Assembly (NCBI GenBank): GCA_964435115.1
Contig: CAYSYM010000014.1
Location: forward strand, 115 to 64,114
DNA length: 64,000 nucleotides
Direction: 5' to 3'
Source: an uncultured Chloroflexota bacterium
Lineage (GTDB): Bacteria > Chloroflexota > UBA6077 > CF-72
Made by a program: the position numbers and the translations under genes. Of the stretch, positions 1 to 64,000 are shown piece by piece. A model generated the notes under the pieces. The model was given only the letters and a program-made list of their open reading frames with translations. It did no database searches and was not told the origin of the DNA. Within the stretch, counting starts at the first letter, position 1, and each line of letters opens with the position of its first letter.

Positions 1-269
1 CCAGCACCCGTGACCACCCGGCACCCTACCCGCTCGAGCTCGCCTACCGCCTGGTGCGCATGTTCTCGTTCGCCGGCGACACCGTGCTGGACCCGTTCGT
101 CGGGACTGGCACGACCACCAGGGCTGCCATGCTCGCGGCACGGAACAGCATCGGCATCGAGGTGGAGCCGTCCTACGTTCGCCTGGCGCAGCGCCGCCTG
201 GCGGATGTGCCGTTTGGCGTGACGCTCGAGGTCGAGATGCCCGGCTTGACAGAGCCGTCCCGGAGCTAG
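1..269 (+). CDS. DNA methyltransferase (N4/N6 MTase family), C-terminal fragment; the 5' end lies outside the window
   Basis: Frame 3 is open from nt 3. The translation ...HPAPYPLELAYRLVRMFSFAGDTVLDPFVGTGTTTRAA... carries the HPAxxPxEL and DPFxGxGTT motifs typical of N6/N4 DNA methylases. Stop at 267-269. Confidence 0.85.
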   Translation, partial: STRDHPAPYPLELAYRLVRMFSFAGDTVLDPFVGTGTTTRAAMLAARNSIGIEVEPSYVRLAQRRLADVPFGVTLEVEMPGLTEPSRS

Positions 270-450
270 TCCGGTGGGTGCGTGTCCCGCGCCCCCGAAC
301 GCCTCGTCGCCTGGACCCGAACGTACGTCTTCATTGGCCGCACGCTGGCCGGGCTCGCGCCGGCGTCGGGCGCGGAGCACTGGAGTCGCTGGCCTGCGTG
401 GCCGTACCCTTCGAGGGGAAGCCTGGGGCAGTGGGAGCCGGGGAGTGGGC

Positions 451-1872
451 ATGAGTCAGGTCGCTGTGGCGCGCGGGTCAGCGCTCGAACGATGGTTCCG
501 CCTGGCGGAGCAGCGGACCGACGTCGGAACCGAGGTCCGGGCCGGGCTGACCACGTTCATGCTCATGAGCTACATCATCGTCGTGAACGCGGTGATCCTG
601 ACCACCGGCGCCAGCGTGGCGGGGCTGGACGTCTCGTTCGCCGCGATCGTGACCAGCACCTGCCTGGTGGCCGGGCTGATGACGCTGGCCATGGGCGCGC
701 GGGCCAACCTGCCCTTCGCGCTCGCACCCGGCATGGGTATCAACGCCGTGGTGGCGTTCCAGCTCATCGCCGGCATGCGGTACTCCTTCGCCGAGGCGAT
801 GGGCGTGATCCTGCTGGAAGGGATCATCATCACCATCCTCGTCCTCACCGGCCTGCGGCAGTGGGTGATCCACGCGCTGCCACTGCCCCTGAAGCAGGCG
901 ATCGGGGCGGGCATCGGCCTGTTCCTGTTCGCCATCGGCGCCTACCAGGCCGGCTTCTTCGTGGTCCCGCTTGGCGCCACCCAGGGCGGCACCGTTCCGC
1001 CGCCCACCGCGGGCGCGCTGGGGCAGTTCACCGCGCCGCCGGTCCTCTTCGCCACCTTCGGCCTCCTCCTCACCGCGGCCCTCCTGAAGCTCGGCGTGAA
1101 GGGCGCGCTACTGCTGGGCATCCTGCTGACGACGGCCATCGGGATCGTGCTGCAGGCGCTGCTGGGCACGCGCCTCTCGGTGGTGCCGAACACGCTGGTG
1201 CTGCCGGCGCAGGTGGTCAGCGTGCCAGACTTCCGCTACCTGGGCGTCGGGATTGGCGGGCTCGAGTTCCTCACCCGGGGCGCCGGCAGCGGGCTCCTGG
1301 CGGGCCTGCTGGCCACCGTGTCGATCATGCTCAGCGATTTCTTCGACACCGCCGGCACGTTCACCGCCCTGGGAACCGAGGCCGGCCTGACGGACGAGCG
1401 AGGCAACCTGCGCGAGAACGAGGACCGCGCGTTCGTGGTGGACTCCCTGGCCGCGGCGGTGGGCGGCCTGGTGGGCTCGTCGAGCGCGACCACCTACATC
1501 GAGAGTGGGGCCGGGATCGCGGAGGGCGGACGGACCGGCCTGACGGCCGTGGTGGCCGCCATCCCGTTCTTCCTGGCCATGTGGCTGGCCAGCCTGTTCG
1601 CGATCGTGCCGCAAGAGGCCACCGCGGGCGCGCTCATGATCGTGGGCCTGCTCATGCTGGCCGCGGTTGGCAGTGAGATCCCGTGGAAGCGCTTCTCGGT
1701 CGGCCTGCCAGCCGTCTTCACGGTCATGCTTATGCCGCTCACGTGGAGCATCACCAACGGCATAGGCGCCGGCTTGATCCTCTACACGCTCCTCAACCCA
1801 CGGCAGGCCGGCGCGGCGCTGTGGATCGTCTCGGCCGTGTTCGCCCTCTACTTCGCGGTCGGCGCCCGGTAG
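451..1872 (+). CDS. NCS2-family permease (AzgA/PbuG-like adenine/guanine/hypoxanthine transporter)
   Basis: ATG at 451 is preceded by GGGAG at 441-445. The N-terminus LERWFRLAEQRTDVGTEVRAGLTTFMLMSYIIVVN matches the AzgA/PbuG signature. The protein is polytopic and hydrophobic throughout. The 59 codons upstream in the ORF track are Arg/Gly-rich and non-membrane. Confidence 0.85.
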   Translation: MSQVAVARGSALERWFRLAEQRTDVGTEVRAGLTTFMLMSYIIVVNAVILTTGASVAGLDVSFAAIVTSTCLVAGLMTLAMGARANLPFALAPGMGINAVVAFQLIAGMRYSFAEAMGVILLEGIIITILVLTGLRQWVIHALPLPLKQAIGAGIGLFLFAIGAYQAGFFVVPLGATQGGTVPPPTAGALGQFTAPPVLFATFGLLLTAALLKLGVKGALLLGILLTTAIGIVLQALLGTRLSVVPNTLVLPAQVVSVPDFRYLGVGIGGLEFLTRGAGSGLLAGLLATVSIMLSDFFDTAGTFTALGTEAGLTDERGNLRENEDRAFVVDSLAAAVGGLVGSSSATTYIESGAGIAEGGRTGLTAVVAAIPFFLAMWLASLFAIVPQEATAGALMIVGLLMLAAVGSEIPWKRFSVGLPAVFTVMLMPLTWSITNGIGAGLILYTLLNPRQAGAALWIVSAVFALYFAVGAR

Positions 1873-1956
1873 AGCCGGCCCGGCACCACTCCTCCCATCT
1901 CCTCCCCGGCAACGGCGCGCGCTCATCCGGTCGGACCTGGTGCGGCACCAATTGGT

Positions 1957-1972
1957 GTACCATCTAGGGTAC
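1957..1972. promoter_or_regulatory. Inverted repeat GTACC-N6-GGTAC just upstream of the toxin-antitoxin operon; candidate antitoxin operator
   Basis: GTACC at 1957-1961 and GGTAC at 1968-1972 are reverse complements. They sit in a locally AT-richer patch 17 nt upstream of the antitoxin ATG. AAGAGG RBS at 1976-1981. Confidence 0.25.
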
Positions 1973-1988
1973 TGAAAGAGGTGCTCCC

Positions 1989-2258
1989 ATGCAGACGATC
2001 CCGGCGCGCGAGATCAAGCGGCGCGGCCTCAGCGCGGTGGACCAGGCGCTGGCAGAGGGGCCGGTCCACGTGATCAAGAACGACGTCCCCACCTACGTGG
2101 TGCTCACAGAGGCGCACTACCGCGACCTGCTCGCGGCGCAGGAGGAGGCGTACCTGGCGCGGCTGAGGGCGTCGCTGGAGGACGTCCAGGCCGGCCGGGT
2201 ACGGCGGGTCACGGCCCAGCAGCTCATCGACGAGCTGCGGCTCGAAGACGCGGAGTGA
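1989..2258 (+). CDS. Type II antitoxin, Phd/YefM-like
   Basis: 89-aa protein. The N-terminus (MQTIPAREIKRRGLSAVDQALAEGPVHVIKNDVPTYVVLTEAHYRDL) resembles the Phd/YefM fold and the tail is acidic. A 4-nt GTGA overlap couples it to the downstream toxin gene. Confidence 0.75.
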   Translation: MQTIPAREIKRRGLSAVDQALAEGPVHVIKNDVPTYVVLTEAHYRDLLAAQEEAYLARLRASLEDVQAGRVRRVTAQQLIDELRLEDAE

Positions 2259-2539
2259 GCTACGTCCTCGTCCCGACGCGCCACTTCGACCGACAGGCGG
2301 AGCGGTTTCGCCGGGCGTACCCCGAGCTCCGGCGGCGCCTCGCGAGCGTCCTGCGGGATCTTGAGACCGATCCCCACCAGCCACACCTGCGGCTGCACTC
2401 ATTGCGGGGCCAGCTGGCGGGTCTTCAGGCGGTCAGCGTGACGTACGCCTACCGCCTCGTGCTGACGATCCAGGTCACGGAACGCGAGGTCATCCTGCTC
2501 GACATCGGCAGCCACGACGAGGTCTACCGTGATGCCTGA
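2255..2539 (+). CDS. Type II toxin, RelE/ParE (YafQ-like) superfamily
   Basis: 94 aa. Pattern ...HSLRGQLAGLQAVSVTYAYRLVLTIQVTEREVILLDIGSHDEVY is typical of RelE/YafQ mRNA interferases. Translationally coupled to the antitoxin. Confidence 0.75.
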   Translation: MSYVLVPTRHFDRQAERFRRAYPELRRRLASVLRDLETDPHQPHLRLHSLRGQLAGLQAVSVTYAYRLVLTIQVTEREVILLDIGSHDEVYRDA

Positions 2540-2613
2540 CGGCGCGGGCAGTAGCAGCAACCAGGGCGGGTCCTGCACCACGCTCCAGCGCGAGCTCGGC
2601 TGAGGGGCCGGCC

Positions 2614-3726
2614 ATGGCACGCGCGCCCGCGACCCCCGCGTGCGTCCGGTGCGGCTCGCCTGCGCCCGGTCCGACCGCCTGGTGCTGTGCCGCGTGCGGC
2701 GGGCCGTTCGAGCTTCCGCCACTCGACCTCGACCCCGGCGTGCTGGACCCACGTGCCAGTGGCCTCTGGCGCTACCGCGCCTGGCTCCCGCTCGCCGGCG
2801 ACCCCGTCTCGCTGGGCGAGCCCGAGACTCCCCTCGTCGCCGTGGCCTGGGATGAGGCGCGCACACTCATGAAGGTGGAGGGGCTGCTGCCCACCGGGTC
2901 GTTCAAGGATCGCGGCACGGCCGCCATGGTGACGCACCTGCGGCGCGTCGGGGCACGCCACGTCGTCGAGGACTCTTCGGGCAACGCCGGCGCGTCCGTC
3001 GCCGGGTACTGCGCCCGCGCCGGCATCGCCTGTGCCATCTACGTACCCGAGATAGCTTCACCCGCCAAGCTCCGCCAGGTAGAGGCGTACGGGGCGCGCC
3101 TGGTACGCGTGCCCGGCAGCCGCGAGGCGACGGCCGAGGCGGCGCGCCGCGCGGCCGCGCAGACGGCCTACGCCAGCCACGTCTGGAGCCCGTACTTCCT
3201 GGCGGGCACCCGGACCTGCGCTTTCGAGCTGTGGGAGCAGCTCGACCGGCGCGCCCCGGACCACGTGGTGCTGCCAGTTGGCTCCGGGACCTTGCTGCTG
3301 GGGCTGGCACGCGGCTTCGACGCGCTGCGAGCGGCTGGCCTGGTGGCGGGGGTGCCACGGCTGTGGGCCGTCCAGGCCGCCTCCGTCGCGCCACTCGTGC
3401 GGGCGCTCGGCGGGGAACCCGTTGTTCCCCCTCCCGAGGGCTGGACCGCCCCGGTGGCCGAGGGGATCGCCATCGCCCGGCCCGTGCGGGAGCAGGAGAT
3501 CCTCGCCGCGCTGAGGGCGAGTCGGGGTGGCGCGGTCGCCGTCGACGACGCGTCGGTGCTCGCGGCCCAGGCCGAGCTGGCGCGGCAGGGGCTGTACGCG
3601 GAGCCCACCTCCGCCGCAGCGCCAGCCGGCTTGCGGACGCTCCTCGCGGCCGGGCGGATTGGCCGCCAGGAGCAGACCGTCGTCGTGCTCACTGGCCACG
3701 GCCTGAAGACCCCGCCCCGGCACTGA
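2614..3726 (+). CDS. thrC: PLP-dependent threonine synthase family protein with N-terminal Cys4 zinc ribbon
   Basis: GSFKDRG PLP-lysine motif. CVRCG...CAACG zinc ribbon at the N-terminus. GNAG and SGT(L) motifs of fold-type II PLP enzymes. Confidence 0.8.
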   Translation: MARAPATPACVRCGSPAPGPTAWCCAACGGPFELPPLDLDPGVLDPRASGLWRYRAWLPLAGDPVSLGEPETPLVAVAWDEARTLMKVEGLLPTGSFKDRGTAAMVTHLRRVGARHVVEDSSGNAGASVAGYCARAGIACAIYVPEIASPAKLRQVEAYGARLVRVPGSREATAEAARRAAAQTAYASHVWSPYFLAGTRTCAFELWEQLDRRAPDHVVLPVGSGTLLLGLARGFDALRAAGLVAGVPRLWAVQAASVAPLVRALGGEPVVPPPEGWTAPVAEGIAIARPVREQEILAALRASRGGAVAVDDASVLAAQAELARQGLYAEPTSAAAPAGLRTLLAAGRIGRQEQTVVVLTGHGLKTPPRH

Positions 3727-3874
3727 GCGCTCCACGCTCCGCGTTCTCGCCGGCGCGGAAGATCGGTCAGGTGGCCGACGTCAGCCCCCGCCGTCCGGCC
3801 GATACCTCTCCTGGGAACCGGCCCTGGGAGCGGGCCAGCCACGTGGGCCCGATTCGGCCCGCCGGCTGGCCCGG

Positions 3875-4390
3875 GTGGAACGCAGCACGCGCGCGGGCGG
3901 TCAGTTGGAGCCGCCCGGTCCACGCAGCACCCGGGGCTGGCGCTCACACGGGAACGCCGCCCTCCAGCGTGCCACGGGGCGACTGCTGGGAGGTGCTTCC
4001 ACGGAGACAACGGCTTCAGTCGAGGGGACGGTTCTCGTTGCCGACGACGACCCGGGCATGCGCCGCCTCATGTGCGCCATCCTTGGCGGGCGGTTCGCGC
4101 TTCTCGAGGCCGGGGACGGCGAGGAGGCGCTCCGGGCGGTGCGCACGCATCGACCCGATCTCCTCCTCCTCGACGTCAACATGCCTGGCCGCGACGGGCT
4201 GCAGGTGTGCCGGCTGCTGAAGGAGGCGCCTGACACCCGCCACATCAAGGTCGTCCTGGTCAGCGCGCGGGCCACCCCGTCCGACCAGGCGAAGGGACGG
4301 GCGGCCGGTGCCGATGACTACGTGACGAAGCCGTTCAGTCCGCGCGACCTGCTGCTGCTCGTGGAGCGGCTGCTGGCCGACAATCGGTAG
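3875..4390 (+). CDS. Stand-alone response regulator receiver (CheY-like); start uncertain
   Basis: The C-terminal ~120 aa read VLVADDDPGMRRL...LLLLDVNMPGRDG...VVLVSAR...GADDYVTKPF. No output domain. The nearest canonical start is GTG 3875, which gives a ~48-aa Arg/Gly-rich leader. Confidence 0.75.
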   Translation: MERSTRAGGQLEPPGPRSTRGWRSHGNAALQRATGRLLGGASTETTASVEGTVLVADDDPGMRRLMCAILGGRFALLEAGDGEEALRAVRTHRPDLLLLDVNMPGRDGLQVCRLLKEAPDTRHIKVVLVSARATPSDQAKGRAAGADDYVTKPFSPRDLLLLVERLLADNR

Positions 4391-4391
4391 C

Positions 4392-4418
4392 CAAGCGGGC
4401 TGCACGCTGGCCCGCTTG
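4392..4418 (+). terminator. GC-rich hairpin directly after the receiver gene stop
   Basis: CAAGCGGGC (4392-4400) pairs perfectly with GCCCGCTTG (4410-4418), with a 9-nt loop. No U-tract follows. Confidence 0.45.
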
Positions 4419-4516
4419 CCGGGCCATGCAGGAGCGGAACGCTTCCGACACCGGGGGGACCCGGACGCGGAAACCGCTCGGCGCTGCGGCCACCAGCCCG
4501 CCGTCCCACGGGCTCC

Positions 4517-4552
4517 GGGCAGGCCGGCGCGGAACCGCCCGCGCGCCTGCCC
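4517..4552 (-). terminator. Long GC-rich hairpin downstream of the minus-strand receiver gene
   Basis: GGGCAGGC (4517-4524) pairs with GCCTGCCC (4545-4552), and GCGCGG (4527-4532) pairs with CCGCGC (4539-4544). This gives about 14 bp of stem with a 2-nt bulge. It lies 23 nt past the stop at 4575. Confidence 0.45.
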
Positions 4553-4574
4553 CCTGGCCTGAGCGCCGTCCTCC

Positions 4575-4946
4575 TCACTGTGGGAGGAGCTGGTACAGCT
4601 TGTCGAGGAGCTCGACCGGGCTGAAGGGCTTGGTGAGGAAGGCGTCGGCGCCGGCCTGCTGCCCGCGAGCGCGCTCCTGCGGCCCCTGCAGGGCGGTCAG
4701 CAGGATCACCCTGGCGTGGCTGGTCTGAGGGTCAGCCTTCAGAGCCTCGCACACGTCGAAGCCGTTGAGGCCGGGCATGACCACGTCGAGGACGACCACG
4801 TCCGGCAGGTGCTCGCGGGCGAGGCGAAGGGCCTCGAGGCCGTCGGCGGCGAGCAGCAGGGCAAAGTCAGGGTTGGCGAGCGTGGCGCTCAGCAGGCGCC
4901 GGAGCCCGGCGTCGTCGTCGGCGATCAGAACGGTGTAGCGGGCCAT
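4575..4946 (-). CDS. Stand-alone response regulator receiver (CheY-like)
   Basis: 123 aa. MARYTVLIADDDAGLRRL...VVVLDVVMPGLNG...VILLTAL...GADAFLTKPF. Receiver domain only. Confidence 0.88.
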   Translation of the reverse strand: MARYTVLIADDDAGLRRLLSATLANPDFALLLAADGLEALRLAREHLPDVVVLDVVMPGLNGFDVCEALKADPQTSHARVILLTALQGPQERARGQQAGADAFLTKPFSPVELLDKLYQLLPQ

Positions 4947-5033
4947 CGCAGGGAGCGGGGGACGCGCTCCATCCTACCCGGGAACCGACCGTCCGGTCAG
5001 CCGGGTAGCCCGTCGAGCGGCGCGAGCCGGGAG

Positions 5034-5915
5034 CTACTCCGGCGTCTCGACCAGGGCGAAGCGCGTCCCGAGCGCCTGCTCGGGTGGGATCAGCCTGCCT
5101 CCTGGCGTACCCGGCGCGTCGCGCAGCGCGACGCCGGCGCGCTGGAGGACGCTCGCGGCCCGCACCAGGCTCGCCACGCGGAGAGTGACCTGGTACGGCC
5201 CCTCTCCCGCGCGGTCGAGCTCAGCGCGTAGCGGCCCGTTGCCGCTCGGCGCCACCAGGGCGATCGCGAAGTCGCCCAGGCGGTAGCGCGCGCGGGTGGC
5301 CCCCAGCTCGGGGACCGTGTCCTGGCACTCGAGCGCCAGCCCGAGCTGCCGCTCGTACAGGTGCCGGCCCCCGTCTAGGTCGCGGATGAGCACGGTGACG
5401 CCGGCGACGCCCATGGCGCCCAGCTCGTGCGCACCAGGCTGCTCCCACTTCAGACGCTCCGCATCCGGCAATGCCCACTGAATGACGAACGGCCACGGCC
5501 GTCGCCACGCCACCCCGCCGGGAACGAGCAGCCGCCACCGGAGCACTGGTCCGTCGGGGCGCTCGCGCTCCATCGCCAATGGCCCCTCGACCTCCAGCCC
5601 GGCCGCGCGGACGCGCCCTGCCAGGGCGTCGAGCGCGTCCGCAGCCAGGCAGTAGCCCACCGGGCCGCCCTCGTGCTGGGCCAGGTAGTCCACCAGGGCG
5701 CTCCCGTTGGGGCCCGAGGCACGCGCCTCGGCCGGATCGTAGACCGCCAGCAGCTCCAGGTAGTCCACCCCGAAGCGGATGAGCCCGTTGTGCGTGCCGC
5801 GTCCGGTGTGCCTGCCACCCGGACGGGCGTCGAGCCCCAGCACCTCGCGGCAGTGGGCGATAGCGCTGTCCAGGTCACGGACGGCGATCACGGCATGGTC
5901 GAACCGCTGAAGCAT
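5034..5915 (-). CDS. VOC (glyoxalase/bleomycin-resistance/dioxygenase) family protein, two-domain
   Basis: FDHAVIAVRDLDSAIAHCREVLGL is a typical VOC N-terminus, and a second repeat (GVAGVTVLIRDLDGGRHLYERQLGL) follows. GAGAGGTGAGG RBS upstream of the ATG at 5915. Confidence 0.75.
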   Translation of the reverse strand: MLQRFDHAVIAVRDLDSAIAHCREVLGLDARPGGRHTGRGTHNGLIRFGVDYLELLAVYDPAEARASGPNGSALVDYLAQHEGGPVGYCLAADALDALAGRVRAAGLEVEGPLAMERERPDGPVLRWRLLVPGGVAWRRPWPFVIQWALPDAERLKWEQPGAHELGAMGVAGVTVLIRDLDGGRHLYERQLGLALECQDTVPELGATRARYRLGDFAIALVAPSGNGPLRAELDRAGEGPYQVTLRVASLVRAASVLQRAGVALRDAPGTPGGRLIPPEQALGTRFALVETPE

Positions 5916-6017
5916 GGCACCTCACCTCTCGTCAAGCCCGACCCGTGGGATGGGACTCCATCTGCGCTCCATCCTGGCGCACCTCCCCGTCCACCGGCGA
6001 GCGGGCACACGCAGCGC

Positions 6018-7004
6018 CTACGCGAAGGCCGGCAGCACTTCTTCGGTGACCCGCTTGAACTGGCGCTCCTGGTCGTACCCGGTCAGCCGCAACGTGATGG
6101 TGGTGGTCCCGGCGTCGACGAACTGGCGCAGGTTCTCGATGCACTCGGCCGGCGAGCCCATCGCAACCCAGCGCTCCAGGAACGGCCGTGAGTAGTCCAC
6201 CCCGTAGTAGGAATCCAGGAAGCGCTTCGTCTCCTGGAACCCCGCCTCGCGGTCCTCGTTCACGTTGATGTTGTAGTAGTGGCAGACCTCGAAGCCGGCC
6301 GGAAGCGCCCGCCCCTCCTCGTCGGCGTAGCGCCGGATCAGCTCCAGGGACCGGCGCACCTCGTCGGGACTCTTGGCCGTCGTCATCCAGCCATCGCCGT
6401 ACCGGGCCACGCGGCGGTAGGCGGTCTCGACGTTGCGCGTCTTGGCCAGGTCCGGGTTCGCGGTCACCCAGACGGGCAGCGGCTGCTGCACCGGTCGCGG
6501 CAGCACAGTCACGTCCTGGAAGCGGTTGTACTGGCCTTCGTAGCTCGCGTGCTCCTGGGTGGAGATGAGCCGCATGATCTCGATGGCTTCTTCCATGCGC
6601 CGCATGCGGCTGCCCGGGTCGATCCGGAGCGCCTCGAACTCCGGCTCGAAGGCTCCGCCACCGGCGCCCGGCTGGCCCTGGCAGGCGACGAACACGGTGC
6701 GACCACCCGAGAGGAAGTCCAGGCTGGCCCACTGGTAGGCCAGGATCAGCGCATCGCGCAGGGGTGTGCTGGCCATGCACGCCGCCCCCAGCCGCACCCG
6801 CCGGGTCCGCACGGCGAGCGCGCCGAGGAGCACCAGGGCGTCCAGGCGCGGCTTGGCGAAGATGGAGTCGCCCACCCACACCGAGTCCCACCCGGCGTCG
6901 TCGGCCCCGGCAGCCAGGCCGATCATCTGATCCACTGTGGTCGCGCCGATGATGACGCCTCGATTCGGCAGCGTCAGGCCGAAGCGGGCCTTCTGACCGG
7001 GCAT
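6018..7004 (-). CDS. LLM-class (luciferase-like) flavin/F420-dependent oxidoreductase
   Basis: FGLTLPNRG...AGWDSVWVGDSIFAKPRLDALVLLGALA pattern of LLM enzymes. The ATG at 7004 is preceded by AGGAGGTGA, which overlaps the livF stop. Confidence 0.8.
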   Translation of the reverse strand: MPGQKARFGLTLPNRGVIIGATTVDQMIGLAAGADDAGWDSVWVGDSIFAKPRLDALVLLGALAVRTRRVRLGAACMASTPLRDALILAYQWASLDFLSGGRTVFVACQGQPGAGGGAFEPEFEALRIDPGSRMRRMEEAIEIMRLISTQEHASYEGQYNRFQDVTVLPRPVQQPLPVWVTANPDLAKTRNVETAYRRVARYGDGWMTTAKSPDEVRRSLELIRRYADEEGRALPAGFEVCHYYNINVNEDREAGFQETKRFLDSYYGVDYSRPFLERWVAMGSPAECIENLRQFVDAGTTTITLRLTGYDQERQFKRVTEEVLPAFA

Positions 7005-7012
7005 GCGGAACG

Positions 7013-7828
7013 TCACCTCCTGAGATCCATGGTCCGCCACGCGTGCGGGGCGCCCGGTGGCTGAGCCACGCCCAGGTAGCGCGCGCGCACCTCGTCGCTC
7101 GCGGCCAGGTCGGACGCGGCGCCGCTGGCGACGACCCGGCCGGTCTGGAGGACGTAGGCGCGGTCGGCCACCTCCAGCGCCATGCGGGCGTTCTGCTCCA
7201 CCAGGAGCACCGTCACGCCGCCTGCATGCAGGCGGCGCAGCAGGTCGAAGAGTTGGCGGACGACCACCGGCGCGAGGCCGAGGCTCGGCTCGTCGAGCAG
7301 CAGCACTTTCGGCCGCGCCATGAGGGCCCGGCCGATCGCCAGCATCTGCTGCTCACCGCCGGAGAGCGTGCCGGCCGGCTGCTTCACCCGCTCGCCGAGG
7401 ATGGGGAACAGCTCCAGCACCCGCGCGAGCTGCTCGGCCGCCTCCGCGCGCGAGCGGACGTACGCACCGAGGGCGAGGTTGTCGCCCACTGTCATCTCGC
7501 CGAAGATCCGTCGACCTTCGGGCACCAGCACCAGCCCGCGCCGCGGAAGCGCGTGGGGTGCGACGCGGCGCAGGGAGCGGCCTTCCAGGCGGACGTCGCC
7601 GCCAGCGAGGGGGACCAGCCCGGCGACCGCGCGCAGCGTGCTACTCTTGCCCGCGCCGTTGGGGCCGATCAGCGCGACCAGCTCGCCGGCCGCGACATCG
7701 AATGAGACACCGCTCACTGCGCGAATGGCCCCGTACTGGACGGTGACCTCCTCTACCGCCAGCACCGGCTCGGGCGCACCCGCGGCCGGCCGGCCGTCGC
7801 CGGGCGCAGAGGGCGCGGTGACGCTCAC
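7013..7828 (-). CDS. livF: Branched-chain amino acid ABC transporter ATP-binding protein
   Basis: Walker A GPNGAGKSS, signature LSGGEQQ, Walker B LLLDEPSLGLAP. GTG 7828 overlaps the livG TGA (GTGA). Confidence 0.9.
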   Translation of the reverse strand: MSVTAPSAPGDGRPAAGAPEPVLAVEEVTVQYGAIRAVSGVSFDVAAGELVALIGPNGAGKSSTLRAVAGLVPLAGGDVRLEGRSLRRVAPHALPRRGLVLVPEGRRIFGEMTVGDNLALGAYVRSRAEAAEQLARVLELFPILGERVKQPAGTLSGGEQQMLAIGRALMARPKVLLLDEPSLGLAPVVVRQLFDLLRRLHAGGVTVLLVEQNARMALEVADRAYVLQTGRVVASGAASDLAASDEVRARYLGVAQPPGAPHAWRTMDLRR

Positions 7829-8595
7829 GCGGCCTCTCCCAGGTAGGCGCGCAGCACCTCCGGGTGGCGGGTCACCTCCTCGGGGGTGCCGCTGGCGATG
7901 GTCGCGCCGTGGTCGAGGACGACGACGCGCTCGCACAGCCGCATGACGACGTCCAGGTGGTGCTCGACCAGGAGGATCGCCAGCCGGTGGCGGACGCGCA
8001 CCTCCGCCAGGAAGTCGGCCAGGGTCGCGGCTTCCACGTCGTTCATGCCGGCCGCCGGCTCGTCGAGCAGGAGCAGCTTCGGCTCCGTCGCCAGGGCGCG
8101 CACGATCTCCACACGGCGCTGGTCGCCGTAGGCGAGCGTGCGCGCCCGCCGGTCCTCCACCTGGCGGAGCTGGAACAGCTCCAGCAGCTCCTCGGCCTCC
8201 TCCCGCATGGCCCGCATGGTGGCGTGGTACCGCCGCGTCCTGGCCAGCACGTCCGCCAGGGAGACGTGACGCCGGGCCTGCGCGGCCGCTTCCACGTTCT
8301 GGCGCACCGTGAGGCTCCCGAACAGCCGGATGTGCTGGAACGTCCGCACCATCCCCCGGCGCGCGATCTCGCTCGGATCGGCGTGGGTGACCTCGTACCC
8401 GTCCAGCCAGACCTGGCCGCTGGTCGGCCGGTGGAACCCGGAGAGGAGGTTGATCACTGTGCTCTTGCCCGCGCCGTTGGGGCCAATGAGCCCCACGATC
8501 TCACCCGGCTGGACCTCCAGCGAGAAGTCCTCCACGGCGCGGACGCCGGCGAAGGTCTTACTGAGGTTCAGAACGGTAAGCAGGAGTCCTGGCAC
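7825..8595 (-). CDS. livG: Branched-chain amino acid ABC transporter ATP-binding protein
   Basis: LLTVLNLSKTFAGVRAVEDFSLEV..GPNGAGKST...LLLLDEPAAGMN. The GTG at 8595 is preceded by AAGGAGAGG. The upstream part of the track ORF is Arg/Cys-rich. Confidence 0.9.
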   Translation of the reverse strand: MPGLLLTVLNLSKTFAGVRAVEDFSLEVQPGEIVGLIGPNGAGKSTVINLLSGFHRPTSGQVWLDGYEVTHADPSEIARRGMVRTFQHIRLFGSLTVRQNVEAAAQARRHVSLADVLARTRRYHATMRAMREEAEELLELFQLRQVEDRRARTLAYGDQRRVEIVRALATEPKLLLLDEPAAGMNDVEAATLADFLAEVRVRHRLAILLVEHHLDVVMRLCERVVVLDHGATIASGTPEEVTRHPEVLRAYLGEAA

Positions 8596-9607
8596 GCGAC
8601 CACCTCTCCTTTCCGGGCAGGCGCAGGCGGAGCCGTGCCCGCGGGCTGCGCAGCCAGGTCGTCCCGCCACCCAGCAGGCCCTGCGGGCGCAGCCAGACGA
8701 CGAGCATCAGCAAGACGCCGTACAGCACCATGCGCAGCCCGGCGAGGTCGCGCAGCACCTCGGGCAGGACGGTCAGCACGACGGCGCCGACAACCGGCCC
8801 GGCCAGCGTGCCCATGCCGCCGATCGCCACCATGGCGAGCAGCTCGATCATGCGCGCGATCAGGAACGGCTCGACGCTCACGAACGTGGTGTACTGCGCG
8901 TAGAGCACGCCCGCCGCTCCGGCGATGCCGGCCGAGGTGGCCAGCGCGACCGCACGGACGTGCGGCACCCGCACGCCGACGCTCGCCGCGGCCTGGTCGT
9001 CGTCGCGGGCGGCGATCAAGCTCACGCCCAGCGGCGAGCTCACGAACCGCCACACCACCAGCAGGGCCAGCGCCAGCAGCGCCAGCGCCAGGTAGAAACT
9101 GTCGCGATGCGTGGCGGCGGTCCAGCCAAGGACGGTAGGCCGGGGGATGCCGGGCAGCCCGCTCGCGCCGCGGGTCACGTCGTCCCAGTTGTAGGCGACC
9201 AGGCGGACGATCTCCGCGAACGCGAGCGTGGCCATGGCGAAGTAGTGGCCGCGCAGGCGCAGGATCGGCCGCGCCAGCAGCCAGCCGGCGCTGGCCGCGG
9301 CCAGCGTGCCGGCCAGCAGCGTGGCCGGCAGCGGGAGCCCGGTGCGCAGCGCGAGGAGCGCGCCGCTGTAGGCGCCGATTGCGTAGAAGCCGGTCTGGCC
9401 CAGCGAGATGAGCCCACCGTAGCCGAGCACCAGGTTCAGGCTGACGGCGAGCGTGGCCTGGAGTGTGGCGACGACGGCGAGCCGGTCGACGAAGGGGTCC
9501 TGGACGACCAGCGGGAAGAGCGCCGCCAGCACGAGCGCGATCCAGCCGGCGCGGCTGCACACGTGGGCCCAGAATCCCGCCAACCGTCCGCTCACGTGCC
9601 CGGCCAT
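8558..9607 (-). CDS. livM: Branched-chain amino acid ABC transporter permease
   Basis: Polytopic. LNLVLGYGGLISLGQTGFYAIGAY motif of LivM. The 3' end overlaps the livG start by about 38 nt. Confidence 0.88.
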   Translation of the reverse strand: MAGHVSGRLAGFWAHVCSRAGWIALVLAALFPLVVQDPFVDRLAVVATLQATLAVSLNLVLGYGGLISLGQTGFYAIGAYSGALLALRTGLPLPATLLAGTLAAASAGWLLARPILRLRGHYFAMATLAFAEIVRLVAYNWDDVTRGASGLPGIPRPTVLGWTAATHRDSFYLALALLALALLVVWRFVSSPLGVSLIAARDDDQAAASVGVRVPHVRAVALATSAGIAGAAGVLYAQYTTFVSVEPFLIARMIELLAMVAIGGMGTLAGPVVGAVVLTVLPEVLRDLAGLRMVLYGVLLMLVVWLRPQGLLGGGTTWLRSPRARLRLRLPGKERWSRARTPAYRSEPQ

Positions 9608-9618
9608 ATGCGACGCGC

Positions 9619-10503
9619 CTAGAGCTTCTCCGGGACCGCCTGCCCGAGCAGCCCCTGCGGCCTGACGGCGAGGACGACAATGAGGAGCCCGAACACCACC
9701 GCGTCGACCCAGGTAGGCGAGATGTAGCCGGCCAGGAGAACCTCGAACACGCCGAGCAGGAGGCCGCCGGCCACAGCGCCCGGCAGATTCCCCACCCCGC
9801 CGATGACCGTGGCGGTATAGCCCTTGATCAGCGCCGGCTGGCCCATGGTTGGGTAGACCGCGCCGTACAGCGCGCCCACCAGCACGCCGGCTGCCCCGGC
9901 CAGCGCCGACCCAGCGGCGAAGGCGACCGCGATCGTGCGCGCGGTGTTCACGCCCATCAGCGTCGCGGTCTCGGCGTCGATGGCGGTGGCTCGAATCGCA
10001 CGTCCGAGCTGAGAGGAGCGGAGCACGGCCTGCAAGCCGGCGAGCAGCGCCACGGCCGAGCCGAGGATCACCAGCTTGAGCACGGGGACGGAGGCCGGGC
10101 CCACGGCGACGTTGCCGGGCGTCCAGGCCAGCGAGAAGGAGCGCAGCTCCGAGCCCCAGACGTAGGCGGCGAGGTACTGGAGCGCTATGGACAGGCCCAC
10201 CGCGCTGATGATCGACGCGATGTGTGACGCGTGGGCCAGCGGCCGGAACACGCCGCGCTCGACCAGGAGGCCGAGGATCGCCCCCAGCGTGAGGGCGAGC
10301 GCGAGGACGACGACGAACTGGACCGCGCCCCCCGAAGGCAGCGCCGGCAGGAGGGCAAGGACCAGGAAGGCGACCAGCATGTACAGCTCGCCGTGGGCGA
10401 ACTGGGCCACCCGCAGCACGCCGAAGATCAGGGCAAAGCCGAGCGCCACCAGGGCGTACACCCCGCCAATGGCCAGGCCGCTGACGAGCTGGTCGACGAG
10501 CAC
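9619..10503 (-). CDS. livH: Branched-chain amino acid ABC transporter permease
   Basis: MLVDQLVSGLAIGGVYALVALGFALIFGV... is the canonical LivH N-terminus. GTG start. Confidence 0.9.
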   Translation of the reverse strand: MLVDQLVSGLAIGGVYALVALGFALIFGVLRVAQFAHGELYMLVAFLVLALLPALPSGGAVQFVVVLALALTLGAILGLLVERGVFRPLAHASHIASIISAVGLSIALQYLAAYVWGSELRSFSLAWTPGNVAVGPASVPVLKLVILGSAVALLAGLQAVLRSSQLGRAIRATAIDAETATLMGVNTARTIAVAFAAGSALAGAAGVLVGALYGAVYPTMGQPALIKGYTATVIGGVGNLPGAVAGGLLLGVFEVLLAGYISPTWVDAVVFGLLIVVLAVRPQGLLGQAVPEKL

Positions 10504-10510
10504 GCGGCCC

Positions 10511-11638
10511 CTACGGCTGCCAGGGCTCGAAACGCCCGTTCCTCACGACGAGGTAGTCGAACTGCTGGTAGATCGCCTGCCGGTTGGCATCGAAGGTGAG
10601 CGCGCCCACGCCGGTCGGCAGCTCCTTCAGCTTCGTCAGGCCGTCGCGGATACCCGCGCGGGTGGGCCCGCTCGTGCTCGCCGCTTCGGCGATCGCCAGC
10701 GTGGCGCTATTGGCATAGACCACGAAGGGGCTGGCGGGCTGCCCGTACTTCTCCTGGTAGGCCCGCGCCACCTCGTCCCAGAGCTGCCCCTGCGCCACGC
10801 GGTCCGTCACCACGCCTTCGACTGCCGGCCCGCCGACCTCGACGAAGCCCGGCGAGATGATCGCACCGGAGGCGAACCAGCGGGTCTCCAGGCCCGCGGC
10901 CTTGGCCTGCTTGATCAGCAGCACGGCGTCGCTATAGTAGCTGCTGAGGTAGACGGCTTCTGGCGCCGCGCCCTTCAGCTTGATGATGGTGCTGGTGAAG
11001 TCCCTGGCGTCCGGCTGGTAGGCCTCGTTCAGCACGACCGTCCCGCCGTTGGCCTGGATTCGCTCCACGAAGTAGCCGTTCTCGGCCTTGCCGAAGTCCG
11101 TGTTCAGGTACGCCGCCGCCACCTTCGTGAGGCCAAGCTTCTTCGTGATCAGGTCGGCCATGGCCTGCGAGCCGATGTCGTTCGTCGGGCTGACGCGGAA
11201 CACCCACTCGTTGCCCTGCTGGGTGATCTTCGGGTCGGAGGCGGAGATGACGACGAGCGGAAGCTGGTTGGCCTTGTAGATGGGCATGGCGGCGTACACG
11301 GTGCTGCTGGTGAAGTGGCCCATGCTGGCGACGATACCGGGATCGGCGGTCAACTTCTGCGCGACGTTCGCCGACTCGGTGGTGTCATTGCGGTCGTCGA
11401 ACGGCACGATCTTGAGCTGCCGCCCGTTAACCCCGCCGGCGGCATTGATCCTGGCCGCGGCAAGCTCGGCGCCGCGCGTAAAGTCCTGGCCGTACTGGGC
11501 GGCGTCGCCGGACATGGGGCCCACCACCGCGATCCGGAGATCGCCACCGGGCGCGGCAGCGGGCTGTGGCGCGCAGGCCGCCACGAGGAGTGGCACCGCT
11601 ACCAGGAGTAGCAGGCGGCGAAGGGCTGGACGCGGCAT
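10511..11638 (-). CDS. livJ: ABC transporter substrate-binding lipoprotein, type-1 periplasmic binding fold (Leu/Ile/Val-binding family)
   Basis: The ATG at 11638 is preceded by AGGAGAGGAGAA. Signal/lipobox LLLLVAVPLLVAAC. IAVVGPMSGDAAQYG motif of LivJ/K-type binders. Confidence 0.88.
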   Translation of the reverse strand: MPRPALRRLLLLVAVPLLVAACAPQPAAAPGGDLRIAVVGPMSGDAAQYGQDFTRGAELAAARINAAGGVNGRQLKIVPFDDRNDTTESANVAQKLTADPGIVASMGHFTSSTVYAAMPIYKANQLPLVVISASDPKITQQGNEWVFRVSPTNDIGSQAMADLITKKLGLTKVAAAYLNTDFGKAENGYFVERIQANGGTVVLNEAYQPDARDFTSTIIKLKGAAPEAVYLSSYYSDAVLLIKQAKAAGLETRWFASGAIISPGFVEVGGPAVEGVVTDRVAQGQLWDEVARAYQEKYGQPASPFVVYANSATLAIAEAASTSGPTRAGIRDGLTKLKELPTGVGALTFDANRQAIYQQFDYLVVRNGRFEPWQP

Positions 11639-11980
11639 CTGGCGTTCTCCTCTCCTGAGTGGCCTGGCTGGCGGGCTCGGGCTGCGGAGCCGCGCGCCCG
11701 TACGGACGGCTCCGCTCGCGGGCTGGCGCGCGGGAGCGCCGCGCGGCACCCACCGGGTCAAAGTTGAGCTGCCCTATCAGTGTAGTCGAGTACTGGGCCG
11801 GGCGAGCCGAAATGGCCGGCGCCACGCTGGCGGCGCGGCGCCTCGCGGCTGGCACACCACTTCGCGGGGGCAGAGCCGCCCGGGTGCTTCGACCCGCCGA
11901 GCGCTCCGGCTGAGTGGCCGCGGACCCGCCGGGGAGTACCGTAGGGGTTACTCTTGCACCGACTCCACGGAGGTCTGACC

Positions 11981-12382
11981 ATGACCGCCACGTATGAGTC
12001 GCGGACCATCAGTGTTGCCATCGACCGCCCTCCGCGCGAGGTCTATGACTTCGCCGTCGTTCCCGAAAACCTGCCGAGGTGGGCAACGGGTCTGGGGTCG
12101 TCGGGAGAGCCAGCGGGCGACGCTTGGGTAGCGCAGACGGTGGAGGGGCCAGTGCGGGTGCGGTTCGTGGAGCGGAACGAGCTGGGCGTGCTGGACCACT
12201 ACGTCACGCTCCCCGGAGGCAACGTGGTCTACAACCCGATGCGTGTGGTCGGGAACGGCAGCGGCAGCGAACTGAGCTTCACGCTCTTCCACCTGCCCGG
12301 GGTGACGGGAGAGCAGTTCGAAGCGGACGCCGCGTGGGTGGCGCGGGACCTGAACGCGCTCAAGCTGCTGCTCGAAGGCTGA
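11981..12382 (+). CDS. SRPBCC (polyketide cyclase/AHSA1-like) family protein
   Basis: The ATG at 11981 follows GGAGG at 11968-11972. 133 aa, with IDRPPREVYDFAVVPENLPRW typical of SRPBCC ligand-binding folds. Confidence 0.7.
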   Translation: MTATYESRTISVAIDRPPREVYDFAVVPENLPRWATGLGSSGEPAGDAWVAQTVEGPVRVRFVERNELGVLDHYVTLPGGNVVYNPMRVVGNGSGSELSFTLFHLPGVTGEQFEADAAWVARDLNALKLLLEG

Positions 12383-12435
12383 AGGGTAGTCGCGCTATCG
12401 CGTGACGATCGCTCCATCGTGCCTCCCGCGGCGTA

Positions 12436-13587
12436 CTACGCCCTCAGCCCCGCGTGATCGAGTCGCTCCAGGAGGCTCGGCCGCTTCGCATACCGATCCC
12501 GTAGCCGGCCGACGCGTGCTGCGAATGCGTCGGCGCTCTCCTGGCGAGCGCTGAGGTCGCGGAGATTCTTGAGAAGTTGCACCGCCTGGTCGTACTCCCT
12601 CGGACGCTTGGCCTCGACGAGCGCCTCACCCTGGCGCCAGAGCTCCTCCTCCCGGCCGACGAGGCTATCAAGGTGCCTTGCCCTGGCAGCGGCCTGGTCC
12701 CGCTCCCGGCGCGCTTGCTCGACGGCCTTCCGCTCGACCTCCTGTCGGCGACGCAGCTCGGCCCGTTCCTCGGCTGCCGAGAGCAGCTCCGCGACCGTGC
12801 GTCCACCGACGCGAGCATCAAAGCGCGGAGCGTTCGCCTGGCGGAAACGCCCAAGGATTTCGGCACGAACGTGCGCTTCGTTGCCCTTGACCAACCGGAT
12901 CAGCAAGCCATCTTTTTCGGAAACCGGGAGATCCGCGACCCAGCGCTCGAGGTCGTCCGGCGACGGCGCCTCCGGGATCTCAGGGCTGCCTGCGGCGGCG
13001 ACAGCGAGCAGGTCGTCGTCGAGGCGCAAGAACTCGGCCAAGGCTTTGAGCGATGCCGAGAGGCGGCCAAGCCCCGGTGGTAGCGGCGGCTCGTGCTCCT
13101 CGTCATCGAGCAGCCCGGCCCGGGCGCCGGCAAGCCAGCCCAGGTAGCGGGCGCGCAGATCGCCACCGGCGAGCTCGGCGCGCAGCGGAAGGAGCGCCGG
13201 CATCCAGCTCGCCGCCTCCTCGTCCTCGACCCAGCCGGCGCCTTCTTCGTCTTCCGAAGTGAATTCCAGGATCAGCCGCTGACCCCTCGCCTGAACGTCC
13301 AGGGACCCGTCGACCGCGTAGGACCGCGCCGTCTGCGCGTCGAGGAGACGACCGGGCAGCCGGAGCATGAATCGGTGCGTGCCCCAGTTGGCGACGTAGA
13401 CGAAGGCGTCGAAGTACTTCTCCATCAACCTCAAGGGATCACCCTTGAAGTCGCCCCAGTGATAGAAGTTCTGGAACTGCGTCGGGGTGATCCTGGCCCG
13501 CGTGGAGAGCGCCCGCAGCTCCGCCATCTCCTGGGGCGTGAGCGGCTGGTCAACGGCCTGGAACTCGTAGTACTGGTACTCGCTCAT
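12436..13587 (-). CDS. Conserved hypothetical protein (N-terminus MSEYQYYEFQAVDQPL...), with an acidic linker and a charged coiled-coil C-terminus
   Basis: ATG at 13587. 383 aa with ordinary, non-shadow composition. I recall the distinctive MSEYQYYEF start from uncharacterised proteins in other bacteria. No enzymatic motif recognised. Confidence 0.7.
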   Translation of the reverse strand: MSEYQYYEFQAVDQPLTPQEMAELRALSTRARITPTQFQNFYHWGDFKGDPLRLMEKYFDAFVYVANWGTHRFMLRLPGRLLDAQTARSYAVDGSLDVQARGQRLILEFTSEDEEGAGWVEDEEAASWMPALLPLRAELAGGDLRARYLGWLAGARAGLLDDEEHEPPLPPGLGRLSASLKALAEFLRLDDDLLAVAAAGSPEIPEAPSPDDLERWVADLPVSEKDGLLIRLVKGNEAHVRAEILGRFRQANAPRFDARVGGRTVAELLSAAEERAELRRRQEVERKAVEQARRERDQAAARARHLDSLVGREEELWRQGEALVEAKRPREYDQAVQLLKNLRDLSARQESADAFAARVGRLRDRYAKRPSLLERLDHAGLRA

Positions 13588-13601
13588 CTCAGCGACCTCG
13601 T

Positions 13602-14180
13602 CGCTTCCGCTTCCTCGGCTGCACGGCCGACGGGCACGAGACCGCCGCAGCCGTCGGCGGTGACGAGATCGCGTTCCGCGCCAACGCGGGGCCCGTCCTG
13701 GGCGGCTCGCCAATCGACTTCCTCGGCGGGACGATCACCGGGCTCAGCCGCGGGCGGGGAGCGCTCGGCCGCGTGCGGGCCGTGGGCGGCTTCCTGGTCA
13801 ACGCGGGGCGGGTCCGCGGCGGCGTCACCGCGCACTGCGAGTTGCCGGAGAATCTCGCCCGCCGCCTGGGTCTCGGGTCGCCGGTGCGCCGCGGCCTGGT
13901 GCACGCGCTTGAGCGATGGGACGGCCGCGGCCTGCCGGCCGGCCTGGCAGGCGAAGCCATCGAGCTGTCGTCACGGATCGTGTCCCTGGCGCGCGATGTC
14001 GAGGTGCTCCACCGGCTCTGCCCGCCCGACGAGGTCCGCACCATGCTGCACCGCCGGCGCGGGGCTGCCTACGATCCCGCGGTCGTGGACGCGTTCGAGC
14101 GGTGCCGGCCGGCGATCGTCGAGGAGCTTGAGGCCGGCCAGGGTATCGCGCCCGGAGCCGGCGGGACCCTGCCGGCCGGC
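13602..14180 (+). pseudogene. Remnant of an HD-domain phosphohydrolase-like regulator; N-terminal part missing, no start codon, no stop before 14792
   Basis: The frame is open from 13542. The translation FLGCTADGHETAAAVGGDEIAFRA...AHCELPENLARRLGLGSPVRRGLVHALERWDGRGLPAGLAGEAIELSSRIVSLARDVEVLHR...AYDPAVVDAF resembles the C-terminal two-thirds of actinobacterial-type HD-domain proteins. There is no ATG or GTG before 13773. The frame then runs antisense into the next gene. Confidence 0.45.
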
Positions 14181-16049
14181 TCAGTTCACGACGAGCGGGA
14201 TCTCGACCGACTTCGTGATCCCACCGCCGGACGCCTCGAGGGTGATCCAGTAGATGTCGCCCTCCGGGACACGCGTGGTCTCGAAGCGGATGGCGGCGAC
14301 GTCTCCGGGCTGGATCGGGCCCGGGAGCGCCACGTCGAACGGCAGCGTGCTGCCGTCCTGCACGTCGTCAGGGAAGCGGTTCCTGCTCCAGCGCGCGATC
14401 GCGAGCGTGATGGGGTCGTTGAAGTCCTCGCGACTGAACGTCGTCACGCGGTACTCGGCAGGCTGGCCCCGGGCCACCGTGTCGCCCACCGGCCCTTCGG
14501 CCACGGACATGACGAACTCGCGCGCCACGCTGCCGGGCAGGCCCAGCCGCGGGGCGATGACGGGCGCGGCCGGGTCCACACCCTCCTCTACGACCAGGAG
14601 CGGGTCGCCGCCGATGTAGTAGTAGCCGGGCGGGTCCAGCGGGTGGGACGCCGTGGCGCCCGGAAGGTCGACCACCCACCAGCCCTGGCTCTCCTGGAGC
14701 GCGCGCTCGCCGCCCCGTCGGTCGACCAGCCTGGCGCTCGTGCCGTTCTTCTTCACGCGCACCGTGCTCGTGGAGCCGTCGCCGTTCCATAGCACGCTGA
14801 CCCGCTGGTTACCGGGGCGATCCAGGGCTACCTGGTACACCTGCCAGTTGGGCACGAGCGCGCCGGGATCGTCGGGCCAGACCGAGATCCCGAACGGGTT
14901 GCGCTCGCGTTTGAGCGGGACGAACCGGGCCTGGGCGTAGCCGGAGAAGGAGCGGATCGCCACCTTCAGCGCATCCGCGACCGGGCGCCGGCTGCCGTCG
15001 TCTCGGGTGAGCCCCCACGCCTCGGGCTGCTGGCACGAGTCGTCGTCGACGATCTGGTAGAACTCGATGCGCTGGTAGCCCGCGGCCGCGGCCATGGCCA
15101 ACGCCTGCACGCCGTAGGCGGCCTGCTGCTCCATCGTGGTCGGTACGAACTTCTTGCTCGGTACGTGCCTGTCCGCGCAGGGGATCTGCCGGTCGTCAGA
15201 CGGCATGGCGTTCGTTTCTGTCAGCCAGACCGGCTTGTCGAGGCCGAACTTCCGCTGGATGCCCTTGAACACACCGTAAACGCGGTAGACGTCGTCCGGG
15301 GCCCGGTACAGGTTCAGCGACACCACGTCGTGGTAGAAGCCGTTGCTGGCGGCGTCGGGATCCCGTGCCAGGATGGCGAGGATACGCTCGTAGAACTGCG
15401 TTCGGCCGACGTTCTGCTCGACCCAGTAGGACGTGCCGGGGAAGGAGACCGTGGCGGAGGGGTTGGCCTTCTTCGCGGCCAGGTAGCCCACCTTCATGAG
15501 CTGGGCGAACTCCTCGTCGGTGCCCTTCCAGGTGAACGAGCCGCCGGCGCCCGGGTCCGTCTCGCGGAACTCGGGCTCGTTCCAGATGATCCACTCGTTG
15601 ATGCGGCCCGCGTAGTACTTCACCGTCTCGTAGACGAAGCGGCCGAAGTAGTTGTCCGGGTGGTCGAACGGGAGGAAGAGGTTCCTGGGCACCGAGCGCT
15701 GGCCGTCGGCCGGGTTCTGCTGAGCCCAGGCGGGCGTGAACTGGAGGAGGCCTGCCACTCGGACGCCCCGGTTGAGCTCTCCCTGCAGCTTCTTCTTGTC
15801 GAGTGAAAAGCCGAGGTTGCTGAAATCACCCGGGCCCCTGGGCTGGATCTGGCTCCAGCCGAGCACCAGCCGTTCCCAGCCGGCTCCCAGGTCGGCCATC
15901 GTGCTGACGTTCTTGTACCCCTCGGCGATGCCGAGCCGCGGATCCAGCGCCGGTGCCGGGACGGTGCCAGCCGGCTCGGCCAGCGCAGGGGTGGCGGAAC
16001 CGACGACCACGCTCAGGAGAACCACGACCGAGACGACGCGACGCTTCAT
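14181..16049 (-). CDS. Secreted glycoside hydrolase, clan GH-A-like (beta/alpha)8 catalytic domain plus a ~290-aa C-terminal region of unknown function
   Basis: The ATG at 16049 gives the signal peptide MKRRVVSVVVLLSVVVGSATPALA. IIWNEPE (acid/base Glu) and VWLTETN (nucleophile Glu) motifs have clan GH-A spacing. The C-terminal half looks beta-rich. Confidence 0.75.
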   Translation of the reverse strand: MKRRVVSVVVLLSVVVGSATPALAEPAGTVPAPALDPRLGIAEGYKNVSTMADLGAGWERLVLGWSQIQPRGPGDFSNLGFSLDKKKLQGELNRGVRVAGLLQFTPAWAQQNPADGQRSVPRNLFLPFDHPDNYFGRFVYETVKYYAGRINEWIIWNEPEFRETDPGAGGSFTWKGTDEEFAQLMKVGYLAAKKANPSATVSFPGTSYWVEQNVGRTQFYERILAILARDPDAASNGFYHDVVSLNLYRAPDDVYRVYGVFKGIQRKFGLDKPVWLTETNAMPSDDRQIPCADRHVPSKKFVPTTMEQQAAYGVQALAMAAAAGYQRIEFYQIVDDDSCQQPEAWGLTRDDGSRRPVADALKVAIRSFSGYAQARFVPLKRERNPFGISVWPDDPGALVPNWQVYQVALDRPGNQRVSVLWNGDGSTSTVRVKKNGTSARLVDRRGGERALQESQGWWVVDLPGATASHPLDPPGYYYIGGDPLLVVEEGVDPAAPVIAPRLGLPGSVAREFVMSVAEGPVGDTVARGQPAEYRVTTFSREDFNDPITLAIARWSRNRFPDDVQDGSTLPFDVALPGPIQPGDVAAIRFETTRVPEGDIYWITLEASGGGITKSVEIPLVVN

Positions 16050-16204
16050 TCGCCTGTCCTTCCAGGTGAGAGGGCGGGTGGCCACTTCCGCCGCGGCCTG
16101 GCGACGGGCGGGGTCGGCAGCGCCGATTCATAGTCCGGCACTGGCGGTCGCCACAAGGGGGCGGTACGTGCCCGAATCTGTGGGTGGGTGAGGGACCAGC
16201 GCCC

Positions 16205-16237
16205 GGACCCGCGGACCCGGGAGGGCCAGCGGACCCG
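16205..16237. repeat. Three direct copies of GGACCCG in a divergent intergenic region
   Basis: GGACCCG occurs at 16205-16211, 16213-16219 and 16231-16237. The copies are bracketed by the inverted repeat GTGGGTGG (16180-16187) / CCACCCAC (16249-16256). Confidence 0.5.
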
Positions 16238-16398
16238 GGGCTGATGCTCCACCCACTCCAATCATCGGCAGTTGGCACCGCCTGGCCCAGAGCCAGCTCG
16301 TGCGTGGAACGAAGCCCGTCGAGCGAGTGGCAGTTCTACGTGCGCCGCTGAGCGGGCGCCGGTCCGGTGGCGGCAGGGCCACCTCGCGTGTGGGGATG

Positions 16399-16427
16399 TT
16401 GACGCGACGGCTGCGCGGCGCCATAGT
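16399..16427 (+). promoter_or_regulatory. Sigma-70-like promoter (TTGACG-N17-CATAGT) driving a leaderless or near-leaderless mRNA
   Basis: -35 TTGACG at 16399-16404, a 17-nt spacer, and -10 CATAGT at 16422-16427. The ATG at 16437 is only 9 nt past the -10, with no SD. Confidence 0.4.
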
Positions 16428-16436
16428 CTGGTCACG

Positions 16437-16805
16437 ATGCTCGGTGCTTCACGGGTGAGTCCTCGAACAGGATCGCTGCGCTCGCCGCTGCCGCTGCTGG
16501 CGGCGGGCATCCTCGTCGCGCTGCTGCTGATTCTCCTGGTGGCCCAGCCACCCAGACAGCCGAGCTTCGACCCGTCCACCGTCGAGGCGCTCAGCCCGAG
16601 TGAAGTCCTGACCCTCGTGGCTCGCGAGATGCGGTCGGACGAAGCGGCGCTCCAGGTCGTGCGCGAGGGCCAGGCGCGCTTCGACGACGGGACGTGGTAC
16701 GTCACGGTCGGGGACGCGCAGTTCCACTTCAGCCAGCGGAACCGCGTCGTCGTGGCCGATAACGAGGCGGCCCAGGTCCTGCAGTTCCGCAGCCGGTCGC
16801 CCTGA
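16437..16805 (+). CDS. Hypothetical membrane-anchored protein
   Basis: ATG at 16437. One N-terminal TM helix (PLPLLAAGILVALLLILLVA) is followed by a ~80-aa soluble domain. Composition is not shadow-like. Confidence 0.5.
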   Translation: MLGASRVSPRTGSLRSPLPLLAAGILVALLLILLVAQPPRQPSFDPSTVEALSPSEVLTLVAREMRSDEAALQVVREGQARFDDGTWYVTVGDAQFHFSQRNRVVVADNEAAQVLQFRSRSP

Positions 16806-16931
16806 GCCACTGCCGGCCGGGGGTTGGCGCCTCGCGGTTGGGGGTCAGCGCCCAGCGCTCGGGCACCCCGGGCCAGGGACCCGAGACCTCAGCCGTGAGA
16901 CCTCCGGCCCGCAGCCCGCGGCACGTCGCGC

Positions 16932-17438
16932 TCAGGCGATGTCGGGGTCACCTTCCACGTCGACCCGGACGGGGGCGCTCGCTTCGGCCTCGGCCGGTTC
17001 GGCGAACGCCGCCGTCAGCTCGTCCGCCCAGCGCTCGGCGTCCACGAACTGAATCGCGTACGCCCCGTCGTCCTCGGTTGGCGCGGCCGGGATCCGGGCG
17101 TCGATCCACCCCTCGCGCAGCCCGCGCACGACGACCTCGGTGGCGCGAGTGACGAACTGGGTGTAGCTCACCCTGGCCAGCCCGAGCGCTTCATACGTCT
17201 CCCGCCCGCGCCCGTCAGCCGTCCACATCAGCTCGATGAGCTTCAGATGGCGCGGGTAGAACTCCGCCACGCGCTGGTCGGGCGGGGCAAACCAGCGGTC
17301 CACGAGCCCTTCGAGCGGACCCATCGTCCGGAAGGGTCCGCCGCAGTCCCCGCAGGCGCGCTCCTCGCCCTCGCGCAGCCACCCCCGGGCCCCGCACCGG
17401 TCGCAGATCACGCGCCGCAGGCGCGGGTCAGCAGCCAT
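16932..17438 (-). CDS. Hypothetical protein with N-terminal CxxC...CxxC zinc ribbon
   Basis: MAADPRLRRVICDRCGARGWLREGEERACGDCGGPF... is followed by a globular domain and an acidic tail. Codon and amino-acid usage is consistent with real genes. Confidence 0.55.
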   Translation of the reverse strand: MAADPRLRRVICDRCGARGWLREGEERACGDCGGPFRTMGPLEGLVDRWFAPPDQRVAEFYPRHLKLIELMWTADGRGRETYEALGLARVSYTQFVTRATEVVVRGLREGWIDARIPAAPTEDDGAYAIQFVDAERWADELTAAFAEPAEAEASAPVRVDVEGDPDIA

Positions 17439-17509
17439 CCTTGCCCTTCCCGCCGCGCTGCCGTCGCCGCACCGGCGCGATCGCGGCCCAGCGGTGGCCA
17501 GAGGCAGCG

Positions 17510-17704
17510 CTACTCATCCGAGCGGGCGATGAGGCGAATGGCGATCTCCCACACCAGGACGTAGATGGCGAGGAGGGCCAGCACTACCGCGAGGGTGAGC
17601 AGGTTGCTGATCTGGCCGAACGTGCGGATGTCCGCGAGCTTGGTGTAGACGGCGAGCAGCAGCGCCACCACCGCCCCGGCGGCGAACACGCCGCTCACCA
17701 GCAT
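17510..17704 (-). CDS. Small two-TM membrane protein; start uncertain (could extend to 17872)
   Basis: MLVSGVFAAGAVVALLLAVYTKLADIRTFGQISNLLTLAVVLALLAIYVLVWEIAIRLIARSDE. The longer form would overlap the divergent gene that starts at 17865. Confidence 0.4.
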   Translation of the reverse strand: MLVSGVFAAGAVVALLLAVYTKLADIRTFGQISNLLTLAVVLALLAIYVLVWEIAIRLIARSDE

Positions 17705-17864
17705 CGTCGCCCCGCCCGAGGCGGTGGTCCGCGGTGGGCGGTAGTCCTCGAACGTCGGGGGGCGGCTGGCGCTGGCGACGGGCTCGCGCTCCTCGCGCTC
17801 TGAGCGGGGGCGGGTGGGGGTTGACACGGCGTCAGTCAATGGTAAGCATTCCTGGGTCTCAATC

Positions 17865-19076
17865 GTGCGCATCTTCTTCGCAGTCCCTCGCGCGGCGTGG
17901 GTCGACCTCAATCTGCGGCGCTCGCTGGAAGCGATGGGCCACGAGCTGATTCCGTTCACCTTTCCCGGGTGGCCGGACGACGCAGACCCCGCCTGGCGCG
18001 ACCGGGGGAAGCCTGCCACCAACCAGCGCCTGCTCGATGCGTTCCAGTCAGCGCTGCGCCGCGGACGGGTCGACCTCTTCTACGGCTACCTCTACAGCTC
18101 GGTGGTCTACCCGGAGACCATCCAGACGCTGCGCGGGTTCGGCGTGCCAACCGTCAACTTCTCCTGCAACAACGTCCACCAGTTCGAGCTGGTAGAGCGC
18201 ATCGCGCCCCAGTTCGACCTGTGCGTCGTCCCGGAGCAGCAGGCCGTGGCTCGATTCCAGGCGGTGGGGGCGCGTCCCATCCGCATCCAGCTCGCCGCCA
18301 ATCCGGCGGTCTACCGGCCCTACCCGCTGGCCAGGACGGTCGACGTGGCGTTCGTCGGCCAACGCTATGCCGACCGCGCCGACCTCCTAAGCCACCTGTA
18401 CCGCCACGGCATCCAGGTGCGCGCCTGGGGCGCGGGCTGGCAGAAGCGCAAGAAGCCGAACCTCCAGACGATCAAGGCGGCCCTCGCGCTCGTCGAAGAC
18501 GAGCGGCTGGACGGCGTGCGTCGGCTCCTGCGGTCCAGGGGCGCGGCCGCGGCACCCGCGCCGGCTGTCGACGCGAACGTAGAGCGCGACGTCGCGGCCT
18601 TCGGGGGGCCCCGGCTGCTGCAGGGCGACCTGGTCAGGACCTTCAGCCGCAGCCACGTCAGCCTTGGCTTCGCCACGGCTGGCGACTCGCACCGTGGCCC
18701 GCGGCGACTCACCCACCTGCGGCTGCGCGAGTTCGAAGCCCCGATGAGCGGCGCGCTCTACCTGACGGAACGCCAGGACGAGCTGGCGGAGTACTTCCGC
18801 ATTGGCGAGGAGGTGCTCTGCTACGAGAGTCGGGACGACCTGCTGGCGCAGGTCCGCTACTATCTGGCGCACCCGGAACAGGCCGAGCGCGTCCGCCGCG
18901 CCGGCTACGAGCGCGCGTTGAGAGAGCACACCTGGCAGCACCGGTTCCGCGAGCTGTTCGCCGCGCTGGGCCTGCGCGCGGCCACGGCTCAGGAGGTGGG
19001 CCAGCGGCGGGCGTACGCTGGCACAGGCGGCGGCCCACCTGCTGCGGCTCCTCCAGCGAAAGCGCCCAGCGCTTGA
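17865..19076 (+). CDS. CgeB-family glycosyltransferase (DUF3880 / Glyco_trans_1_2-like)
   Basis: The GTG at 17865 gives VRIFFAVPRAAWVDLNLRRSLEAMGHELIPF. The C-terminus LREFEAPMSGALYLTERQDELAEYFRIGEEVLCYESRDDLLAQVRYYLAHPEQAERVRRAGYERALREHTW is typical of CgeB-like GTs. Confidence 0.75.
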   Translation: MRIFFAVPRAAWVDLNLRRSLEAMGHELIPFTFPGWPDDADPAWRDRGKPATNQRLLDAFQSALRRGRVDLFYGYLYSSVVYPETIQTLRGFGVPTVNFSCNNVHQFELVERIAPQFDLCVVPEQQAVARFQAVGARPIRIQLAANPAVYRPYPLARTVDVAFVGQRYADRADLLSHLYRHGIQVRAWGAGWQKRKKPNLQTIKAALALVEDERLDGVRRLLRSRGAAAAPAPAVDANVERDVAAFGGPRLLQGDLVRTFSRSHVSLGFATAGDSHRGPRRLTHLRLREFEAPMSGALYLTERQDELAEYFRIGEEVLCYESRDDLLAQVRYYLAHPEQAERVRRAGYERALREHTWQHRFRELFAALGLRAATAQEVGQRRAYAGTGGGPPAAAPPAKAPSA

Positions 19077-19079
19077 GGC

Positions 19080-19847
19080 GTGACCGGGCAGCGTGCGCGT
19101 CCAGCCCAGGAGCGGCTGGCCGACGATCCGACCTCCGAGTTGTGGGGCGAGCACCTGAGCCGGTACCGGTTCGCGTGCCAGGGAGCGGCGGGCCTCCGCG
19201 TGCTGGATGTCGCCTGCGGGGCGGGGTTTGGCCTGCGCCGGCTGCGCCAGGCCGGCGCTCGCGCGTTCGGGTTCGATCTTGACCTGTCCGCGCTGCGCGC
19301 GAGTCGCGACACCCAGGCCGTGCCGGTGGCAGCGGCGGATGCAGGGCGCCTGCCGCTGGCTGACGACTCGATCGACCTGGCCGTGTCGTTCGAGACGCTC
19401 GAGCACGTCCCGGATGCGGAGGTGATGGTGGCCGAGCTGCGCCGGGTGATCCGGCCGGCGGGTCGGCTCATCCTGTCAACCCCCAATCGCGCGTTCGGCC
19501 CACCCGAGCTCCACACGCGCAACCCGTTCCACGTGCGAGAGTTCACCGGCCACGAGCTGCAGGCGCTCCTCGCCCGCCACTTCGAGCAGGTGGTGGTGCA
19601 CGGCCAGTGGCCGGAGCCGAGCTACCGCTACGTCCCGTTCCGCATGGTCGCGCCCGACCGCAGCGCCCGGGCCATGCTGTGGAAACTGCAGAACCGGCTG
19701 CCAGTCGCGGCCAGGGAGGCGCTGGCGCGAGCGGTGAGCGGGGGCCCGTTCTACCCGGGGGAGACGGACTACCGGTTCCTGCCTGAGGCGTGGGCCGGTG
19801 CGCACGGCTTGCTGGCCGTGGCAGCGCGACCCCGCGCGCGCTCGTGA
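19080..19847 (+). CDS. Class I SAM-dependent methyltransferase
   Basis: Motif I VLDVACGAGFG. Post-I and motif II/III LADDSIDLAVSFETLEHV...IRPAGRLILSTPN. Confidence 0.85.
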   Translation: MTGQRARPAQERLADDPTSELWGEHLSRYRFACQGAAGLRVLDVACGAGFGLRRLRQAGARAFGFDLDLSALRASRDTQAVPVAAADAGRLPLADDSIDLAVSFETLEHVPDAEVMVAELRRVIRPAGRLILSTPNRAFGPPELHTRNPFHVREFTGHELQALLARHFEQVVVHGQWPEPSYRYVPFRMVAPDRSARAMLWKLQNRLPVAAREALARAVSGGPFYPGETDYRFLPEAWAGAHGLLAVAARPRARS

Positions 19848-19853
19848 CCGCCC

Positions 19854-20810
19854 ATGCCAGCCCAGGTCGGTGTCGTCATCCCCACCTACAACCGGGCGGG
19901 GTACGTTGCCCAGGCGATCCAGAGCGCGCTCGACCAGGAGCTGCCGGGGGGCTCGGTCGAGGTGGTCGTCGTGGACGACGGCTCGACCGACGACACGGCA
20001 GACGTCGCGGCGCGATTTGGCTCACGCGTGCGCTACCTGCGGCAGGAGAATCGACGCGAAGGGGCGGCGCGCAACAATGGCGCCCGGCTGACCTCGGCGC
20101 CCTACCTCGCGTTCCTCGACTCGGACGACTACTACCTGCCAGGGAAGCTGGCGACGGACGTGAGACGGCTGCAGCAGCCCGACCGGCCCGCCCTGGTGTA
20201 CTCGCGCGCGCGCACCGTCGATCCCGCCGGACGGGAGATCGGCACGCGGGCGCTCCCGACACCTGAGGGCGACGTGTTCTGGGCGCTCGCGCGCGAGAGC
20301 TTCATCCCACTGAGCACGACGATCGTCCGCGCCGACGCCTTCCGCGCCTGCAACGGATTCGTCGAGGATCCGGCTCTCTCGGGTACGGCAGACTGGGAGC
20401 TGTGGATGCGCCTGGCGGCGCGCTGGCGCGTGGGGTACAGCGGGCAGGCCGCGACATGCGTGCGCGTCCACCCGCGCAACATGCTCGGCGATCCGGGCTG
20501 GATGGAACGGGCGATGCTGGCCGGCGTCCACCACGCGCTCAACGACGACGTGGTCGCACAGAGGGCGCGAGGAGCATACGGACGGGTGCGTTCACACATG
20601 TACGTCACGATCGCGCTCAACGCGTACGGGAACGGTCGCCGCGGGCGGAGCCTGTACTGGCTGGGGCGCGCGGTGCGTGAGTGGTCGCCGCAGGTGCGGG
20701 AGCGTCGGTTTCTCGGCGCACTCGCGCGGGCGGCGATCGGCCAGGGGACGATCAGGCGGCTCCGCCCGGCCGGGCCGAGGCGAAGCCAGGGATCGGCGGT
20801 GCGCCCGTGA
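19854..20810 (+). CDS. Glycosyltransferase family 2
   Basis: VGVVIPTYNRAGYVAQAIQSALDQ...VVVVDDGSTDDT...FLDSDD (DxD). Confidence 0.88.
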   Translation: MPAQVGVVIPTYNRAGYVAQAIQSALDQELPGGSVEVVVVDDGSTDDTADVAARFGSRVRYLRQENRREGAARNNGARLTSAPYLAFLDSDDYYLPGKLATDVRRLQQPDRPALVYSRARTVDPAGREIGTRALPTPEGDVFWALARESFIPLSTTIVRADAFRACNGFVEDPALSGTADWELWMRLAARWRVGYSGQAATCVRVHPRNMLGDPGWMERAMLAGVHHALNDDVVAQRARGAYGRVRSHMYVTIALNAYGNGRRGRSLYWLGRAVREWSPQVRERRFLGALARAAIGQGTIRRLRPAGPRRSQGSAVRP

Positions 20811-22078
20811 CCCACCGCTCCGGCCTTTTCGTGGGGTCCTCCGCGCAGCCAGACGCGGCTGAACGTGCGGCCGCGCAGCCCTGCGGCGAAGGCGCGCGTG
20901 CGCCGCTCCTCTTTGCACGGAGCCTGTTCCTCCCCGCGGACCTGGGCGGCAACCGCTACCCGTACGAGGTCGTGACGCGGCTCGGCGCGCGCGGCCACCC
21001 CGTGACCGTCGCCACCCCCCGCCTGCACGGGCAGTTTCCACGCCTCCCGAACGTCCGCTACCGCCACTACCCGGTCAGCCGCCGCCACCCGGCGCTCACG
21101 CACGCCACCAACCTCGTGAGTGGCGCCCTGGCCCTGCGGCCGGAACGCGGCCGGCACCCGGTGGCCCTGGCGGGCTCGTACGACGTCGCCCTCGCGCTGG
21201 ACTGGGCGGGCCTGCTCGCCCGCACCCCGCTCGTGTTCCTGTTCCACTCGGAGTACTACTCGGAGTGGGTCCAGGCCCTCGGGCGCGGCCCGGCGGCGAG
21301 GGTGCGACGCGCCATCCTGGGCTACATGGCGGTGGTGGAGCGGCGGGTGTTCGCGCGCAGCGCCCGCCTGGTCGCCGTGAGCGAGTTCTCGGCGCGCCAG
21401 ATACGCGAGCGTGCTCCAGGGACTCGGGAGAAGATCCGCGTCGTCCCGACCGGCGTCGACACCAGCTTCTTCAGGCCGCCGGACGATTGCGCGGCCGCCA
21501 AGCGCGCGATCGGCCAGCCACCGGATGGCCTGCTGATTCTCGGCGTCGGGCGCTTGGTCGGCGTCAAGCGGTTCGATCGACTCATCCAGGGGTTCGCGCG
21601 AGCCCGAATGGAAGGGGTCGAAGGCCGCCTGGTGATTGCCGGCGACGGCCCTGAGCGGCCCGGCCTGGACCGACTGGTCCGGGAGCTGGGGGTCGGTGAC
21701 GCCGTCGAGCTGGCCGGGTACTGCGACCCGCCCAGGCTGCGGTCGCTCATGCAGGCGGCGGACCTGCAGGTATGCAGCAGCGCGTTCGAGAATGCCTCGC
21801 TGGCGATCCTGGAGGCGTTCGCCAGCGGTGTGCCCGTGCTCGGGACGCCCGGCGGCGGCACGCCCGAGCTGGTGGGCGTGGTGGATGGGTCCCTGGTCTT
21901 GTCCGACGACAGCGCCGCCGCGATCGCCGGCGGGCTGAAGCGCCTGAGCGCCGACAGGGCCCGGCTGCGCCAGCTCGGGGTCCGGGCGCGAGCATTGGCA
22001 GCGGAACGGTACGACTGGGAGCGCGTGGTCGATCGACTCGAGTCCGTGTGTGGAGAGGTGAGTCCGTCGTGGGTGTAG
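20807..22078 (+). CDS. Glycosyltransferase family 4 (GT-B)
   Basis: GTG 20807 overlaps the upstream TGA (GTGA). GVDTSFFRP...LILGVGRLVGVKRFDRLI...SSAFENASLAILEAFASGVPVLGT (EX7E-type region). Confidence 0.85.
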   Translation: MTHRSGLFVGSSAQPDAAERAAAQPCGEGARAPLLFARSLFLPADLGGNRYPYEVVTRLGARGHPVTVATPRLHGQFPRLPNVRYRHYPVSRRHPALTHATNLVSGALALRPERGRHPVALAGSYDVALALDWAGLLARTPLVFLFHSEYYSEWVQALGRGPAARVRRAILGYMAVVERRVFARSARLVAVSEFSARQIRERAPGTREKIRVVPTGVDTSFFRPPDDCAAAKRAIGQPPDGLLILGVGRLVGVKRFDRLIQGFARARMEGVEGRLVIAGDGPERPGLDRLVRELGVGDAVELAGYCDPPRLRSLMQAADLQVCSSAFENASLAILEAFASGVPVLGTPGGGTPELVGVVDGSLVLSDDSAAAIAGGLKRLSADRARLRQLGVRARALAAERYDWERVVDRLESVCGEVSPSWV

Positions 22079-23100
22079 GCATCGCCGCGATCGGGTGCGG
22101 TTACTGGGGACCCAACGTCATTCGCAACCTGGCTGACCTGCCTGGCGTCGACCTGCGCCGCATTTGCGACGCGAATCCGGATCGGCTTCGCGCGGTCGCC
22201 AGCCGCCACCCCAGGGCGCGCGCCACGCTCGACGTGGACGAGGTCTTCGCGGATCCAACGGTTGCCGCCGTGTACCTGGCCACGCCCGTCAGCACCCACT
22301 ACCACCTCGTCAGGCAGGCGCTCCTGGCCGGCAAGCATGTCCTGGTCGAGAAGCCGCTCGCCACGACCGTCGAGCAGGCCGAGGAGCTGGCGGCTCTCGG
22401 CCGAGACCGGAGCCTGACGCTCATGGTCGGGCACACGTTCGTGTACAGCCCGCCGGTCCGGAAAGTGAAGGAGCTCATCGACAGGGGCGTTATCGGCGAG
22501 ATCTACCTGATCGAGACGACGCGCGTGAACCTGGGCCTGTTCCAGAAGGACGTGAGCGTGCTGTGGGACCTCGCGCCCCACGACCTCTCGATCCTGATGT
22601 ACTGGCTGGGGGAAGTGCCCGAGAACGTGAGCGCGCGGGGCCGCTCGTTCCACGGCGAGGAGCTGGAGGACGTCGCGTTCCTCACCATGGAGTTCCCCAG
22701 CCGCGTCCTGGCGCAGATGCAGGTGAGCTGGCTGGCGCCGACCAAGCTGCGCCGCACCAGCGTGATCGGCCGGCAGAAGATGGTGATCTACGACGACCTC
22801 GAGCCGGTCGAGAAGGTCAAAGTCTTCGATCGCGGCGTGGATCGCCAGCCCGATTCGTTCGGCGAGTACCAGCTCACCTACCGGTCGGGCGACATCCTGA
22901 GTCCGCGCCTGGACACGACCGAGCCGCTGCGGCTCGAGTGCGCCCACTTCCTGGAGTGCATCCAGTCAGGTAAAGAGCCTGACAGTGGAGCACGGAGCGG
23001 CGTGGACGTCGTCCGGGTGATCCAGGCCGCCGAGCGCTCGCTGCGTGCCGGGGGCGAGCTGCAGCGCGTCGAGCCCAGCCCGGCAGTGCTCGCCCGCTGA
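22069..23100 (+). CDS. Gfo/Idh/MocA family NAD(P)-dependent sugar(-nucleotide) oxidoreductase (WbpB-like)
   Basis: The GTG at 22069 gives VGVGIAAIGCGYWGPNVIRNL. HVLVEKPLA motif. The gene overlaps the upstream gene by 10 nt. Confidence 0.85.
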   Translation: MGVGIAAIGCGYWGPNVIRNLADLPGVDLRRICDANPDRLRAVASRHPRARATLDVDEVFADPTVAAVYLATPVSTHYHLVRQALLAGKHVLVEKPLATTVEQAEELAALGRDRSLTLMVGHTFVYSPPVRKVKELIDRGVIGEIYLIETTRVNLGLFQKDVSVLWDLAPHDLSILMYWLGEVPENVSARGRSFHGEELEDVAFLTMEFPSRVLAQMQVSWLAPTKLRRTSVIGRQKMVIYDDLEPVEKVKVFDRGVDRQPDSFGEYQLTYRSGDILSPRLDTTEPLRLECAHFLECIQSGKEPDSGARSGVDVVRVIQAAERSLRAGGELQRVEPSPAVLAR

Positions 23101-23101
23101 C

Positions 23102-23139
23102 CAGCAAGCGCAGCGCGCTCAGTGGCTCCGCGCTTGCTG
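23102..23139. terminator. 10-bp stem hairpin at a convergent gene junction
   Basis: CAGCAAGCGC (23102-23111) pairs with GCGCTTGCTG (23130-23139), with an 18-nt loop. It starts 2 nt after the stop at 23100, and the 3' arm lies in the last codons of the minus-strand gene. Confidence 0.4.
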
Positions 23140-24657
23140 CTCCAGGTGGTTCAGCACGCGGGCTCCGCCGGCGCTGGCACCTTCGAGCCCGCTGCCCACC
23201 CGGTGCGCCCGCGCGGCCACGATTCGCCGCCAGGCGTGCACCAGGCCGGGGCTGCCGAGCACGAGCAGGGCTGGGGCAAGCATGATACGGTGCCTCACCA
23301 GGTTGCCCAGGTTCCCTTCCGAGAAGGCGAGCAGCAGCCAGGTAGCCAGGCCGTACAGCAGGAGGAGCGCCGGCGTCTGGCGGTCTCGGACCGGAGCGGC
23401 GAGTCCCACGGCCGTCGCCAGGATGAACACGTACCAGATCCCCATCTCCGCGCTCGCCACAAGGTCCCGCGTCGAGCGCACCTGCCAGGGGGCGGGCGCG
23501 AGGAGGCCGAAGGCGAGCGGCTCCAGCAGGTCGGCGGTGAGGCTGAAGGGTTCGGCGTCCCGGGCCGCGACGTCCTCGGGGACGGGTAGATCCGGCGCGT
23601 CGAGCGCCACCACGTCCACCTGCGCATCGATTTGCGATCGCGCGCTGAACGCTTCCCAGGCGCGGCGGTGGCGGACCTCCCTGACGACGTTGCCGATGCG
23701 CGACTCGACAGCCTGCCAGGCGTCGACGCCGCGCAGGGACGCGACGGCGAGCACGCCGGCGGCGGCGACGGCGAGGAGCGCCGCCACGAGCGCAAGCGAG
23801 CGGCCGCGGCCGCGGCGCGCGAGCCGGATTCCCAGCACCGGAACGGCTGCCGCGAGGACGAGCAGGAAGGCAGCGAGACGGAGGTCGACCAGGATGGCGC
23901 TGGCCGCGGCCAGGAGGACGACTGCGTTGCCAGGCGTGGACGCTCGGGGACGCTCGGCGATGAGCCGCTGGAGCGCGTAGAGGGCCAGCACCAGCGCGAA
24001 GAGGACGGGGATCTCTTTCAGGGTGAGCGTGCTCCAGAACACCAGGCTTGGCAGCAGCGCACTGGAGATGCCGGCCAGCCGGGCGACGGTAGACCCGTAG
24101 GGAGGTCGGGCGATCTCGAACATGAGGACGGCGAGCAGCGCCCCGAGGGCCGCGTTGGCCACCCTGGGAATGAGCGGGGCGTAGCCGAAGAGCGCGTAGA
24201 TGCCCGCCACGGCGAGGGGGTAGGCGTTCTCCAGCACCTGCTTCTGCCCGGTGAAGAGGGACATGCCTTCACCCCGAGCGATGCGGACGAGCCACTGCGC
24301 CACGACGTCGTTGGCGTAGTCGTCCTGGAGCAGCGCGCCGTTCCCCGTTCCCGGGCGAGCGTAGAGGTACAGGCTGACGGCCAGGAGCGCACGGAGCCCG
24401 AACGCGGCCAGGAACAGGCGCTCGGCGAAGAGCCGCTCTTCGGTGGCGCGGCGTGCGAGCCACAGGCCCAGCTCCTGCACGGCCAGCACGCCGAGGAACG
24501 TGGACGGCCCGCCGACCACCAGTGCCGTGAGCGGCGCGAGCACCCGGACGACGATCCCCACACGCTCCCAGGTGGCTCCGCACCCCAGCCATCCCACCAG
24601 CGCGGGGACGGCAGGCACGCTCAGCGGAGTCGTCAGGCGGCCGGCACTGCCTGGCAC
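23119..24657 (-). CDS. Large polytopic membrane protein, GT-C-like (PMT_2/ArnT-like N-terminal region); function unknown
   Basis: 512 aa with more than 10 predicted TM segments plus a ~130-aa soluble loop. The N-terminal half resembles 4-amino-4-deoxy-L-arabinose/mannosyltransferase-type GT-C proteins (...YPLAVAGIYALFGYAPLIPRVANAALGALLAVLMFEIA...). Confidence 0.65.
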   Translation of the reverse strand: MPGSAGRLTTPLSVPAVPALVGWLGCGATWERVGIVVRVLAPLTALVVGGPSTFLGVLAVQELGLWLARRATEERLFAERLFLAAFGLRALLAVSLYLYARPGTGNGALLQDDYANDVVAQWLVRIARGEGMSLFTGQKQVLENAYPLAVAGIYALFGYAPLIPRVANAALGALLAVLMFEIARPPYGSTVARLAGISSALLPSLVFWSTLTLKEIPVLFALVLALYALQRLIAERPRASTPGNAVVLLAAASAILVDLRLAAFLLVLAAAVPVLGIRLARRGRGRSLALVAALLAVAAAGVLAVASLRGVDAWQAVESRIGNVVREVRHRRAWEAFSARSQIDAQVDVVALDAPDLPVPEDVAARDAEPFSLTADLLEPLAFGLLAPAPWQVRSTRDLVASAEMGIWYVFILATAVGLAAPVRDRQTPALLLLYGLATWLLLAFSEGNLGNLVRHRIMLAPALLVLGSPGLVHAWRRIVAARAHRVGSGLEGASAGGARVLNHLEQQARSH

Positions 24658-24750
24658 TGGCGGATACTACCATGTGGCCGTCCGCGGGACGCGGCGAAGG
24701 AGGGCGCACTGCTCAGGCGAGGTCCAGGCGTTCGGCGCTCCCCGCTCTAC

Positions 24751-25236
24751 ATGGTCGGGCTCGCGGGTGGATCGGCGCCGAGCCGCGCCACCCTGTGGCT
24801 TGCCGGCCTGGCCGCTGGCGCGGGGCTGCTGGTGCTCCTGCTGGCAGCCGCGACGTCCTGGTCGGCGCCGGAGCGGAGCCTGGCGCCGAGCCTCATGCGC
24901 CAGCTCGCCGCCGCCCGGTCCGCGCTGGCGGCCGGCACGGCCGACCTGCGCGAGCCATGCGACCTGGCGGGGGATGCGCGGATGAAGCTGTACGGCCAGC
25001 CCGGGGTCGACCGGCAGCGCGCTCCGTGGAAGGAGCTGGAGAGCGCCGCCCAGGCGGTGCAGGCCGCGTGCGGCCAGCTCCGGCTCGCCCAGACGCCGGG
25101 CACGAGCGGCCGAGACGCCGAGCAGGCGCGCGAGAGCTGGCGTGGCGAGGCCCAGGCGGACCTGAGGCGCGCCTGTGCGTCCCTGCGCCAGGCGGCCGAG
25201 CGCGTGGGAGAGCCTGGCCCGTCCTGCGCCGAGTAG
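24751..25236 (+). CDS. Hypothetical membrane-anchored/exported helical protein with 4 Cys
   Basis: The ATG at 24751 gives MVGLAGGSAPSRATLWLAGLAAGAGLLVLLLAAATSW (TM or signal anchor), followed by an Ala/Arg/Gln-rich helical region. Only the last 161 codons of track ORF 23632..25236 look real. Confidence 0.45.
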   Translation: MVGLAGGSAPSRATLWLAGLAAGAGLLVLLLAAATSWSAPERSLAPSLMRQLAAARSALAAGTADLREPCDLAGDARMKLYGQPGVDRQRAPWKELESAAQAVQAACGQLRLAQTPGTSGRDAEQARESWRGEAQADLRRACASLRQAAERVGEPGPSCAE

Positions 25237-25261
25237 AGGACGCGCGACGCGTCGAGTGGGC

Positions 25262-26470
25262 CTACGCGGCGCCGAGGAGCTCCTCGTACAGGCCCTCGGT
25301 GTCGCCGACCATCTTCTCGATGGAGAAGCACCGCTGGAGCCGCTCGCGGCCCGCGCTCCCGAGGGCTGACGCGCGTTCGGCGTCCAGGGCCAGCGCCGCG
25401 AGCGCGTCGGCCAGGGCGACCGGGTCGCCTGGGGGCACGAGCAGCCCCGTCTCGCCGTCCACGACGACCTCCGGGATCGTCGCCACTCTCGACGCGACGA
25501 TCGGCCGGCCGGCTGCCATCGCCTCCAGGAGCACAATGCCAAAGCCTTCCCAGATGGACGGCATGGCGAAGACGTCGATGGCCTGCATGATCGCGGCCAC
25601 GTCGCGCCGCGCGCCGAGGACGTGCACGCGGTCGGCGACCCCCAGCTCCTGCGCCAACTCGCGGAAGAACCCCTCGAGGTCGCCGGCGCCGACGATGGCA
25701 AGGTGCGCCCGCGGCACCTGCTCGAGGAGCAGCGGCATGGCGCGCACCAGGTGGCGCTGGCCCTTCTGCGGCGCCAGCCGCCCCACGTTGCCCACCAGGT
25801 AGACGTCCGCCCCGACGCCCAGCTCGTGCCGCACGCGGGCGCGAGCGCGCTGCGCCCCGGCGGCGTCTTCGGGCTCCAGCCCGTGGTAGACCCGCCTGAC
25901 CCGCCGGACGTCGCGCACGCCGCGAGCGATGGTGAAACGGGCGACGTGGTCGGAGATGGCGATGATCATGTCCTGGCGCGCCGAGATCAGGTAGTGGAGC
26001 GTGCCGATGAGCGGGTGCAGGAAGAAGCGGTCGTCGTTGTGGCGGGTCGAGACGAGGTGCAGGCGCTCGCCGCCCAGGCGTATGGCGGCCAGGCAGCCAT
26101 ACACGTCGGCACGAAAAAGGTGGGAGTGGAGGATGTGGTAGGAGCCGGCGCGGACGAGGCCGACCAGGCGCAGCAGGGCTGCGAGATCGACGCGCCAGCG
26201 CGCGTTGAGGCGATGGACCCTGATCCCCGCATCTTCGAACAGGGGGACGAGGTCGCCGCCCCAGCCCAGGACGGCCACCTCCATCGTGAAGCGACGCCGG
26301 TCCACATGGCGAGCGAGGGCGAGGAGGTGGTTCTCGGCTCCGCCCCGGTCGAGCGACGTAATGAGGTGGAGCACGCGAATCGGTCGAAGTGAGGAATCGG
26401 CGCGGTCGGCGGTGACCTCGGCGTCGTCCGGGATCGACGTGGCGCCCATGGAGGCGGCGGTGCTGCTCAC
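25262..26470 (-). CDS. Glycosyltransferase family 4
   Basis: IRVLHLITSLDRGGAENHLLALARH...FAMPSIWEGFGIVLLEAMAAGRPIVASRV...GETGLLVPPGD. Confidence 0.88.
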   Translation of the reverse strand: MSSTAASMGATSIPDDAEVTADRADSSLRPIRVLHLITSLDRGGAENHLLALARHVDRRRFTMEVAVLGWGGDLVPLFEDAGIRVHRLNARWRVDLAALLRLVGLVRAGSYHILHSHLFRADVYGCLAAIRLGGERLHLVSTRHNDDRFFLHPLIGTLHYLISARQDMIIAISDHVARFTIARGVRDVRRVRRVYHGLEPEDAAGAQRARARVRHELGVGADVYLVGNVGRLAPQKGQRHLVRAMPLLLEQVPRAHLAIVGAGDLEGFFRELAQELGVADRVHVLGARRDVAAIMQAIDVFAMPSIWEGFGIVLLEAMAAGRPIVASRVATIPEVVVDGETGLLVPPGDPVALADALAALALDAERASALGSAGRERLQRCFSIEKMVGDTEGLYEELLGAA

Positions 26471-26765
26471 GGGTGGCTCGCGCGAAGCATGGGGGCCAAC
26501 GTTCGGTGCGCTCAGACTCAGGTCGAGCCCCCGTGCTCCGCCCTCTCACGAGGGAGCGCGAAGCGCTCAGGCGCGGGCGGTCGGACGCTCGCGAAGGAGA
26601 CCTGCATGGTGGTAGGGCGACGGTCCGCCGGCGTCGCTTCCAGCCGGGCGACACCCGTGCCGCGGCCCGCCGCGGGCTATTCTAGTCGCTGGCCCACCTG
26701 CTCGGCCGCCTGGAACGGGGGATCGCGGAGCGCGTACAGTCGGGCGGAACGGAGGGCTCGGCTCC

Positions 26766-28688
26766 ATGTGTGGCATCGCGGGGTTCGCGGGGTCGCTGCG
26801 CGCCAGGGCTGGCCGTGGCGTGCTGGAGCAGATGAACGGGGCGCTGCGCCACCGGGGCCCGGACGGCGAGGGGTATTACCTCGACGACGACGTGGGTCTG
26901 GCGATGCGTCGCCTGGCGATCATCGACGTCGCCGGCGGCAGCCAGCCGATCTTCGGCGAGGATGGCACGGCGTGCGTCGTGCTGAATGGCGAGATCTACA
27001 ACTTCCAGGACCTGCGCGACATCCTGGAGCGACGCGGCCATCGGTTCGCCACCAGCAGCGACACCGAGGCGGTCGTCCACGCCTACGAGGAGTACGGGCC
27101 TGACTGCGTACAGCACCTGTGGGGCATGTTTGCCCTGGCCGTCTGGGACCGTCGCGCCAGGCGCCTCCTGCTCGCGCGCGACCGGCTGGGGAAGAAGCCG
27201 CTCGTGTACCACGCCGCCCCGGACGGCGGGATCGCCTTCGCCTCAGAGTTCCAGGCGCTCTTCGGCCACCCGGCCGTTCCGCGCGACGTGGATCCTCGCG
27301 CCATCGACGACTACCTGACGTACACGTACGTCCCGTCGCCGCGCACGGCCTACACGGCGGTCCACAAGCTGCAGCCGGGGCACCGCCTGGTCTGGGAGCC
27401 GGGCACGATCAGCGTCCAGTCCTACTGGCAGCTCCGGTTCTCGGAGAAGCTGGCTCTCTCAGAGGACGAGGCGATCGGGCAGTTCTCGGCGCTCTTTCGT
27501 GACGCGGTCCGTCGACGGCTCATCTCGGACGTCCCGCTGGGGGCGTTCCTGAGTGGCGGGATGGACTCCAGCTCGGTCGTGGCGGAGATGGCCGCGCTGT
27601 CGTCGGGGCCGGTGAAGACCTTCTCGATCGGGTTCGGCGAGCAGGACTTCGACGAGCTGAGGTATGCCCGCCAGGTTGCCGAGCGGTTCGGGACGGAGCA
27701 CCACGAGCTGGTCCTGGAGCCGCACGCGCTCGACGTCCTGCCGCAGCTCGTGCGCCACTACGGGGAGCCCTACGCCGATTCTTCCGCGGTGCCCACGTAC
27801 TACGTGTCCAAGCTGACGCGCCAGCTCGTCACCGTGGCGCTCAACGGAGATGGCGGCGACGAGCTGCTGGCGGGCTACGACCGGCATTGGGCGGCGCGGG
27901 CAGCGGCCCGGTACGACCGCGTCCCCGGCTTCGTCCGCCACGGCCTGGTCCACCCGGTGGTTCGCCTCCTGCCGGAGCCTGGCAAGTCGCACAAGCTCCT
28001 CAGGCGCGTGCGGCGTTTCATGCTGGCAGCGCACATGGCGCCAGTCGAGCGGTACCTGCGCTGGGTGGGGCTCTTCGGCGCGGGCGAGAAGGAGCGCCTG
28101 TACACGGACGACTTCCAGGCCGCCCTGAACGGGAACGACTCGCAGCGCTGGCTGCAGCAGGCGATCGCCGCCGAGCCGCACCTGCACCCGGTCGAGCAGG
28201 TGCAGCGCGCGGACACCCTGATGTACCTCCCGGACGACCTGCTGGTGAAGGTGGACATCGCCAGCATGGCCAACTCGCTGGAGGCGCGCTCGCCCTTCCT
28301 GGACCACCGGCTGGTGGAGTTCTGCGCGGCCCTGCCGCCTGCCTTCAAGCTGCGCGGACGCACCTCCAAGTGGCTGCTGCGGCGGGTGATGCGACACCGG
28401 CTGCCCGAGCCGATTCTGACCCGGCCGAAGATGGGGTTCGGCGTCCCCGTGGGGGAGTGGCTGCGGGGCGAGCTGCGGCCGCTGCTCGAAGACACCGTCC
28501 TCTCCGAGCGTGCCTTCGCCCGCGGGTACTTCCGCGAAGCAGCGGTTCGGGCGCTGGTGGACGAGCACCTGTCCGGGCGAGCGGACCTGCGCAGCCACGT
28601 GTGGACGCTGCTGATGCTGGAGCTGTGGTTCCGGGCCTTCGTGGACGCGGCGCCTCAGGCGGCTGGAGAGGCGGCCGCCGTGTGCTGA
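26766..28688 (+). CDS. asnB: Asparagine synthase (glutamine-hydrolysing) family amidotransferase
   Basis: MCGIAGF N-terminal nucleophile Cys2. SGGMDSS PP-loop. 640 aa. Confidence 0.92.
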   Translation: MCGIAGFAGSLRARAGRGVLEQMNGALRHRGPDGEGYYLDDDVGLAMRRLAIIDVAGGSQPIFGEDGTACVVLNGEIYNFQDLRDILERRGHRFATSSDTEAVVHAYEEYGPDCVQHLWGMFALAVWDRRARRLLLARDRLGKKPLVYHAAPDGGIAFASEFQALFGHPAVPRDVDPRAIDDYLTYTYVPSPRTAYTAVHKLQPGHRLVWEPGTISVQSYWQLRFSEKLALSEDEAIGQFSALFRDAVRRRLISDVPLGAFLSGGMDSSSVVAEMAALSSGPVKTFSIGFGEQDFDELRYARQVAERFGTEHHELVLEPHALDVLPQLVRHYGEPYADSSAVPTYYVSKLTRQLVTVALNGDGGDELLAGYDRHWAARAAARYDRVPGFVRHGLVHPVVRLLPEPGKSHKLLRRVRRFMLAAHMAPVERYLRWVGLFGAGEKERLYTDDFQAALNGNDSQRWLQQAIAAEPHLHPVEQVQRADTLMYLPDDLLVKVDIASMANSLEARSPFLDHRLVEFCAALPPAFKLRGRTSKWLLRRVMRHRLPEPILTRPKMGFGVPVGEWLRGELRPLLEDTVLSERAFARGYFREAAVRALVDEHLSGRADLRSHVWTLLMLELWFRAFVDAAPQAAGEAAAVC

Positions 28689-28702
28689 CACGGACCCGCG
28701 GC

Positions 28703-29278
28703 TCAGCCGCAGGCGCCTGCCGGCGGTGGGGCGGGCACACCCCACGCCTGGGCTGCGTCCACCCAGTCCGCCCGCGCGCGGCTGCGCAGCGGCGCGATCG
28801 AGCTGCCATCGTCGTCGGGTGCGAACTGGTCAATCCGCCGCCGGTAGGCGACCAGCGTCTCGGCGGCGGCGCTGAGCTGCGTGGCAGCTTCGGCCGCCGC
28901 CCGCCGCGCGCGCCACAGCGCCGGGTCGGGCGTCGCGCGCGAGATCGCGGCCGCCAGTGTGGCCGCGCGCCCAGGGAGGGCGTAGACGCGCGCGGTGGCT
29001 GCCTGCCAGGCGCTCGGCGACGGGGGCTCCCGGGCCGGCGCGCCGGGCGGCTGGCCCTCCGCACGCTTCACGTTCGCCGAGCGGAAGGCGGCGTACTGGT
29101 CGAACACGCAGAGTGACTCGAGCCCGCTCAGTACGATGGCGCGTGCCTCCGCGTTCCACGCATCTTGCTCGGGGATCGGCGCGGTCGGCGCGATCGGCGG
29201 AGCCGCGCGGGCTGCCGGCCGGGCGCAGGCGCCCGCCGTGAGCGCGAACAGGCCGGCGATCAGCTCCCGCCGCCGCAC
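28703..29278 (-). CDS. Hypothetical lipoprotein
   Basis: The GTG at 29278 gives VRRRELIAGLFALTAGAC (lipobox). The rest is a Pro/Ala-rich linker and then a helical domain. It lies 11 nt downstream of the fcl stop. Confidence 0.45.
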   Translation of the reverse strand: MRRRELIAGLFALTAGACARPAARAAPPIAPTAPIPEQDAWNAEARAIVLSGLESLCVFDQYAAFRSANVKRAEGQPPGAPAREPPSPSAWQAATARVYALPGRAATLAAAISRATPDPALWRARRAAAEAATQLSAAAETLVAYRRRIDQFAPDDDGSSIAPLRSRARADWVDAAQAWGVPAPPPAGACG

Positions 29279-29289
29279 GCCGTCCGACG

Positions 29290-30342
<1,053 letters not shown>

Positions 30343-30454
30343 TCAACCGCTGGCGCATGGGCTGTGGCGGGCGAAACGGCGTGAGTGTAGTGCCCCGGCT
30401 GGGCTCGGCCGCAACACACGTCCCCCACTCCATGCCCTACCCTCTCCCCAACGT

Positions 30455-31003
30455 ATGCGACCCCCCAACCGCCACACCGCCATGGTGGCGAGTGCCGCGG
30501 CCGTTCTCACGCTGGCCCTGGCCGGCTGCGCTGGCTCGCTCACCGCCACGGCGAAGGGCGATGCGGGGGCCGGCCAGCCCGGCTCGGAGGCCGTCCCGGT
30601 GCGCACGGCCGAAGCGCTGGTGCGGCGCCTCCTGGACAACAGCGCCACGCCGACGCCAGCTCCTACCGCGACCCCCCTCCCGCGGCCTACCTGCCCGGGC
30701 GCGATCTGGTGGTTCGACGCGGGGAACTACGCCGGCACGCTGGCCACGGTGGAGGGGCGCGTGAGCGAGGCGCGGCGCGTCGAAGCCGGCGGCCAGCAGC
30801 TCCTGGTGCTCAGCCTCGGCCAGCGGTTCCCGGATCCGAACCGGGTGGAGGTGCGGCTCCCCGGGGACGGGGGTGGCATCGCCCCGCTAGGTCCGGACGC
30901 GTACGTGGGCCAGACGGTGTGCGCCACCGGACGCGTCGAGCTGGACCAGGCGCTGCCGACGCTCGCACTCGGATCGGACAGCGACATCCGGCTCGCACCG
31001 TAG
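30455..31003 (+). CDS. Hypothetical lipoprotein
   Basis: The ATG at 30455 gives MRPPNRHTAMVASAAAVLTLALAGC (lipobox), followed by a Thr/Pro linker and a ~110-aa beta-like domain. Confidence 0.5.
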   Translation: MRPPNRHTAMVASAAAVLTLALAGCAGSLTATAKGDAGAGQPGSEAVPVRTAEALVRRLLDNSATPTPAPTATPLPRPTCPGAIWWFDAGNYAGTLATVEGRVSEARRVEAGGQQLLVLSLGQRFPDPNRVEVRLPGDGGGIAPLGPDAYVGQTVCATGRVELDQALPTLALGSDSDIRLAP

Positions 31004-31042
31004 CAGCGCGTCCCGGCGTGGCTCAGGCCTGTTCCCCGGCCG

Positions 31043-32215
31043 TCACTCCGCCACGCCCGTCTGGGCCCCGGGCGCGAACGCCGCCCTGGCGAGCATGCCC
31101 TGGTAGAACTGCTCCAGCCGCTGGGCGAGCCGCTGGAAGTGGAAGCGCTCGCGCACAAGCTGCCGCCCCGCGCCGCCCAGGCGGGATCCCACCTCGGGGT
31201 GTTCAAGCAGGAACACGATCTGCTCCGCGAGCGCCGCCGTATCGCCGTTGGGGACGAGCAGCCCGGTCGCCCCGTCGGCCAGTGCCAGCTTCACGTCTTC
31301 CGTGTCGAACGCGACCACGGGCTTGCCGAGCGCCAGCGCCTCAAGCACGGTGATCCCGACGTACCCCTCGACGATGCCCGGCTTCACGTACACGTCGGTC
31401 GCCGAGAGGAGCCGCGAGATGTCGTCCCGCACGCCCGTCAGGACGAGCCGACCGGCCAGGCCGTGCGCCTGTGCGTGGCGTTCGAGCTCGACCCGTAGGT
31501 CGCCCTGGCCGACGACGAGGAAGCGGGCGTTCGGGACGCGCGCGGCGACGAGAGCGGCCGCGTCGATGAACAGCTCGTGGCTCTTGCGCGGGTGGAGCGC
31601 GCCGATCGTGGAGACGATGCATGTCTCGGCGTCGAAGCCGAACTCCTCGCGCACCGAGATCCGGTCGTCGGGCGAGGCGACGAAGGCGTCCACGTCGAGC
31701 CCGACGAAGCTGAAGTCCACCAGATCGTCGTCACGCACCCAGACGCGCTTCAGGTGGCGGCGGATCTCGGGCGAGATCACCAGGATCTTCTCGGCGCCCA
31801 GCGTGAGCACCCAGTTGCGCAGCCAGGTGGTGACGGCCAGCTCGCGGGGCGAGTTCTGCAGCCCCATCGGCGAGCTGACGAGGTGAGTATGGCTCTCGCC
31901 GTTCCGCGCGGCCGGCCGGAGCGCGAGGTTGACCGCGACCGACGCGGTGGCAGAGAAGGAGTGGATGAGGTCGATCTGCTCCGCTCTGACCAGGCGGCGG
32001 ATCGTGCGCGCCGAGTGGAGGATGCCGCCCGGGGACGTGGCAAGCGGAGCCCTGACGTGGGGCGTGCCGTTCCGGTCCAGCTCGCCGACCAGGTACCCAC
32101 CGGAGGAGACTACCCAGATGCGGTGGCCGCGCTGCTGGAGCTCGTGCGAGAGCGCGACGACGCTCCGCTCGATGCCGCCGACGTCCATCGTCTTGGACGC
32201 GAGGAGAATTCTCAA
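31043..32215 (-). CDS. Glycosyltransferase family 4
   Basis: A TTG start gives MRILLASKTMDVGGIERSVVALSHELQQRGH. ...VKPGIVEGYVGITVLEALALGKPVVAFD...GATGLLVPNGD. Confidence 0.88.
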   Translation of the reverse strand: MRILLASKTMDVGGIERSVVALSHELQQRGHRIWVVSSGGYLVGELDRNGTPHVRAPLATSPGGILHSARTIRRLVRAEQIDLIHSFSATASVAVNLALRPAARNGESHTHLVSSPMGLQNSPRELAVTTWLRNWVLTLGAEKILVISPEIRRHLKRVWVRDDDLVDFSFVGLDVDAFVASPDDRISVREEFGFDAETCIVSTIGALHPRKSHELFIDAAALVAARVPNARFLVVGQGDLRVELERHAQAHGLAGRLVLTGVRDDISRLLSATDVYVKPGIVEGYVGITVLEALALGKPVVAFDTEDVKLALADGATGLLVPNGDTAALAEQIVFLLEHPEVGSRLGGAGRQLVRERFHFQRLAQRLEQFYQGMLARAAFAPGAQTGVAE

Positions 32216-32495
32216 TCCTCAGTCACCCTAGGCCTATGCGCTTCGCGCCTATTCTTCCAGAGTGCGAAGCACGTGCATCGCTTCAGCTCGCGGAACAGCG
32301 GTGGAGGCGCCAGCCGGCGCGGAGCCAGTCGCGCCTCTGCCCGGGCATGCCGGTCGCGCCGGTGGACGGGCTGCTCTCTGGAGCCTGGATGCTGAGCGCG
32401 TAGGCCCAAGTGTGGCACGGATCGGGGCGAGCGTGGTCCACGTGCGGAGCACCCACCCAGCGACAACTCCGGCGGCGGGCGGCCCAGGCGAGCCA

Positions 32496-33998
32496 TTATA
32501 CGGGCGCACCTTCGACCTCCCGCCGGTCCGCGGGCCCGACCTCTCGCTGGGCGGAGGATGCGCGCGCCTCCACGCGACCGCGCGCGGACAGCACGTTGGC
32601 CGCGGCTACGCCGAGCAGAAACAGCGCCAGCGGCTGGACCTGCATCAGCAGCCGGGTCGCGGAGGTCTGCACCTGGAGCGCTGGCGACGACCCGGTAACG
32701 AGGAACGCGGCGAAGGTCGCGCCGAGCTGCGCGAGCACTACCAGTGCCAGGAACCGCCACGGGGCGCGCAGCAGCGTCGCGCCGAGGGTGGCAGCGCCGA
32801 CGACCACGACGACCCACCCTCCGCCGGTGCGGACCCCGCCGAGCACAGCCAGCAGGGCGCGTACGACCTCGCCGATGGCGTCCACCCGCAGCGCGCTGAT
32901 GTGCTCCCCCGTCACCTCGATTCCGCGCAGGTTGCGGAACAGGGTCCACGGGAGGGAGAGCAGGAATGCGCCGCCCGCGTAGACGGCCGGGGCGCGCAGC
33001 GCGGACCACCGGCTGGTTCGAGCGGCCAGACCCTCAAGCAGGAGGATGCTGGCGATCAGCGCCACCCGGAAGAGGCCTTCGTACTTGCTCAGCGCCGCTC
33101 CTCCGGCGAAGAGCGCGGCGATCAGCAGCCAGGCAGCGCTCGGCGTGGCACGCTTCGGCGCAAGGTCGCCCAGCACGTGGGCCTGTTCGGGCACGTGTCG
33201 CAGGTCTGCCGCTCGCGTCCACTCGAAGAGGGCGAGCACGCTCAGGGAGAGGTAGGCGGTGAGGATGAGGTCGGCCTGGCCGGTCCAGAAGCTCTCGAGG
33301 AGCTGGGTGGTCCCTAGCAGGATGCCTGCGGCGACATACGGAGCCACCCGCGGCTCTCTCAGGACGAGGCGCGCGTGCCACGCGGCGCAGACGATGAAGG
33401 CCGACCCCAGGAGTGCCCAGATGACCTTGACCTGGTCGATGGCCGCCGCGCCGCGGTGCAGGTAGAACCACGCTTCAAGCAGCGGCACGAGGGGCGGGTA
33501 GTAGGAGTGCGCGCTCGGCACGTCGACGATCGTGGCGGCGAGGAAGAAGGCCTTCGCTTTCAGCCCCCAGTGTGAGTAGGCGTCCCACCCGGCCTCGGGC
33601 ACGAGCGTCGACCGGAGGGTCGCTCCAGCGAGGACGGCCGCGAGTGCGAGCCAGCCCAACCGACTGGGCAAAGGGGGCCAGCCGCGGCCGCCCGGTCTGG
33701 CCAGGGCGGGCGGCGGATCCACCCCTGGCGTGCGGCGCGCCAGGAACCGCAGGCCGAGCGCTGCTCCGGATGCCACCAGCAGCGTGCCGGGGATGAACCG
33801 GAACGGAACCCTGGCCAGGGCCTGCAGCAACAGCGCGACTGCCACCAGCAGGGCGCCGACGAGCAGCCACAGCGCGAGGCGCACGCCGAGCGGCGCCCGC
33901 TCGCCGCCCGGCCAGTCCAGCCCACTCAGCCTGCCCAGCCCCAGCCATTCGAGGGTGACCAGGAGGAGCGCCAGGCCGGCGCCGGCGTCGAGGCTCAT
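32496..33998 (-). CDS. Polytopic membrane protein of unknown family (about 12 TM), possibly GT-C/polymerase-like
   Basis: ATG 33998 overlaps the stop of the upstream small gene (ATGA). 500 aa, hydrophobic throughout. The 167 upstream codons in the track ORF are Arg-rich shadow sequence. Confidence 0.65.
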   Translation of the reverse strand: MSLDAGAGLALLLVTLEWLGLGRLSGLDWPGGERAPLGVRLALWLLVGALLVAVALLLQALARVPFRFIPGTLLVASGAALGLRFLARRTPGVDPPPALARPGGRGWPPLPSRLGWLALAAVLAGATLRSTLVPEAGWDAYSHWGLKAKAFFLAATIVDVPSAHSYYPPLVPLLEAWFYLHRGAAAIDQVKVIWALLGSAFIVCAAWHARLVLREPRVAPYVAAGILLGTTQLLESFWTGQADLILTAYLSLSVLALFEWTRAADLRHVPEQAHVLGDLAPKRATPSAAWLLIAALFAGGAALSKYEGLFRVALIASILLLEGLAARTSRWSALRAPAVYAGGAFLLSLPWTLFRNLRGIEVTGEHISALRVDAIGEVVRALLAVLGGVRTGGGWVVVVVGAATLGATLLRAPWRFLALVVLAQLGATFAAFLVTGSSPALQVQTSATRLLMQVQPLALFLLGVAAANVLSARGRVEARASSAQREVGPADRREVEGAPV

Positions 33999-34444
33999 GG
34001 GCTGTCGACCACGAGGACGAATCGGCGCGCGTCGAGCGCCACCCGGCGGAACCACGGGCGGGGCTGGAGGAGGAAGTAATCCGCCGGGTAGAGCGCCGCA
34101 TCGGGCACGACGATGTACTGGGCGCCATTGCGCCGGGCGAGGAGGCGGACCGATGCCTCGTCGGGCAGCCCACTGAGGTCGTCGTACCGCCGGGGGTACA
34201 GCTCGTAGCGGAGGCGCGGGCCAACTCCGGTCTCGCCCCCGTACGCTCTGGGCTCGACGTAGACGTACGCCGCGCCCTCGGGCACCACCTCCAGGGCGAA
34301 CGGAATGAACGGTCGAACGATCTCCCCTATCGGCACCTCGGCCGGCTCGACCAGCCGTGAGAGTCGGACGAGGCTCAGCGCGCTCCAGGCTACGACGAAG
34401 AGGACGAGCGCGCTCCTGCGCGCCTGGCCGAGCGAGCCGTTCAC
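33995..34444 (-). CDS. Hypothetical membrane-anchored protein, translationally coupled to the downstream membrane protein
   Basis: GTG start. N-terminal TM (ALVLFVVAWSALSLV) is followed by a 120-aa soluble domain. ATGA overlap with the next gene. Confidence 0.55.
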   Translation of the reverse strand: MNGSLGQARRSALVLFVVAWSALSLVRLSRLVEPAEVPIGEIVRPFIPFALEVVPEGAAYVYVEPRAYGGETGVGPRLRYELYPRRYDDLSGLPDEASVRLLARRNGAQYIVVPDAALYPADYFLLQPRPWFRRVALDARRFVLVVDSP

Positions 34445-34516
34445 AGGGGGCGAGTCTACAGCCAGACCGCCCCCGGTAGCGTCCGCGCCGCGCCGTCATC
34501 TACTATCCCCCGCCTG

Positions 34517-35266
34517 GTGAGGTCCGACGTCGATCGTCCCCGCGTCCTCGCCCTCGTGCCCGCGCGCGGTGGATCCAAGGGCATCCAGCGCAAGAACGTG
34601 CGCCTCCTGGGCGGCCAGCCGGTTGTGGCGTACGCGATCGCCGCCGGCCTCGGCGCCAGCTCGGTGGACCGCGTGGTGTGCTCGACGGACGACGCGGAGA
34701 TCGCGGAGGTCGCACGCGCCTACGGGGCGGACGTCCCGTTCCTCCGTCCGGCGGAGCTGGCCCGGGACGACACGGAGGACTGGCCGGTCTTCGCCCACGC
34801 GCTGCGGTGGCTCGAAGAGCACGAAGGGTGGGTGCCCGACCTCGTCGCCAACCTGCGGCCCACGTCGCCGTTCCGCCGGCCCGAGCACGTCGATCGCGCC
34901 GTCGAGCTGCTGCTGCGCACTGGGGCCGACTCGGTTAAGTCGGTCTCCCTGGCGCGCCAGCACCCGCACAAGATGTGGACGTTCGCGCCGAACGGCTCCG
35001 ACCTGCTGGAGCCGTTCGTGAAGAGCGCCTTCCGCCTCGCGCGCGGGCCTGACGTGCCGCGGGCGCAGCTTGAGCCCGTCTACTGGCAGAACGGGCTCGT
35101 GGATGTGACCCGGCGCGCGGTGATCCTCGATCAGGGGGTTATGATCGGGGCGACGGTCGCCGGGTTGGTCACGGACCCGACGGACGCGATCGACCTCGAC
35201 AGCCCGCTGGATCTTGCGTTCGCGGAGCTCGCCATGGCGCATCGGGCCGGGCCGCCCTCGGTATGA
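34517..35266 (+). CDS. neuA: Acylneuraminate cytidylyltransferase family protein (CMP-nonulosonate synthetase)
   Basis: VLALVPARGGSKGIQRKNVRLLGGQPVVAY...VVCSTDDAEIAEVA...LRPTSPFR are the CTP_transf_3 signature motifs. Confidence 0.88.
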   Translation: MRSDVDRPRVLALVPARGGSKGIQRKNVRLLGGQPVVAYAIAAGLGASSVDRVVCSTDDAEIAEVARAYGADVPFLRPAELARDDTEDWPVFAHALRWLEEHEGWVPDLVANLRPTSPFRRPEHVDRAVELLLRTGADSVKSVSLARQHPHKMWTFAPNGSDLLEPFVKSAFRLARGPDVPRAQLEPVYWQNGLVDVTRRAVILDQGVMIGATVAGLVTDPTDAIDLDSPLDLAFAELAMAHRAGPPSV

Positions 35267-36357
35267 AGGCGCTCGTGGTCGGTCTCGGCTCGATCGGCCG
35301 CCGGCATGCGCGCAACTGGGCCGCGCTCGGGCTTGGCGAGGTGTGGGTGTGCCGCCAGGCCAACCGACCCCAGCCCGAGCCCCTCGGCGTGGAGGCGCGG
35401 ACGTTCTACGATCTGGGCGCGGCGCTCGCGGCGGACCCGGACATCGTGCTGGTGACCAACCCCAGCAGCCTGCACGTGGCAACCGCGCGCCGCGCCGTGC
35501 AGGCGGGGTGCCACGTGTTCATCGAGAAGCCGCTGGGCTCCTCGCTCGACGGCGTCTCCGAACTGCTGGCGGAAGCGCGCCAGGCGGCGCGGCGGGTCAT
35601 GGTGGGGTACAGCCTGCGCTTCCACCCCGGACTGGCTCGATTGCGCGACCTCCTGCACGCCGGCGCCATCGGGCGTCCCATCTCCGCGCGCGCCGAGATG
35701 GGCGAGTACCTGCCCGGATGGCACCCCTGGGAGGACTACCGCACCGGCTACAGCGCGCGCCGTGACCAGGGCGGTGGGCCAGTGCTGACATTCAGCCATG
35801 AGATCGACTCGCTCTGCTGGCTGCTGGGACGCCCGCGGCGGGTCCTGGGCCTCGCGCGCAAGGTGAGCGAGCTGGAGGTCGATACCGAGGATGTCGCCGA
35901 GATCCTCCTGGAGTTCGACGCCGGAGCCCTCACCTCGATCCACGTCGACTACGTCCGCCGCCCGCCCCGACGGTCCGTCGAGGTCGTCGGCGACGAGGGC
36001 GTCCTGCGGTGGGAGTACGACGAGAACCGCCTGGCGGTCTTCACCACGCGCTCCGCCCAGTGGCGGGTGGAAGAAGGGCGGCCCACTTTCGCCCGCAACG
36101 AGCTGTTCCTCGACGAGCTGCGCGCCGTGGCGACGGCCGTGGCTGGCGGACGGGCGGAGCCGCTGGCGGATGGCCTGCAAGGTGCGGCTATCCTTGCCGT
36201 GGCCTTGAGCGCGCTGCGCTCGTCGGCCGAGGGCCGCGCGATCGACCTGACCCTTGAGGAAGCTGGAGAGACTGCCGCGTGGCTGAGCAGCCTGGAATCC
36301 CCCCGAGTATCCCCCGCGTTCCCGCTCCCGAGCTCTTTCGCCTCGACGGCCGGGTAG
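35263..36357 (+). CDS. Gfo/Idh/MocA family oxidoreductase
   Basis: ATGA overlap with neuA. MKALVVGLGSIGRRHARN...HVFIEKPLG. The 3' end overlaps the next call by 79 nt, so that gene's start is uncertain. Confidence 0.82.
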   Translation: MKALVVGLGSIGRRHARNWAALGLGEVWVCRQANRPQPEPLGVEARTFYDLGAALAADPDIVLVTNPSSLHVATARRAVQAGCHVFIEKPLGSSLDGVSELLAEARQAARRVMVGYSLRFHPGLARLRDLLHAGAIGRPISARAEMGEYLPGWHPWEDYRTGYSARRDQGGGPVLTFSHEIDSLCWLLGRPRRVLGLARKVSELEVDTEDVAEILLEFDAGALTSIHVDYVRRPPRRSVEVVGDEGVLRWEYDENRLAVFTTRSAQWRVEEGRPTFARNELFLDELRAVATAVAGGRAEPLADGLQGAAILAVALSALRSSAEGRAIDLTLEEAGETAAWLSSLESPRVSPAFPLPSSFASTAG

Positions 36358-37142
36358 CGCTCGTCACCGGTGGAGCCGGCCTGCTCGGGCGGCGCTACTG
36401 CGAGGCGCTCGTGGAGGCCGGCGCGACGGTCGTCGTGGCCGACCTGGACGGCGCACGGGCCGAAGCAGTCGCCGCGGCGATCTCCCGCGAGCGCGCGCTC
36501 GGGCTGCCCCTCGACGTGAGCGACGAGGAGTCCGTTGGCGCGGCGACGGCTCGCGCCGTGGCGCGTTTCGGACGCCTGGATATCCTCGTCAACAACGCCG
36601 CCCTCACGGTGCGTGGCGGCTCGGAGCGCCTCGACGATTACTTCGCCCCGTTCGAGCGCTACCCCCGCGACCTGTGGGACCGGGCCATCGCGGTGAACCT
36701 GACCGGTATGATGCTGTGCGCCCAGGCCGCCGGGCGCCAGATGCTCCGCCAGGGCGGCGGGGTGATCGTCAACATCGCCTCGACGTACGGCGTCGTGGCG
36801 CCCGACCAGCGCCTGTACGATGGGGTGAAGAGCCCGTACGCTGACACCGGGTTCAACACCCCCGTCAGCTACGCCGTCACCAAGAGCGCGGTGCTCGGGC
36901 TGACGCGCTACCTCGCGACGTACTGGGCGGGGAAGAACATCCGCGTGAACGCGCTCACGCCGCACGGGGTGTACGACAAGCACGACGCGACGTTCGTGCG
37001 GAACTTCGCCAGCCGCTCGCCGCTCGGGCGCATGGCGCGCGATGACGAGTACCGCGGTGCGTTGTTGTTCCTGGTGTCCGACGCCTCTTCGTACATGACC
37101 GGAGCCAACCTGATCGTCGACGGCGGGTGGACCGCGTGGTGA
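36279..37142 (+). CDS. Short-chain dehydrogenase/reductase (SDR)
   Basis: GRVALVTGGAGLLG (TGxxxGxG), NNAA, and Y..TKSAV (YxxxK) motifs. The GTG at 36279 follows GGAGAG. Confidence 0.85.
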   Translation: MAEQPGIPPSIPRVPAPELFRLDGRVALVTGGAGLLGRRYCEALVEAGATVVVADLDGARAEAVAAAISRERALGLPLDVSDEESVGAATARAVARFGRLDILVNNAALTVRGGSERLDDYFAPFERYPRDLWDRAIAVNLTGMMLCAQAAGRQMLRQGGGVIVNIASTYGVVAPDQRLYDGVKSPYADTGFNTPVSYAVTKSAVLGLTRYLATYWAGKNIRVNALTPHGVYDKHDATFVRNFASRSPLGRMARDDEYRGALLFLVSDASSYMTGANLIVDGGWTAW

Positions 37143-37153
37143 GCGGGAAGACG

Positions 37154-38206
37154 ATGCGCATCGGCCGCCACGTCGTCGGAGACGGGCAGCCATGCTTCGT
37201 GATCGCCGAGGGCGGAGTCAACCACAACGGCGATCCGGCGCTCGCCGACGAGCTCGTCCGCATCGCCGCCAGCGCGCGCGCCGACGCGGTCAAGTTCCAG
37301 AAGCGGACTATCGCGGAGATCCTGACGCGGGACGCGTTTGACGCCCCGTACGTCCACCCCAACTCGTTCGGGGCGACGTACGGGGAGCACCGCCTGAAGC
37401 TCGAGCTGCCAGACGAGGTGTGGCGATCCCTGCGCGACCTGGCGACCGAGCTGGGCCTGGAGTTCATGGGCAGCGCCTGGGACAGGCCGAGCGTCGACTT
37501 CCTGATGGAGCTGGACCCCCCAGCGTTCAAGATCGGCTCCCCGGACCTGACCAACCTCGAGCTCCTGGATCACACGGCGCGGCTCGGGCGGCCGATCATC
37601 CTCTCGACTGGGATGAGCACGCTGGAGGAGGTCGACGAAGCCGTCGGGACGATCCTGCGCCACACCGATCAACTGATCCTTCTCCAGTGCACGTCGACGT
37701 ACCCGTCGGAATTCGCGGAGATCAACCTGCGCGTCATGCAGACGTACCGCGAGCGGTACGGCGTGCTCGTCGGCTACTCGGGCCACGAACGGGGGATCAG
37801 CGTTACCGAGGCGGCGGCTGCCCTGGGCGCGTGTGTGGTCGAGCGCCACTTCACGAAGGACCGAACGCTGCCAGGACCCGACCACGCGGCCTCGCTGGAG
37901 CCCGTAGGGCTGAGCAAGCTGGTGCGGGACATCCGGGCGATCGAGCTGGCGATGGGCAGCCCGGAGAAGCGGATCCTCCCGTCTGAGGTCGAGAAGCGGG
38001 CGCGGCTGGCGAAGAGTGTCGTGTCGGCGTGCCGCATCCCCGCGGGCGCGGCGATCGGCCGCGAGATGCTGGCGGTGAAGTGTCCGGGGTCGGGCATCGC
38101 GGCGAATCGGCTGGCGCAGCTCGTGGGCCGGGTCGCTCCCGTGGAGGTCCCCGCCGACGCGCTGCTCCCGCTCGAGGCGCTCGAGTGGAGGCGGGACGGC
38201 GCGTGA
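37154..38206 (+). CDS. neuB: NeuB-family nonulosonate (N-acylneuraminate/KDN, possibly 9-phosphate) synthase with C-terminal SAF domain
   Basis: CFVIAEGGVNHNGD...AVKFQKR...FKIGSPDLTNLELL...ILSTGMST...LLQCTSTYP...GYSGHE...VVERHFT motifs. The start could be ATG 37154 or GTG 37136/37139. Confidence 0.9.
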   Translation: MRIGRHVVGDGQPCFVIAEGGVNHNGDPALADELVRIAASARADAVKFQKRTIAEILTRDAFDAPYVHPNSFGATYGEHRLKLELPDEVWRSLRDLATELGLEFMGSAWDRPSVDFLMELDPPAFKIGSPDLTNLELLDHTARLGRPIILSTGMSTLEEVDEAVGTILRHTDQLILLQCTSTYPSEFAEINLRVMQTYRERYGVLVGYSGHERGISVTEAAAALGACVVERHFTKDRTLPGPDHAASLEPVGLSKLVRDIRAIELAMGSPEKRILPSEVEKRARLAKSVVSACRIPAGAAIGREMLAVKCPGSGIAANRLAQLVGRVAPVEVPADALLPLEALEWRRDGA

Positions 38207-38769
38207 CCCCGGCCGGCCTGGAGCGGGTGGACGCGGCCCGCGCCCTCCTGGAACGGGCCCGGCGGGTCCGTTTGGTGTGCCTCGACGTCGACGGCGTGCT
38301 CACCGACGCCGGCATGTACTACGGCCCCGACGGCGAAGTGCTGAAGAAGTTCAACACCCGGGACGGGATGGGCCTGGCGCGTCTGCGCGAGGCAGGTGTG
38401 GCGGTCGCCATCGTCTCTGGCGAGGACAGCGCCATCGTCCACGCGCGGGCGGCCAAGCTGAAGATCGACGACGTGTTCTGTGGCGCCACCAACAAGCGGG
38501 CGGCGATCGATGCGCTGCGCGCCCGACACGGTGTCTCGTACGCGGAGATGGCGTTCGTTGGCGATGACCTCAACGATCTCCCGGCCCTGGAGTGCGTGGG
38601 GCTGCCGTGCGCCGTGGCGGACGCCGCATCCGCGGTCAAGCAGGCCGCGGCGTACGTGACGCGGCGGCGCGGCGGCGACGGCGCGGTGCGCGAGCTGTGC
38701 GACCTCCTGCTTGCGGCGCGGGCCGGGCTCGCCGCCGACGACGCGAGCCTCGCGGCGCTCGTGGGGTGA
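38203..38769 (+). CDS. HAD-IIIA KdsC/YrbI-family sugar-acid phosphate phosphatase
   Basis: GTGA overlap with neuB. VCLDVDGVLTD (DxDGT/V nucleophile motif)...FNTRDGMG...VGDDLNDLP. Confidence 0.88.
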   Translation: MTPAGLERVDAARALLERARRVRLVCLDVDGVLTDAGMYYGPDGEVLKKFNTRDGMGLARLREAGVAVAIVSGEDSAIVHARAAKLKIDDVFCGATNKRAAIDALRARHGVSYAEMAFVGDDLNDLPALECVGLPCAVADAASAVKQAAAYVTRRRGGDGAVRELCDLLLAARAGLAADDASLAALVG

Positions 38770-38770
38770 C

Positions 38771-39649
38771 GTGGCGAGCAAGCGCTCCGCGCTTCACGTT
38801 TTCTTGAGGCCTCAGGACGTGGACGCCAAGGCCGGGGGATCGGATCGAGTTCCAGGCCACGCGCTGAGCGGCCGGCTGCGAGAGCTGTACCGCTACCGCG
38901 AGATTCTGCTCATGCTGGTGCTGCGCGACCTGCAGGCGCGCAGCAAGCAGGCCTACCTGGGCTACTTCTGGATCCTGGTGCAGCCGCTCTTGCTGACGGG
39001 CGTCTTCACCTTCCTGGTGCAGGTGGTGCTCGGCCGCCGGGACCTCTCGGACGTCCCCTACCCCGTCTTCCTGATGGCGGCGCTGATCCCGTGGCAGTTC
39101 TTCACGACGAGCCTCAGCGAAAGCGCTGAGAGCCTCGTGAAGAACGTGGACCTGGTCCGCCAGGTCTATTTCCCGCGCGAGATCCTGGCGGTGTACCCGG
39201 TCATCGCGCGGCTGGTCGACGTCGCCATCTCCAGCGTCGCGCTCGCGGTGCTGATGGTGATCTTCCGGGTTCCACCCTCGGGCTGGGTCGTGCTCGCGCC
39301 CGTGCTGCTGGCGATCGAGATGCTGTTCCTCGCCGCGTTCGGGCTGGTCCTGGCGGCCGCGAACGTCGCCTGGCGCGACATCGCGCGCGCCCTGCCACTG
39401 GTGCTCGCGCTGCTGCTGTATGCCGTCCCGGTCCTGTACACCGCCGATCGGGTGCCCGAGGCGTTCCGCCCCCTCTACTCCTTGAACCCCATGGCGCATC
39501 TAGTCGAGAACTTCCGGGCGGCTGTCCTGGGGACCCGTCCGCCCGACCTGGTCGCCATCGGCCTGCTCGCGCTCGTCGGCATCGTCGCGCTGCTCGTAGC
39601 GCAGCGGGTCTTCAGCGTGTTCGACGCCATCCTGGCTGATGTCATCTAG
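38771..39649 (+). CDS. wzm: ABC-2 type polysaccharide export permease
   Basis: YRYREILLMLVLRDLQARSKQAYLGYFWILVQPLL is the Wzm/TagG signature. About 6 TM. The start could be GTG 38771 or 38819. Confidence 0.88.
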   Translation: MASKRSALHVFLRPQDVDAKAGGSDRVPGHALSGRLRELYRYREILLMLVLRDLQARSKQAYLGYFWILVQPLLLTGVFTFLVQVVLGRRDLSDVPYPVFLMAALIPWQFFTTSLSESAESLVKNVDLVRQVYFPREILAVYPVIARLVDVAISSVALAVLMVIFRVPPSGWVVLAPVLLAIEMLFLAAFGLVLAAANVAWRDIARALPLVLALLLYAVPVLYTADRVPEAFRPLYSLNPMAHLVENFRAAVLGTRPPDLVAIGLLALVGIVALLVAQRVFSVFDAILADVI

Positions 39650-39726
39650 GCGCTTGGCGCTTCGTGTGCGAGAAGGCTCCGGAGGGGGGCCACTGTGCGG
39701 ACCGGTTCCGCGGAGGTGCGGCCCGC

Positions 39727-40938
39727 GTGCGTAGCAGCCGACCGGCCCGGGTGGAGCTGGACCACGTCTGGAAGCGCTACCTGCTGGGGAGCCGGGCGGG
39801 CGCGCGCGACGCGCTACTCGCGCTCCTCACGCCGGGTCGCATGACGCGAGCGCTACTCTGGTCCCTCCAGGACCTGTCGCTGCGCGTGGACGCGGGCGAA
39901 TCGGTTGGCATCATCGGCCGCAACGGCGCCGGTAAGACCACGACGCTCAAGCTCCTGGCCGGGATCACCCGGCCGACACGGGGGCAGGTGCGCGCAGGGG
40001 GGCGGGTGGCGGCGCTTATCAATGTCGGCGCCGGGTTCCACCGCGAGCTCACCGGCCGGCAGAACGTCTTCTTGAACGGTGTCATCCTGGGGCTCACCCG
40101 GCGCGAGATCGAGCGGCGCTACCAGGCGATCGTCGACTTCGCCGACCTTGCTCCCTTCATGGGCACCCCCGTGAAGCACTACTCCGCGGGCATGTACGCG
40201 CGTCTGGCGTTTGCCGTCGCGGTGCACGTCGAGCCGGAGATCCTGCTGGTCGACGAGATCCTCTCCGTGGGCGACGCCGCGTTCCAGGACCGCTCACTGC
40301 GGCGGATGCTGGCCTTCCGAGAGTCCGGCACGGCGGTCGTGTTCGTCTCCCACAACCTCTCGGCCGTGGAGCTGATGTGCCAGCGTGTGGTGTGGCTCGA
40401 CCGGGGGCAGGTGCGTGCCATTGGCCCGGCTTCGGACGTCATTCGCGCCTACCTGGATGCCCTGGACGATCCGGACTCGGAGGACGCGGTGGCGCATCCA
40501 TCCATGGCAGTCCAAGCGGTCGAGGTGCTTGACAGCCACGGGCAGCCGAGCGGCCGCCTCCAGGGCGACGAGCCCTTCACCGTGCGCATCCTCGGGCACG
40601 TGCACCGCGAGCTGCTGGAGCCCGCCTTCATCGTGACGATTCGCGGGGATGCTGGCCCACTCTTCGCGGGGAACATGCTGGTCGACGGGAGCTGGCCTGG
40701 CCGTCTCCCGCCGGGGCCGTTCCGGCTCGAGTGCGCCTTCGGCCCGCCCATGCTGCGGCCGGGGCCGTACCGTGTCGAGGTGAAGGTCAAGCAGAACGTG
40801 CGGACGAACTACTTCGAACCCCGCGTCCTGGCGCGCTTCGTCGTCGGAGACCCCTCTGGTAACGCTTCGGGTGGCGCGGTGAAGTATGCGTGGCGGTTCC
40901 TGCCAGGGCGCTGCGGCCCGCCTCCCACCCCGTCGTGA
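39727..40938 (+). CDS. wzt: Polysaccharide export ABC transporter ATP-binding protein with C-terminal beta-sandwich (Wzt_C-like) extension, copy 1
   Basis: The GTG at 39727 lies 10 nt after GGAGG. GRNGAGKTTTLKLL, YSAGMYARLAF, ILLVDEILSVGD. A ~150-aa C-terminal extension (AVEVLDSHGQPSGRLQGDEPFTVRI...). Confidence 0.88.
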   Translation: MRSSRPARVELDHVWKRYLLGSRAGARDALLALLTPGRMTRALLWSLQDLSLRVDAGESVGIIGRNGAGKTTTLKLLAGITRPTRGQVRAGGRVAALINVGAGFHRELTGRQNVFLNGVILGLTRREIERRYQAIVDFADLAPFMGTPVKHYSAGMYARLAFAVAVHVEPEILLVDEILSVGDAAFQDRSLRRMLAFRESGTAVVFVSHNLSAVELMCQRVVWLDRGQVRAIGPASDVIRAYLDALDDPDSEDAVAHPSMAVQAVEVLDSHGQPSGRLQGDEPFTVRILGHVHRELLEPAFIVTIRGDAGPLFAGNMLVDGSWPGRLPPGPFRLECAFGPPMLRPGPYRVEVKVKQNVRTNYFEPRVLARFVVGDPSGNASGGAVKYAWRFLPGRCGPPPTPS

Positions 40939-40948
40939 AGGACGCCCG

Positions 40949-42211
40949 GTGAACGCCGCCCTCCAGCTCGACCGCGTCTCGAAGCGCTACTTCCTGGGCG
41001 AGAGGGGCGGCCTCTTCGGCCTCGGGCGCCGCGCGGCGCGCCAGGAGCTGTGGTCGTTGCAGGATGTCAGCCTGCGCGTCGAGCCCGGCGAGTCGGTCGG
41101 CTTGATCGGGCACAACGGCGCCGGGAAGACCACGACGCTCAAGCTCCTGGCCGGGATCACACGCCCCACGCGGGGGCGCGCCGTGACCCACGGCCGGCTC
41201 GCCTCCCTGATCAACCTGGGCGCCGGGTTCCACCGCGAGCTGACCGGCCGGGAGAACATCTTCCTGAACGGCGTCATCCTGGGGCTCACGCGGCGGGAGG
41301 TGCGCGAGCGGTTCGACGCGATCGTAGAATTCGCCGAGCTCGGGCCATACATCGACACGCCCGTCAAGCAGTACTCGTCCGGCATGTACGCTCGGCTCGG
41401 GTTCGCCGTAGCTGCGCACGTCGAGCCGGACATCCTGCTGGTGGACGAGGTCCTCTCCGTGGGCGACGTGGCATTCCAGGACCGCTCCTTCCGCAAGATG
41501 CTCGCTTTCCGCGACCGCGGCTGCAGCATCCTCTTCGTCTCCCACAACCTCTCGGCCGTGGAGCTGATGTGCCAGCGGGCGATCTGGCTCGACCACGGAC
41601 GGGTTCGTCTGGAGGGAGCCTCCTCCGACGTGGTGCGAGCCTACGTGAGCGAGGTCGACGAGGAGGTGATGTCGTCCACGGCAGCCACCACGGGCGGTCC
41701 TGGCGACGGGGCGCTGGTCGTCGAGGACGTGACGGTCCACGGCCAGGGCGGCACGCTTCGCACCGACTTCGCGTACGCGGAGCCGCTCACCGTGCGGTTC
41801 CACTGCGTCGCCCAGGCCGACGTGGAGCAGGCGAGCTTGAGGGTGACGGTTCGCGGTGACTACGGCCCGCTCTTCTCGGCGGCGTTCCCACCGGACGGCG
41901 GACACGCGTGCTGGCCGCCCGGGCGGCACGTCCTGGAGTGCGTCTTCGAGACGCTGCCGCTGCTGCCGGGCCTCTACCGCGTGGAGACGCTGGTGTCGCA
42001 CGCCCAGAGCCGAGCCGATGAAGTGCCCCGGGCGCTCGCAGCCTTCCGCGTCGGCACCGACCTGTCGGCGTTCGGGAGCGACAGCGTCGTCGGGCTGACC
42101 AAGTCGCGGGGTGGGTTCCTGGCGGTCCCGTACCACTGGCGGCTGGAGTCTGCGGATGGCGTGCGGGACCTGCCCGGCCTCACCCTCCCCCGGCCCACCG
42201 AGGCGGTATAG
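40949..42211 (+). CDS. wzt: Polysaccharide export ABC transporter ATP-binding protein with a divergent C-terminal extension, copy 2
   Basis: The GTG at 40949 follows GAAGGA. GHNGAGKTTTLKLL, YSSGMYARLGF, ILLVDEVLSVGD. A ~170-aa C-terminal extension (VVEDVTVHGQGGTLRTDFAYAEPLTVRF...). Confidence 0.88.
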   Translation: MNAALQLDRVSKRYFLGERGGLFGLGRRAARQELWSLQDVSLRVEPGESVGLIGHNGAGKTTTLKLLAGITRPTRGRAVTHGRLASLINLGAGFHRELTGRENIFLNGVILGLTRREVRERFDAIVEFAELGPYIDTPVKQYSSGMYARLGFAVAAHVEPDILLVDEVLSVGDVAFQDRSFRKMLAFRDRGCSILFVSHNLSAVELMCQRAIWLDHGRVRLEGASSDVVRAYVSEVDEEVMSSTAATTGGPGDGALVVEDVTVHGQGGTLRTDFAYAEPLTVRFHCVAQADVEQASLRVTVRGDYGPLFSAAFPPDGGHACWPPGRHVLECVFETLPLLPGLYRVETLVSHAQSRADEVPRALAAFRVGTDLSAFGSDSVVGLTKSRGGFLAVPYHWRLESADGVRDLPGLTLPRPTEAV

Positions 42212-42343
42212 CCCGCCAGCCGGCCGGCTGGCGGCGTGGAGCGCGCCCGCGCGACGCGCGGGTCGAGCGCGTGGCGAGGAGGAGCCAGGAGCCTCTCCTA
42301 CCGGGCAGCCCTATCATTGGCGCGCAACGATGCGAGGGCTACG

Positions 42344-43159
42344 GTGACGGCCCCGGGGACGAACGCCCGAGTAGTGGTAGTGATGCCAGCGTACAACGCG
42401 GCGCGGACGCTGGAGGCGACCTACCGCGGCCTGGCGATGGACGTCGTCGACGAGGTGATCCTGGTGGACGATGTGAGCCAGGACGCGACCGTGGAGATTG
42501 CCGAGCGGCTGGGGCTGCAGGTGGTGGTGCACGTGCAGAATCGCGGCTATGGAGGCAACCAGAAGACGTGCTACCTGGAGGCGCTGAAGCGCGGGGCGGA
42601 TGTGGTGGTGATGGTCCACCCGGACAACCAGTACGACTCGACGCTGGTCCCAGAGCTGATCCGGCCGATCCTGGCCGGGGAGGTGGACATCGTGCTGGGC
42701 TCGCGGATTCTCAGCGGGACGGCGCTCTCAGGCGGCATGCCGCTGTGGAAGTACGTGGCCAACCGCTTCCTGACGGGCGTGGAGAACCTGGCGTTCGGGC
42801 TGCGCCTGTCGGAGTACCACACGGGGTTTCGGGCGTACAGTCGGCGGCTGCTGGAGACCCTGCCGTTCCTGCTGAACTCCGACGACTTCGTCTTCGACCA
42901 GGAGATCATGGCGCAGGCGGTTGGTTTTGGCTTTCGGGTGGGTGAGATTCCGGTGCCGACGCGCTACTTTCCGGAGGCATCGTCGGTGAACTTCCGGCGC
43001 AGCGTGCAGTACGGGCTGGACGTGCTGGGGCTGGTGGGGCGGTACCTGCTGCACCGGGGCGGGCTGGTGCGCCGCCGCCAGTTCTCGGCGCGCCTGGAGG
43101 AGATCCTGGCGCCGCGCCACCGCGCGGCGATCCTGCGCAGCGCTGACCCGCGCTCGTAG
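42344..43159 (+). CDS. Glycosyltransferase family 2, polyprenyl-phosphate sugar synthase type (DPM1/ArnC/GtrB-like)
   Basis: VVVVMPAYNAARTLEATY...VILVDDVSQDATVEIA...GYGGNQKTCY...VMVHPDNQYD. The start could be GTG 42344 (GAGGG upstream) or 42236. Confidence 0.85.
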   Translation: MTAPGTNARVVVVMPAYNAARTLEATYRGLAMDVVDEVILVDDVSQDATVEIAERLGLQVVVHVQNRGYGGNQKTCYLEALKRGADVVVMVHPDNQYDSTLVPELIRPILAGEVDIVLGSRILSGTALSGGMPLWKYVANRFLTGVENLAFGLRLSEYHTGFRAYSRRLLETLPFLLNSDDFVFDQEIMAQAVGFGFRVGEIPVPTRYFPEASSVNFRRSVQYGLDVLGLVGRYLLHRGGLVRRRQFSARLEEILAPRHRAAILRSADPRS

Positions 43160-43202
43160 GCGGCTGGGCGCCGCCTCGTCCGCTGCCCGATACTCGCCCT
43201 CC

Positions 43203-44921
43203 GTGGCCGTCCCCCTCGCCGGTACCGGCTCCGACCGCGCGCGGACGGGCCCCGCATGGCAGCGCGCTCGCCCGCGGCTGCGCGGTGCGCTTGTCCATCC
43301 GCTCGTGCCGATCCTGCTCCTGGCCGCCGCGCTCCGGCTGTGGGGGCTGGCCGACCAGCCCGCGCTCTACTTCGACTCGGGCGTCTACCTGGGCGAGGGG
43401 CAGTTCCTCGCCAGCGCCGCCGAGCGAGCCATCAGCGCCCTGGTGCAACCGGCGCCGGACGCCTCGGGCGACCCGCTGGAGCGGGTCGTGCGAGCCGTCG
43501 AGCGCGGTACGCTAGCGCACCCGCCGGACATCGGCAAACCCGGCCACGCAATCCTGCTGGCGGTGTCCATGCTGCTGCTGGGCAAGACCGTCTTCGCCGG
43601 CGCGCTCGTCTCAGCGCTCGCCGGCGTGGGCGCGGTCGCCACCACCTACGCGCTCGGCGCGCTGGGTTGGGGCCGGCGTGTGGCGATCCCGGCGGCGCTC
43701 TTCCTCGCCGTGTCCGGCCAGCACCTGGTCTACTCGCGTGAGCCGCTGGTGGAGTCCGACGGCCTCTTCTTCGCGGCCCTAGGTGCCCTGGTCTACCTGC
43801 GTGGCGTGGCGCGGCCGGAGCGAAGCCTGCGGCCGCTGGTGCTGGCCGGGCTCCTATTCGGCCTGGCGTTCACCTCCAACAGCCGCTTCTCCTACTGGCC
43901 GGCTGTGCTCCTGCCGCTAGAGCTGGCCCTCTGGCGGGATGCCGGCTGGCGGCGCTACCGGCGCCTCGCCGAGCGCGGGGCGGCACTGGTGCTCGGGTTC
44001 GTCGCGCCGCTGGCCGCCATCGAAGCGCTGTACGTCCTTGCCCGCCTCGTGGGCCGCGCTTACGGCGCCAGCACTGCCTGGCTGGATTACGCCCAGCAGC
44101 TCGCGGCCTTCTGGCGCATGAACGCGCCAGACCGGATCCGCTGGGACGAGTGGCCCACGTACTACGTGGACGTCGCCCTCATGGATGGCATCCTGGTGCT
44201 GGCGCTCGCGGTCGCCGGCGTGGCGCTCGCCCTCGGGCGCCGGTCGCGCTCCGACCTCCTCCTGCTCGGCGGCCTCCTCGTTCCGGTGGCGCTGTACAGC
44301 GTCTACTCGACCGGCGAAGTGCGCCTGCGCCACTTCTCGCTCGCCCTGCCGTGGCTCATGCTCGCCGCCGGACTCGGGACCGACGCCGCGGCGCGCCTCC
44401 TCGCCCGGGCAGTGCGCGTCCGTGCGGGGGCTCTGACAGCCGTCGTGACGACCGGCGTCGTCCTGCTCGCCCTGCCGCGCGTGGCGGCGCTCCTCGCGGC
44501 GCCCAACGCGCTGCCAGGCTTGCTGGAGTATCTCGACCGGCAGGGGATCGACCGCGTCGCCAGCACGAACGGGCCGGTCCTCGGCTTCCTGATCGGGGAG
44601 GAACGCACCAATGCACGCCTGCGCCCGGCCTTCGTCAACACCCCCGCCGATCTCGAGGCGATCGCCAGGGAGTACCCGTACCTCGTCGTCGACATGCAGG
44701 CCTCCCTCTTCCCGGGCGAGCTCACTGCGCGCTACGACGCCGCCCAGCCCGTGCTGGCGTTACCCCACGGGAACGGCGCCTGGTACCTCGCGGACCTCCT
44801 GGACCACTATGGCGTGGCCTGGGGCCAGTGGGACTGGCTGCTCCGCCTGCGGGACACTCAGCGGGCCTCGGCCACCCAGCTCCGCCTCTTCGATACGCGC
44901 AGCTTCCTGCCGCCACCATGA
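43203..44921 (+). CDS. GT-C fold membrane glycosyltransferase (family 39/83-like, ArnT/PMT_2 type)
   Basis: 572 aa, polytopic. The N-terminus PILLLAAALRLWGLADQPALYFDSGVYL is typical of PMT_2/ArnT-like enzymes. It lies directly after the polyprenyl-P sugar synthase. Confidence 0.75.
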   Translation: MAVPLAGTGSDRARTGPAWQRARPRLRGALVHPLVPILLLAAALRLWGLADQPALYFDSGVYLGEGQFLASAAERAISALVQPAPDASGDPLERVVRAVERGTLAHPPDIGKPGHAILLAVSMLLLGKTVFAGALVSALAGVGAVATTYALGALGWGRRVAIPAALFLAVSGQHLVYSREPLVESDGLFFAALGALVYLRGVARPERSLRPLVLAGLLFGLAFTSNSRFSYWPAVLLPLELALWRDAGWRRYRRLAERGAALVLGFVAPLAAIEALYVLARLVGRAYGASTAWLDYAQQLAAFWRMNAPDRIRWDEWPTYYVDVALMDGILVLALAVAGVALALGRRSRSDLLLLGGLLVPVALYSVYSTGEVRLRHFSLALPWLMLAAGLGTDAAARLLARAVRVRAGALTAVVTTGVVLLALPRVAALLAAPNALPGLLEYLDRQGIDRVASTNGPVLGFLIGEERTNARLRPAFVNTPADLEAIAREYPYLVVDMQASLFPGELTARYDAAQPVLALPHGNGAWYLADLLDHYGVAWGQWDWLLRLRDTQRASATQLRLFDTRSFLPPP

Positions 44922-44996
44922 AGGTGAAGCGCGGGCCGGCCCCGTCGGTGGGCGGGTGGGGCGTCGCCTATAGACTCAGCGTGCGCGTTCCACGCC

Positions 44997-46709
44997 ATGC
45001 CTGCTCGAAACCCCTTGCACGCGCGACCACGGCGGACGCTCGTGCTGCCGCTCGGCGAGACTGACGCCGAGGCGCGGCAGCTCGTCGGCGAGCGGTTCAC
45101 CGACGCGGCGGTGGAGTGGCTGGACCGGAGGACGCTGCGCAGCCACCCGATCGGGACGTTCGTGGGCCTGGTGCGGCGTTCCTTCGACGACGCCCTGCTG
45201 GTCGCTCCCGACCTCCGACACCCCCGGCTGCGGCTAACTGCCCTCCTCCTCACGCTCCCCCGGGCGCGGCGGCGCTGGCTGGGCGACCGCCAGGGGCGCC
45301 TCGAACCGTTCACGCGCCTCGGCGCCCTTCGCGCGGACGGGCCCGTCGTGGTGCGACACCTCGCCGCCTGCGTCGCGGCGCTCGTCGCGGCCCACCCCCT
45401 CCTGCGGCTGGCCGACACCTACCTGGCTGTCGAAGCGCGACTCGGCCTGCGACGGCTCGAGGGGGGAGCGCCAGCGCGCATCCTCTACCTGCGCAGCCAG
45501 CTCTGGCTCGGCCTGCGTGGGGGCGGCTCGGTTGCCCACACCGCGGGGGTGGTTGGCGGTCTGCGCCAGGCAGGCGTGGACGTGCGGGTGGTCGCGTCCG
45601 ACCGGCTGGAGGGCGTCGAGGTGTCGACCACCGTGGCGCCGGTGGAGCGGTGGTTCGACGGACCACTGAAGGAGGCGGAGGAGCTGGTCTACAACGTCGC
45701 GTTCGTGCGCGCGGCGCTCGCTGCCGCCCGGGCGTTCGCCCCGCACGCCGTCTACCAGCGCTACGAGGCCTTCGACTTCGCCGGCTTCCTCGTGTCCCGC
45801 CTGCTGCGGGTGCCGCTCGTGCTGGAGTTCAACAGCTCGGAGGTCTGGAAGGGACGCTACTGGGGCGGGGTACGGCTCGTCGGGCTCGCAGCGCTGGGAG
45901 AGCGGGTGAACCTGCGGGCGGCGGATCGCGTCGTCGTGGTGTCGCGTGTGCTCGGCGACGCCCTGGTGGCGGCCGGCGTGCCCAGCCACAAGGTGGTGGT
46001 GAACCCGAACGGCGTCGACCCGCGGCGGTTCCATCCTGATGTGCCTGCCCGGAGCCTGCGCGAGCGTCTCGGTCTGGACGGGCGCACCGTCGTGGGCTTC
46101 TCGGGCACGTTCGGCGTCTGGCACGGCATCCCCACCCTGGCCGCTGCACTCCCTCTCGTGGCCCGGGCACGCCCGGAGGTACGCTTCCTGCTGGTGGGCG
46201 ACGGGCCCCTGCGCCGGCTCGTCGTGGAGGCGGTCGAGCGCCACAGCCTGACTGACCGCGTCGTCCTGCCCGGCGCCGTTCCGCACGACCACATGCCAGC
46301 CTACCTCGCCGCGTGTGACGTCCTCCTCTCGCCGCACGGGCGGCAGGCCGACGGCCGCGAGTTCTTCGGGTCACCCACCAAGCTGTACGAGTACATGGCG
46401 GCAGGCCGCGCCATCGTCGCCAGCGGCGTGGGGCAGATTGGCGACGTCCTCCGGGACGGAGAGACGGCGCTCCTCGTGCCCCCCGACGAGCCAGACGCCC
46501 TGGCCGCGGCCGTCACCCGACTGGTGGACGCTCCGGGCCTGCGGGAGCGGCTGGGCCGGGCGGCCCGCGCCCAGGCTGAGCAGGCGCACACCTGGCGGCA
46601 GAACGCGGAGCGCGTGCTGGCGTCACTCACGTCCCCGGTGGCCATCCCGCGCGCGGCCGGCGGCCGCCCTGCGTGCCCCGGTCCAACTCTGGGAGAGCGA
46701 GATGCCTAG
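44997..46709 (+). CDS. Glycosyltransferase family 4 with a ~150-aa N-terminal extension
   Basis: GGGSVAHTAGVVGGL...NPNGVDPRRF...FSGTFGVWHGI...GSPTKLYEYMAAGRAIVASGV...GETALLVPPDE. Confidence 0.85.
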   Translation: MPARNPLHARPRRTLVLPLGETDAEARQLVGERFTDAAVEWLDRRTLRSHPIGTFVGLVRRSFDDALLVAPDLRHPRLRLTALLLTLPRARRRWLGDRQGRLEPFTRLGALRADGPVVVRHLAACVAALVAAHPLLRLADTYLAVEARLGLRRLEGGAPARILYLRSQLWLGLRGGGSVAHTAGVVGGLRQAGVDVRVVASDRLEGVEVSTTVAPVERWFDGPLKEAEELVYNVAFVRAALAAARAFAPHAVYQRYEAFDFAGFLVSRLLRVPLVLEFNSSEVWKGRYWGGVRLVGLAALGERVNLRAADRVVVVSRVLGDALVAAGVPSHKVVVNPNGVDPRRFHPDVPARSLRERLGLDGRTVVGFSGTFGVWHGIPTLAAALPLVARARPEVRFLLVGDGPLRRLVVEAVERHSLTDRVVLPGAVPHDHMPAYLAACDVLLSPHGRQADGREFFGSPTKLYEYMAAGRAIVASGVGQIGDVLRDGETALLVPPDEPDALAAAVTRLVDAPGLRERLGRAARAQAEQAHTWRQNAERVLASLTSPVAIPRAAGGRPACPGPTLGERDA

Positions 46710-47358
46710 CGAACAGGAGCTGTGGGATTGCTACAACGGCCTGCTGCTCAGCCCGGACGTGGAGCGGATCCGCAAGCTGCTCGTGCGCTACGAGCTGTTC
46801 AAGCTAGCGCTCGACGTCCCGGGCGACGTGGTCGAGTGTGGCGTGTTCAAAGGGGCCGGCCTGATGTACTGGCTGAAGCTGCTGCGCATCTACGCCCCGG
46901 CGGCGCGCAAGCGCGTGGTTGGCTTCGACACCTTTGGCGCGTTCGCGGACTCGCTGCTGCCGTACGAGCGCCAGACGGCGCAAGCGTACGTCGACGAAGC
47001 GAGCTTCGCCGGCGCGGATCCCGCGGCCATGCTGGCGCTGGCAGGCGAGGCCGGGTTCGAGGGACAGGTCGAGCTCGTGCCGGGTGACGTGCGGGAGACC
47101 GCCGCCCGGTACGTGCGGGAGCACCCCGGGTTCCGCGTCTCACTGCTCCACCTTGACCTGGACACTTACGTGGGGACCAGGGCCGCCCTGGAAGCGCTCT
47201 ACCCGGTCGTCGTCCCGGGTGGTGTCGTCGTGCTCGACGAATACGGGCAGCCCGGCTGGGGCGAGTCAGATGCAGTGGACGAGTACTTCGCCGGCCAGGC
47301 CATCCGGATCCGTCGCGTGCCCTTCTCGAACAAGCCAACCGCCTTCATCGTCAAGTGA
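46702..47358 (+). CDS. TylF/MycF-family (macrocin-O-methyltransferase-like) SAM-dependent methyltransferase
   Basis: The ATG at 46702 follows GGGAGAG and overlaps the upstream stop. GDVVECGVFKGAG...LLHLDLDTY...GGVVVLDEYG are the TylF-type motifs. Confidence 0.8.
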   Translation: MPSEQELWDCYNGLLLSPDVERIRKLLVRYELFKLALDVPGDVVECGVFKGAGLMYWLKLLRIYAPAARKRVVGFDTFGAFADSLLPYERQTAQAYVDEASFAGADPAAMLALAGEAGFEGQVELVPGDVRETAARYVREHPGFRVSLLHLDLDTYVGTRAALEALYPVVVPGGVVVLDEYGQPGWGESDAVDEYFAGQAIRIRRVPFSNKPTAFIVK

Positions 47359-47416
47359 TGGCACCCCACGCCTCCCGCGGGCGCCGCAGCGTGTAGACTC
47401 ACGCTTCGCGCCGCCG

Positions 47417-48748
47417 ATGTCGTTTCGGAACATCTACCTGACGGTCCAGACCGGCATGGCCGTCCGCGACCTGCTGCGGTGTGGCCCGCTCGACCGGGTG
47501 CTCCAGCACCCGGACGCCCGGGTCGTGCTGCTAACCGGCGGCCAGAGCGACCCGGCGTTCGTCGCCGAGTTCGCTCGCGAGCGCGTGGTGATCGCCGCGC
47601 ACCGGCGCTACGAGCCCACGCCCATGAAGTGGCGGCTGGCCACGCGGCGCTGGCGCTACGCCCGGAGCGCCTGGGTGGCCGACGCGATGAACCGGGTCGA
47701 GGAGCTGCTCGTCCCCAGGGATGTCTACGCGGACCTGTTCCAGGCGTACCCGCCGAGCCTCGTCGTCTCCGGCGATCCGCTGCGACCCGGCGACACCAAC
47801 CTGGTTGCCCAGGCGCGCCGGTACGGCGTCCCATCGCTGGGCAGCGTGCGGAGCTGGGACAACGTCCTGAAGCGGCTCCGGGTGCGCCCCGACGCGGTGA
47901 CCGTGTGGAGCGCGATCAACGCGCGCGAGGCAGTGGCGGTAGACCTGTTCCGGCCAGAGGACGTCATCCAGGTCGGCGCGCCGCAGCTCGATCCCTACTT
48001 CCGGCCCGAGGCGTGGGTGCTATCGCGTGAGGAGTTCTGCCTGGCGCGGGGGCTCAACCCCCACAAGAAGATCCTCCTCCTCGCCACCAGCTCCTTCACC
48101 TACGAGAGCGACCAGACCTACCTGGTCGACATCGTCCTGGACGCCATCCGCTCCGGCGAGATCCGCCATGACGTCCAGGTCGTGCTACGGCTGCACCCGG
48201 ATGACCGCGTTGGCCGCTACCTCAAGTACCGCCACGCGCCGGAGGTCACCCTCGACATCCCGGAGTCCTACCTGGCGACCCTGGGCTGGACGATGAGCCT
48301 GGCGGACATCCACCAGATGGGCAACCTGCTGCGGCACGCCGACGTCATGGTGAACTTCGCCACCACGGTCACGCTGGAGTGCGCGATCTTCGACACCCCA
48401 ACGCTCCTGGTGGCCTTCAGCCCCATCGATCCAGCCGAGATCGAGCGCTACGTCGTCGGCTACCACTTCAAGATGCACTACAAGGGCCTGGTCGAGCGCG
48501 ACCTGGTACCCATCGCCTGGAGCCGCGGCGAGCTGGTCGGGTGGATCAACCGCTACCTGGACGACCCCTCACTCTACCGGGCGCAGCGCGCCGAGATCGT
48601 CCGCGACTGGGTCCAGTTCACCGATGCTCGCTCGGGCGATCGGCTGGGAGACGCCATCCTGCGACAGGCGTGCCTGGAGCCGCCGCCGACACGGCTGGGT
48701 CCCGAGCCGAGAACTCCCGGGGCGCGCGTGCCCGCCGGCGTGCGGTGA
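47417..48748 (+). CDS. Unclassified GT-B-like transferase with an HP motif (TagF / KpsC-KpsS / sialyltransferase-like logic)
   Basis: 443 aa. KKILLLATSSFTYESDQ...VQVVLRLHPDD...LLRHADVMVNFATTVTLECAIFDTPTLLV resembles the C-terminal Rossmann half of HP-motif transferases. No confident family assignment. Confidence 0.6.
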   Translation: MSFRNIYLTVQTGMAVRDLLRCGPLDRVLQHPDARVVLLTGGQSDPAFVAEFARERVVIAAHRRYEPTPMKWRLATRRWRYARSAWVADAMNRVEELLVPRDVYADLFQAYPPSLVVSGDPLRPGDTNLVAQARRYGVPSLGSVRSWDNVLKRLRVRPDAVTVWSAINAREAVAVDLFRPEDVIQVGAPQLDPYFRPEAWVLSREEFCLARGLNPHKKILLLATSSFTYESDQTYLVDIVLDAIRSGEIRHDVQVVLRLHPDDRVGRYLKYRHAPEVTLDIPESYLATLGWTMSLADIHQMGNLLRHADVMVNFATTVTLECAIFDTPTLLVAFSPIDPAEIERYVVGYHFKMHYKGLVERDLVPIAWSRGELVGWINRYLDDPSLYRAQRAEIVRDWVQFTDARSGDRLGDAILRQACLEPPPTRLGPEPRTPGARVPAGVR

Positions 48749-50079
48749 CACCCGGCACACCACGTGTGGCCCTGATAGGGCCGGCTCCACCGGCCCTGGG
48801 CGGCCGCACGCCGGGCGGCGTCGCCACGCACCTGCTCCACCTCGTCGAGGGGCTGTCCGCCGCGGGAGTGGAGGTGAGTCTGCTGGTGACGAACCTGCTC
48901 GCCGGGTCGCCCGAAGCCTGGCAGGACGGTGGTCGCTCCTACGCGGTGTACCGGATGCACCTGCCGGCCGGTCCGCTAGGGTGGCTCGACCCCGGGTACA
49001 TGGGCGCCGTCGGGCCTGGCACGCTGGCGCGCTACGCCTGGCACCTCGCGCGCCACACCGGGCAGCCGCTCGGCTCGCGTCGCATCGCGCTCGCCCACCT
49101 GGTCTGGTACCGCCACTTCGTGCTCGCCGTGCGTCCCCAGCTCCTGCACGTCCAGCACCCGCTGGAGCGCCACCTGTACGCCCGGCTCCTCGCCGAGTAC
49201 GAGGGGTGGCGGCTCCCGCTCGTCGTCACCCTCCACAGCTTCTTCAACGAGCACCCCGAGCACCTGGTCCAGCAGGTGATGCGGCCCAACCTGCCGCGCG
49301 CGGACCGGCTGATCGCGGTCAGCCGCAGCACGGCCGAGCAAGCGGTCCAGCTCGGGGCGGACCCGGCCCGGATCCGTGTGATCCGCTCCGGCGTGGACGC
49401 CGCGCGCTTCCGCCCGCGCGACCGGGCCGGAGCACGCGCCCGGCTGGGGGTGGCGCGGGACCTCCCGCTCCTGCTGTTCGTGGGCAACCTCGAGCCGCGG
49501 AAGGCTGTCGACCGCCTGCTGCTGGCGCTCGCGCACGTACGGCGCACGGTGCCGGAGGCCACGCTGGCCATCGTCGGTACGGGAGAGGCGGCTGGGGCCG
49601 ACGACCAGGAGCCGCGCCTGCGGCGGATGGCCGAGGAGCTGGGGCTGGCACCGGCGGTGTGGTTCCTCGGCCGCGTCGCGGACGAGCGCCTACCCGACTG
49701 GTACGCGGCCGCCGACGTGTTCGCCCTGCCGTCCAGCTCGGAGGGACAGGGGATCGCCGCCCTGGAGGCGATGGCGGCCGGGCTGCCCGTCGTGGTGTCG
49801 GCCGTCGGCGGCCTGCGGGACACGGTGGAGGACGGCCGCACGGGCTACCTGGTACCGTTCGGTGACGTGGAGGCGCTCGCACGCCGTGTGGCCGACCTCC
49901 TGGCGGACCCGGAGCGGCGAGCGGCGGTGGGAGCCGCCGCCCGCGAGGCGGTCGTTCGCGACTTTTCGTGGGAGCGCTCGGTCGCTGCCACCGTCGAGGT
50001 CTACCGTGAGGCGCTGGAGTCGGCGCCCAGTCCTTCGACGGACGAGCACGCGCCCGGGCGGGAGCGCGCCCATGCCTGA
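48745..50079 (+). CDS. Glycosyltransferase family 4
   Basis: GTGA overlap with the upstream gene. GGVATHLLHLVEGL...RSGVDAARFRP...LFVGNLEPRKAVDRLL...PSSSEGQGIAALEAMAAGLPVVVSAVGG...GRTGYLVPFGD. Confidence 0.88.
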   Translation: MTPGTPRVALIGPAPPALGGRTPGGVATHLLHLVEGLSAAGVEVSLLVTNLLAGSPEAWQDGGRSYAVYRMHLPAGPLGWLDPGYMGAVGPGTLARYAWHLARHTGQPLGSRRIALAHLVWYRHFVLAVRPQLLHVQHPLERHLYARLLAEYEGWRLPLVVTLHSFFNEHPEHLVQQVMRPNLPRADRLIAVSRSTAEQAVQLGADPARIRVIRSGVDAARFRPRDRAGARARLGVARDLPLLLFVGNLEPRKAVDRLLLALAHVRRTVPEATLAIVGTGEAAGADDQEPRLRRMAEELGLAPAVWFLGRVADERLPDWYAAADVFALPSSSEGQGIAALEAMAAGLPVVVSAVGGLRDTVEDGRTGYLVPFGDVEALARRVADLLADPERRAAVGAAAREAVVRDFSWERSVAATVEVYREALESAPSPSTDEHAPGRERAHA

Positions 50080-52264
50080 GGCGCAGCCACGGGCGCCGGG
50101 GACAGACGTGTCACTGCCAGACGGTCGGGCGACGTCGGCGCCAGGCCAGGCCCTGCAGGGGCCCTCGATCGTGGGGCACGTCCTGGAGCGCGTACGGCAC
50201 ACGCCGGCCCGCCAGGTGCCGGGCAAGGCCGTCCGCTTCGCCGTTCGGCCGCTGCGCCAGCGCCTGCGGCGGTGGGAGCGCGAGCGCGCGGCGGGCGAGC
50301 TGTCAGACGAAGCGTTGCTGCGGGCCCTGGATAGCCGGTTCGGGACGGTCCAGGACGTCCTCGCCCACTTCCGCGCCCGGATGGAGCCGCGCTTCTTCGT
50401 GGACCCGCCCGAGGCTCGCCGGCGGGCGCAGGCGATCGCCCGGACCTATCCCCACCTGGCTGAGCGCACCCAGCGCTCGGCCGAGGCGGTCGTCGCGCAC
50501 GTATTCGACTTGCTGGGCTCCGGCCCCGTCGCTCATGGGTCGCGCATCGACTGGCACACCGACCCCAAGGTGGGCTTCACCTGGCTGCCGCAGTACTACG
50601 AGGAGATCGACTACCACGCCTATGGCCACCCCTCGGACGTCAAGCTGCCGTGGGAGCTGAGTCGCTGCCACCAGCTCGTGACGCTCGGCCGGGCCTATGC
50701 GCTCGATGGCGAGCCGCGCTACGCCCGCGAGTTCGTCGACCAGCTCGAGGCGTGGCTCGAGAGCAACCCGTACCTGCGGAGCGTCAACTGGGGCCGGGCC
50801 ATGGAGGTGGCCATCCGCGCGATCAACTGGCTGTGGGCGGCCGCGCTCTTCGCCGACGCGCCCGAGTTCCACGACCGCGCCCGACTGCGGTGGCTCAAGG
50901 CGCTGCTCCAGCACGGGCGCTACATCGTGGACAACCTGGAGGTCTCCGAGAACAACGGGAACCACTACCTTGCCAACGGCGTCGGTCTGGCCTTCCTGGG
51001 CATCCTCCTGCCGGAGCTCCGCGAATCCGCGGCCTGGCGGCGCCTGGGGCTGGAGATCGTGTGGGGCGAGATCGAACGCCAGGTGCACCCGGACGGCGTG
51101 GACTTCGAGAAGGGGATTGGCTACCAGGGCCTGGTGCTCGAGTTCTGGTACTCCACGCTGGCGCTGTGCGAGCTGAACGGCCTCCCCGTGCCGCCGGCCG
51201 CGCGCGAGCGGCTGGCGCGTATGTTCGAGTTCGTCCTGGCCTACACGCGGCCGGACGGGACCTTCCCGCAGATCGGCGACAACGACGACGGCCGCCTGGC
51301 CGGCCTGGACGACGAGCGGATCGGCACCCACCGCCGGCACCTGGCGGTGGGAGGAGCGATCCTGGGCCGGCCTGACCTGCTCGGCGCCGCCGGCGACTCG
51401 GTCGAGACGGCTGTCTGGCTGTACGGCACGGGCGTCCTCGAGGCGCCGCGGGCGCGGCCCGAGCTCCCGTCCCGGGCGTTCCGGGCCGGTGGCTTCTACG
51501 TGCTGCGCGGCCCGGACGCGGTGATGGTCGTCGACGCGGGCGAGGTGGGGATGAACGGGATCGGCGGCCACGGCCACAACGACCTGCTCTCCTTCGACCT
51601 CTGGGCGGCCGGCGGCCCGCTGGTGGTCGATCCCGGAACGTACGCCTACACCGCCGATCCCGCGGCTCGGCAGGCGATCCGGGCGACCGCGGCGCACAAC
51701 ACCGTGCGCGTCGATGGCGAGGAGATCGCGCGGCTGGGCCGGTTCCCGTTCCTGTGGCGGATCGAGGACGACGCCCGGCCAACCGTCAACCGGTGGGAGA
51801 GCGATGCCGACCACGACCTGCTGGACGCCGAGCACGACGGCTACCGGCGGCTGCGCGAGCCGGTCATCCACCGCCGCCGGATCCTGTTCGACAAGCGGCG
51901 CCGGGTGTGGCTGATCGAAGACCATCTGGAGGGCATGGGCGAGCACGAGGTGGAGCTGTTCCTCCACCTGGCCGGTCCGGCCATGGAGCACGACGGGTTG
52001 TGCGTGCGACTGAAGGCGCCCCGAGGCGACCTGTGGATCGTGCCCCTGGAGCATGCCGCCAGCTTCGCGCTCAGCGTGGAGGAGGGTTGGATCTCGCGGG
52101 GCTACGGCTATCGGGAGCCGGCGCCTGTGCTACGGTACGCCGCGCGTGCGCGGACTCCCGCCAGCTTCACGACCGGCCTCGCGCTGGTCCGGTCCGGAGG
52201 GACCCTGGAGGATGCCCGCGCCCTCCTGGCTGCCGCCCGGGGTCTGGCGGGTGGCGAGCGCTGA
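50072..52264 (+). CDS. Heparinase II/III-like (alginate-lyase-fold N-domain plus Hepar_II_III C-domain) protein
   Basis: ATG 50072 overlaps the upstream stop by 8 nt. DVKLPWELSRCHQLVTLGRAY...WLESNPYLRSVNWGRAMEVAIRAINW...NGNHYLANGVGL...GHGHNDLLSFDL...AHNTV are the family hallmarks. Confidence 0.82.
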   Translation: MPEAQPRAPGTDVSLPDGRATSAPGQALQGPSIVGHVLERVRHTPARQVPGKAVRFAVRPLRQRLRRWERERAAGELSDEALLRALDSRFGTVQDVLAHFRARMEPRFFVDPPEARRRAQAIARTYPHLAERTQRSAEAVVAHVFDLLGSGPVAHGSRIDWHTDPKVGFTWLPQYYEEIDYHAYGHPSDVKLPWELSRCHQLVTLGRAYALDGEPRYAREFVDQLEAWLESNPYLRSVNWGRAMEVAIRAINWLWAAALFADAPEFHDRARLRWLKALLQHGRYIVDNLEVSENNGNHYLANGVGLAFLGILLPELRESAAWRRLGLEIVWGEIERQVHPDGVDFEKGIGYQGLVLEFWYSTLALCELNGLPVPPAARERLARMFEFVLAYTRPDGTFPQIGDNDDGRLAGLDDERIGTHRRHLAVGGAILGRPDLLGAAGDSVETAVWLYGTGVLEAPRARPELPSRAFRAGGFYVLRGPDAVMVVDAGEVGMNGIGGHGHNDLLSFDLWAAGGPLVVDPGTYAYTADPAARQAIRATAAHNTVRVDGEEIARLGRFPFLWRIEDDARPTVNRWESDADHDLLDAEHDGYRRLREPVIHRRRILFDKRRRVWLIEDHLEGMGEHEVELFLHLAGPAMEHDGLCVRLKAPRGDLWIVPLEHAASFALSVEEGWISRGYGYREPAPVLRYAARARTPASFTTGLALVRSGGTLEDARALLAAARGLAGGER

Positions 52265-52270
52265 GCCGGT

Positions 52271-54160
52271 ATGTGCGGGATAGCCGGCATCTTCCGCTTC
52301 GGCGCGCCCTCGCTCGCCCCTGACGACGGGCCCACGCTGGGACGGATGATGCAGGTCCTCCGCCACCGCGGGCCGGACGCGCAGGGCTCGGTCCTCGAGG
52401 GCAGCTGCGCGCTCGGCAACCTGCGGCTGAGCATCCTGGACCTGAGCCCAGCCGGCAACCAGCCGATGGCGAGCGAGGACGGACGCCTGTGGCTGATCCA
52501 CAACGGCGAAATCTATAACTACCTGGAGCTGCGTGAGGAGCTGTGCGCACGCGGCGCGATCTTCCGCGGCGGCAGCGACACCGAGGTGCTGCTGAAGGCG
52601 TACGAGGCCTGGGGCGACGCGTGCGTGACGCGCCTCGTGGGGATGTGGGCGTTCGCTCTCTTCGACACCCGGCAGCGCCGGCTGCTCCTCTCGCGCGACC
52701 GCTTCGGCATCAAGCCGCTCTACTACCTGCAGACGCCGACCACCGTCGCCTTCGCCTCCGAGATCAAGGCGCTGCTCGAGTTCATGCGTGCCGACGGCGT
52801 CCCGGTGCGGCCGAAGACGGCGAGCATCGCCACCTACGTCGGGACGGGGCTGGTGGACGGGCTTGAGGAAACCTTCTTCGAGGGCGTCTTCCGCTTCCCG
52901 GCTGCCAGCAGCGCGGTGTGCACTCTGGCCAGTGGCGGGCTGCGGTTCGCTCCCTACTGGTCGCTGCCGGACGCCGCCCGGGAGCGGAGCGCCGCGCTCG
53001 GGGGGCTCTCCGAGCGCCAGGTGGCCGCCCGGGTCCACGACGAGCTGGGCGACGCGGTGCGCCTTCACCTGCGGAGCGACGTGCCGGTGGGCGTGAACCT
53101 GAGCGGCGGACTGGATTCGAGCACGGTGGTGGGCCTGGCTGCCGCGCACGTGGAACAGGTCCGCACCTTCACGATCCACTTCCAGGGCGAGCGGTTCGAC
53201 GAGCGCCCCTACGCCGAGCGGGTGATCCACGCCTTTCGCGCCGCGGCGTCGTTTCGGCCGGGCGATCCGGAGGAGTTGCTGCCCACGCTGGACCGGGTGG
53301 CCTGGCACCTGGACGAGCCCGCGCTGAGCCCGTCCGTCTACGCCCACTGGCTCGCCATGCAGCTCGCGAGCCAGCACGTGAAGGTGGTCCTGGACGGCCA
53401 GGGTGGTGATGAGGTCTTTGGCGGCTACACCCCGTACTACACGCAGTATCTTTACCAGCTCGCCCGGTCCGGGAACGTCGCACGTTTCGCGCGGGAGGCG
53501 CTCGGTCTGGCTGGCGTCCAGGGCGCGGCCGTGGCCCGGAGCGCCGCGCGCAACGCCGTGGCCATGGTGGCCAGGCCGCCAGCGCGGAACGGCCCGGTGG
53601 CCGCCCCGGACGCGGCGCTCCTGCGGCCGGAGCTGCGGCCCGAGGTCGACGCTCGCTCCAATGAGTGGCGCCTGTGGCCGCCCCTCTTCACCGACTGGCT
53701 GAACACCGTCCTGTACTGGGAGCTGCGCACGAACCGGCTACCCGCACTCCTGCGGTACGAGGACCGACTGAGCATGGCCTTCTCCATCGAGTCGCGCGTC
53801 CCCCTGCTGGACCACCGCGTCGTCGAGCTGAGCTTCGCACTGCCCGCGGCCTGGAAGATCCGCAACGGCTGGTCGAAGTGGGTTCTCCGCCGGGCGGTCG
53901 AAGACCTCCTGCCACCGGAGATCGTGTGGCGGCGGGACAAGATGGGCTTCCCGCTCCCCCTCCGCCACTGGCTGCGGAACGGTCTCATGCGCCACGTCGA
54001 CGACCTGCTGCTCACGTCCGGCCGTCGCTCGCTGGCGTACCTCGATCGCGAGGTGCTGCGGGAGACGATGGCGCAGCACGCGGACGGGCGAGCCGATCGG
54101 TCGGCGCTCATCTGGCGAGCGCTGAACCTGGAGGTCTGGCTGCGTGCCTTCGATCTCTAA
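52271..54160 (+). CDS. asnB: Asparagine synthase (glutamine-hydrolysing) family amidotransferase, second copy
   Basis: MCGIAGIF nucleophile. LSGGLDSS PP-loop. 629 aa. Confidence 0.92.
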   Translation: MCGIAGIFRFGAPSLAPDDGPTLGRMMQVLRHRGPDAQGSVLEGSCALGNLRLSILDLSPAGNQPMASEDGRLWLIHNGEIYNYLELREELCARGAIFRGGSDTEVLLKAYEAWGDACVTRLVGMWAFALFDTRQRRLLLSRDRFGIKPLYYLQTPTTVAFASEIKALLEFMRADGVPVRPKTASIATYVGTGLVDGLEETFFEGVFRFPAASSAVCTLASGGLRFAPYWSLPDAARERSAALGGLSERQVAARVHDELGDAVRLHLRSDVPVGVNLSGGLDSSTVVGLAAAHVEQVRTFTIHFQGERFDERPYAERVIHAFRAAASFRPGDPEELLPTLDRVAWHLDEPALSPSVYAHWLAMQLASQHVKVVLDGQGGDEVFGGYTPYYTQYLYQLARSGNVARFAREALGLAGVQGAAVARSAARNAVAMVARPPARNGPVAAPDAALLRPELRPEVDARSNEWRLWPPLFTDWLNTVLYWELRTNRLPALLRYEDRLSMAFSIESRVPLLDHRVVELSFALPAAWKIRNGWSKWVLRRAVEDLLPPEIVWRRDKMGFPLPLRHWLRNGLMRHVDDLLLTSGRRSLAYLDREVLRETMAQHADGRADRSALIWRALNLEVWLRAFDL

Positions 54161-55430
54161 CGGAGGACCTCTGGACTCGCGCTGCCTGCGGGTGCTCGTC
54201 GTCGCCCACAACGCGGTCGGGGTATCCAACCGAGCGCGAGCGGCCGCGCTGGCGCGCGCACCGGGGCTGGAGGTCACCCTGCTCACGCCGGCGTGGTGGG
54301 ACGAGGAAGGGCAACGGCTGCGAGTGACGCGGCCCGAGGGTGACGGCTACGCCTGGCACGTCGGGCGGACGCTGCTGACGGGCAACGCGACGCGCTACAT
54401 CTATGTCAGCCACCTGTTCGGGCTGGTGCGTCGCCTGCAGCCGGACGTGGTGGACGTGTTCGAGGAGCCACACAGCCTGGCGGCCGCGCAAACGGTGCTG
54501 GCGCGCGAGATCTTCGCTCCCCACGCGGCCCTGGTGTGCTACTCGGCGGTGAACCTGCACCAGGAATGGCGTCTGCCCTATCGCGTAGCCGAGCGCTATG
54601 TGCTGGGGCGCGCGGACGGCGCCTACGTCCCGAACGCTGACGTCCCGCCAGTCCTGCGGGCGAAGGGCATGCGGGCGCCCGTCGCCGAGATTCCACTCGG
54701 GGTGGACGTCGACCGCTTCGCCGGGGCGTCGCCGCTCCCCCTGGAGGCGCGCCTGGGCGGCGCGTCGCGGCCCTACGTCGGCTTCCTCGGGCGCTTGGAG
54801 CCGGTGAAGGGGGTGGACGTGCTGGTGGCGGCGGCCGGGCTGCTGCGGCAGGTGGGCACGGTCGTGCTGGCGGGAGACGGCGCGGAACGGAACGCGCTGG
54901 AGCGCCAGGTCCAGCGGGCCGGGCTGGGCGAGCGGGTGCGCTTCCTGCCTCCGCTGCCGTTCGCCGAGGTCCCGGCGTTCCTCAAGGCGCTGGACGTACT
55001 GGTCTTGCCGTCTGTCACTCTCCCACCGCTGCACAAGGAGCAGTTCGGGCGGGTACTGGCCGAGGCGATGGCGGCGGGCGTCCCCGTCGTCGGCTCCTCG
55101 TCGGGCGCCATTCCGGAGGTCGTGGACGATGCCGGGCTGGTCGTGCGTGAGCGCGACGCCCGGGCGCTGGCGGACGCGCTCGATCGTCTGGTCGCCCACC
55201 CCGCGCTGCGCGCCGAGCTGGCGGCGCGGGGTCGGCGGCGGGCGGGCGAGCGTTTCGCCTGGCCGGTCGTGGCGCGCCGGACCGTCGAGCTGTACGAGGC
55301 CGCCGTGGCAGGACGCCACAGCAGGTGGTTGGCGGCTAGCGGGCGCGGCCGCCGGAGCGCGACCGGCAGGGTTCACACAAGGAAGGGGGTAGCGGGCGGG
55401 GGCCAGGGCCGAGAGGAGGTGCGGGGTTGA
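54144..55430 (+). CDS. Glycosyltransferase family 4
   Basis: LRVLVVAHN...GVDVDRF...FLGRLEPVKGVDVLV...EQFGRVLAEAMAAGVPVVGSSSGAIPEVV. The start is uncertain (GTG 54144 overlaps asnB by 17 nt). Confidence 0.85.
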   Translation: MPSISNGGPLDSRCLRVLVVAHNAVGVSNRARAAALARAPGLEVTLLTPAWWDEEGQRLRVTRPEGDGYAWHVGRTLLTGNATRYIYVSHLFGLVRRLQPDVVDVFEEPHSLAAAQTVLAREIFAPHAALVCYSAVNLHQEWRLPYRVAERYVLGRADGAYVPNADVPPVLRAKGMRAPVAEIPLGVDVDRFAGASPLPLEARLGGASRPYVGFLGRLEPVKGVDVLVAAAGLLRQVGTVVLAGDGAERNALERQVQRAGLGERVRFLPPLPFAEVPAFLKALDVLVLPSVTLPPLHKEQFGRVLAEAMAAGVPVVGSSSGAIPEVVDDAGLVVRERDARALADALDRLVAHPALRAELAARGRRRAGERFAWPVVARRTVELYEAAVAGRHSRWLAASGRGRRSATGRVHTRKGVAGGGQGREEVRG

Positions 55431-56356
55431 GAGTTGCCGTCGTCGGCGGAGCGGGCTTCATCGGGTCGAACCTCGTGGATGCGCTGGTCGAGCGTGGCGA
55501 CGATGTGGTGGTCGTCGACAACCTCGCGACCGGCTTCCGCGAGAACGTGCCCCCCACGGCCCGGCTCGTCGAGCTGGACATCACGGAGCGGTCAGACGCG
55601 CTGAGAGATGCGCTCCAGGGGTGTGAGGTGGTCTTCCACCCGGCCGCGCTGGCGCGCGTACCGCGCTCCGTGGAGGACCCCATGGGCACGCACGAGGTGA
55701 ACGTGACCGGCACCCTCCGCGTGCTCACGGCCGCGCGCGACGCCGGCGTGCGGCGCGTGGTCTACTCCTCCTCCTCCTCCGTCTACGGGGACCAGTCCAC
55801 GCTGCCGCTCACCGAGGACATGCCGCCCAACCCGCTGAACCCCTACGCCTGCCAGAAGCTGATGGGCGAGATCTACGCGCGCAACTTCCACCGCGTCTAC
55901 GGACTCCAGACGGTCTGCCTGCGCTACTTCAACGTGTACGGGCCGCGCCAGGTCATGGAAGGCGCCTACCGCCTGGTGATCGGGATCTTCCTCGACCAGC
56001 GGAAGCAGGGCGAGCCGCTCACGGTCCACGGCGACGGCGAGCAGACACGCGACTTCACCTGGGCGGGTGATGTGGTGCGGGCCAACCTGCTCGCCGCCGA
56101 GTCGCCCAGCGTGGGCGCCGGCGAGGCGATCAACGTCGGGTCCGGGCACGAGGTCTCGATCAACCGGATCGCGGCGCTGATCGGTGGTCCGGTGGTCCAC
56201 ACCCCTCCGCGCGGCTTCGACGAACGGTTCAAACGCGCCGGGGTCGAGCGCGCGCGGGCGCTGCTAGCGTGGGAGCCGACGATGCGGGTGGAAGAGGGGA
56301 TCGGCCGCCTGCTGGACGCGGCCGGGCTGCCACGTCCGGCGGCCTCGGCCGTCTGA
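55427..56356 (+). CDS. NAD-dependent sugar-nucleotide epimerase/dehydratase (GalE/WbpP-like extended SDR)
   Basis: A TTG start (TTGA overlap) gives MRVAVVGGAGFIGSNLV. SSSSSVYG. YACQK (YxxxK). Confidence 0.85.
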   Translation: MRVAVVGGAGFIGSNLVDALVERGDDVVVVDNLATGFRENVPPTARLVELDITERSDALRDALQGCEVVFHPAALARVPRSVEDPMGTHEVNVTGTLRVLTAARDAGVRRVVYSSSSSVYGDQSTLPLTEDMPPNPLNPYACQKLMGEIYARNFHRVYGLQTVCLRYFNVYGPRQVMEGAYRLVIGIFLDQRKQGEPLTVHGDGEQTRDFTWAGDVVRANLLAAESPSVGAGEAINVGSGHEVSINRIAALIGGPVVHTPPRGFDERFKRAGVERARALLAWEPTMRVEEGIGRLLDAAGLPRPAASAV

Positions 56357-56397
56357 GCGCGGCGCGCGCCGCCGTTCCACGCACTCGCCGCGAACAC

Positions 56398-57825
56398 GTG
56401 CCGGGCACCATCCTCTACGTCGCCCACTCGTTCCCCCCGGCCAGCGGGTCGGGTGCGAACCGGGCGCTCGCCTTCGCCCGGTACCTGCCGGTGTTCGGGT
56501 GGCGCCCCGTCGTCCTCACGCCGGGCGCCGCGTGGGCGGCGAACCGCGACGACGCGCTGGCGGCTGAGATCCCGCGCGGCCTCGCCGTGGACCGCACCGG
56601 GTCGTGGGAGCCCAGACCTCCCGGGCGACCAGTCCCCGCCGGTGGGCCGACCGTGCTGGCCGGTGGGCGCGGGGTGCTTGCAGAGCCGCAATGGGCTTCG
56701 TGTGCCGTCTTGAGGGGGCTCAGCACGTGGGCCGAGGAGTGGCATGGGTTCGCGCCGATGCGGTCGACGGGCTTCGCCGGCCTCAAGAGCCACGCCGCGC
56801 ACGCCCGCCGCTTCCCGGACGCGCATCTCGGCTGGCTGCCGTTCGCCGTGCGGGCGGGGCTGCGCGCGGTTCGGGAGCACCGCGCCGCCGTGCTCTACTC
56901 GACCGCGGGCCCGTTCACCTGCCACCTGGTCGGCCTGGCCTTGCACCGGGCGACCGGGCGGCCGTGGGTGGCCGAGCTGCGCGATGGCTGGTACCGCTGG
57001 AACCAGGCTATCTTTCCCGACTACCCGTTCTGGCGGCACTGGATCGAGGGTCCGCTGGAGCGAGCCGTCGTGGAGAGCGCCGACCGCGTGGTCCTGGTGA
57101 CCGACCAGATGGCGGAGGCGTTCCGGGCGCAGTACCGGCACCTGCCCGCGGCGCACTTCCAGACGATCCCGAATGGGTTCGACCCGAGCCAGTACGCCAG
57201 CCCGGGTGGCGCGCCTGCCCTGGAGGCGGCATTCGAGGTTCTGCACGCGGGCGCGCTGTACCGCGGACGCAGCATCGGGGCGTTCCTGGAAGCCGCAGGC
57301 CGGCTCGCCGCGGGTAACGTGGAGTTCGCCCGCCAGTTCCGGCTGCGCCTGGTCGGCAGCCTGGACGAGGGCACCCGGGCGGAGGTCGCCCGGCAGGTCG
57401 AGCGCCACGGGCTCGGCAGCCACGTCGCCTACTTCGGCTACCTGACGCACCGGGCGACGCTGGCAGCGCTGCGGAGCGCGAGCCTGCTCCTGCTCGTCGT
57501 GAACACGACCCCGGGGGCTGAGGCGACGGTGCCCGGCAAGCTGTTCGAGTACCTGGCCGCACGGCGGCCGATCCTGGCCATCGCTCCGCCGGGCGCCGAG
57601 GCGGCGGAGATCATCCGGCGCACGCGGGCCGGCTGGGTGGCGCCGGCGCACGACCCGGCGGGCATCCTCGATCGGCTGCGGGCGGCGTTCGACGCCCACC
57701 GGCAACGGACCGTGTTCGCGCCGCGGGGCGAGGAGGTGGCCCGCTACGACCGTCGCCGTCTCGCGTGCGACCTCGCCAGGCTGCTGGACGACGTCCAGGC
57801 CGAAGCCGGGCCGAGCGATCCATGA
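56398..57825 (+). CDS. Glycosyltransferase, GT-B (family 4-like)
   Basis: The GTG at 56398 gives VPGTILYVAHSFPPASGSGANRALAFARYL. C-terminus GKLFEYLAARRPILAIAPPGAEAAEII. Confidence 0.78.
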   Translation: MPGTILYVAHSFPPASGSGANRALAFARYLPVFGWRPVVLTPGAAWAANRDDALAAEIPRGLAVDRTGSWEPRPPGRPVPAGGPTVLAGGRGVLAEPQWASCAVLRGLSTWAEEWHGFAPMRSTGFAGLKSHAAHARRFPDAHLGWLPFAVRAGLRAVREHRAAVLYSTAGPFTCHLVGLALHRATGRPWVAELRDGWYRWNQAIFPDYPFWRHWIEGPLERAVVESADRVVLVTDQMAEAFRAQYRHLPAAHFQTIPNGFDPSQYASPGGAPALEAAFEVLHAGALYRGRSIGAFLEAAGRLAAGNVEFARQFRLRLVGSLDEGTRAEVARQVERHGLGSHVAYFGYLTHRATLAALRSASLLLLVVNTTPGAEATVPGKLFEYLAARRPILAIAPPGAEAAEIIRRTRAGWVAPAHDPAGILDRLRAAFDAHRQRTVFAPRGEEVARYDRRRLACDLARLLDDVQAEAGPSDP

Positions 57826-58946
57826 GCGCCCACGGCCGGCTCCGGGTCGGCTTCGACGGCCGCGACCTGCTGCGCAAGCGGACGGGGGTGGTGAACTACG
57901 CCGTCCAGCTCGCGCGGCACCTGGCCTGCCGCGGGGATGCCGAGCTTGTCGTCTACGCCGACGCGTTCGACGACCCGGCCGCTCGGCCGCCGGACGGGGT
58001 GCCGCTGCACCGGCTGGCCGCGCCGCCGGTGGTGTGGAAGCACCTGGCCCTCCCGCTGGCGCTGCTACGCGACCGGGTCCACCTGTTCCATTCCCCCACC
58101 GGCACGCTGCCGCTCTGGAGCCCGACCAGGCAGGTGGTGACGATCCACGACCTGTTCGCCGAGATCGAGCCTGGCTGGTTCCCGCCGCGGGTGGCGCTCC
58201 AGCTCCGGCAAGCCCAGCGCCGGGCAGCTCGCGTTGCGCGGGTGGCCATCGCGGTCTCGGAACGCACCCGCCTGGACGTCGTGGAGCGGTACGGGGTCGC
58301 CCCGGAGCGGGTGGTCGTGGTCCACAATGGCGTGGACCACGCTCGGTTCCGGCCCAGCGTGGACGCCGCGCGCCTCGAGGCAGTCGTGGCCCGCTACGGG
58401 CTCGTTCGGCCGTTCATCCTGTGCGTCGGCTCGCTCATGCCGTGGCGCAACGCGCCGCGCCTCCTGGGCGCCGTGGCAGCGCTCCGCCAGCGCCGCGGAT
58501 TGCCGCACCAGCTCCTCTTCGTCGGGCGCGACATCTGGGGGAGCGACCCCACAGCCGCGATCGCACGGGAGCGCGGATGGGGCGACTGGGCGCGCTTCGC
58601 CGGCTACCTGGACGACGCCGACCTGCCAGCGCTGTACGCCGCCGCCGACGTGTTCGCCTACCCGTCGCTCTACGAAGGGTTCGGCATTCCGCCCGTGGAA
58701 GCGATGGCTTGCGGGACGCCGGTCGTCGCCTCGATGGCCGGCGCGCTCCCCGAGATCCTCGGAGATGCGGCGATCCTGGTCGACCCGTTGGATGAAGCCG
58801 CCCTGGCCGAGGCGCTCTTCGCCGCGGCGGGGGACGCGCGCCTGCGCGCCGCGCTCCGCGAGCGCGGGCTGGCGCGCGCCGCGCGCTATCGCTGGGAGCG
58901 CAGCGCGGAAGAGACCCTCCGCGTGTACGCGACGGTGGCTGGGTGA
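57822..58946 (+). CDS. Glycosyltransferase family 4
   Basis: ATGA overlap. [20 protein letters not shown]...[10 protein letters not shown]...[24 protein letters not shown]. Confidence 0.88.
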
Positions 58947-60040
58947 AGGCGCTCTTCTACCTGCTCGACGGCGACACGAATGCCAGTAGCTACCGCCGCG
59001 CGCTGCAGTTCTTCCCGCGCTTGCGCGACTACGACATCGACGCGTCGGCGAGCCGCCCGGTGCCCCAGCCGGTCTACGAGCGGCTCGTCGAGCGTGGCCG
59101 GGCCGGGCCGCCTGGCAAGCTGGCCTTCTACGGCCTCTTCCTCGCCTCGCGCCTGGTCGACGTGCTCCGCGCCGGCCGGTACGACGTGGTGGTGGTCCAG
59201 CGCGACCTCTTCCCGTTCGGCCCGCCGGTCCTGGAGCGCCTGCTCCGCCGGCTGAACCCGCGGCTCGTGTTCGACACCGATGACGCCGTCTACCTGCGCC
59301 CCTCGTTCACGCCGGACACCGTCTTCCAGCGGCTGCGGCGGTTCGACAAGGTGGAAGAGGTGGTGCGCCACGCCCGGTGGGTGACTGTCGCGACGCAGCC
59401 CATCGCTGCCTGGGCGCGACGGTTCAGCGCCCACGTCACCGTGCTGCCGATGTCACTCGACCCAGCCCCCTATGAGGCCGCCCGACGCGCAGCGGCGTCG
59501 CCCGGCGCGGGCTCGCCCGTCGTCATCGGCTGGACGGGCACAGCCGGCAGCGTGCAGTACCTCGAGGCGCTCGCCCCGGTCCTGCGCGACCTGGCACAGC
59601 GGTTGCCCGTCCTCGTCCGCGCGGTCTCCGGCGCCTCGGCAAACGTCCGGCTGCCGGGCGTGCCGCTCGACGCCCGCCCCTGGCGGCCCGGCACCTCCCT
59701 GCAGGACCTCGCCTCCTTCGATCTCGGCCTCGTGCCCCTCCGCGACGAGCCGTTCGAGCGCCAGAAGTTCCCGTTCAAGATGCTCGAGTACCTGGCGCTC
59801 GGCGTGCCGGCGGTCTGCTCCCGTCTCGGGTCGGTGGCCGACGTCATCACGGACGGCGAGAACGGCCTCCTGGCTGCCTCCGCCGAGGAGTGGCGGCAGC
59901 AGCTCGAGTGGCTCGTTGGCGACGCCAAGGCACGCCGCCGCCTGGGCGAGGCCGGCCGGCAGACGCTCTACGCGCGCTACACGCTGGATCACACGGCGCC
60001 GGCCCTCGCCGACGTGCTGCGCCGGGTGGCCGCCGAGTAG
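58943..60040 (+). CDS. Glycosyltransferase, GT-B (family 1/4-like)
   Basis: GTGA overlap. ...VVIGWTGTAGSVQYLE...FERQKFPFKMLEYLALGVPAVCSRLGSVADVITDGENGLL. Confidence 0.8.
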   Translation: MKALFYLLDGDTNASSYRRALQFFPRLRDYDIDASASRPVPQPVYERLVERGRAGPPGKLAFYGLFLASRLVDVLRAGRYDVVVVQRDLFPFGPPVLERLLRRLNPRLVFDTDDAVYLRPSFTPDTVFQRLRRFDKVEEVVRHARWVTVATQPIAAWARRFSAHVTVLPMSLDPAPYEAARRAAASPGAGSPVVIGWTGTAGSVQYLEALAPVLRDLAQRLPVLVRAVSGASANVRLPGVPLDARPWRPGTSLQDLASFDLGLVPLRDEPFERQKFPFKMLEYLALGVPAVCSRLGSVADVITDGENGLLAASAEEWRQQLEWLVGDAKARRRLGEAGRQTLYARYTLDHTAPALADVLRRVAAE

Positions 60041-60117
60041 TTCCGGCAGGCCTCACGGATCCGCCGGGGCGCACGATGGCGGCGCTGCTGTCGCCTGGCA
60101 GACGAGGCGCGCCGCGC

Positions 60118-61467
60118 TCAGCCCACCGCGACGCGGCGCTCGACTGGCTGGCCCGGCACCCAGACGTTGACGACGTTCGGCCGTGTAGTGGGCTCCAGCC
60201 CAGAGCGCGTGTCGATGACGAGCGGCGCGTCCCGCAGGATCAGCTCGTAGTCGACGGACGAGTGGGGCGTCAGCAGCAGCACCGCGTCCGCGCTCTCTAC
60301 CTCCGCCGTCGTCAGCGCCACCGATCGGGCGGTCTCCCCGAGCAGGGTGAGCGACGGGATGAGCGGGTCATGGTAGGCGGCGCGTGCGCCGCGGGCCAGC
60401 GCCTCTTCCATCACCCGGATGGCGGCCGACTCGCGGATGTCAGCGATGTCGGGCTTGTAGGTGATCCCGACGACGAGGATGGTGGCGCCGACGAGCGGCC
60501 TGCCCCGCGCTTCGAGCTCGCCTTCGAGCTTGTCCAGGATCAGGCCTGGCATCAGGCCGTTGACCCGGGTCGCCGCCTGGATCAGCTCCGTGCGCAAGCC
60601 GAGCTCGCGCGCGGCGGCCTGCAGGTAGAGCGGGACCACCGGGATGCAGTGGCCGCCAACGCCAGCGCTAGGGTAGTGCGGCATGAACGCGAAGGGCTTG
60701 CTCTTCGCCGCCTCGATCACTTCCCACACGTTCACGCCCAGCCTGTCGCACAGCAGGGCCATCTCGTTCACAAAGCTGATGTTGATGAACCGGAAGGTGT
60801 TCTCGACGAGCTTCGCCATCTCGGCTACCTCCGGGCTGCTGACCGGGATGACCGTGTCGATGAATGTCTCGTAAAAGCGGCAGCCGAGATGGGTGGCGTC
60901 TTCGGTAAGCCCGCCGACGAGCTTAGGCGTGTTCTTCACGCCGTAGCGCGTGTTGCCCGGGTCAATGCGCTCCGGTGCGAACGCCAGGTAGAAGTCCTGC
61001 GTCGCGCGCAGCCCACTGGCGCGCGCGAGCGCCAGCTCCAGCAGGCCGCGCGTCGTGCCCGGCGCGCAGGTGCTCTGGAGGACCACCAGCATGCCCGCGT
61101 GCAGGTGCCCGCCGATCGTCGCGCCCGCTGAGGCCACGAAGCGCATGTCGGGCTCGCCCTCCGGCGTGAGCGGGGTGGGCACGCAGATGATGGCGATGTC
61201 GGCGCTCGCGAGCACCCGGGAGTCGCCGTCGGCCCGCAGCCGTCTCGCGTCGCGCAGCGAGCGGACCTCCTCGTCCAGCACGTTCGACACGGGGCTGCGG
61301 CCCTGGTTCACCGCGTTGACCTTGCTCGGATCGACGTCGTAGCCGATCACAGGGAACCCTGCGCGGGCGATCTCGACCGCCATCGGGAGGCCGGCGTACC
61401 CGAGTCCGACGATGACCACCACGGCCGTCCGCTCGCGGACCTTCCGCTCAAACTCGCTGGCGTTCAC
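60118..61467 (-). CDS. Nucleotide-sugar 6-dehydrogenase, UDP-N-acetylhexosamine subfamily (WecC/WbpA/Cap5O-like)
   Basis: VVIVGLGYAGLPMA NAD-binding site. GVGGHCIPVVP catalytic Cys motif, characteristic of the UDP-HexNAc dehydrogenase branch. Confidence 0.88.
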   Translation of the reverse strand: MNASEFERKVRERTAVVVIVGLGYAGLPMAVEIARAGFPVIGYDVDPSKVNAVNQGRSPVSNVLDEEVRSLRDARRLRADGDSRVLASADIAIICVPTPLTPEGEPDMRFVASAGATIGGHLHAGMLVVLQSTCAPGTTRGLLELALARASGLRATQDFYLAFAPERIDPGNTRYGVKNTPKLVGGLTEDATHLGCRFYETFIDTVIPVSSPEVAEMAKLVENTFRFINISFVNEMALLCDRLGVNVWEVIEAAKSKPFAFMPHYPSAGVGGHCIPVVPLYLQAAARELGLRTELIQAATRVNGLMPGLILDKLEGELEARGRPLVGATILVVGITYKPDIADIRESAAIRVMEEALARGARAAYHDPLIPSLTLLGETARSVALTTAEVESADAVLLLTPHSSVDYELILRDAPLVIDTRSGLEPTTRPNVVNVWVPGQPVERRVAVG

Positions 61468-61701
61468 TCAGCGCTCTCCTTCGCGCGTGTAACAGGGCGG
61501 TGGCGCACTCGTTCGCTTGCTCGGTGGGCAAGCCTCTCCCTGCCGCGGTAGGGCACCCGAAACGCCCGCTCGCCCCGTCCCGCGCCCGTTCGGAGGGCCG
61601 GATGTTGCGTCAGGCGTGCCGCGCGGCATTCTGGCAAGCGATCTCGGGCACCGTCAAGACCAGCAACGGCCGACCCGGCGGCCTGTCACACCGGTCCGCG
61701 A

Positions 61702-61730
61702 TTGACCGGCGCTGCCCAACGCCATAGCAT
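61702..61730 (+). promoter_or_regulatory. Sigma-70-like promoter (TTGACC-N17-TAGCAT) upstream of the initiating transferase gene
   Basis: TTGACC at 61702-61707 and TAGCAT at 61725-61730. The GTG start at 61746 is 15 nt past the -10 and has no SD. This site shares the CGCCATAG core with the 16399 promoter. Confidence 0.35.
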
Positions 61731-61745
61731 GCAGAAGCTGCCGAC

Positions 61746-63653
61746 GTGCTCAGAGTCACTTCCGTAGATCCACCGCCGCTGGGCCTCGTCCTCGGCGTCA
61801 CGTTCGGGCTGTCAGCACTGTTGACGCTCCTCGTCGCGCGTTGGGCAGCCGCGCGCGGCATCGTCGCGAAACCGCGCCAGGACCGCTGGCACACGCAGCC
61901 GACGCCGCTCCTGGGCGGCGTGGCTATCTACGCGACCACCACCCTGGCTGCGCTCGCGTTTGCGCCGCTCGACCTGCGACTGCTCGGCCTCCTCGCGGGT
62001 GGCACCGCGCTCTTCGCGACCGGGCTCGTCGACGACGTGCGCCGCCTCCGGCCGCAGACGAAGCTGGTGGTCCAGATCCTGGCGGCGAGCGGCCTGGTCC
62101 TCGCCGGCGTGCGCATCGAGACGAGCATCCTGGCCCTGATGGCCATTCCGCTGACGATCGTCTGGATCGTGGGCATCACCAATGCCTTCAACCTACTGGA
62201 CAACATGGATGGACTCTCGGCGGGCACGGCGGCCATCGCGTCGTTCTTCCTGCTGGGCTTCAGCCTCTCCGTGGGGAACCTGACCACCGCAGTGCTCAGC
62301 CTCGCCCTGGCGGGTAGCGCGCTGGGGTTCCTGGTCTACAACTTCCACCCGGCGCGCGTCTTCATGGGCGATTCGGGCAGCATGTTCCTCGGCTTCATGC
62401 TGAGCGGGGTGGCGCTGCTGGGGACGCGCGAGATGGCTTCGGACGTCTTCTTCGTGCTCCTCGTTCCGGCCACGATGATGGGGCTGCCGATCTTCGACAC
62501 CACGCTCGTCTCGATCATGCGGACCGTCGAGGGCCGGCCGCTCTCGCAGGGGGGACGCGACCACCTCAGCCACCGGCTGGTGGCGCTGGGTCTGAGCGAG
62601 CGACAGGCCGTCCTGCTGCTGTACCTGCTAGCCGCCGGCTTCGGCAGCCTGGGGCTACTCGCCCGTTCGGTAGGTGTCTGGGCCAGTCTGGCAGCCGGCG
62701 GCGTCCTCCTCGCGGCAGTCATTCTCTTCGGCGCGTACCTGGCCCAGGTGCGCATCTACCGACCGGCACAGTTCGCCAAGGCGGAGCGCACCGCCAGCCT
62801 CGCGGACCGGCCAGTCATTAACGGCATGCTCATGTTCAAGCGCGAGCTGGGGCTCGTCAGCCTGGACTTCGTCTTCGTCTGGGTCGCCTACCTCGGCGCG
62901 TTCCTGCTGCGATTCGGCGCGCAGAACGCCACCGTTCCGCCGGCGGTGGGGGAGCTGCCACCCCTCCCGGACCTCTTCTCGCAGACGCTACCGTACGTTG
63001 TCGTGGTCCAGCTCGGAATGCTGTTCGTGTTTCAGGCCTACCGCGGCATGTGGCGTTACATGGGTGTGGCCGACCTGCTCGCCCTGGTGAAGGGGACGAG
63101 CGCGGGCACGCTGCTGCTCCTGGCGCTGCTCCCGGCTGTGCTCCCCCGGCTGGCCGTGCCCCCGCGGTCGGTGCTCGTCATCGACTGGCTGCTGGTGACC
63201 GCGCTGCTGGTGGGCTCTCGCGTGTCGTTCGCGGCGCTCACCGATACCTTCGCCCGGCTGCAGCGGCAGCGCGTGCCGGGCATCCTGATCGTCGGCGCCG
63301 GGGATCTCGGCGAGCTGGTGCTCCGCTCGGTCCTGCGATCGCGCCCAGCGGCCTACCAGGCCGTTGGGTTCCTCGACCCTGACCCGGCGAAGCGGAACCG
63401 CTCGATCCACGGCGTGCGCGTGCTGGGGACGATCGACGACCTGGACGAGGTGGTGGCCGAGCACGATGTCGACCTCGTCGTCCTGGCGTTGACCCATGCC
63501 GCCGAGGCGGTAGTGCAGGACGCGAAGCGCCAGTGCGAAGAGCTAGGCCTCCCCTGCTACCAGGCGGCCGCGTTCGTGGAGATGCACTTCGCCGGGTCGC
63601 TGCCTGCAGCACCCCCACCCGACGTGCCGGCCGCGCCAGGGTCGCCAAACTGA
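61746..63653 (+). CDS. MraY/WecA-family polyprenyl-phosphate HexNAc-1-phosphate transferase fused to a 4-TM plus CoA_binding_3-like Rossmann module
   Basis: aa 1-340: ...LLGGVAIY...VDDV...ITNAFNLLDNMDGL...FHPARVFMGDSGSMFLGF (Glycos_transf_4). aa 360-635: four TM segments, then ILIVGAGDLGELVLRSV...AVGFLDPDPAKRNRSIHGVRVLGTIDDLDEVVAEHDVDLVVLAL, as in the N-terminal module of WbaP/PglF/CapD. Confidence 0.85.
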   Translation: MLRVTSVDPPPLGLVLGVTFGLSALLTLLVARWAAARGIVAKPRQDRWHTQPTPLLGGVAIYATTTLAALAFAPLDLRLLGLLAGGTALFATGLVDDVRRLRPQTKLVVQILAASGLVLAGVRIETSILALMAIPLTIVWIVGITNAFNLLDNMDGLSAGTAAIASFFLLGFSLSVGNLTTAVLSLALAGSALGFLVYNFHPARVFMGDSGSMFLGFMLSGVALLGTREMASDVFFVLLVPATMMGLPIFDTTLVSIMRTVEGRPLSQGGRDHLSHRLVALGLSERQAVLLLYLLAAGFGSLGLLARSVGVWASLAAGGVLLAAVILFGAYLAQVRIYRPAQFAKAERTASLADRPVINGMLMFKRELGLVSLDFVFVWVAYLGAFLLRFGAQNATVPPAVGELPPLPDLFSQTLPYVVVVQLGMLFVFQAYRGMWRYMGVADLLALVKGTSAGTLLLLALLPAVLPRLAVPPRSVLVIDWLLVTALLVGSRVSFAALTDTFARLQRQRVPGILIVGAGDLGELVLRSVLRSRPAAYQAVGFLDPDPAKRNRSIHGVRVLGTIDDLDEVVAEHDVDLVVLALTHAAEAVVQDAKRQCEELGLPCYQAAAFVEMHFAGSLPAAPPPDVPAAPGSPN

Positions 63654-63673
63654 GCCTGCGTCCCTCCCCCGGC

Positions 63674-64000
63674 ATGGCGGTGAACGGCCGCGGCACGGCT
63701 GGCGACGCGCGTCCTGGTTCGGCCCGGGCGGGGCCGAGGCGTTCAGCCTGCCCGGCCGGGAGCGCGGAGCGTTTCGGGCCCGAGGGGTGGATCATCCTCG
63801 CCCTGGCGGCCCTGGCCATCCTCAGCCGCGTCTACACCACCAACAGCCTGGCCGGCGAGCCCACGCCAGACGAGTTCCAGTTCGGCGTCTACGCGCGCGA
63901 CCTGGCGCGCGCCTGGGCGGCCGGTCGGGACGGCGCGCTGGCCATGTCCCTGAGCGAAGGGCGCTCGATCGCCGTCGAGGCTGCGCTCCTGTCGTTCGCG
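63674..64000 (+). CDS. N-terminus of a further membrane protein (GT-C/PMT_2-like), truncated by the window edge
   Basis: ATG at 63674, with the frame open to nt 64000. ...GWIILALAALAILSRVYTTNSLAGEPTPDEFQFGVYARDLA resembles the first TM and loop of ArnT/PMT_2-type proteins. It is absent from the ORF track because there is no stop in the window. Confidence 0.4.
   Translation, partial: MAVNGRGTAGDARPGSARAGPRRSACPAGSAERFGPEGWIILALAALAILSRVYTTNSLAGEPTPDEFQFGVYARDLARAWAAGRDGALAMSLSEGRSIAVEAALLSFA

Follow-up and report, generated by a model that had tools for sequence, protein, structure and literature searches.

A putative Kdn-9-phosphate-type nonulosonate operon with an Ela/Ptm-type oxidoreductase pair in a glycan locus of an uncultured Chloroflexota bacterium

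Which nonulosonic acid would be made by an operon that combines a NeuB-family synthase and a KdsC-family phosphatase with two oxidoreductases? This question is raised by a 64,000-nucleotide stretch of DNA from an uncultured Chloroflexota bacterium (the window), in which a sequence-only reading had recognised five plus-strand genes of particular families. Profile matches and a GC3 frame signal for each gene confirm their presence:

34517–35266, + strand: putative CMP-nonulosonate synthetase (PseF/LegF/ElaB-type cytidylyltransferase; PF02348, CTP_transf_3, 62 bits)
35263–36357, + strand: Gfo/Idh/MocA oxidoreductase (Gfo) of the PtmF/ElaA subfamily, proposed (CMP-)nonulosonate dehydrogenase (Pfam)
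36279–37142, + strand: SDR of the PtmA/ElaC subfamily, proposed stereoselective ketoreductase (sequence comparison)
37154–38206, + strand: putative NeuB-family nonulosonate-9-phosphate synthase, probably a Kdn-9-P synthase (PF03102, 274 bits, and SAF)
38203–38769, + strand: KdsC-family (KdsC/YrbI-type) HAD phosphatase with Kdn-9-P phosphatase marker residues (TIGR01670)

The start/stop overlaps previously described can all be read from the sequence: ATGA at 35263–35266, a 79-nt overlap of the Gfo and SDR genes, and GTGA at 38203–38206. The 79-nt overlap, which reaches to the Gfo stop at 36357, is genuine, for the SDR frame offers no start codon other than GTG 36279 after the preceding stop and before the Rossmann fold. 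The SDR/neuB junction is likewise as claimed: ATG 37154 leaves an 11-nt gap after the SDR stop (37140–37142), while the alternative GTG starts at 37127, 37136 and 37139 all overlap it. The same junctions are again tight or overlapping in related contigs, and the arrangement is therefore not due to chance. The view of a five-gene operon ending at 38769, however, had to be given up, as a Wzm gene may start at GTG 38771, one base past the phosphatase stop (38769), and co-directional genes continue to ~56.3 kb. The five genes are the 5′ precursor module of this ~22-kb co-directional glycan locus. Inferring all functions from sequence and context, we consider it fairly probable (roughly 60%) that a Kdn-9-P-type pathway and an Ela-type epimerase-like module together form the precursor front end of an ABC-transporter-dependent cell-surface polysaccharide locus.

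What, then, are the two oxidoreductases, which had been regarded as extra? Both genes are present, but they are not unexplained additions: judged by sequence comparison, they and the cytidylyltransferase are the PtmF/LegF/PtmA (ElaA/ElaB/ElaC) trio of legionaminic-acid (Leg) clusters. In Acinetobacter baumannii KL49, ElaA (Gfo/Idh/MocA), ElaB (cytidylyltransferase) and ElaC (SDR) form a discrete module with a proposed role in C8 epimerisation of CMP-Leg5,7Ac2, the epimerase role of ElaA/ElaC being based on genetics, structures and docking, not assays (PMC13656337). The counterparts PtmF, LegF (PtmB) and PtmA occur in Leg clusters of Campylobacter, Plesiomonas, Vibrio and Rhizobium (PMC13656337, PMC4481668) and are listed as an oxidoreductase, a CMP synthase and a flagella-modification protein, respectively (PMC4481668).

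Several lines of evidence connect the genes with this trio. All plasmid matches of the Gfo protein at E ≤ 1e-20 (8/8) were on NeuB-bearing plasmids, 2–17 kb from neuB, and the two that were inspected occupy the PtmF position of canonical Leg clusters. Reciprocal searches pick the trio genes over their paralogues; in the case of Gfo, tblastn recovered only the gene at 35263–36357 and not the paralogue at 21772–23100. The protein also contains the YLPxWxPxxDYRxxYSA...GGG block common to PtmF-type proteins, and its K89 and H179 correspond to the published positions K91 and H181 of ElaA, with the catalytic Lys and His equally spaced. For both oxidoreductases, the best plasmid homologues lie at the PtmF and PtmA positions. 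The SDR shares 48% identity (223 bits) with the SDR at the PtmA position of the Rhizobium WL3 Leg cluster and reaches at most 130 bits with any PDB SDR. Its catalytic Ser-to-Tyr spacing is 30 residues, compared with 23 in 6uh2, the closest solved relative of ElaC, and 10–13 in ordinary SDRs; the motif S-x-Y-G...P-D-x-R-x-Y...P-V-x-Y-x-x-x-K spans the elongated loop, and this loop, the S-x-Y-G element and the Y157 and P165 equivalents agree with the features described for ElaC. The top NCBIfam model for the cytidylyltransferase is PseF (133 bits, under the 205.7 cut-off), and its PDB matches include 9ftb (NeuA) and 6ifd (PseF), the template used in solving the ElaB structure; identity to its counterparts in two Leg clusters is 31–33%. 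Thus, the same three families form one adjacent block in both settings, although the identity to Leg-cluster members is only 31–48%, the order here is cytidylyltransferase-Gfo-SDR rather than Gfo-cytidylyltransferase-SDR, and the SDR loop is 7 residues longer. A further difference is the pathway around the trio, which is here of the phosphorylated, non-aminated Kdn type; LegB, LegC, LegH, LegG and PtmE, present in the inspected Leg clusters, are missing.

The oxidoreductase pair may act in sequence: the Gfo protein would oxidise one hydroxyl, and the SDR would reduce the ketone so formed from the other side. If the proposed roles of ElaA and ElaC are a guide, the site would be C8 of the CMP-sugar and the product a Kdn epimer. 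The position and substrate form of this reaction are the least certain step of the scheme. It is also conceivable, if rather improbable, that the operon yields plain CMP-Kdn or CMP-Neu5Ac and that the pair acts upstream of NeuB to supply or tailor the hexose 6-phosphate, for example by epimerisation through a keto intermediate. Campylobacter PtmF and PtmA, homologues of ElaA and ElaC, have been assigned, together with PtmE and PgmL, to the part of the Leg pathway that provides the hexosamine precursor, and conversion of Fru-6-P to GlcN-6-P has reportedly been reconstituted with these enzymes. The two genes lie directly 5′ of neuB and are translationally coupled, and the PDB proteins most similar to Gfo, among them 1,5-anhydrofructose reductase and scyllo-inositol dehydrogenase, act on free sugars or inositols. 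However, the downstream partners PgmL, PtmE, GlmU and LegB/C/H/G are all absent, and the cassette has no amidotransferase or aminotransferase. In every context seen, the pair accompanies the cytidylyltransferase and not NeuB, just as ElaABC is a discrete module. Moreover, many neuA-neuB-HAD cassettes lack the pair, so that substrate supply does not generally depend on it.

A further question is whether the pathway runs through phosphorylated intermediates, as the sequence-only reading had proposed in calling it KDN-9-P-like. The NeuB homologue scores 334 bits with TIGR03569, under the 400 cut-off of this NeuB equivalog model. It shares 42% of its residues with human NANS in an almost full-length alignment (269 bits), compared with 31% (150 bits) for Neisseria meningitidis NeuB (NmNeuB), and has a Cys at the position of NmNeuB Arg314, a residue essential in this enzyme of unphosphorylated substrate. 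In the neighbor-joining tree, human NANS is nested among the relatives of the protein, with NmNeuB as a distant outgroup. The proposed placement among characterised synthases thus puts it with human NANS and phosphatase-linked bacterial NeuBs, not with the Neisseria enzyme. For NeuBs of 48–63% identity, neuA-neuB-HAD is a common arrangement in many phyla.

The lack of NeuC and aminotransferase genes, originally noticed in the operon, extends to the whole window. Pfam scans of ORFs with coding signal between 274 and 63653 (leaving out a few short ones) found neither, and six-frame tblastn of the 64 kb with LegC, NeuC/LegG, LegH, PtmE and DegT queries gave no match; the LegB query matched only two generic epimerase/dehydratase genes. 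In the related loci L001, L002 and L004, no NeuC, LegC, LegH, PtmE or DegT homologues were found within ±10 kb.

The phosphatase scores 156 bits with TIGR01670 (cut-off 107) and lies under both equivalog cut-offs, for KdsC (166 vs 208 bits) and for the Bacteroides thetaiotaomicron Kdn-9-P phosphatase (137 vs 180). It retains the catalytic DxD and the equivalents of Arg64, Glu56 and Lys67 of the latter enzyme, BT1713 (SGEDSAIVHARAAKLK). The mutants E56A and E56A+K67A of BT1713 are deposited in the PDB as 4hgq and 4hgr, respectively, which confirms Glu56 and Lys67 as residues studied in that protein. The pair is present in 37/37 NeuB-linked phosphatase homologues from many phyla, while in all five KdsC-type structures compared, three of them deposited as KdsC, the first position is Arg and the second is not Lys. 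Comparison with Kdo-8-P enzymes gave a divided result: the protein has the Glu/Lys pair of BT1713 and not the KdsC Arg, but in the overall tree it is not set apart from KdsC. By overall similarity, the KdsC structures (distance 1.01) are nearer to it than BT1713 (1.29), and the split between KdsC and NeuB-linked phosphatases has a bootstrap of only 27%, or 4% once the two marker columns are left out. The protein is overall no closer to BT1713 than to KdsC, and its assignment is therefore based on marker residues and gene context rather than on a clear separation in the tree. In locus L013, moreover, the trio and NeuB occur without a phosphatase within 17 kb, which counts against the scheme.

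Which hexose 6-phosphate would be used? Human NANS accepts both Man-6-P and ManNAc-6-P, the latter being its main substrate, and the position equivalent to NANS Met42 does not discriminate between the two in the NeuB homologue. An animal-like pathway is thus to be weighed, in which ManNAc-6-P, provided by a NanE-type epimerase encoded elsewhere, gives Neu5Ac-9-P and, after dephosphorylation, CMP-Neu5Ac, with or without modification by the oxidoreductases. The identity to NANS, the NanE-like SCO4873 of the Streptomyces coelicolor teichulosonic-acid cluster and the activity of BT1713-type phosphatases on Neu5Ac-9-P speak for it, as does the SDR, in which the residues predicted to form the N-acetyl pockets of ElaC (Y147, Y157, P165 and F209) are largely conserved. 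We nevertheless regard it as unlikely: neither the 64 kb nor the regions flanking the L001, L002 and L004 cassettes contain a NanE, NanK, NeuC or GNE-like gene, although NanE could lie elsewhere in the genome, and the Glu/Lys pair reportedly supports Kdn-9-P binding. Man-6-P, in turn, is a universal metabolite that requires no dedicated gene, and Kdn is therefore the more economical reading. Very improbable is a housekeeping Kdo-8-P phosphatase (KdsC) located here by chance beside a NeuB that uses unphosphorylated sugar like classical bacterial synthases, since, although the top-scoring models and PDB matches of the phosphatase are KdsC/YrbI proteins and the phylogeny leaves it with them, it shares its marker pair with all 37 NeuB-linked homologues compared, its gene overlaps neuB here and in the relatives inspected, the window has no KdsA, KdsB or other LPS genes, and the NeuB homologue lacks Arg314.

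The Kdn-type pathway would accordingly start with NeuB converting PEP and a hexose 6-phosphate to a nonulosonate 9-phosphate, most likely mannose-6-P to Kdn-9-P because no ManNAc-supplying gene is present. The translationally coupled phosphatase would take off the 9-phosphate and the cytidylyltransferase would form the CMP-sugar; the product is probably CMP-Kdn or an epimer of it. The NeuB grouping, the Glu/Lys pair and the missing NeuC and aminotransferase genes support the phosphorylated route, and this core of the sequence-only reading survived the checks proposed with it as far as sequence analysis reaches.

A close precedent is the CMP-Kdn pathway of B. thetaiotaomicron, summarised as BT1714 (Kdn-9-P synthase), BT1713 (Kdn-9-P phosphatase) and BT1715 (CMP-Kdn synthetase) (Wang et al. 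2008 via PMC6200933). As outlined there, it too combines a NeuB-family synthase (BT1714, likened by family and context), a KdsC-family HAD phosphatase and a cytidylyltransferase, without NeuC or aminotransferase. In contrast, the present operon has two oxidoreductase genes between neuA and neuB, its phosphatase stays below the BT1713 equivalog cut-off, its host belongs to a high-GC lineage without cultured members, and the cassette supplies a Wzm/Wzt locus. The animal NANS/NANP route shares the 9-phosphate intermediate and a synthase without the Neisseria Arg314, but the phosphatase here is of the bacterial KdsC family and not NANP, GNE is missing, and the genes form an operon with oxidoreductases.

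The genes surrounding the precursor module are as follows:

32496–33900, − strand: polytopic membrane protein of ~450 aa, start approximate (GC3 coding signal)
33995–34444, − strand: divergent 149-aa protein, conserved cassette partner with one N-terminal hydrophobic segment (GC3 signal)
38771–39649, + strand: Wzm-type ABC-2 permease (PF01061; NCBIfam Wzm/KpsM-like matches; six hydrophobic segments)
39664–40938, + strand: Wzt-type ABC ATPase with C-terminal glycan-binding domain (PF00005, PF14524 Wzt_C)
40886–42211, + strand: second Wzt-type ATPase with Wzt_C (PF00005, weak Wzt_C match)
42236–43159, + strand: GT2 polyprenyl-phosphate glycosyltransferase-like protein (PF00535; NCBIfam PpgS/AglJ-like matches)
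43203–44921, + strand: GT39/PMT_2-like polytopic membrane glycosyltransferase (PF13231; six hydrophobic segments)
47417–48748, + strand: TagB-like GT-B protein, candidate CMP-nonulosonate transferase (NCBIfam BFO_1060, weak PF04464)

The whole cassette is conserved at 59–85% identity in uncultured Chloroflexota contigs. The Wzm gene has the same position in L001, L002, L004 and L008, the second Wzt gene overlaps the first by 53 nt, the GT2 protein is 83–85% identical in related loci, and the GT39/PMT_2-like gene is conserved in L001 and L002. On the opposite strand, the 149-aa protein has no Pfam match and has 45–53% identical counterparts at the same position in L001, L002, L004 and L007; the ~450-aa protein matches neither Pfam nor NCBIfam, and proteins of 441–454 aa without Pfam matches occupy its position in L001, L002 and L004. 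A 667-aa ORF reaching 34499 was rejected as an over-extension, with GC3 coding signal only downstream of ~33900. The TagB-like protein matches the BFO_1060 family at E = 6e-9, far under the cut-off; BFO_1060/Tanf_01245 are Tannerella transferases of Leg/Pse derivatives. It has an HP motif at LRLHPDD, and its homologues are found near neuB in 13 loci. Its start was moved from TTG 46919 to 47417, as the N-terminal 166 codons look non-coding. A WecA-like initiator is also present in the window.

In the proposed scheme, the TagB-like transferase would add the sugar to a polyprenol-linked glycan built by the neighbouring glycosyltransferases and exported by Wzm/Wzt; the sugar may form part of the repeat unit, or it may end the chain as a cap recognised by the C-terminal domain of Wzt. 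A comparable setting is the S. coelicolor Kdn-teichulosonic-acid cluster SCO4873–SCO4881/2, whose product is a Kdn polymer (Ostash et al. 2014; PMC3479208, PMC13011467) and in which NeuA and NeuB homologues likewise belong to a cell-wall glycopolymer locus of a high-GC bacterium. It is described as encoding NanE-like (SCO4873), GT, NeuE-like, NeuA and NeuB proteins, with no mention of a Gfo/Idh/MocA or SDR protein (PMC3479208, PMC13011467). The window, by contrast, has no NanE-like or NeuE-like gene and relies on Wzm/Wzt for export, and the best plasmid NeuB from Streptomyces is only 45% identical to the one here.

Thus, a pair of oxidoreductases hitherto seen only in legionaminic-acid clusters appears here joined to a phosphorylated Kdn-type route, and the end product may be a modified isomer not yet described.

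The GC content of the window is 70-75% throughout, so most of the listed open reading frames (ORFs) are shadows; the real genes were chosen among them by third-position GC. In profile searches, five genes on the + strand at 34517-38769 proved to belong to the families that the sequence-only reading had assigned to them:

Genes of the cassette
from 34517, + strand: CTP_transf_3 cytidylyltransferase, neuA (Pfam and NCBIfam profiles)
35263-36357, + strand: Gfo/Idh/MocA oxidoreductase (profile match)
36279-37142, + strand: SDR (profile match)
37127/37136/37139/37154-38206, + strand: NeuB synthase with SAF domain, alternative starts (profile match)
38203-38769, + strand: KdsC/YrbI-type HAD phosphatase (profile match)

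The tight junctions claimed for these genes were also recovered from the sequence. The first is an ATGA at 35263, and neuB and the phosphatase gene meet in a GTGA at 38203; the 79-nt overlap of the SDR gene with the preceding gene is real, because GTG 36279 is the sole in-frame start available to the SDR. The neuB starts at GTG 37127, 37136 and 37139 overlap the SDR stop (37140-37142), whereas ATG 37154 lies 11 nt downstream of it, so that, as had been pointed out, the overlap depends on the start chosen. The proposal of a five-gene operon stood with respect to its genes but not to its end at 38769: the Wzm gene may begin at GTG 38771, one base past the phosphatase stop, and co-directional genes extend to about 56.3 kb. 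A promoter and terminator scan gave nothing above chance.

Is the synthase of the type that uses a phosphorylated substrate, as had been claimed? The protein belongs to the NeuB family (PF03102, 274.5 bits; PF08666, SAF, 24.9 bits) and does not reach the NeuB/NnaB equivalog TIGR03569 (333.6 bits against a cut-off of 399.65). It is nearer to the human synthase NANS (42% identity, 269 bits; the query sequence is an exact database match) than to NeuB of N. meningitidis (NmNeuB; 31% identity, 150 bits), which favors the claim. In a rough neighbor-joining (NJ) tree, NANS nests among the retrieved NeuB relatives, with NmNeuB as a distant outgroup. At the column of NmNeuB Arg314, an essential residue of the Neisseria enzyme and one for which the PDB contains a variant, the window has Cys, and Gly, Ser or Cys occurs in 80/80 of the nearest genomic relatives. 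As a marker of phosphatase linkage this column was rejected, since it splits the clade from NmNeuB and not phosphatase-linked from unlinked NeuBs. The position of NANS Met42 was likewise discarded as a discriminator of Kdn and Neu5Ac: the column is variable (Met in human, Thr in rodents, Ile in the window) and unrelated to phosphatase presence.

The phosphatase shows D, D, R, E and K at the columns of the catalytic DxD, Arg64 and Glu56/Lys67 of BT1713, the Kdn-9-P phosphatase of Bacteroides thetaiotaomicron (the reference sequence has a 100% match in PDB 3e81, and its mutants E56A and E56A/K67A were deposited as 4hgq and 4hgr). The Glu56/Lys67 pair is an established mark of the Kdn-9-P phosphatase lineage, reportedly from work by Lu et al. 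in 2009 and Daughtry et al. in 2013. The Glu and Lys pair was present in 37/37 NeuB-linked homologues. In five solved structures of the KdsC type, three of which were deposited under the name KdsC, position 56 is Arg and position 67 is Thr, Ser, Asp or Glu. The protein reaches neither the BT1713-type equivalog NF058599 (137 bits against a cut-off of 180) nor the KdsC model NF007019 (166 against 208), and only the subfamily model TIGR01670 passes. The NJ split of NeuB-linked phosphatases from KdsC had a bootstrap of 81/300, which fell to 11/300 once the marker columns were removed, and the window protein is overall nearer to KdsC than to BT1713. Because models and tree fall short, the assignment as a Kdn-9-P-type phosphatase, which had been proposed from the sequence, draws on the residues at the marker columns, on the gene's translational coupling to neuB and on a context that is conserved.

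The two oxidoreductases have counterparts in legionaminic-acid (Leg) clusters. In Acinetobacter baumannii KL49, ElaA (Gfo/Idh/MocA), ElaB (cytidylyltransferase) and ElaC (SDR) form a discrete module, and on the basis of knock-outs, crystal structures and docking it was proposed that ElaA oxidises C8 of CMP-Leg5,7Ac2 and that ElaC reduces the product to the 8-epimer (PMC13656337). The corresponding PtmF/LegF/PtmA trio occurs in Plesiomonas, Vibrio and Campylobacter (PMC4481668). By sequence comparison, the cytidylyltransferase, Gfo and SDR of the window belong to these ElaABC/PtmF-LegF-PtmA subfamilies. Their genes adjoin at 34517-37142, directly upstream of neuB, and the same trio of genes is found in the Leg clusters of Rhizobium WL3 and Sphingomonadaceae.

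Proteins in the PtmF and PtmA positions of plasmid Leg clusters served as proxies in these comparisons, standing in for ElaA/ElaC and Cj1330/Cj1332. In a collection of 72,556 plasmids, with NeuB matches on 157, the Gfo matches at E<=1e-20 all (8/8) fell on plasmids that carry NeuB, at a distance of 2-17 kb from neuB, and the two inspected stand at the PtmF position in clusters of the canonical order LegB-LegC-NeuC-NeuB-LegH-PtmE-Gfo-CT-SDR (CT, cytidylyltransferase). Reciprocal tblastn with the PtmF-position proteins matched 35263-36357 alone and missed the paralogue at 21772-23100; a YLPxWxPxxDYRxxYSA...GGG block is common to the window Gfo and the PtmF-position proteins and absent from that paralogue, and the spacing of the catalytic Lys and His is the same as in ElaA. 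The paralogue itself (+ strand, in the glycan region) is not PtmF-like and resembles UDP-GlcNAc 3-dehydrogenase (166 bits, below the cut-off); the window holds no partner aminotransferase for it.

The SDR is 48% identical to a PtmA-position SDR (223 bits), while solved SDRs score at most 130 bits, and each of the plasmids with the five top-scoring SDR matches also carries a NeuB homologue, about 0.1 to 15 kb away. In ElaC, which was solved with the use of entry 6uh2, the substrate loop V150-P165 is elongated, and Tyr147, Tyr157 and Pro165 are highlighted (PMC13656337). Equivalents of these three residues are present in the window SDR (motif STYGVVAPDQRLY...TPVSYAVTK). Its Ser-to-Tyr spacing is 30 residues, compared with 23 in 6uh2 and the Sphingomonad PtmA-position SDR and 10-13 in 3qiv and 4ni5.

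In the Leg clusters with PtmF-LegF-PtmA, Leg genes accompany the trio, whereas in the window none does: the trio is not embedded in a Leg pathway (LegB, LegC, LegH, LegG and usually PtmE). Pfam scans of the coding-signal ORFs at 274-63653, a few short ones excepted, found no Epimerase_2 (NeuC), DegT or hexapeptide acetyltransferase, and no NanE or NeuE-like family was seen among the ORFs scanned. The six frames of the window were also searched by tblastn with the LegB, LegC, NeuC/LegG, LegH, PtmE and DegT proteins of annotated Leg clusters. LegC, NeuC/LegG, LegH, PtmE and DegT had zero matches there, and the sole matches were those of two generic epimerase/dehydratase genes to LegB, 17 kb away. 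The absence of NeuC and an aminotransferase, as first read from the sequence, is thus upheld across the window by both approaches.

The cassette is shared with close relatives. At least 120 NeuB homologues have 70-78% identity; they are metagenomic, and the few with a source name come from Chloroflexota MAGs. Three of those contigs and two genome loci retain, at 59-85% identity, the array neuA, Gfo, SDR, neuB, HAD, Wzm, Wzt ... Wzt, GT2, PMT_2, TagB-like. Their junctions are similarly tight or overlapping, and both divergent genes upstream of the cassette are kept. In the window, these two genes encode a 149-aa protein (33995-34444, - strand) and a polytopic membrane protein of ~450 aa, followed by a GT4 gene; neither of the two proteins had a family match in profile searches. 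A 667-aa ORF at 32496-34499 (- strand) was dismissed as a high-GC artefact, since GC3 gives the ~450-aa membrane protein from near 33900. Both genes are probably part of the system, because they are divergently conserved beside the cassette in the related contigs. A threonine-synthase-like gene at 2614-3726 (+ strand) has no database homologue above 56% identity, whereas the cassette proteins reach 59-85% to Chloroflexota MAGs. This difference points either to very sparse sampling of the lineage or to a cassette that is unusually conserved or horizontally shared.

Farther away, genome loci (n=80) were grouped by neuB neighborhood. NeuBs of ~48-63% identity usually lie in a plain neuA-neuB-HAD trio, in many phyla including archaea. 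An Anaerolineae group combines Gfo, a cytidylyltransferase::HAD fusion, sulfation genes, SDR, neuA and a NeuB::AP_endonuc_2 fusion, and in one Woeseiaceae locus neuA-Gfo-SDR-neuB stands without a neighboring phosphatase. These distributions suggest that the neuA-neuB-phosphatase trio is widespread over bacterial and archaeal phyla and that one uncultured lineage merged it with the oxidoreductase pair of Leg clusters. In the Anaerolineae locus L079 (1-11527) and about 20 similar ones (L046-L085), NeuB is fused to a xylose-isomerase-like TIM barrel (AP_endonuc_2), near genes for a sulfotransferase, ATP sulfurylase/APS kinase, a CT::HAD fusion, PtmF-like and PtmA-like oxidoreductases and Capsule_synth, a composition that hints at a sulfated nonulosonate. 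A locus on a Methylomagnum ishizawai plasmid (NZ_AP019784.1, 165.8-173.3 kb) encodes a 301-aa NeuB-family protein without SAF, a HAD-IIIA hydrolase, a PtmA-like SDR 48% identical to that of the window, a class-III aminotransferase, a split transketolase and a cytidylyltransferase-sized 'glycosyltransferase family protein'. The set resembles a pathway of the amino-ulosonic-acid type, and an uncharacterised one.

Another important question is where the product would be used. The cassette is followed on the + strand by genes for Wzm, two Wzt proteins with Wzt_C, GT2, a PMT_2/GT39-like membrane protein, GT4 and a TagB-like protein, and then, on the same strand, for a heparinase II/III-like protein, an AsnB-type amidotransferase, a second GT4 and an epimerase/dehydratase. 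Farther out, the window also encodes a UDP-glucose dehydrogenase, additional glycosyltransferases and an initiating transferase that resembles WecA.

Export, transfer and initiation genes
38771-39649, + strand: Wzm, ABC-2 permease (Pfam)
39664-40938, + strand: Wzt ATPase with PF14524 Wzt_C (Pfam)
40886-42211, + strand: second Wzt ATPase with PF14524 (Pfam)
47417-48748, + strand: TagB-like candidate nonulosonate transferase (weak BFO_1060-family match)
61746-63653, + strand: WecA/MraY-family GT4 (profile searches)

An ABC-2 permease, a Wzt_C ATPase and a polyprenyl-phosphate initiating transferase, the components of ABC-transporter-dependent (Wzm/Wzt) assembly, are all present, and because of these neighboring genes we regard the cassette as the part of a large glycan locus, dependent on an ABC transporter, that provides its precursor. 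The tandem Wzt ATPases (39664-42211, + strand), each with a Wzt_C-like domain, overlap by 53 nt; related contigs carry three or four small genes between the copies (Fer2_BFD, one or two unknown proteins and, in the related contig L001, Meth_synt_2), which are missing in the window. A fusion of the WecA/MraY-family polyprenyl-phosphate sugar-phosphate transferase with a CoA_binding_3 domain of the WbaP/EPS sugar transferase kind gives the initiator at 61746-63653 (+ strand) an unusual architecture. The stretch 49862-56356 (+ strand) holds the heparinase II/III-like, AsnB-type, GT4 and epimerase/dehydratase genes, the last 36% identical to LegB, and an additional AsnB-type gene lies at 26766-28688.

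The candidate transferase at 47417-48748 has a weak match (E=6e-9) to the BFO_1060 family, which includes Tannerella transferases of Pse/Leg derivatives. Its protein contains an HP motif, and in 13 other loci a homologue lies close to neuB. The start at TTG 46919 (ORF 46919-48748) was rejected, as the first 166 codons are Arg/Pro/Ser-rich and unlike protein, and the true gene probably begins at ATG 47417. About 700 bp after the GT4 gene (46710-47416) are then left without an assigned gene, and an overlapping ORF at 46315-47358 looks non-coding. Klebsiella O12 is a known Kdo-capped system, and it is by analogy with it that we speculate that the sugar might be either a component of the repeat unit or a cap at the chain end that the Wzt_C domains would recognise.

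Among known systems, orthology with the Kdn-teichulosonic-acid cluster of S. coelicolor, suspected because of the GC of 72%, was dismissed: the nearest NeuBs are those of Chloroflexota MAGs, and SCO4873-SCO4881 differ in composition, with NanE-like and NeuE-like genes alongside NeuA and NeuB (PMC3479208), whereas the window ORFs scanned have neither. The cassette is like the Bacteroides CMP-Kdn pathway, but joined to an Ela/Ptm-type module. In the searchable literature, neither the combination of a Kdn pathway with a Gfo/SDR pair nor nonulosonates in Chloroflexota are described. To our knowledge, 9-phosphate pathways of the Kdn type have been characterised in only a few organisms, namely Bacteroides, a haptophyte and animals.

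What we infer of the function of the cassette comes from sequence throughout. NeuB would join PEP to a hexose-6-phosphate, giving a nonulosonate-9-phosphate, with Man-6-P as the economical choice of substrate because no ManNAc-supply gene is present. The HAD phosphatase would then dephosphorylate this product and the cytidylyltransferase activate it with CMP; these three steps, synthesis, dephosphorylation and CMP activation, are well supported by homology and context. In the fourth, the Gfo/SDR pair would oxidise and then re-reduce the sugar, probably as the CMP-sugar. This step is contested: it is taken by analogy from the ElaA/ElaC model, itself a proposal, and is opposed by an earlier view, reportedly that of Schoenhofen et al. 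in 2009, in which PtmF/PtmA serve the supply of hexosamine. Finally, the sugar would be transferred to the growing glycan, and Wzm/Wzt would export it. The product may be an undescribed stereoisomer of Kdn, for example the C8 epimer 3-deoxy-L-glycero-D-galacto-nonulosonate. The ElaA/ElaC-like pair would form it at the level of the CMP-sugar, and it would decorate or cap a wall glycopolymer in uncultured soil bacteria that are Chloroflexota-like. This reading is tentative, and we give it a probability of roughly 0.3.

If it is true, PtmF/PtmA-ElaA/ElaC pairs act on the nonulosonate and not in GlcN-6-P supply, and two conflicting published assignments would be settled; action at the nonulosonate level would be shown because the trio stands here without hexosamine genes. 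The role of the pair is disputed between precursor supply (Campylobacter) and C8 epimerisation (Acinetobacter), and a cassette without amino-sugar genes is a natural experiment in which an in vitro system of three to five enzymes could decide. The locus is mainly of value for a clean test of what PtmF/PtmA-ElaA/ElaC do, which is disputed, and because it may yield a new Kdn isomer. Such an isomer would widen the known chemistry of sialic-acid-like sugars and would provide a marker for an abundant uncultured soil group.
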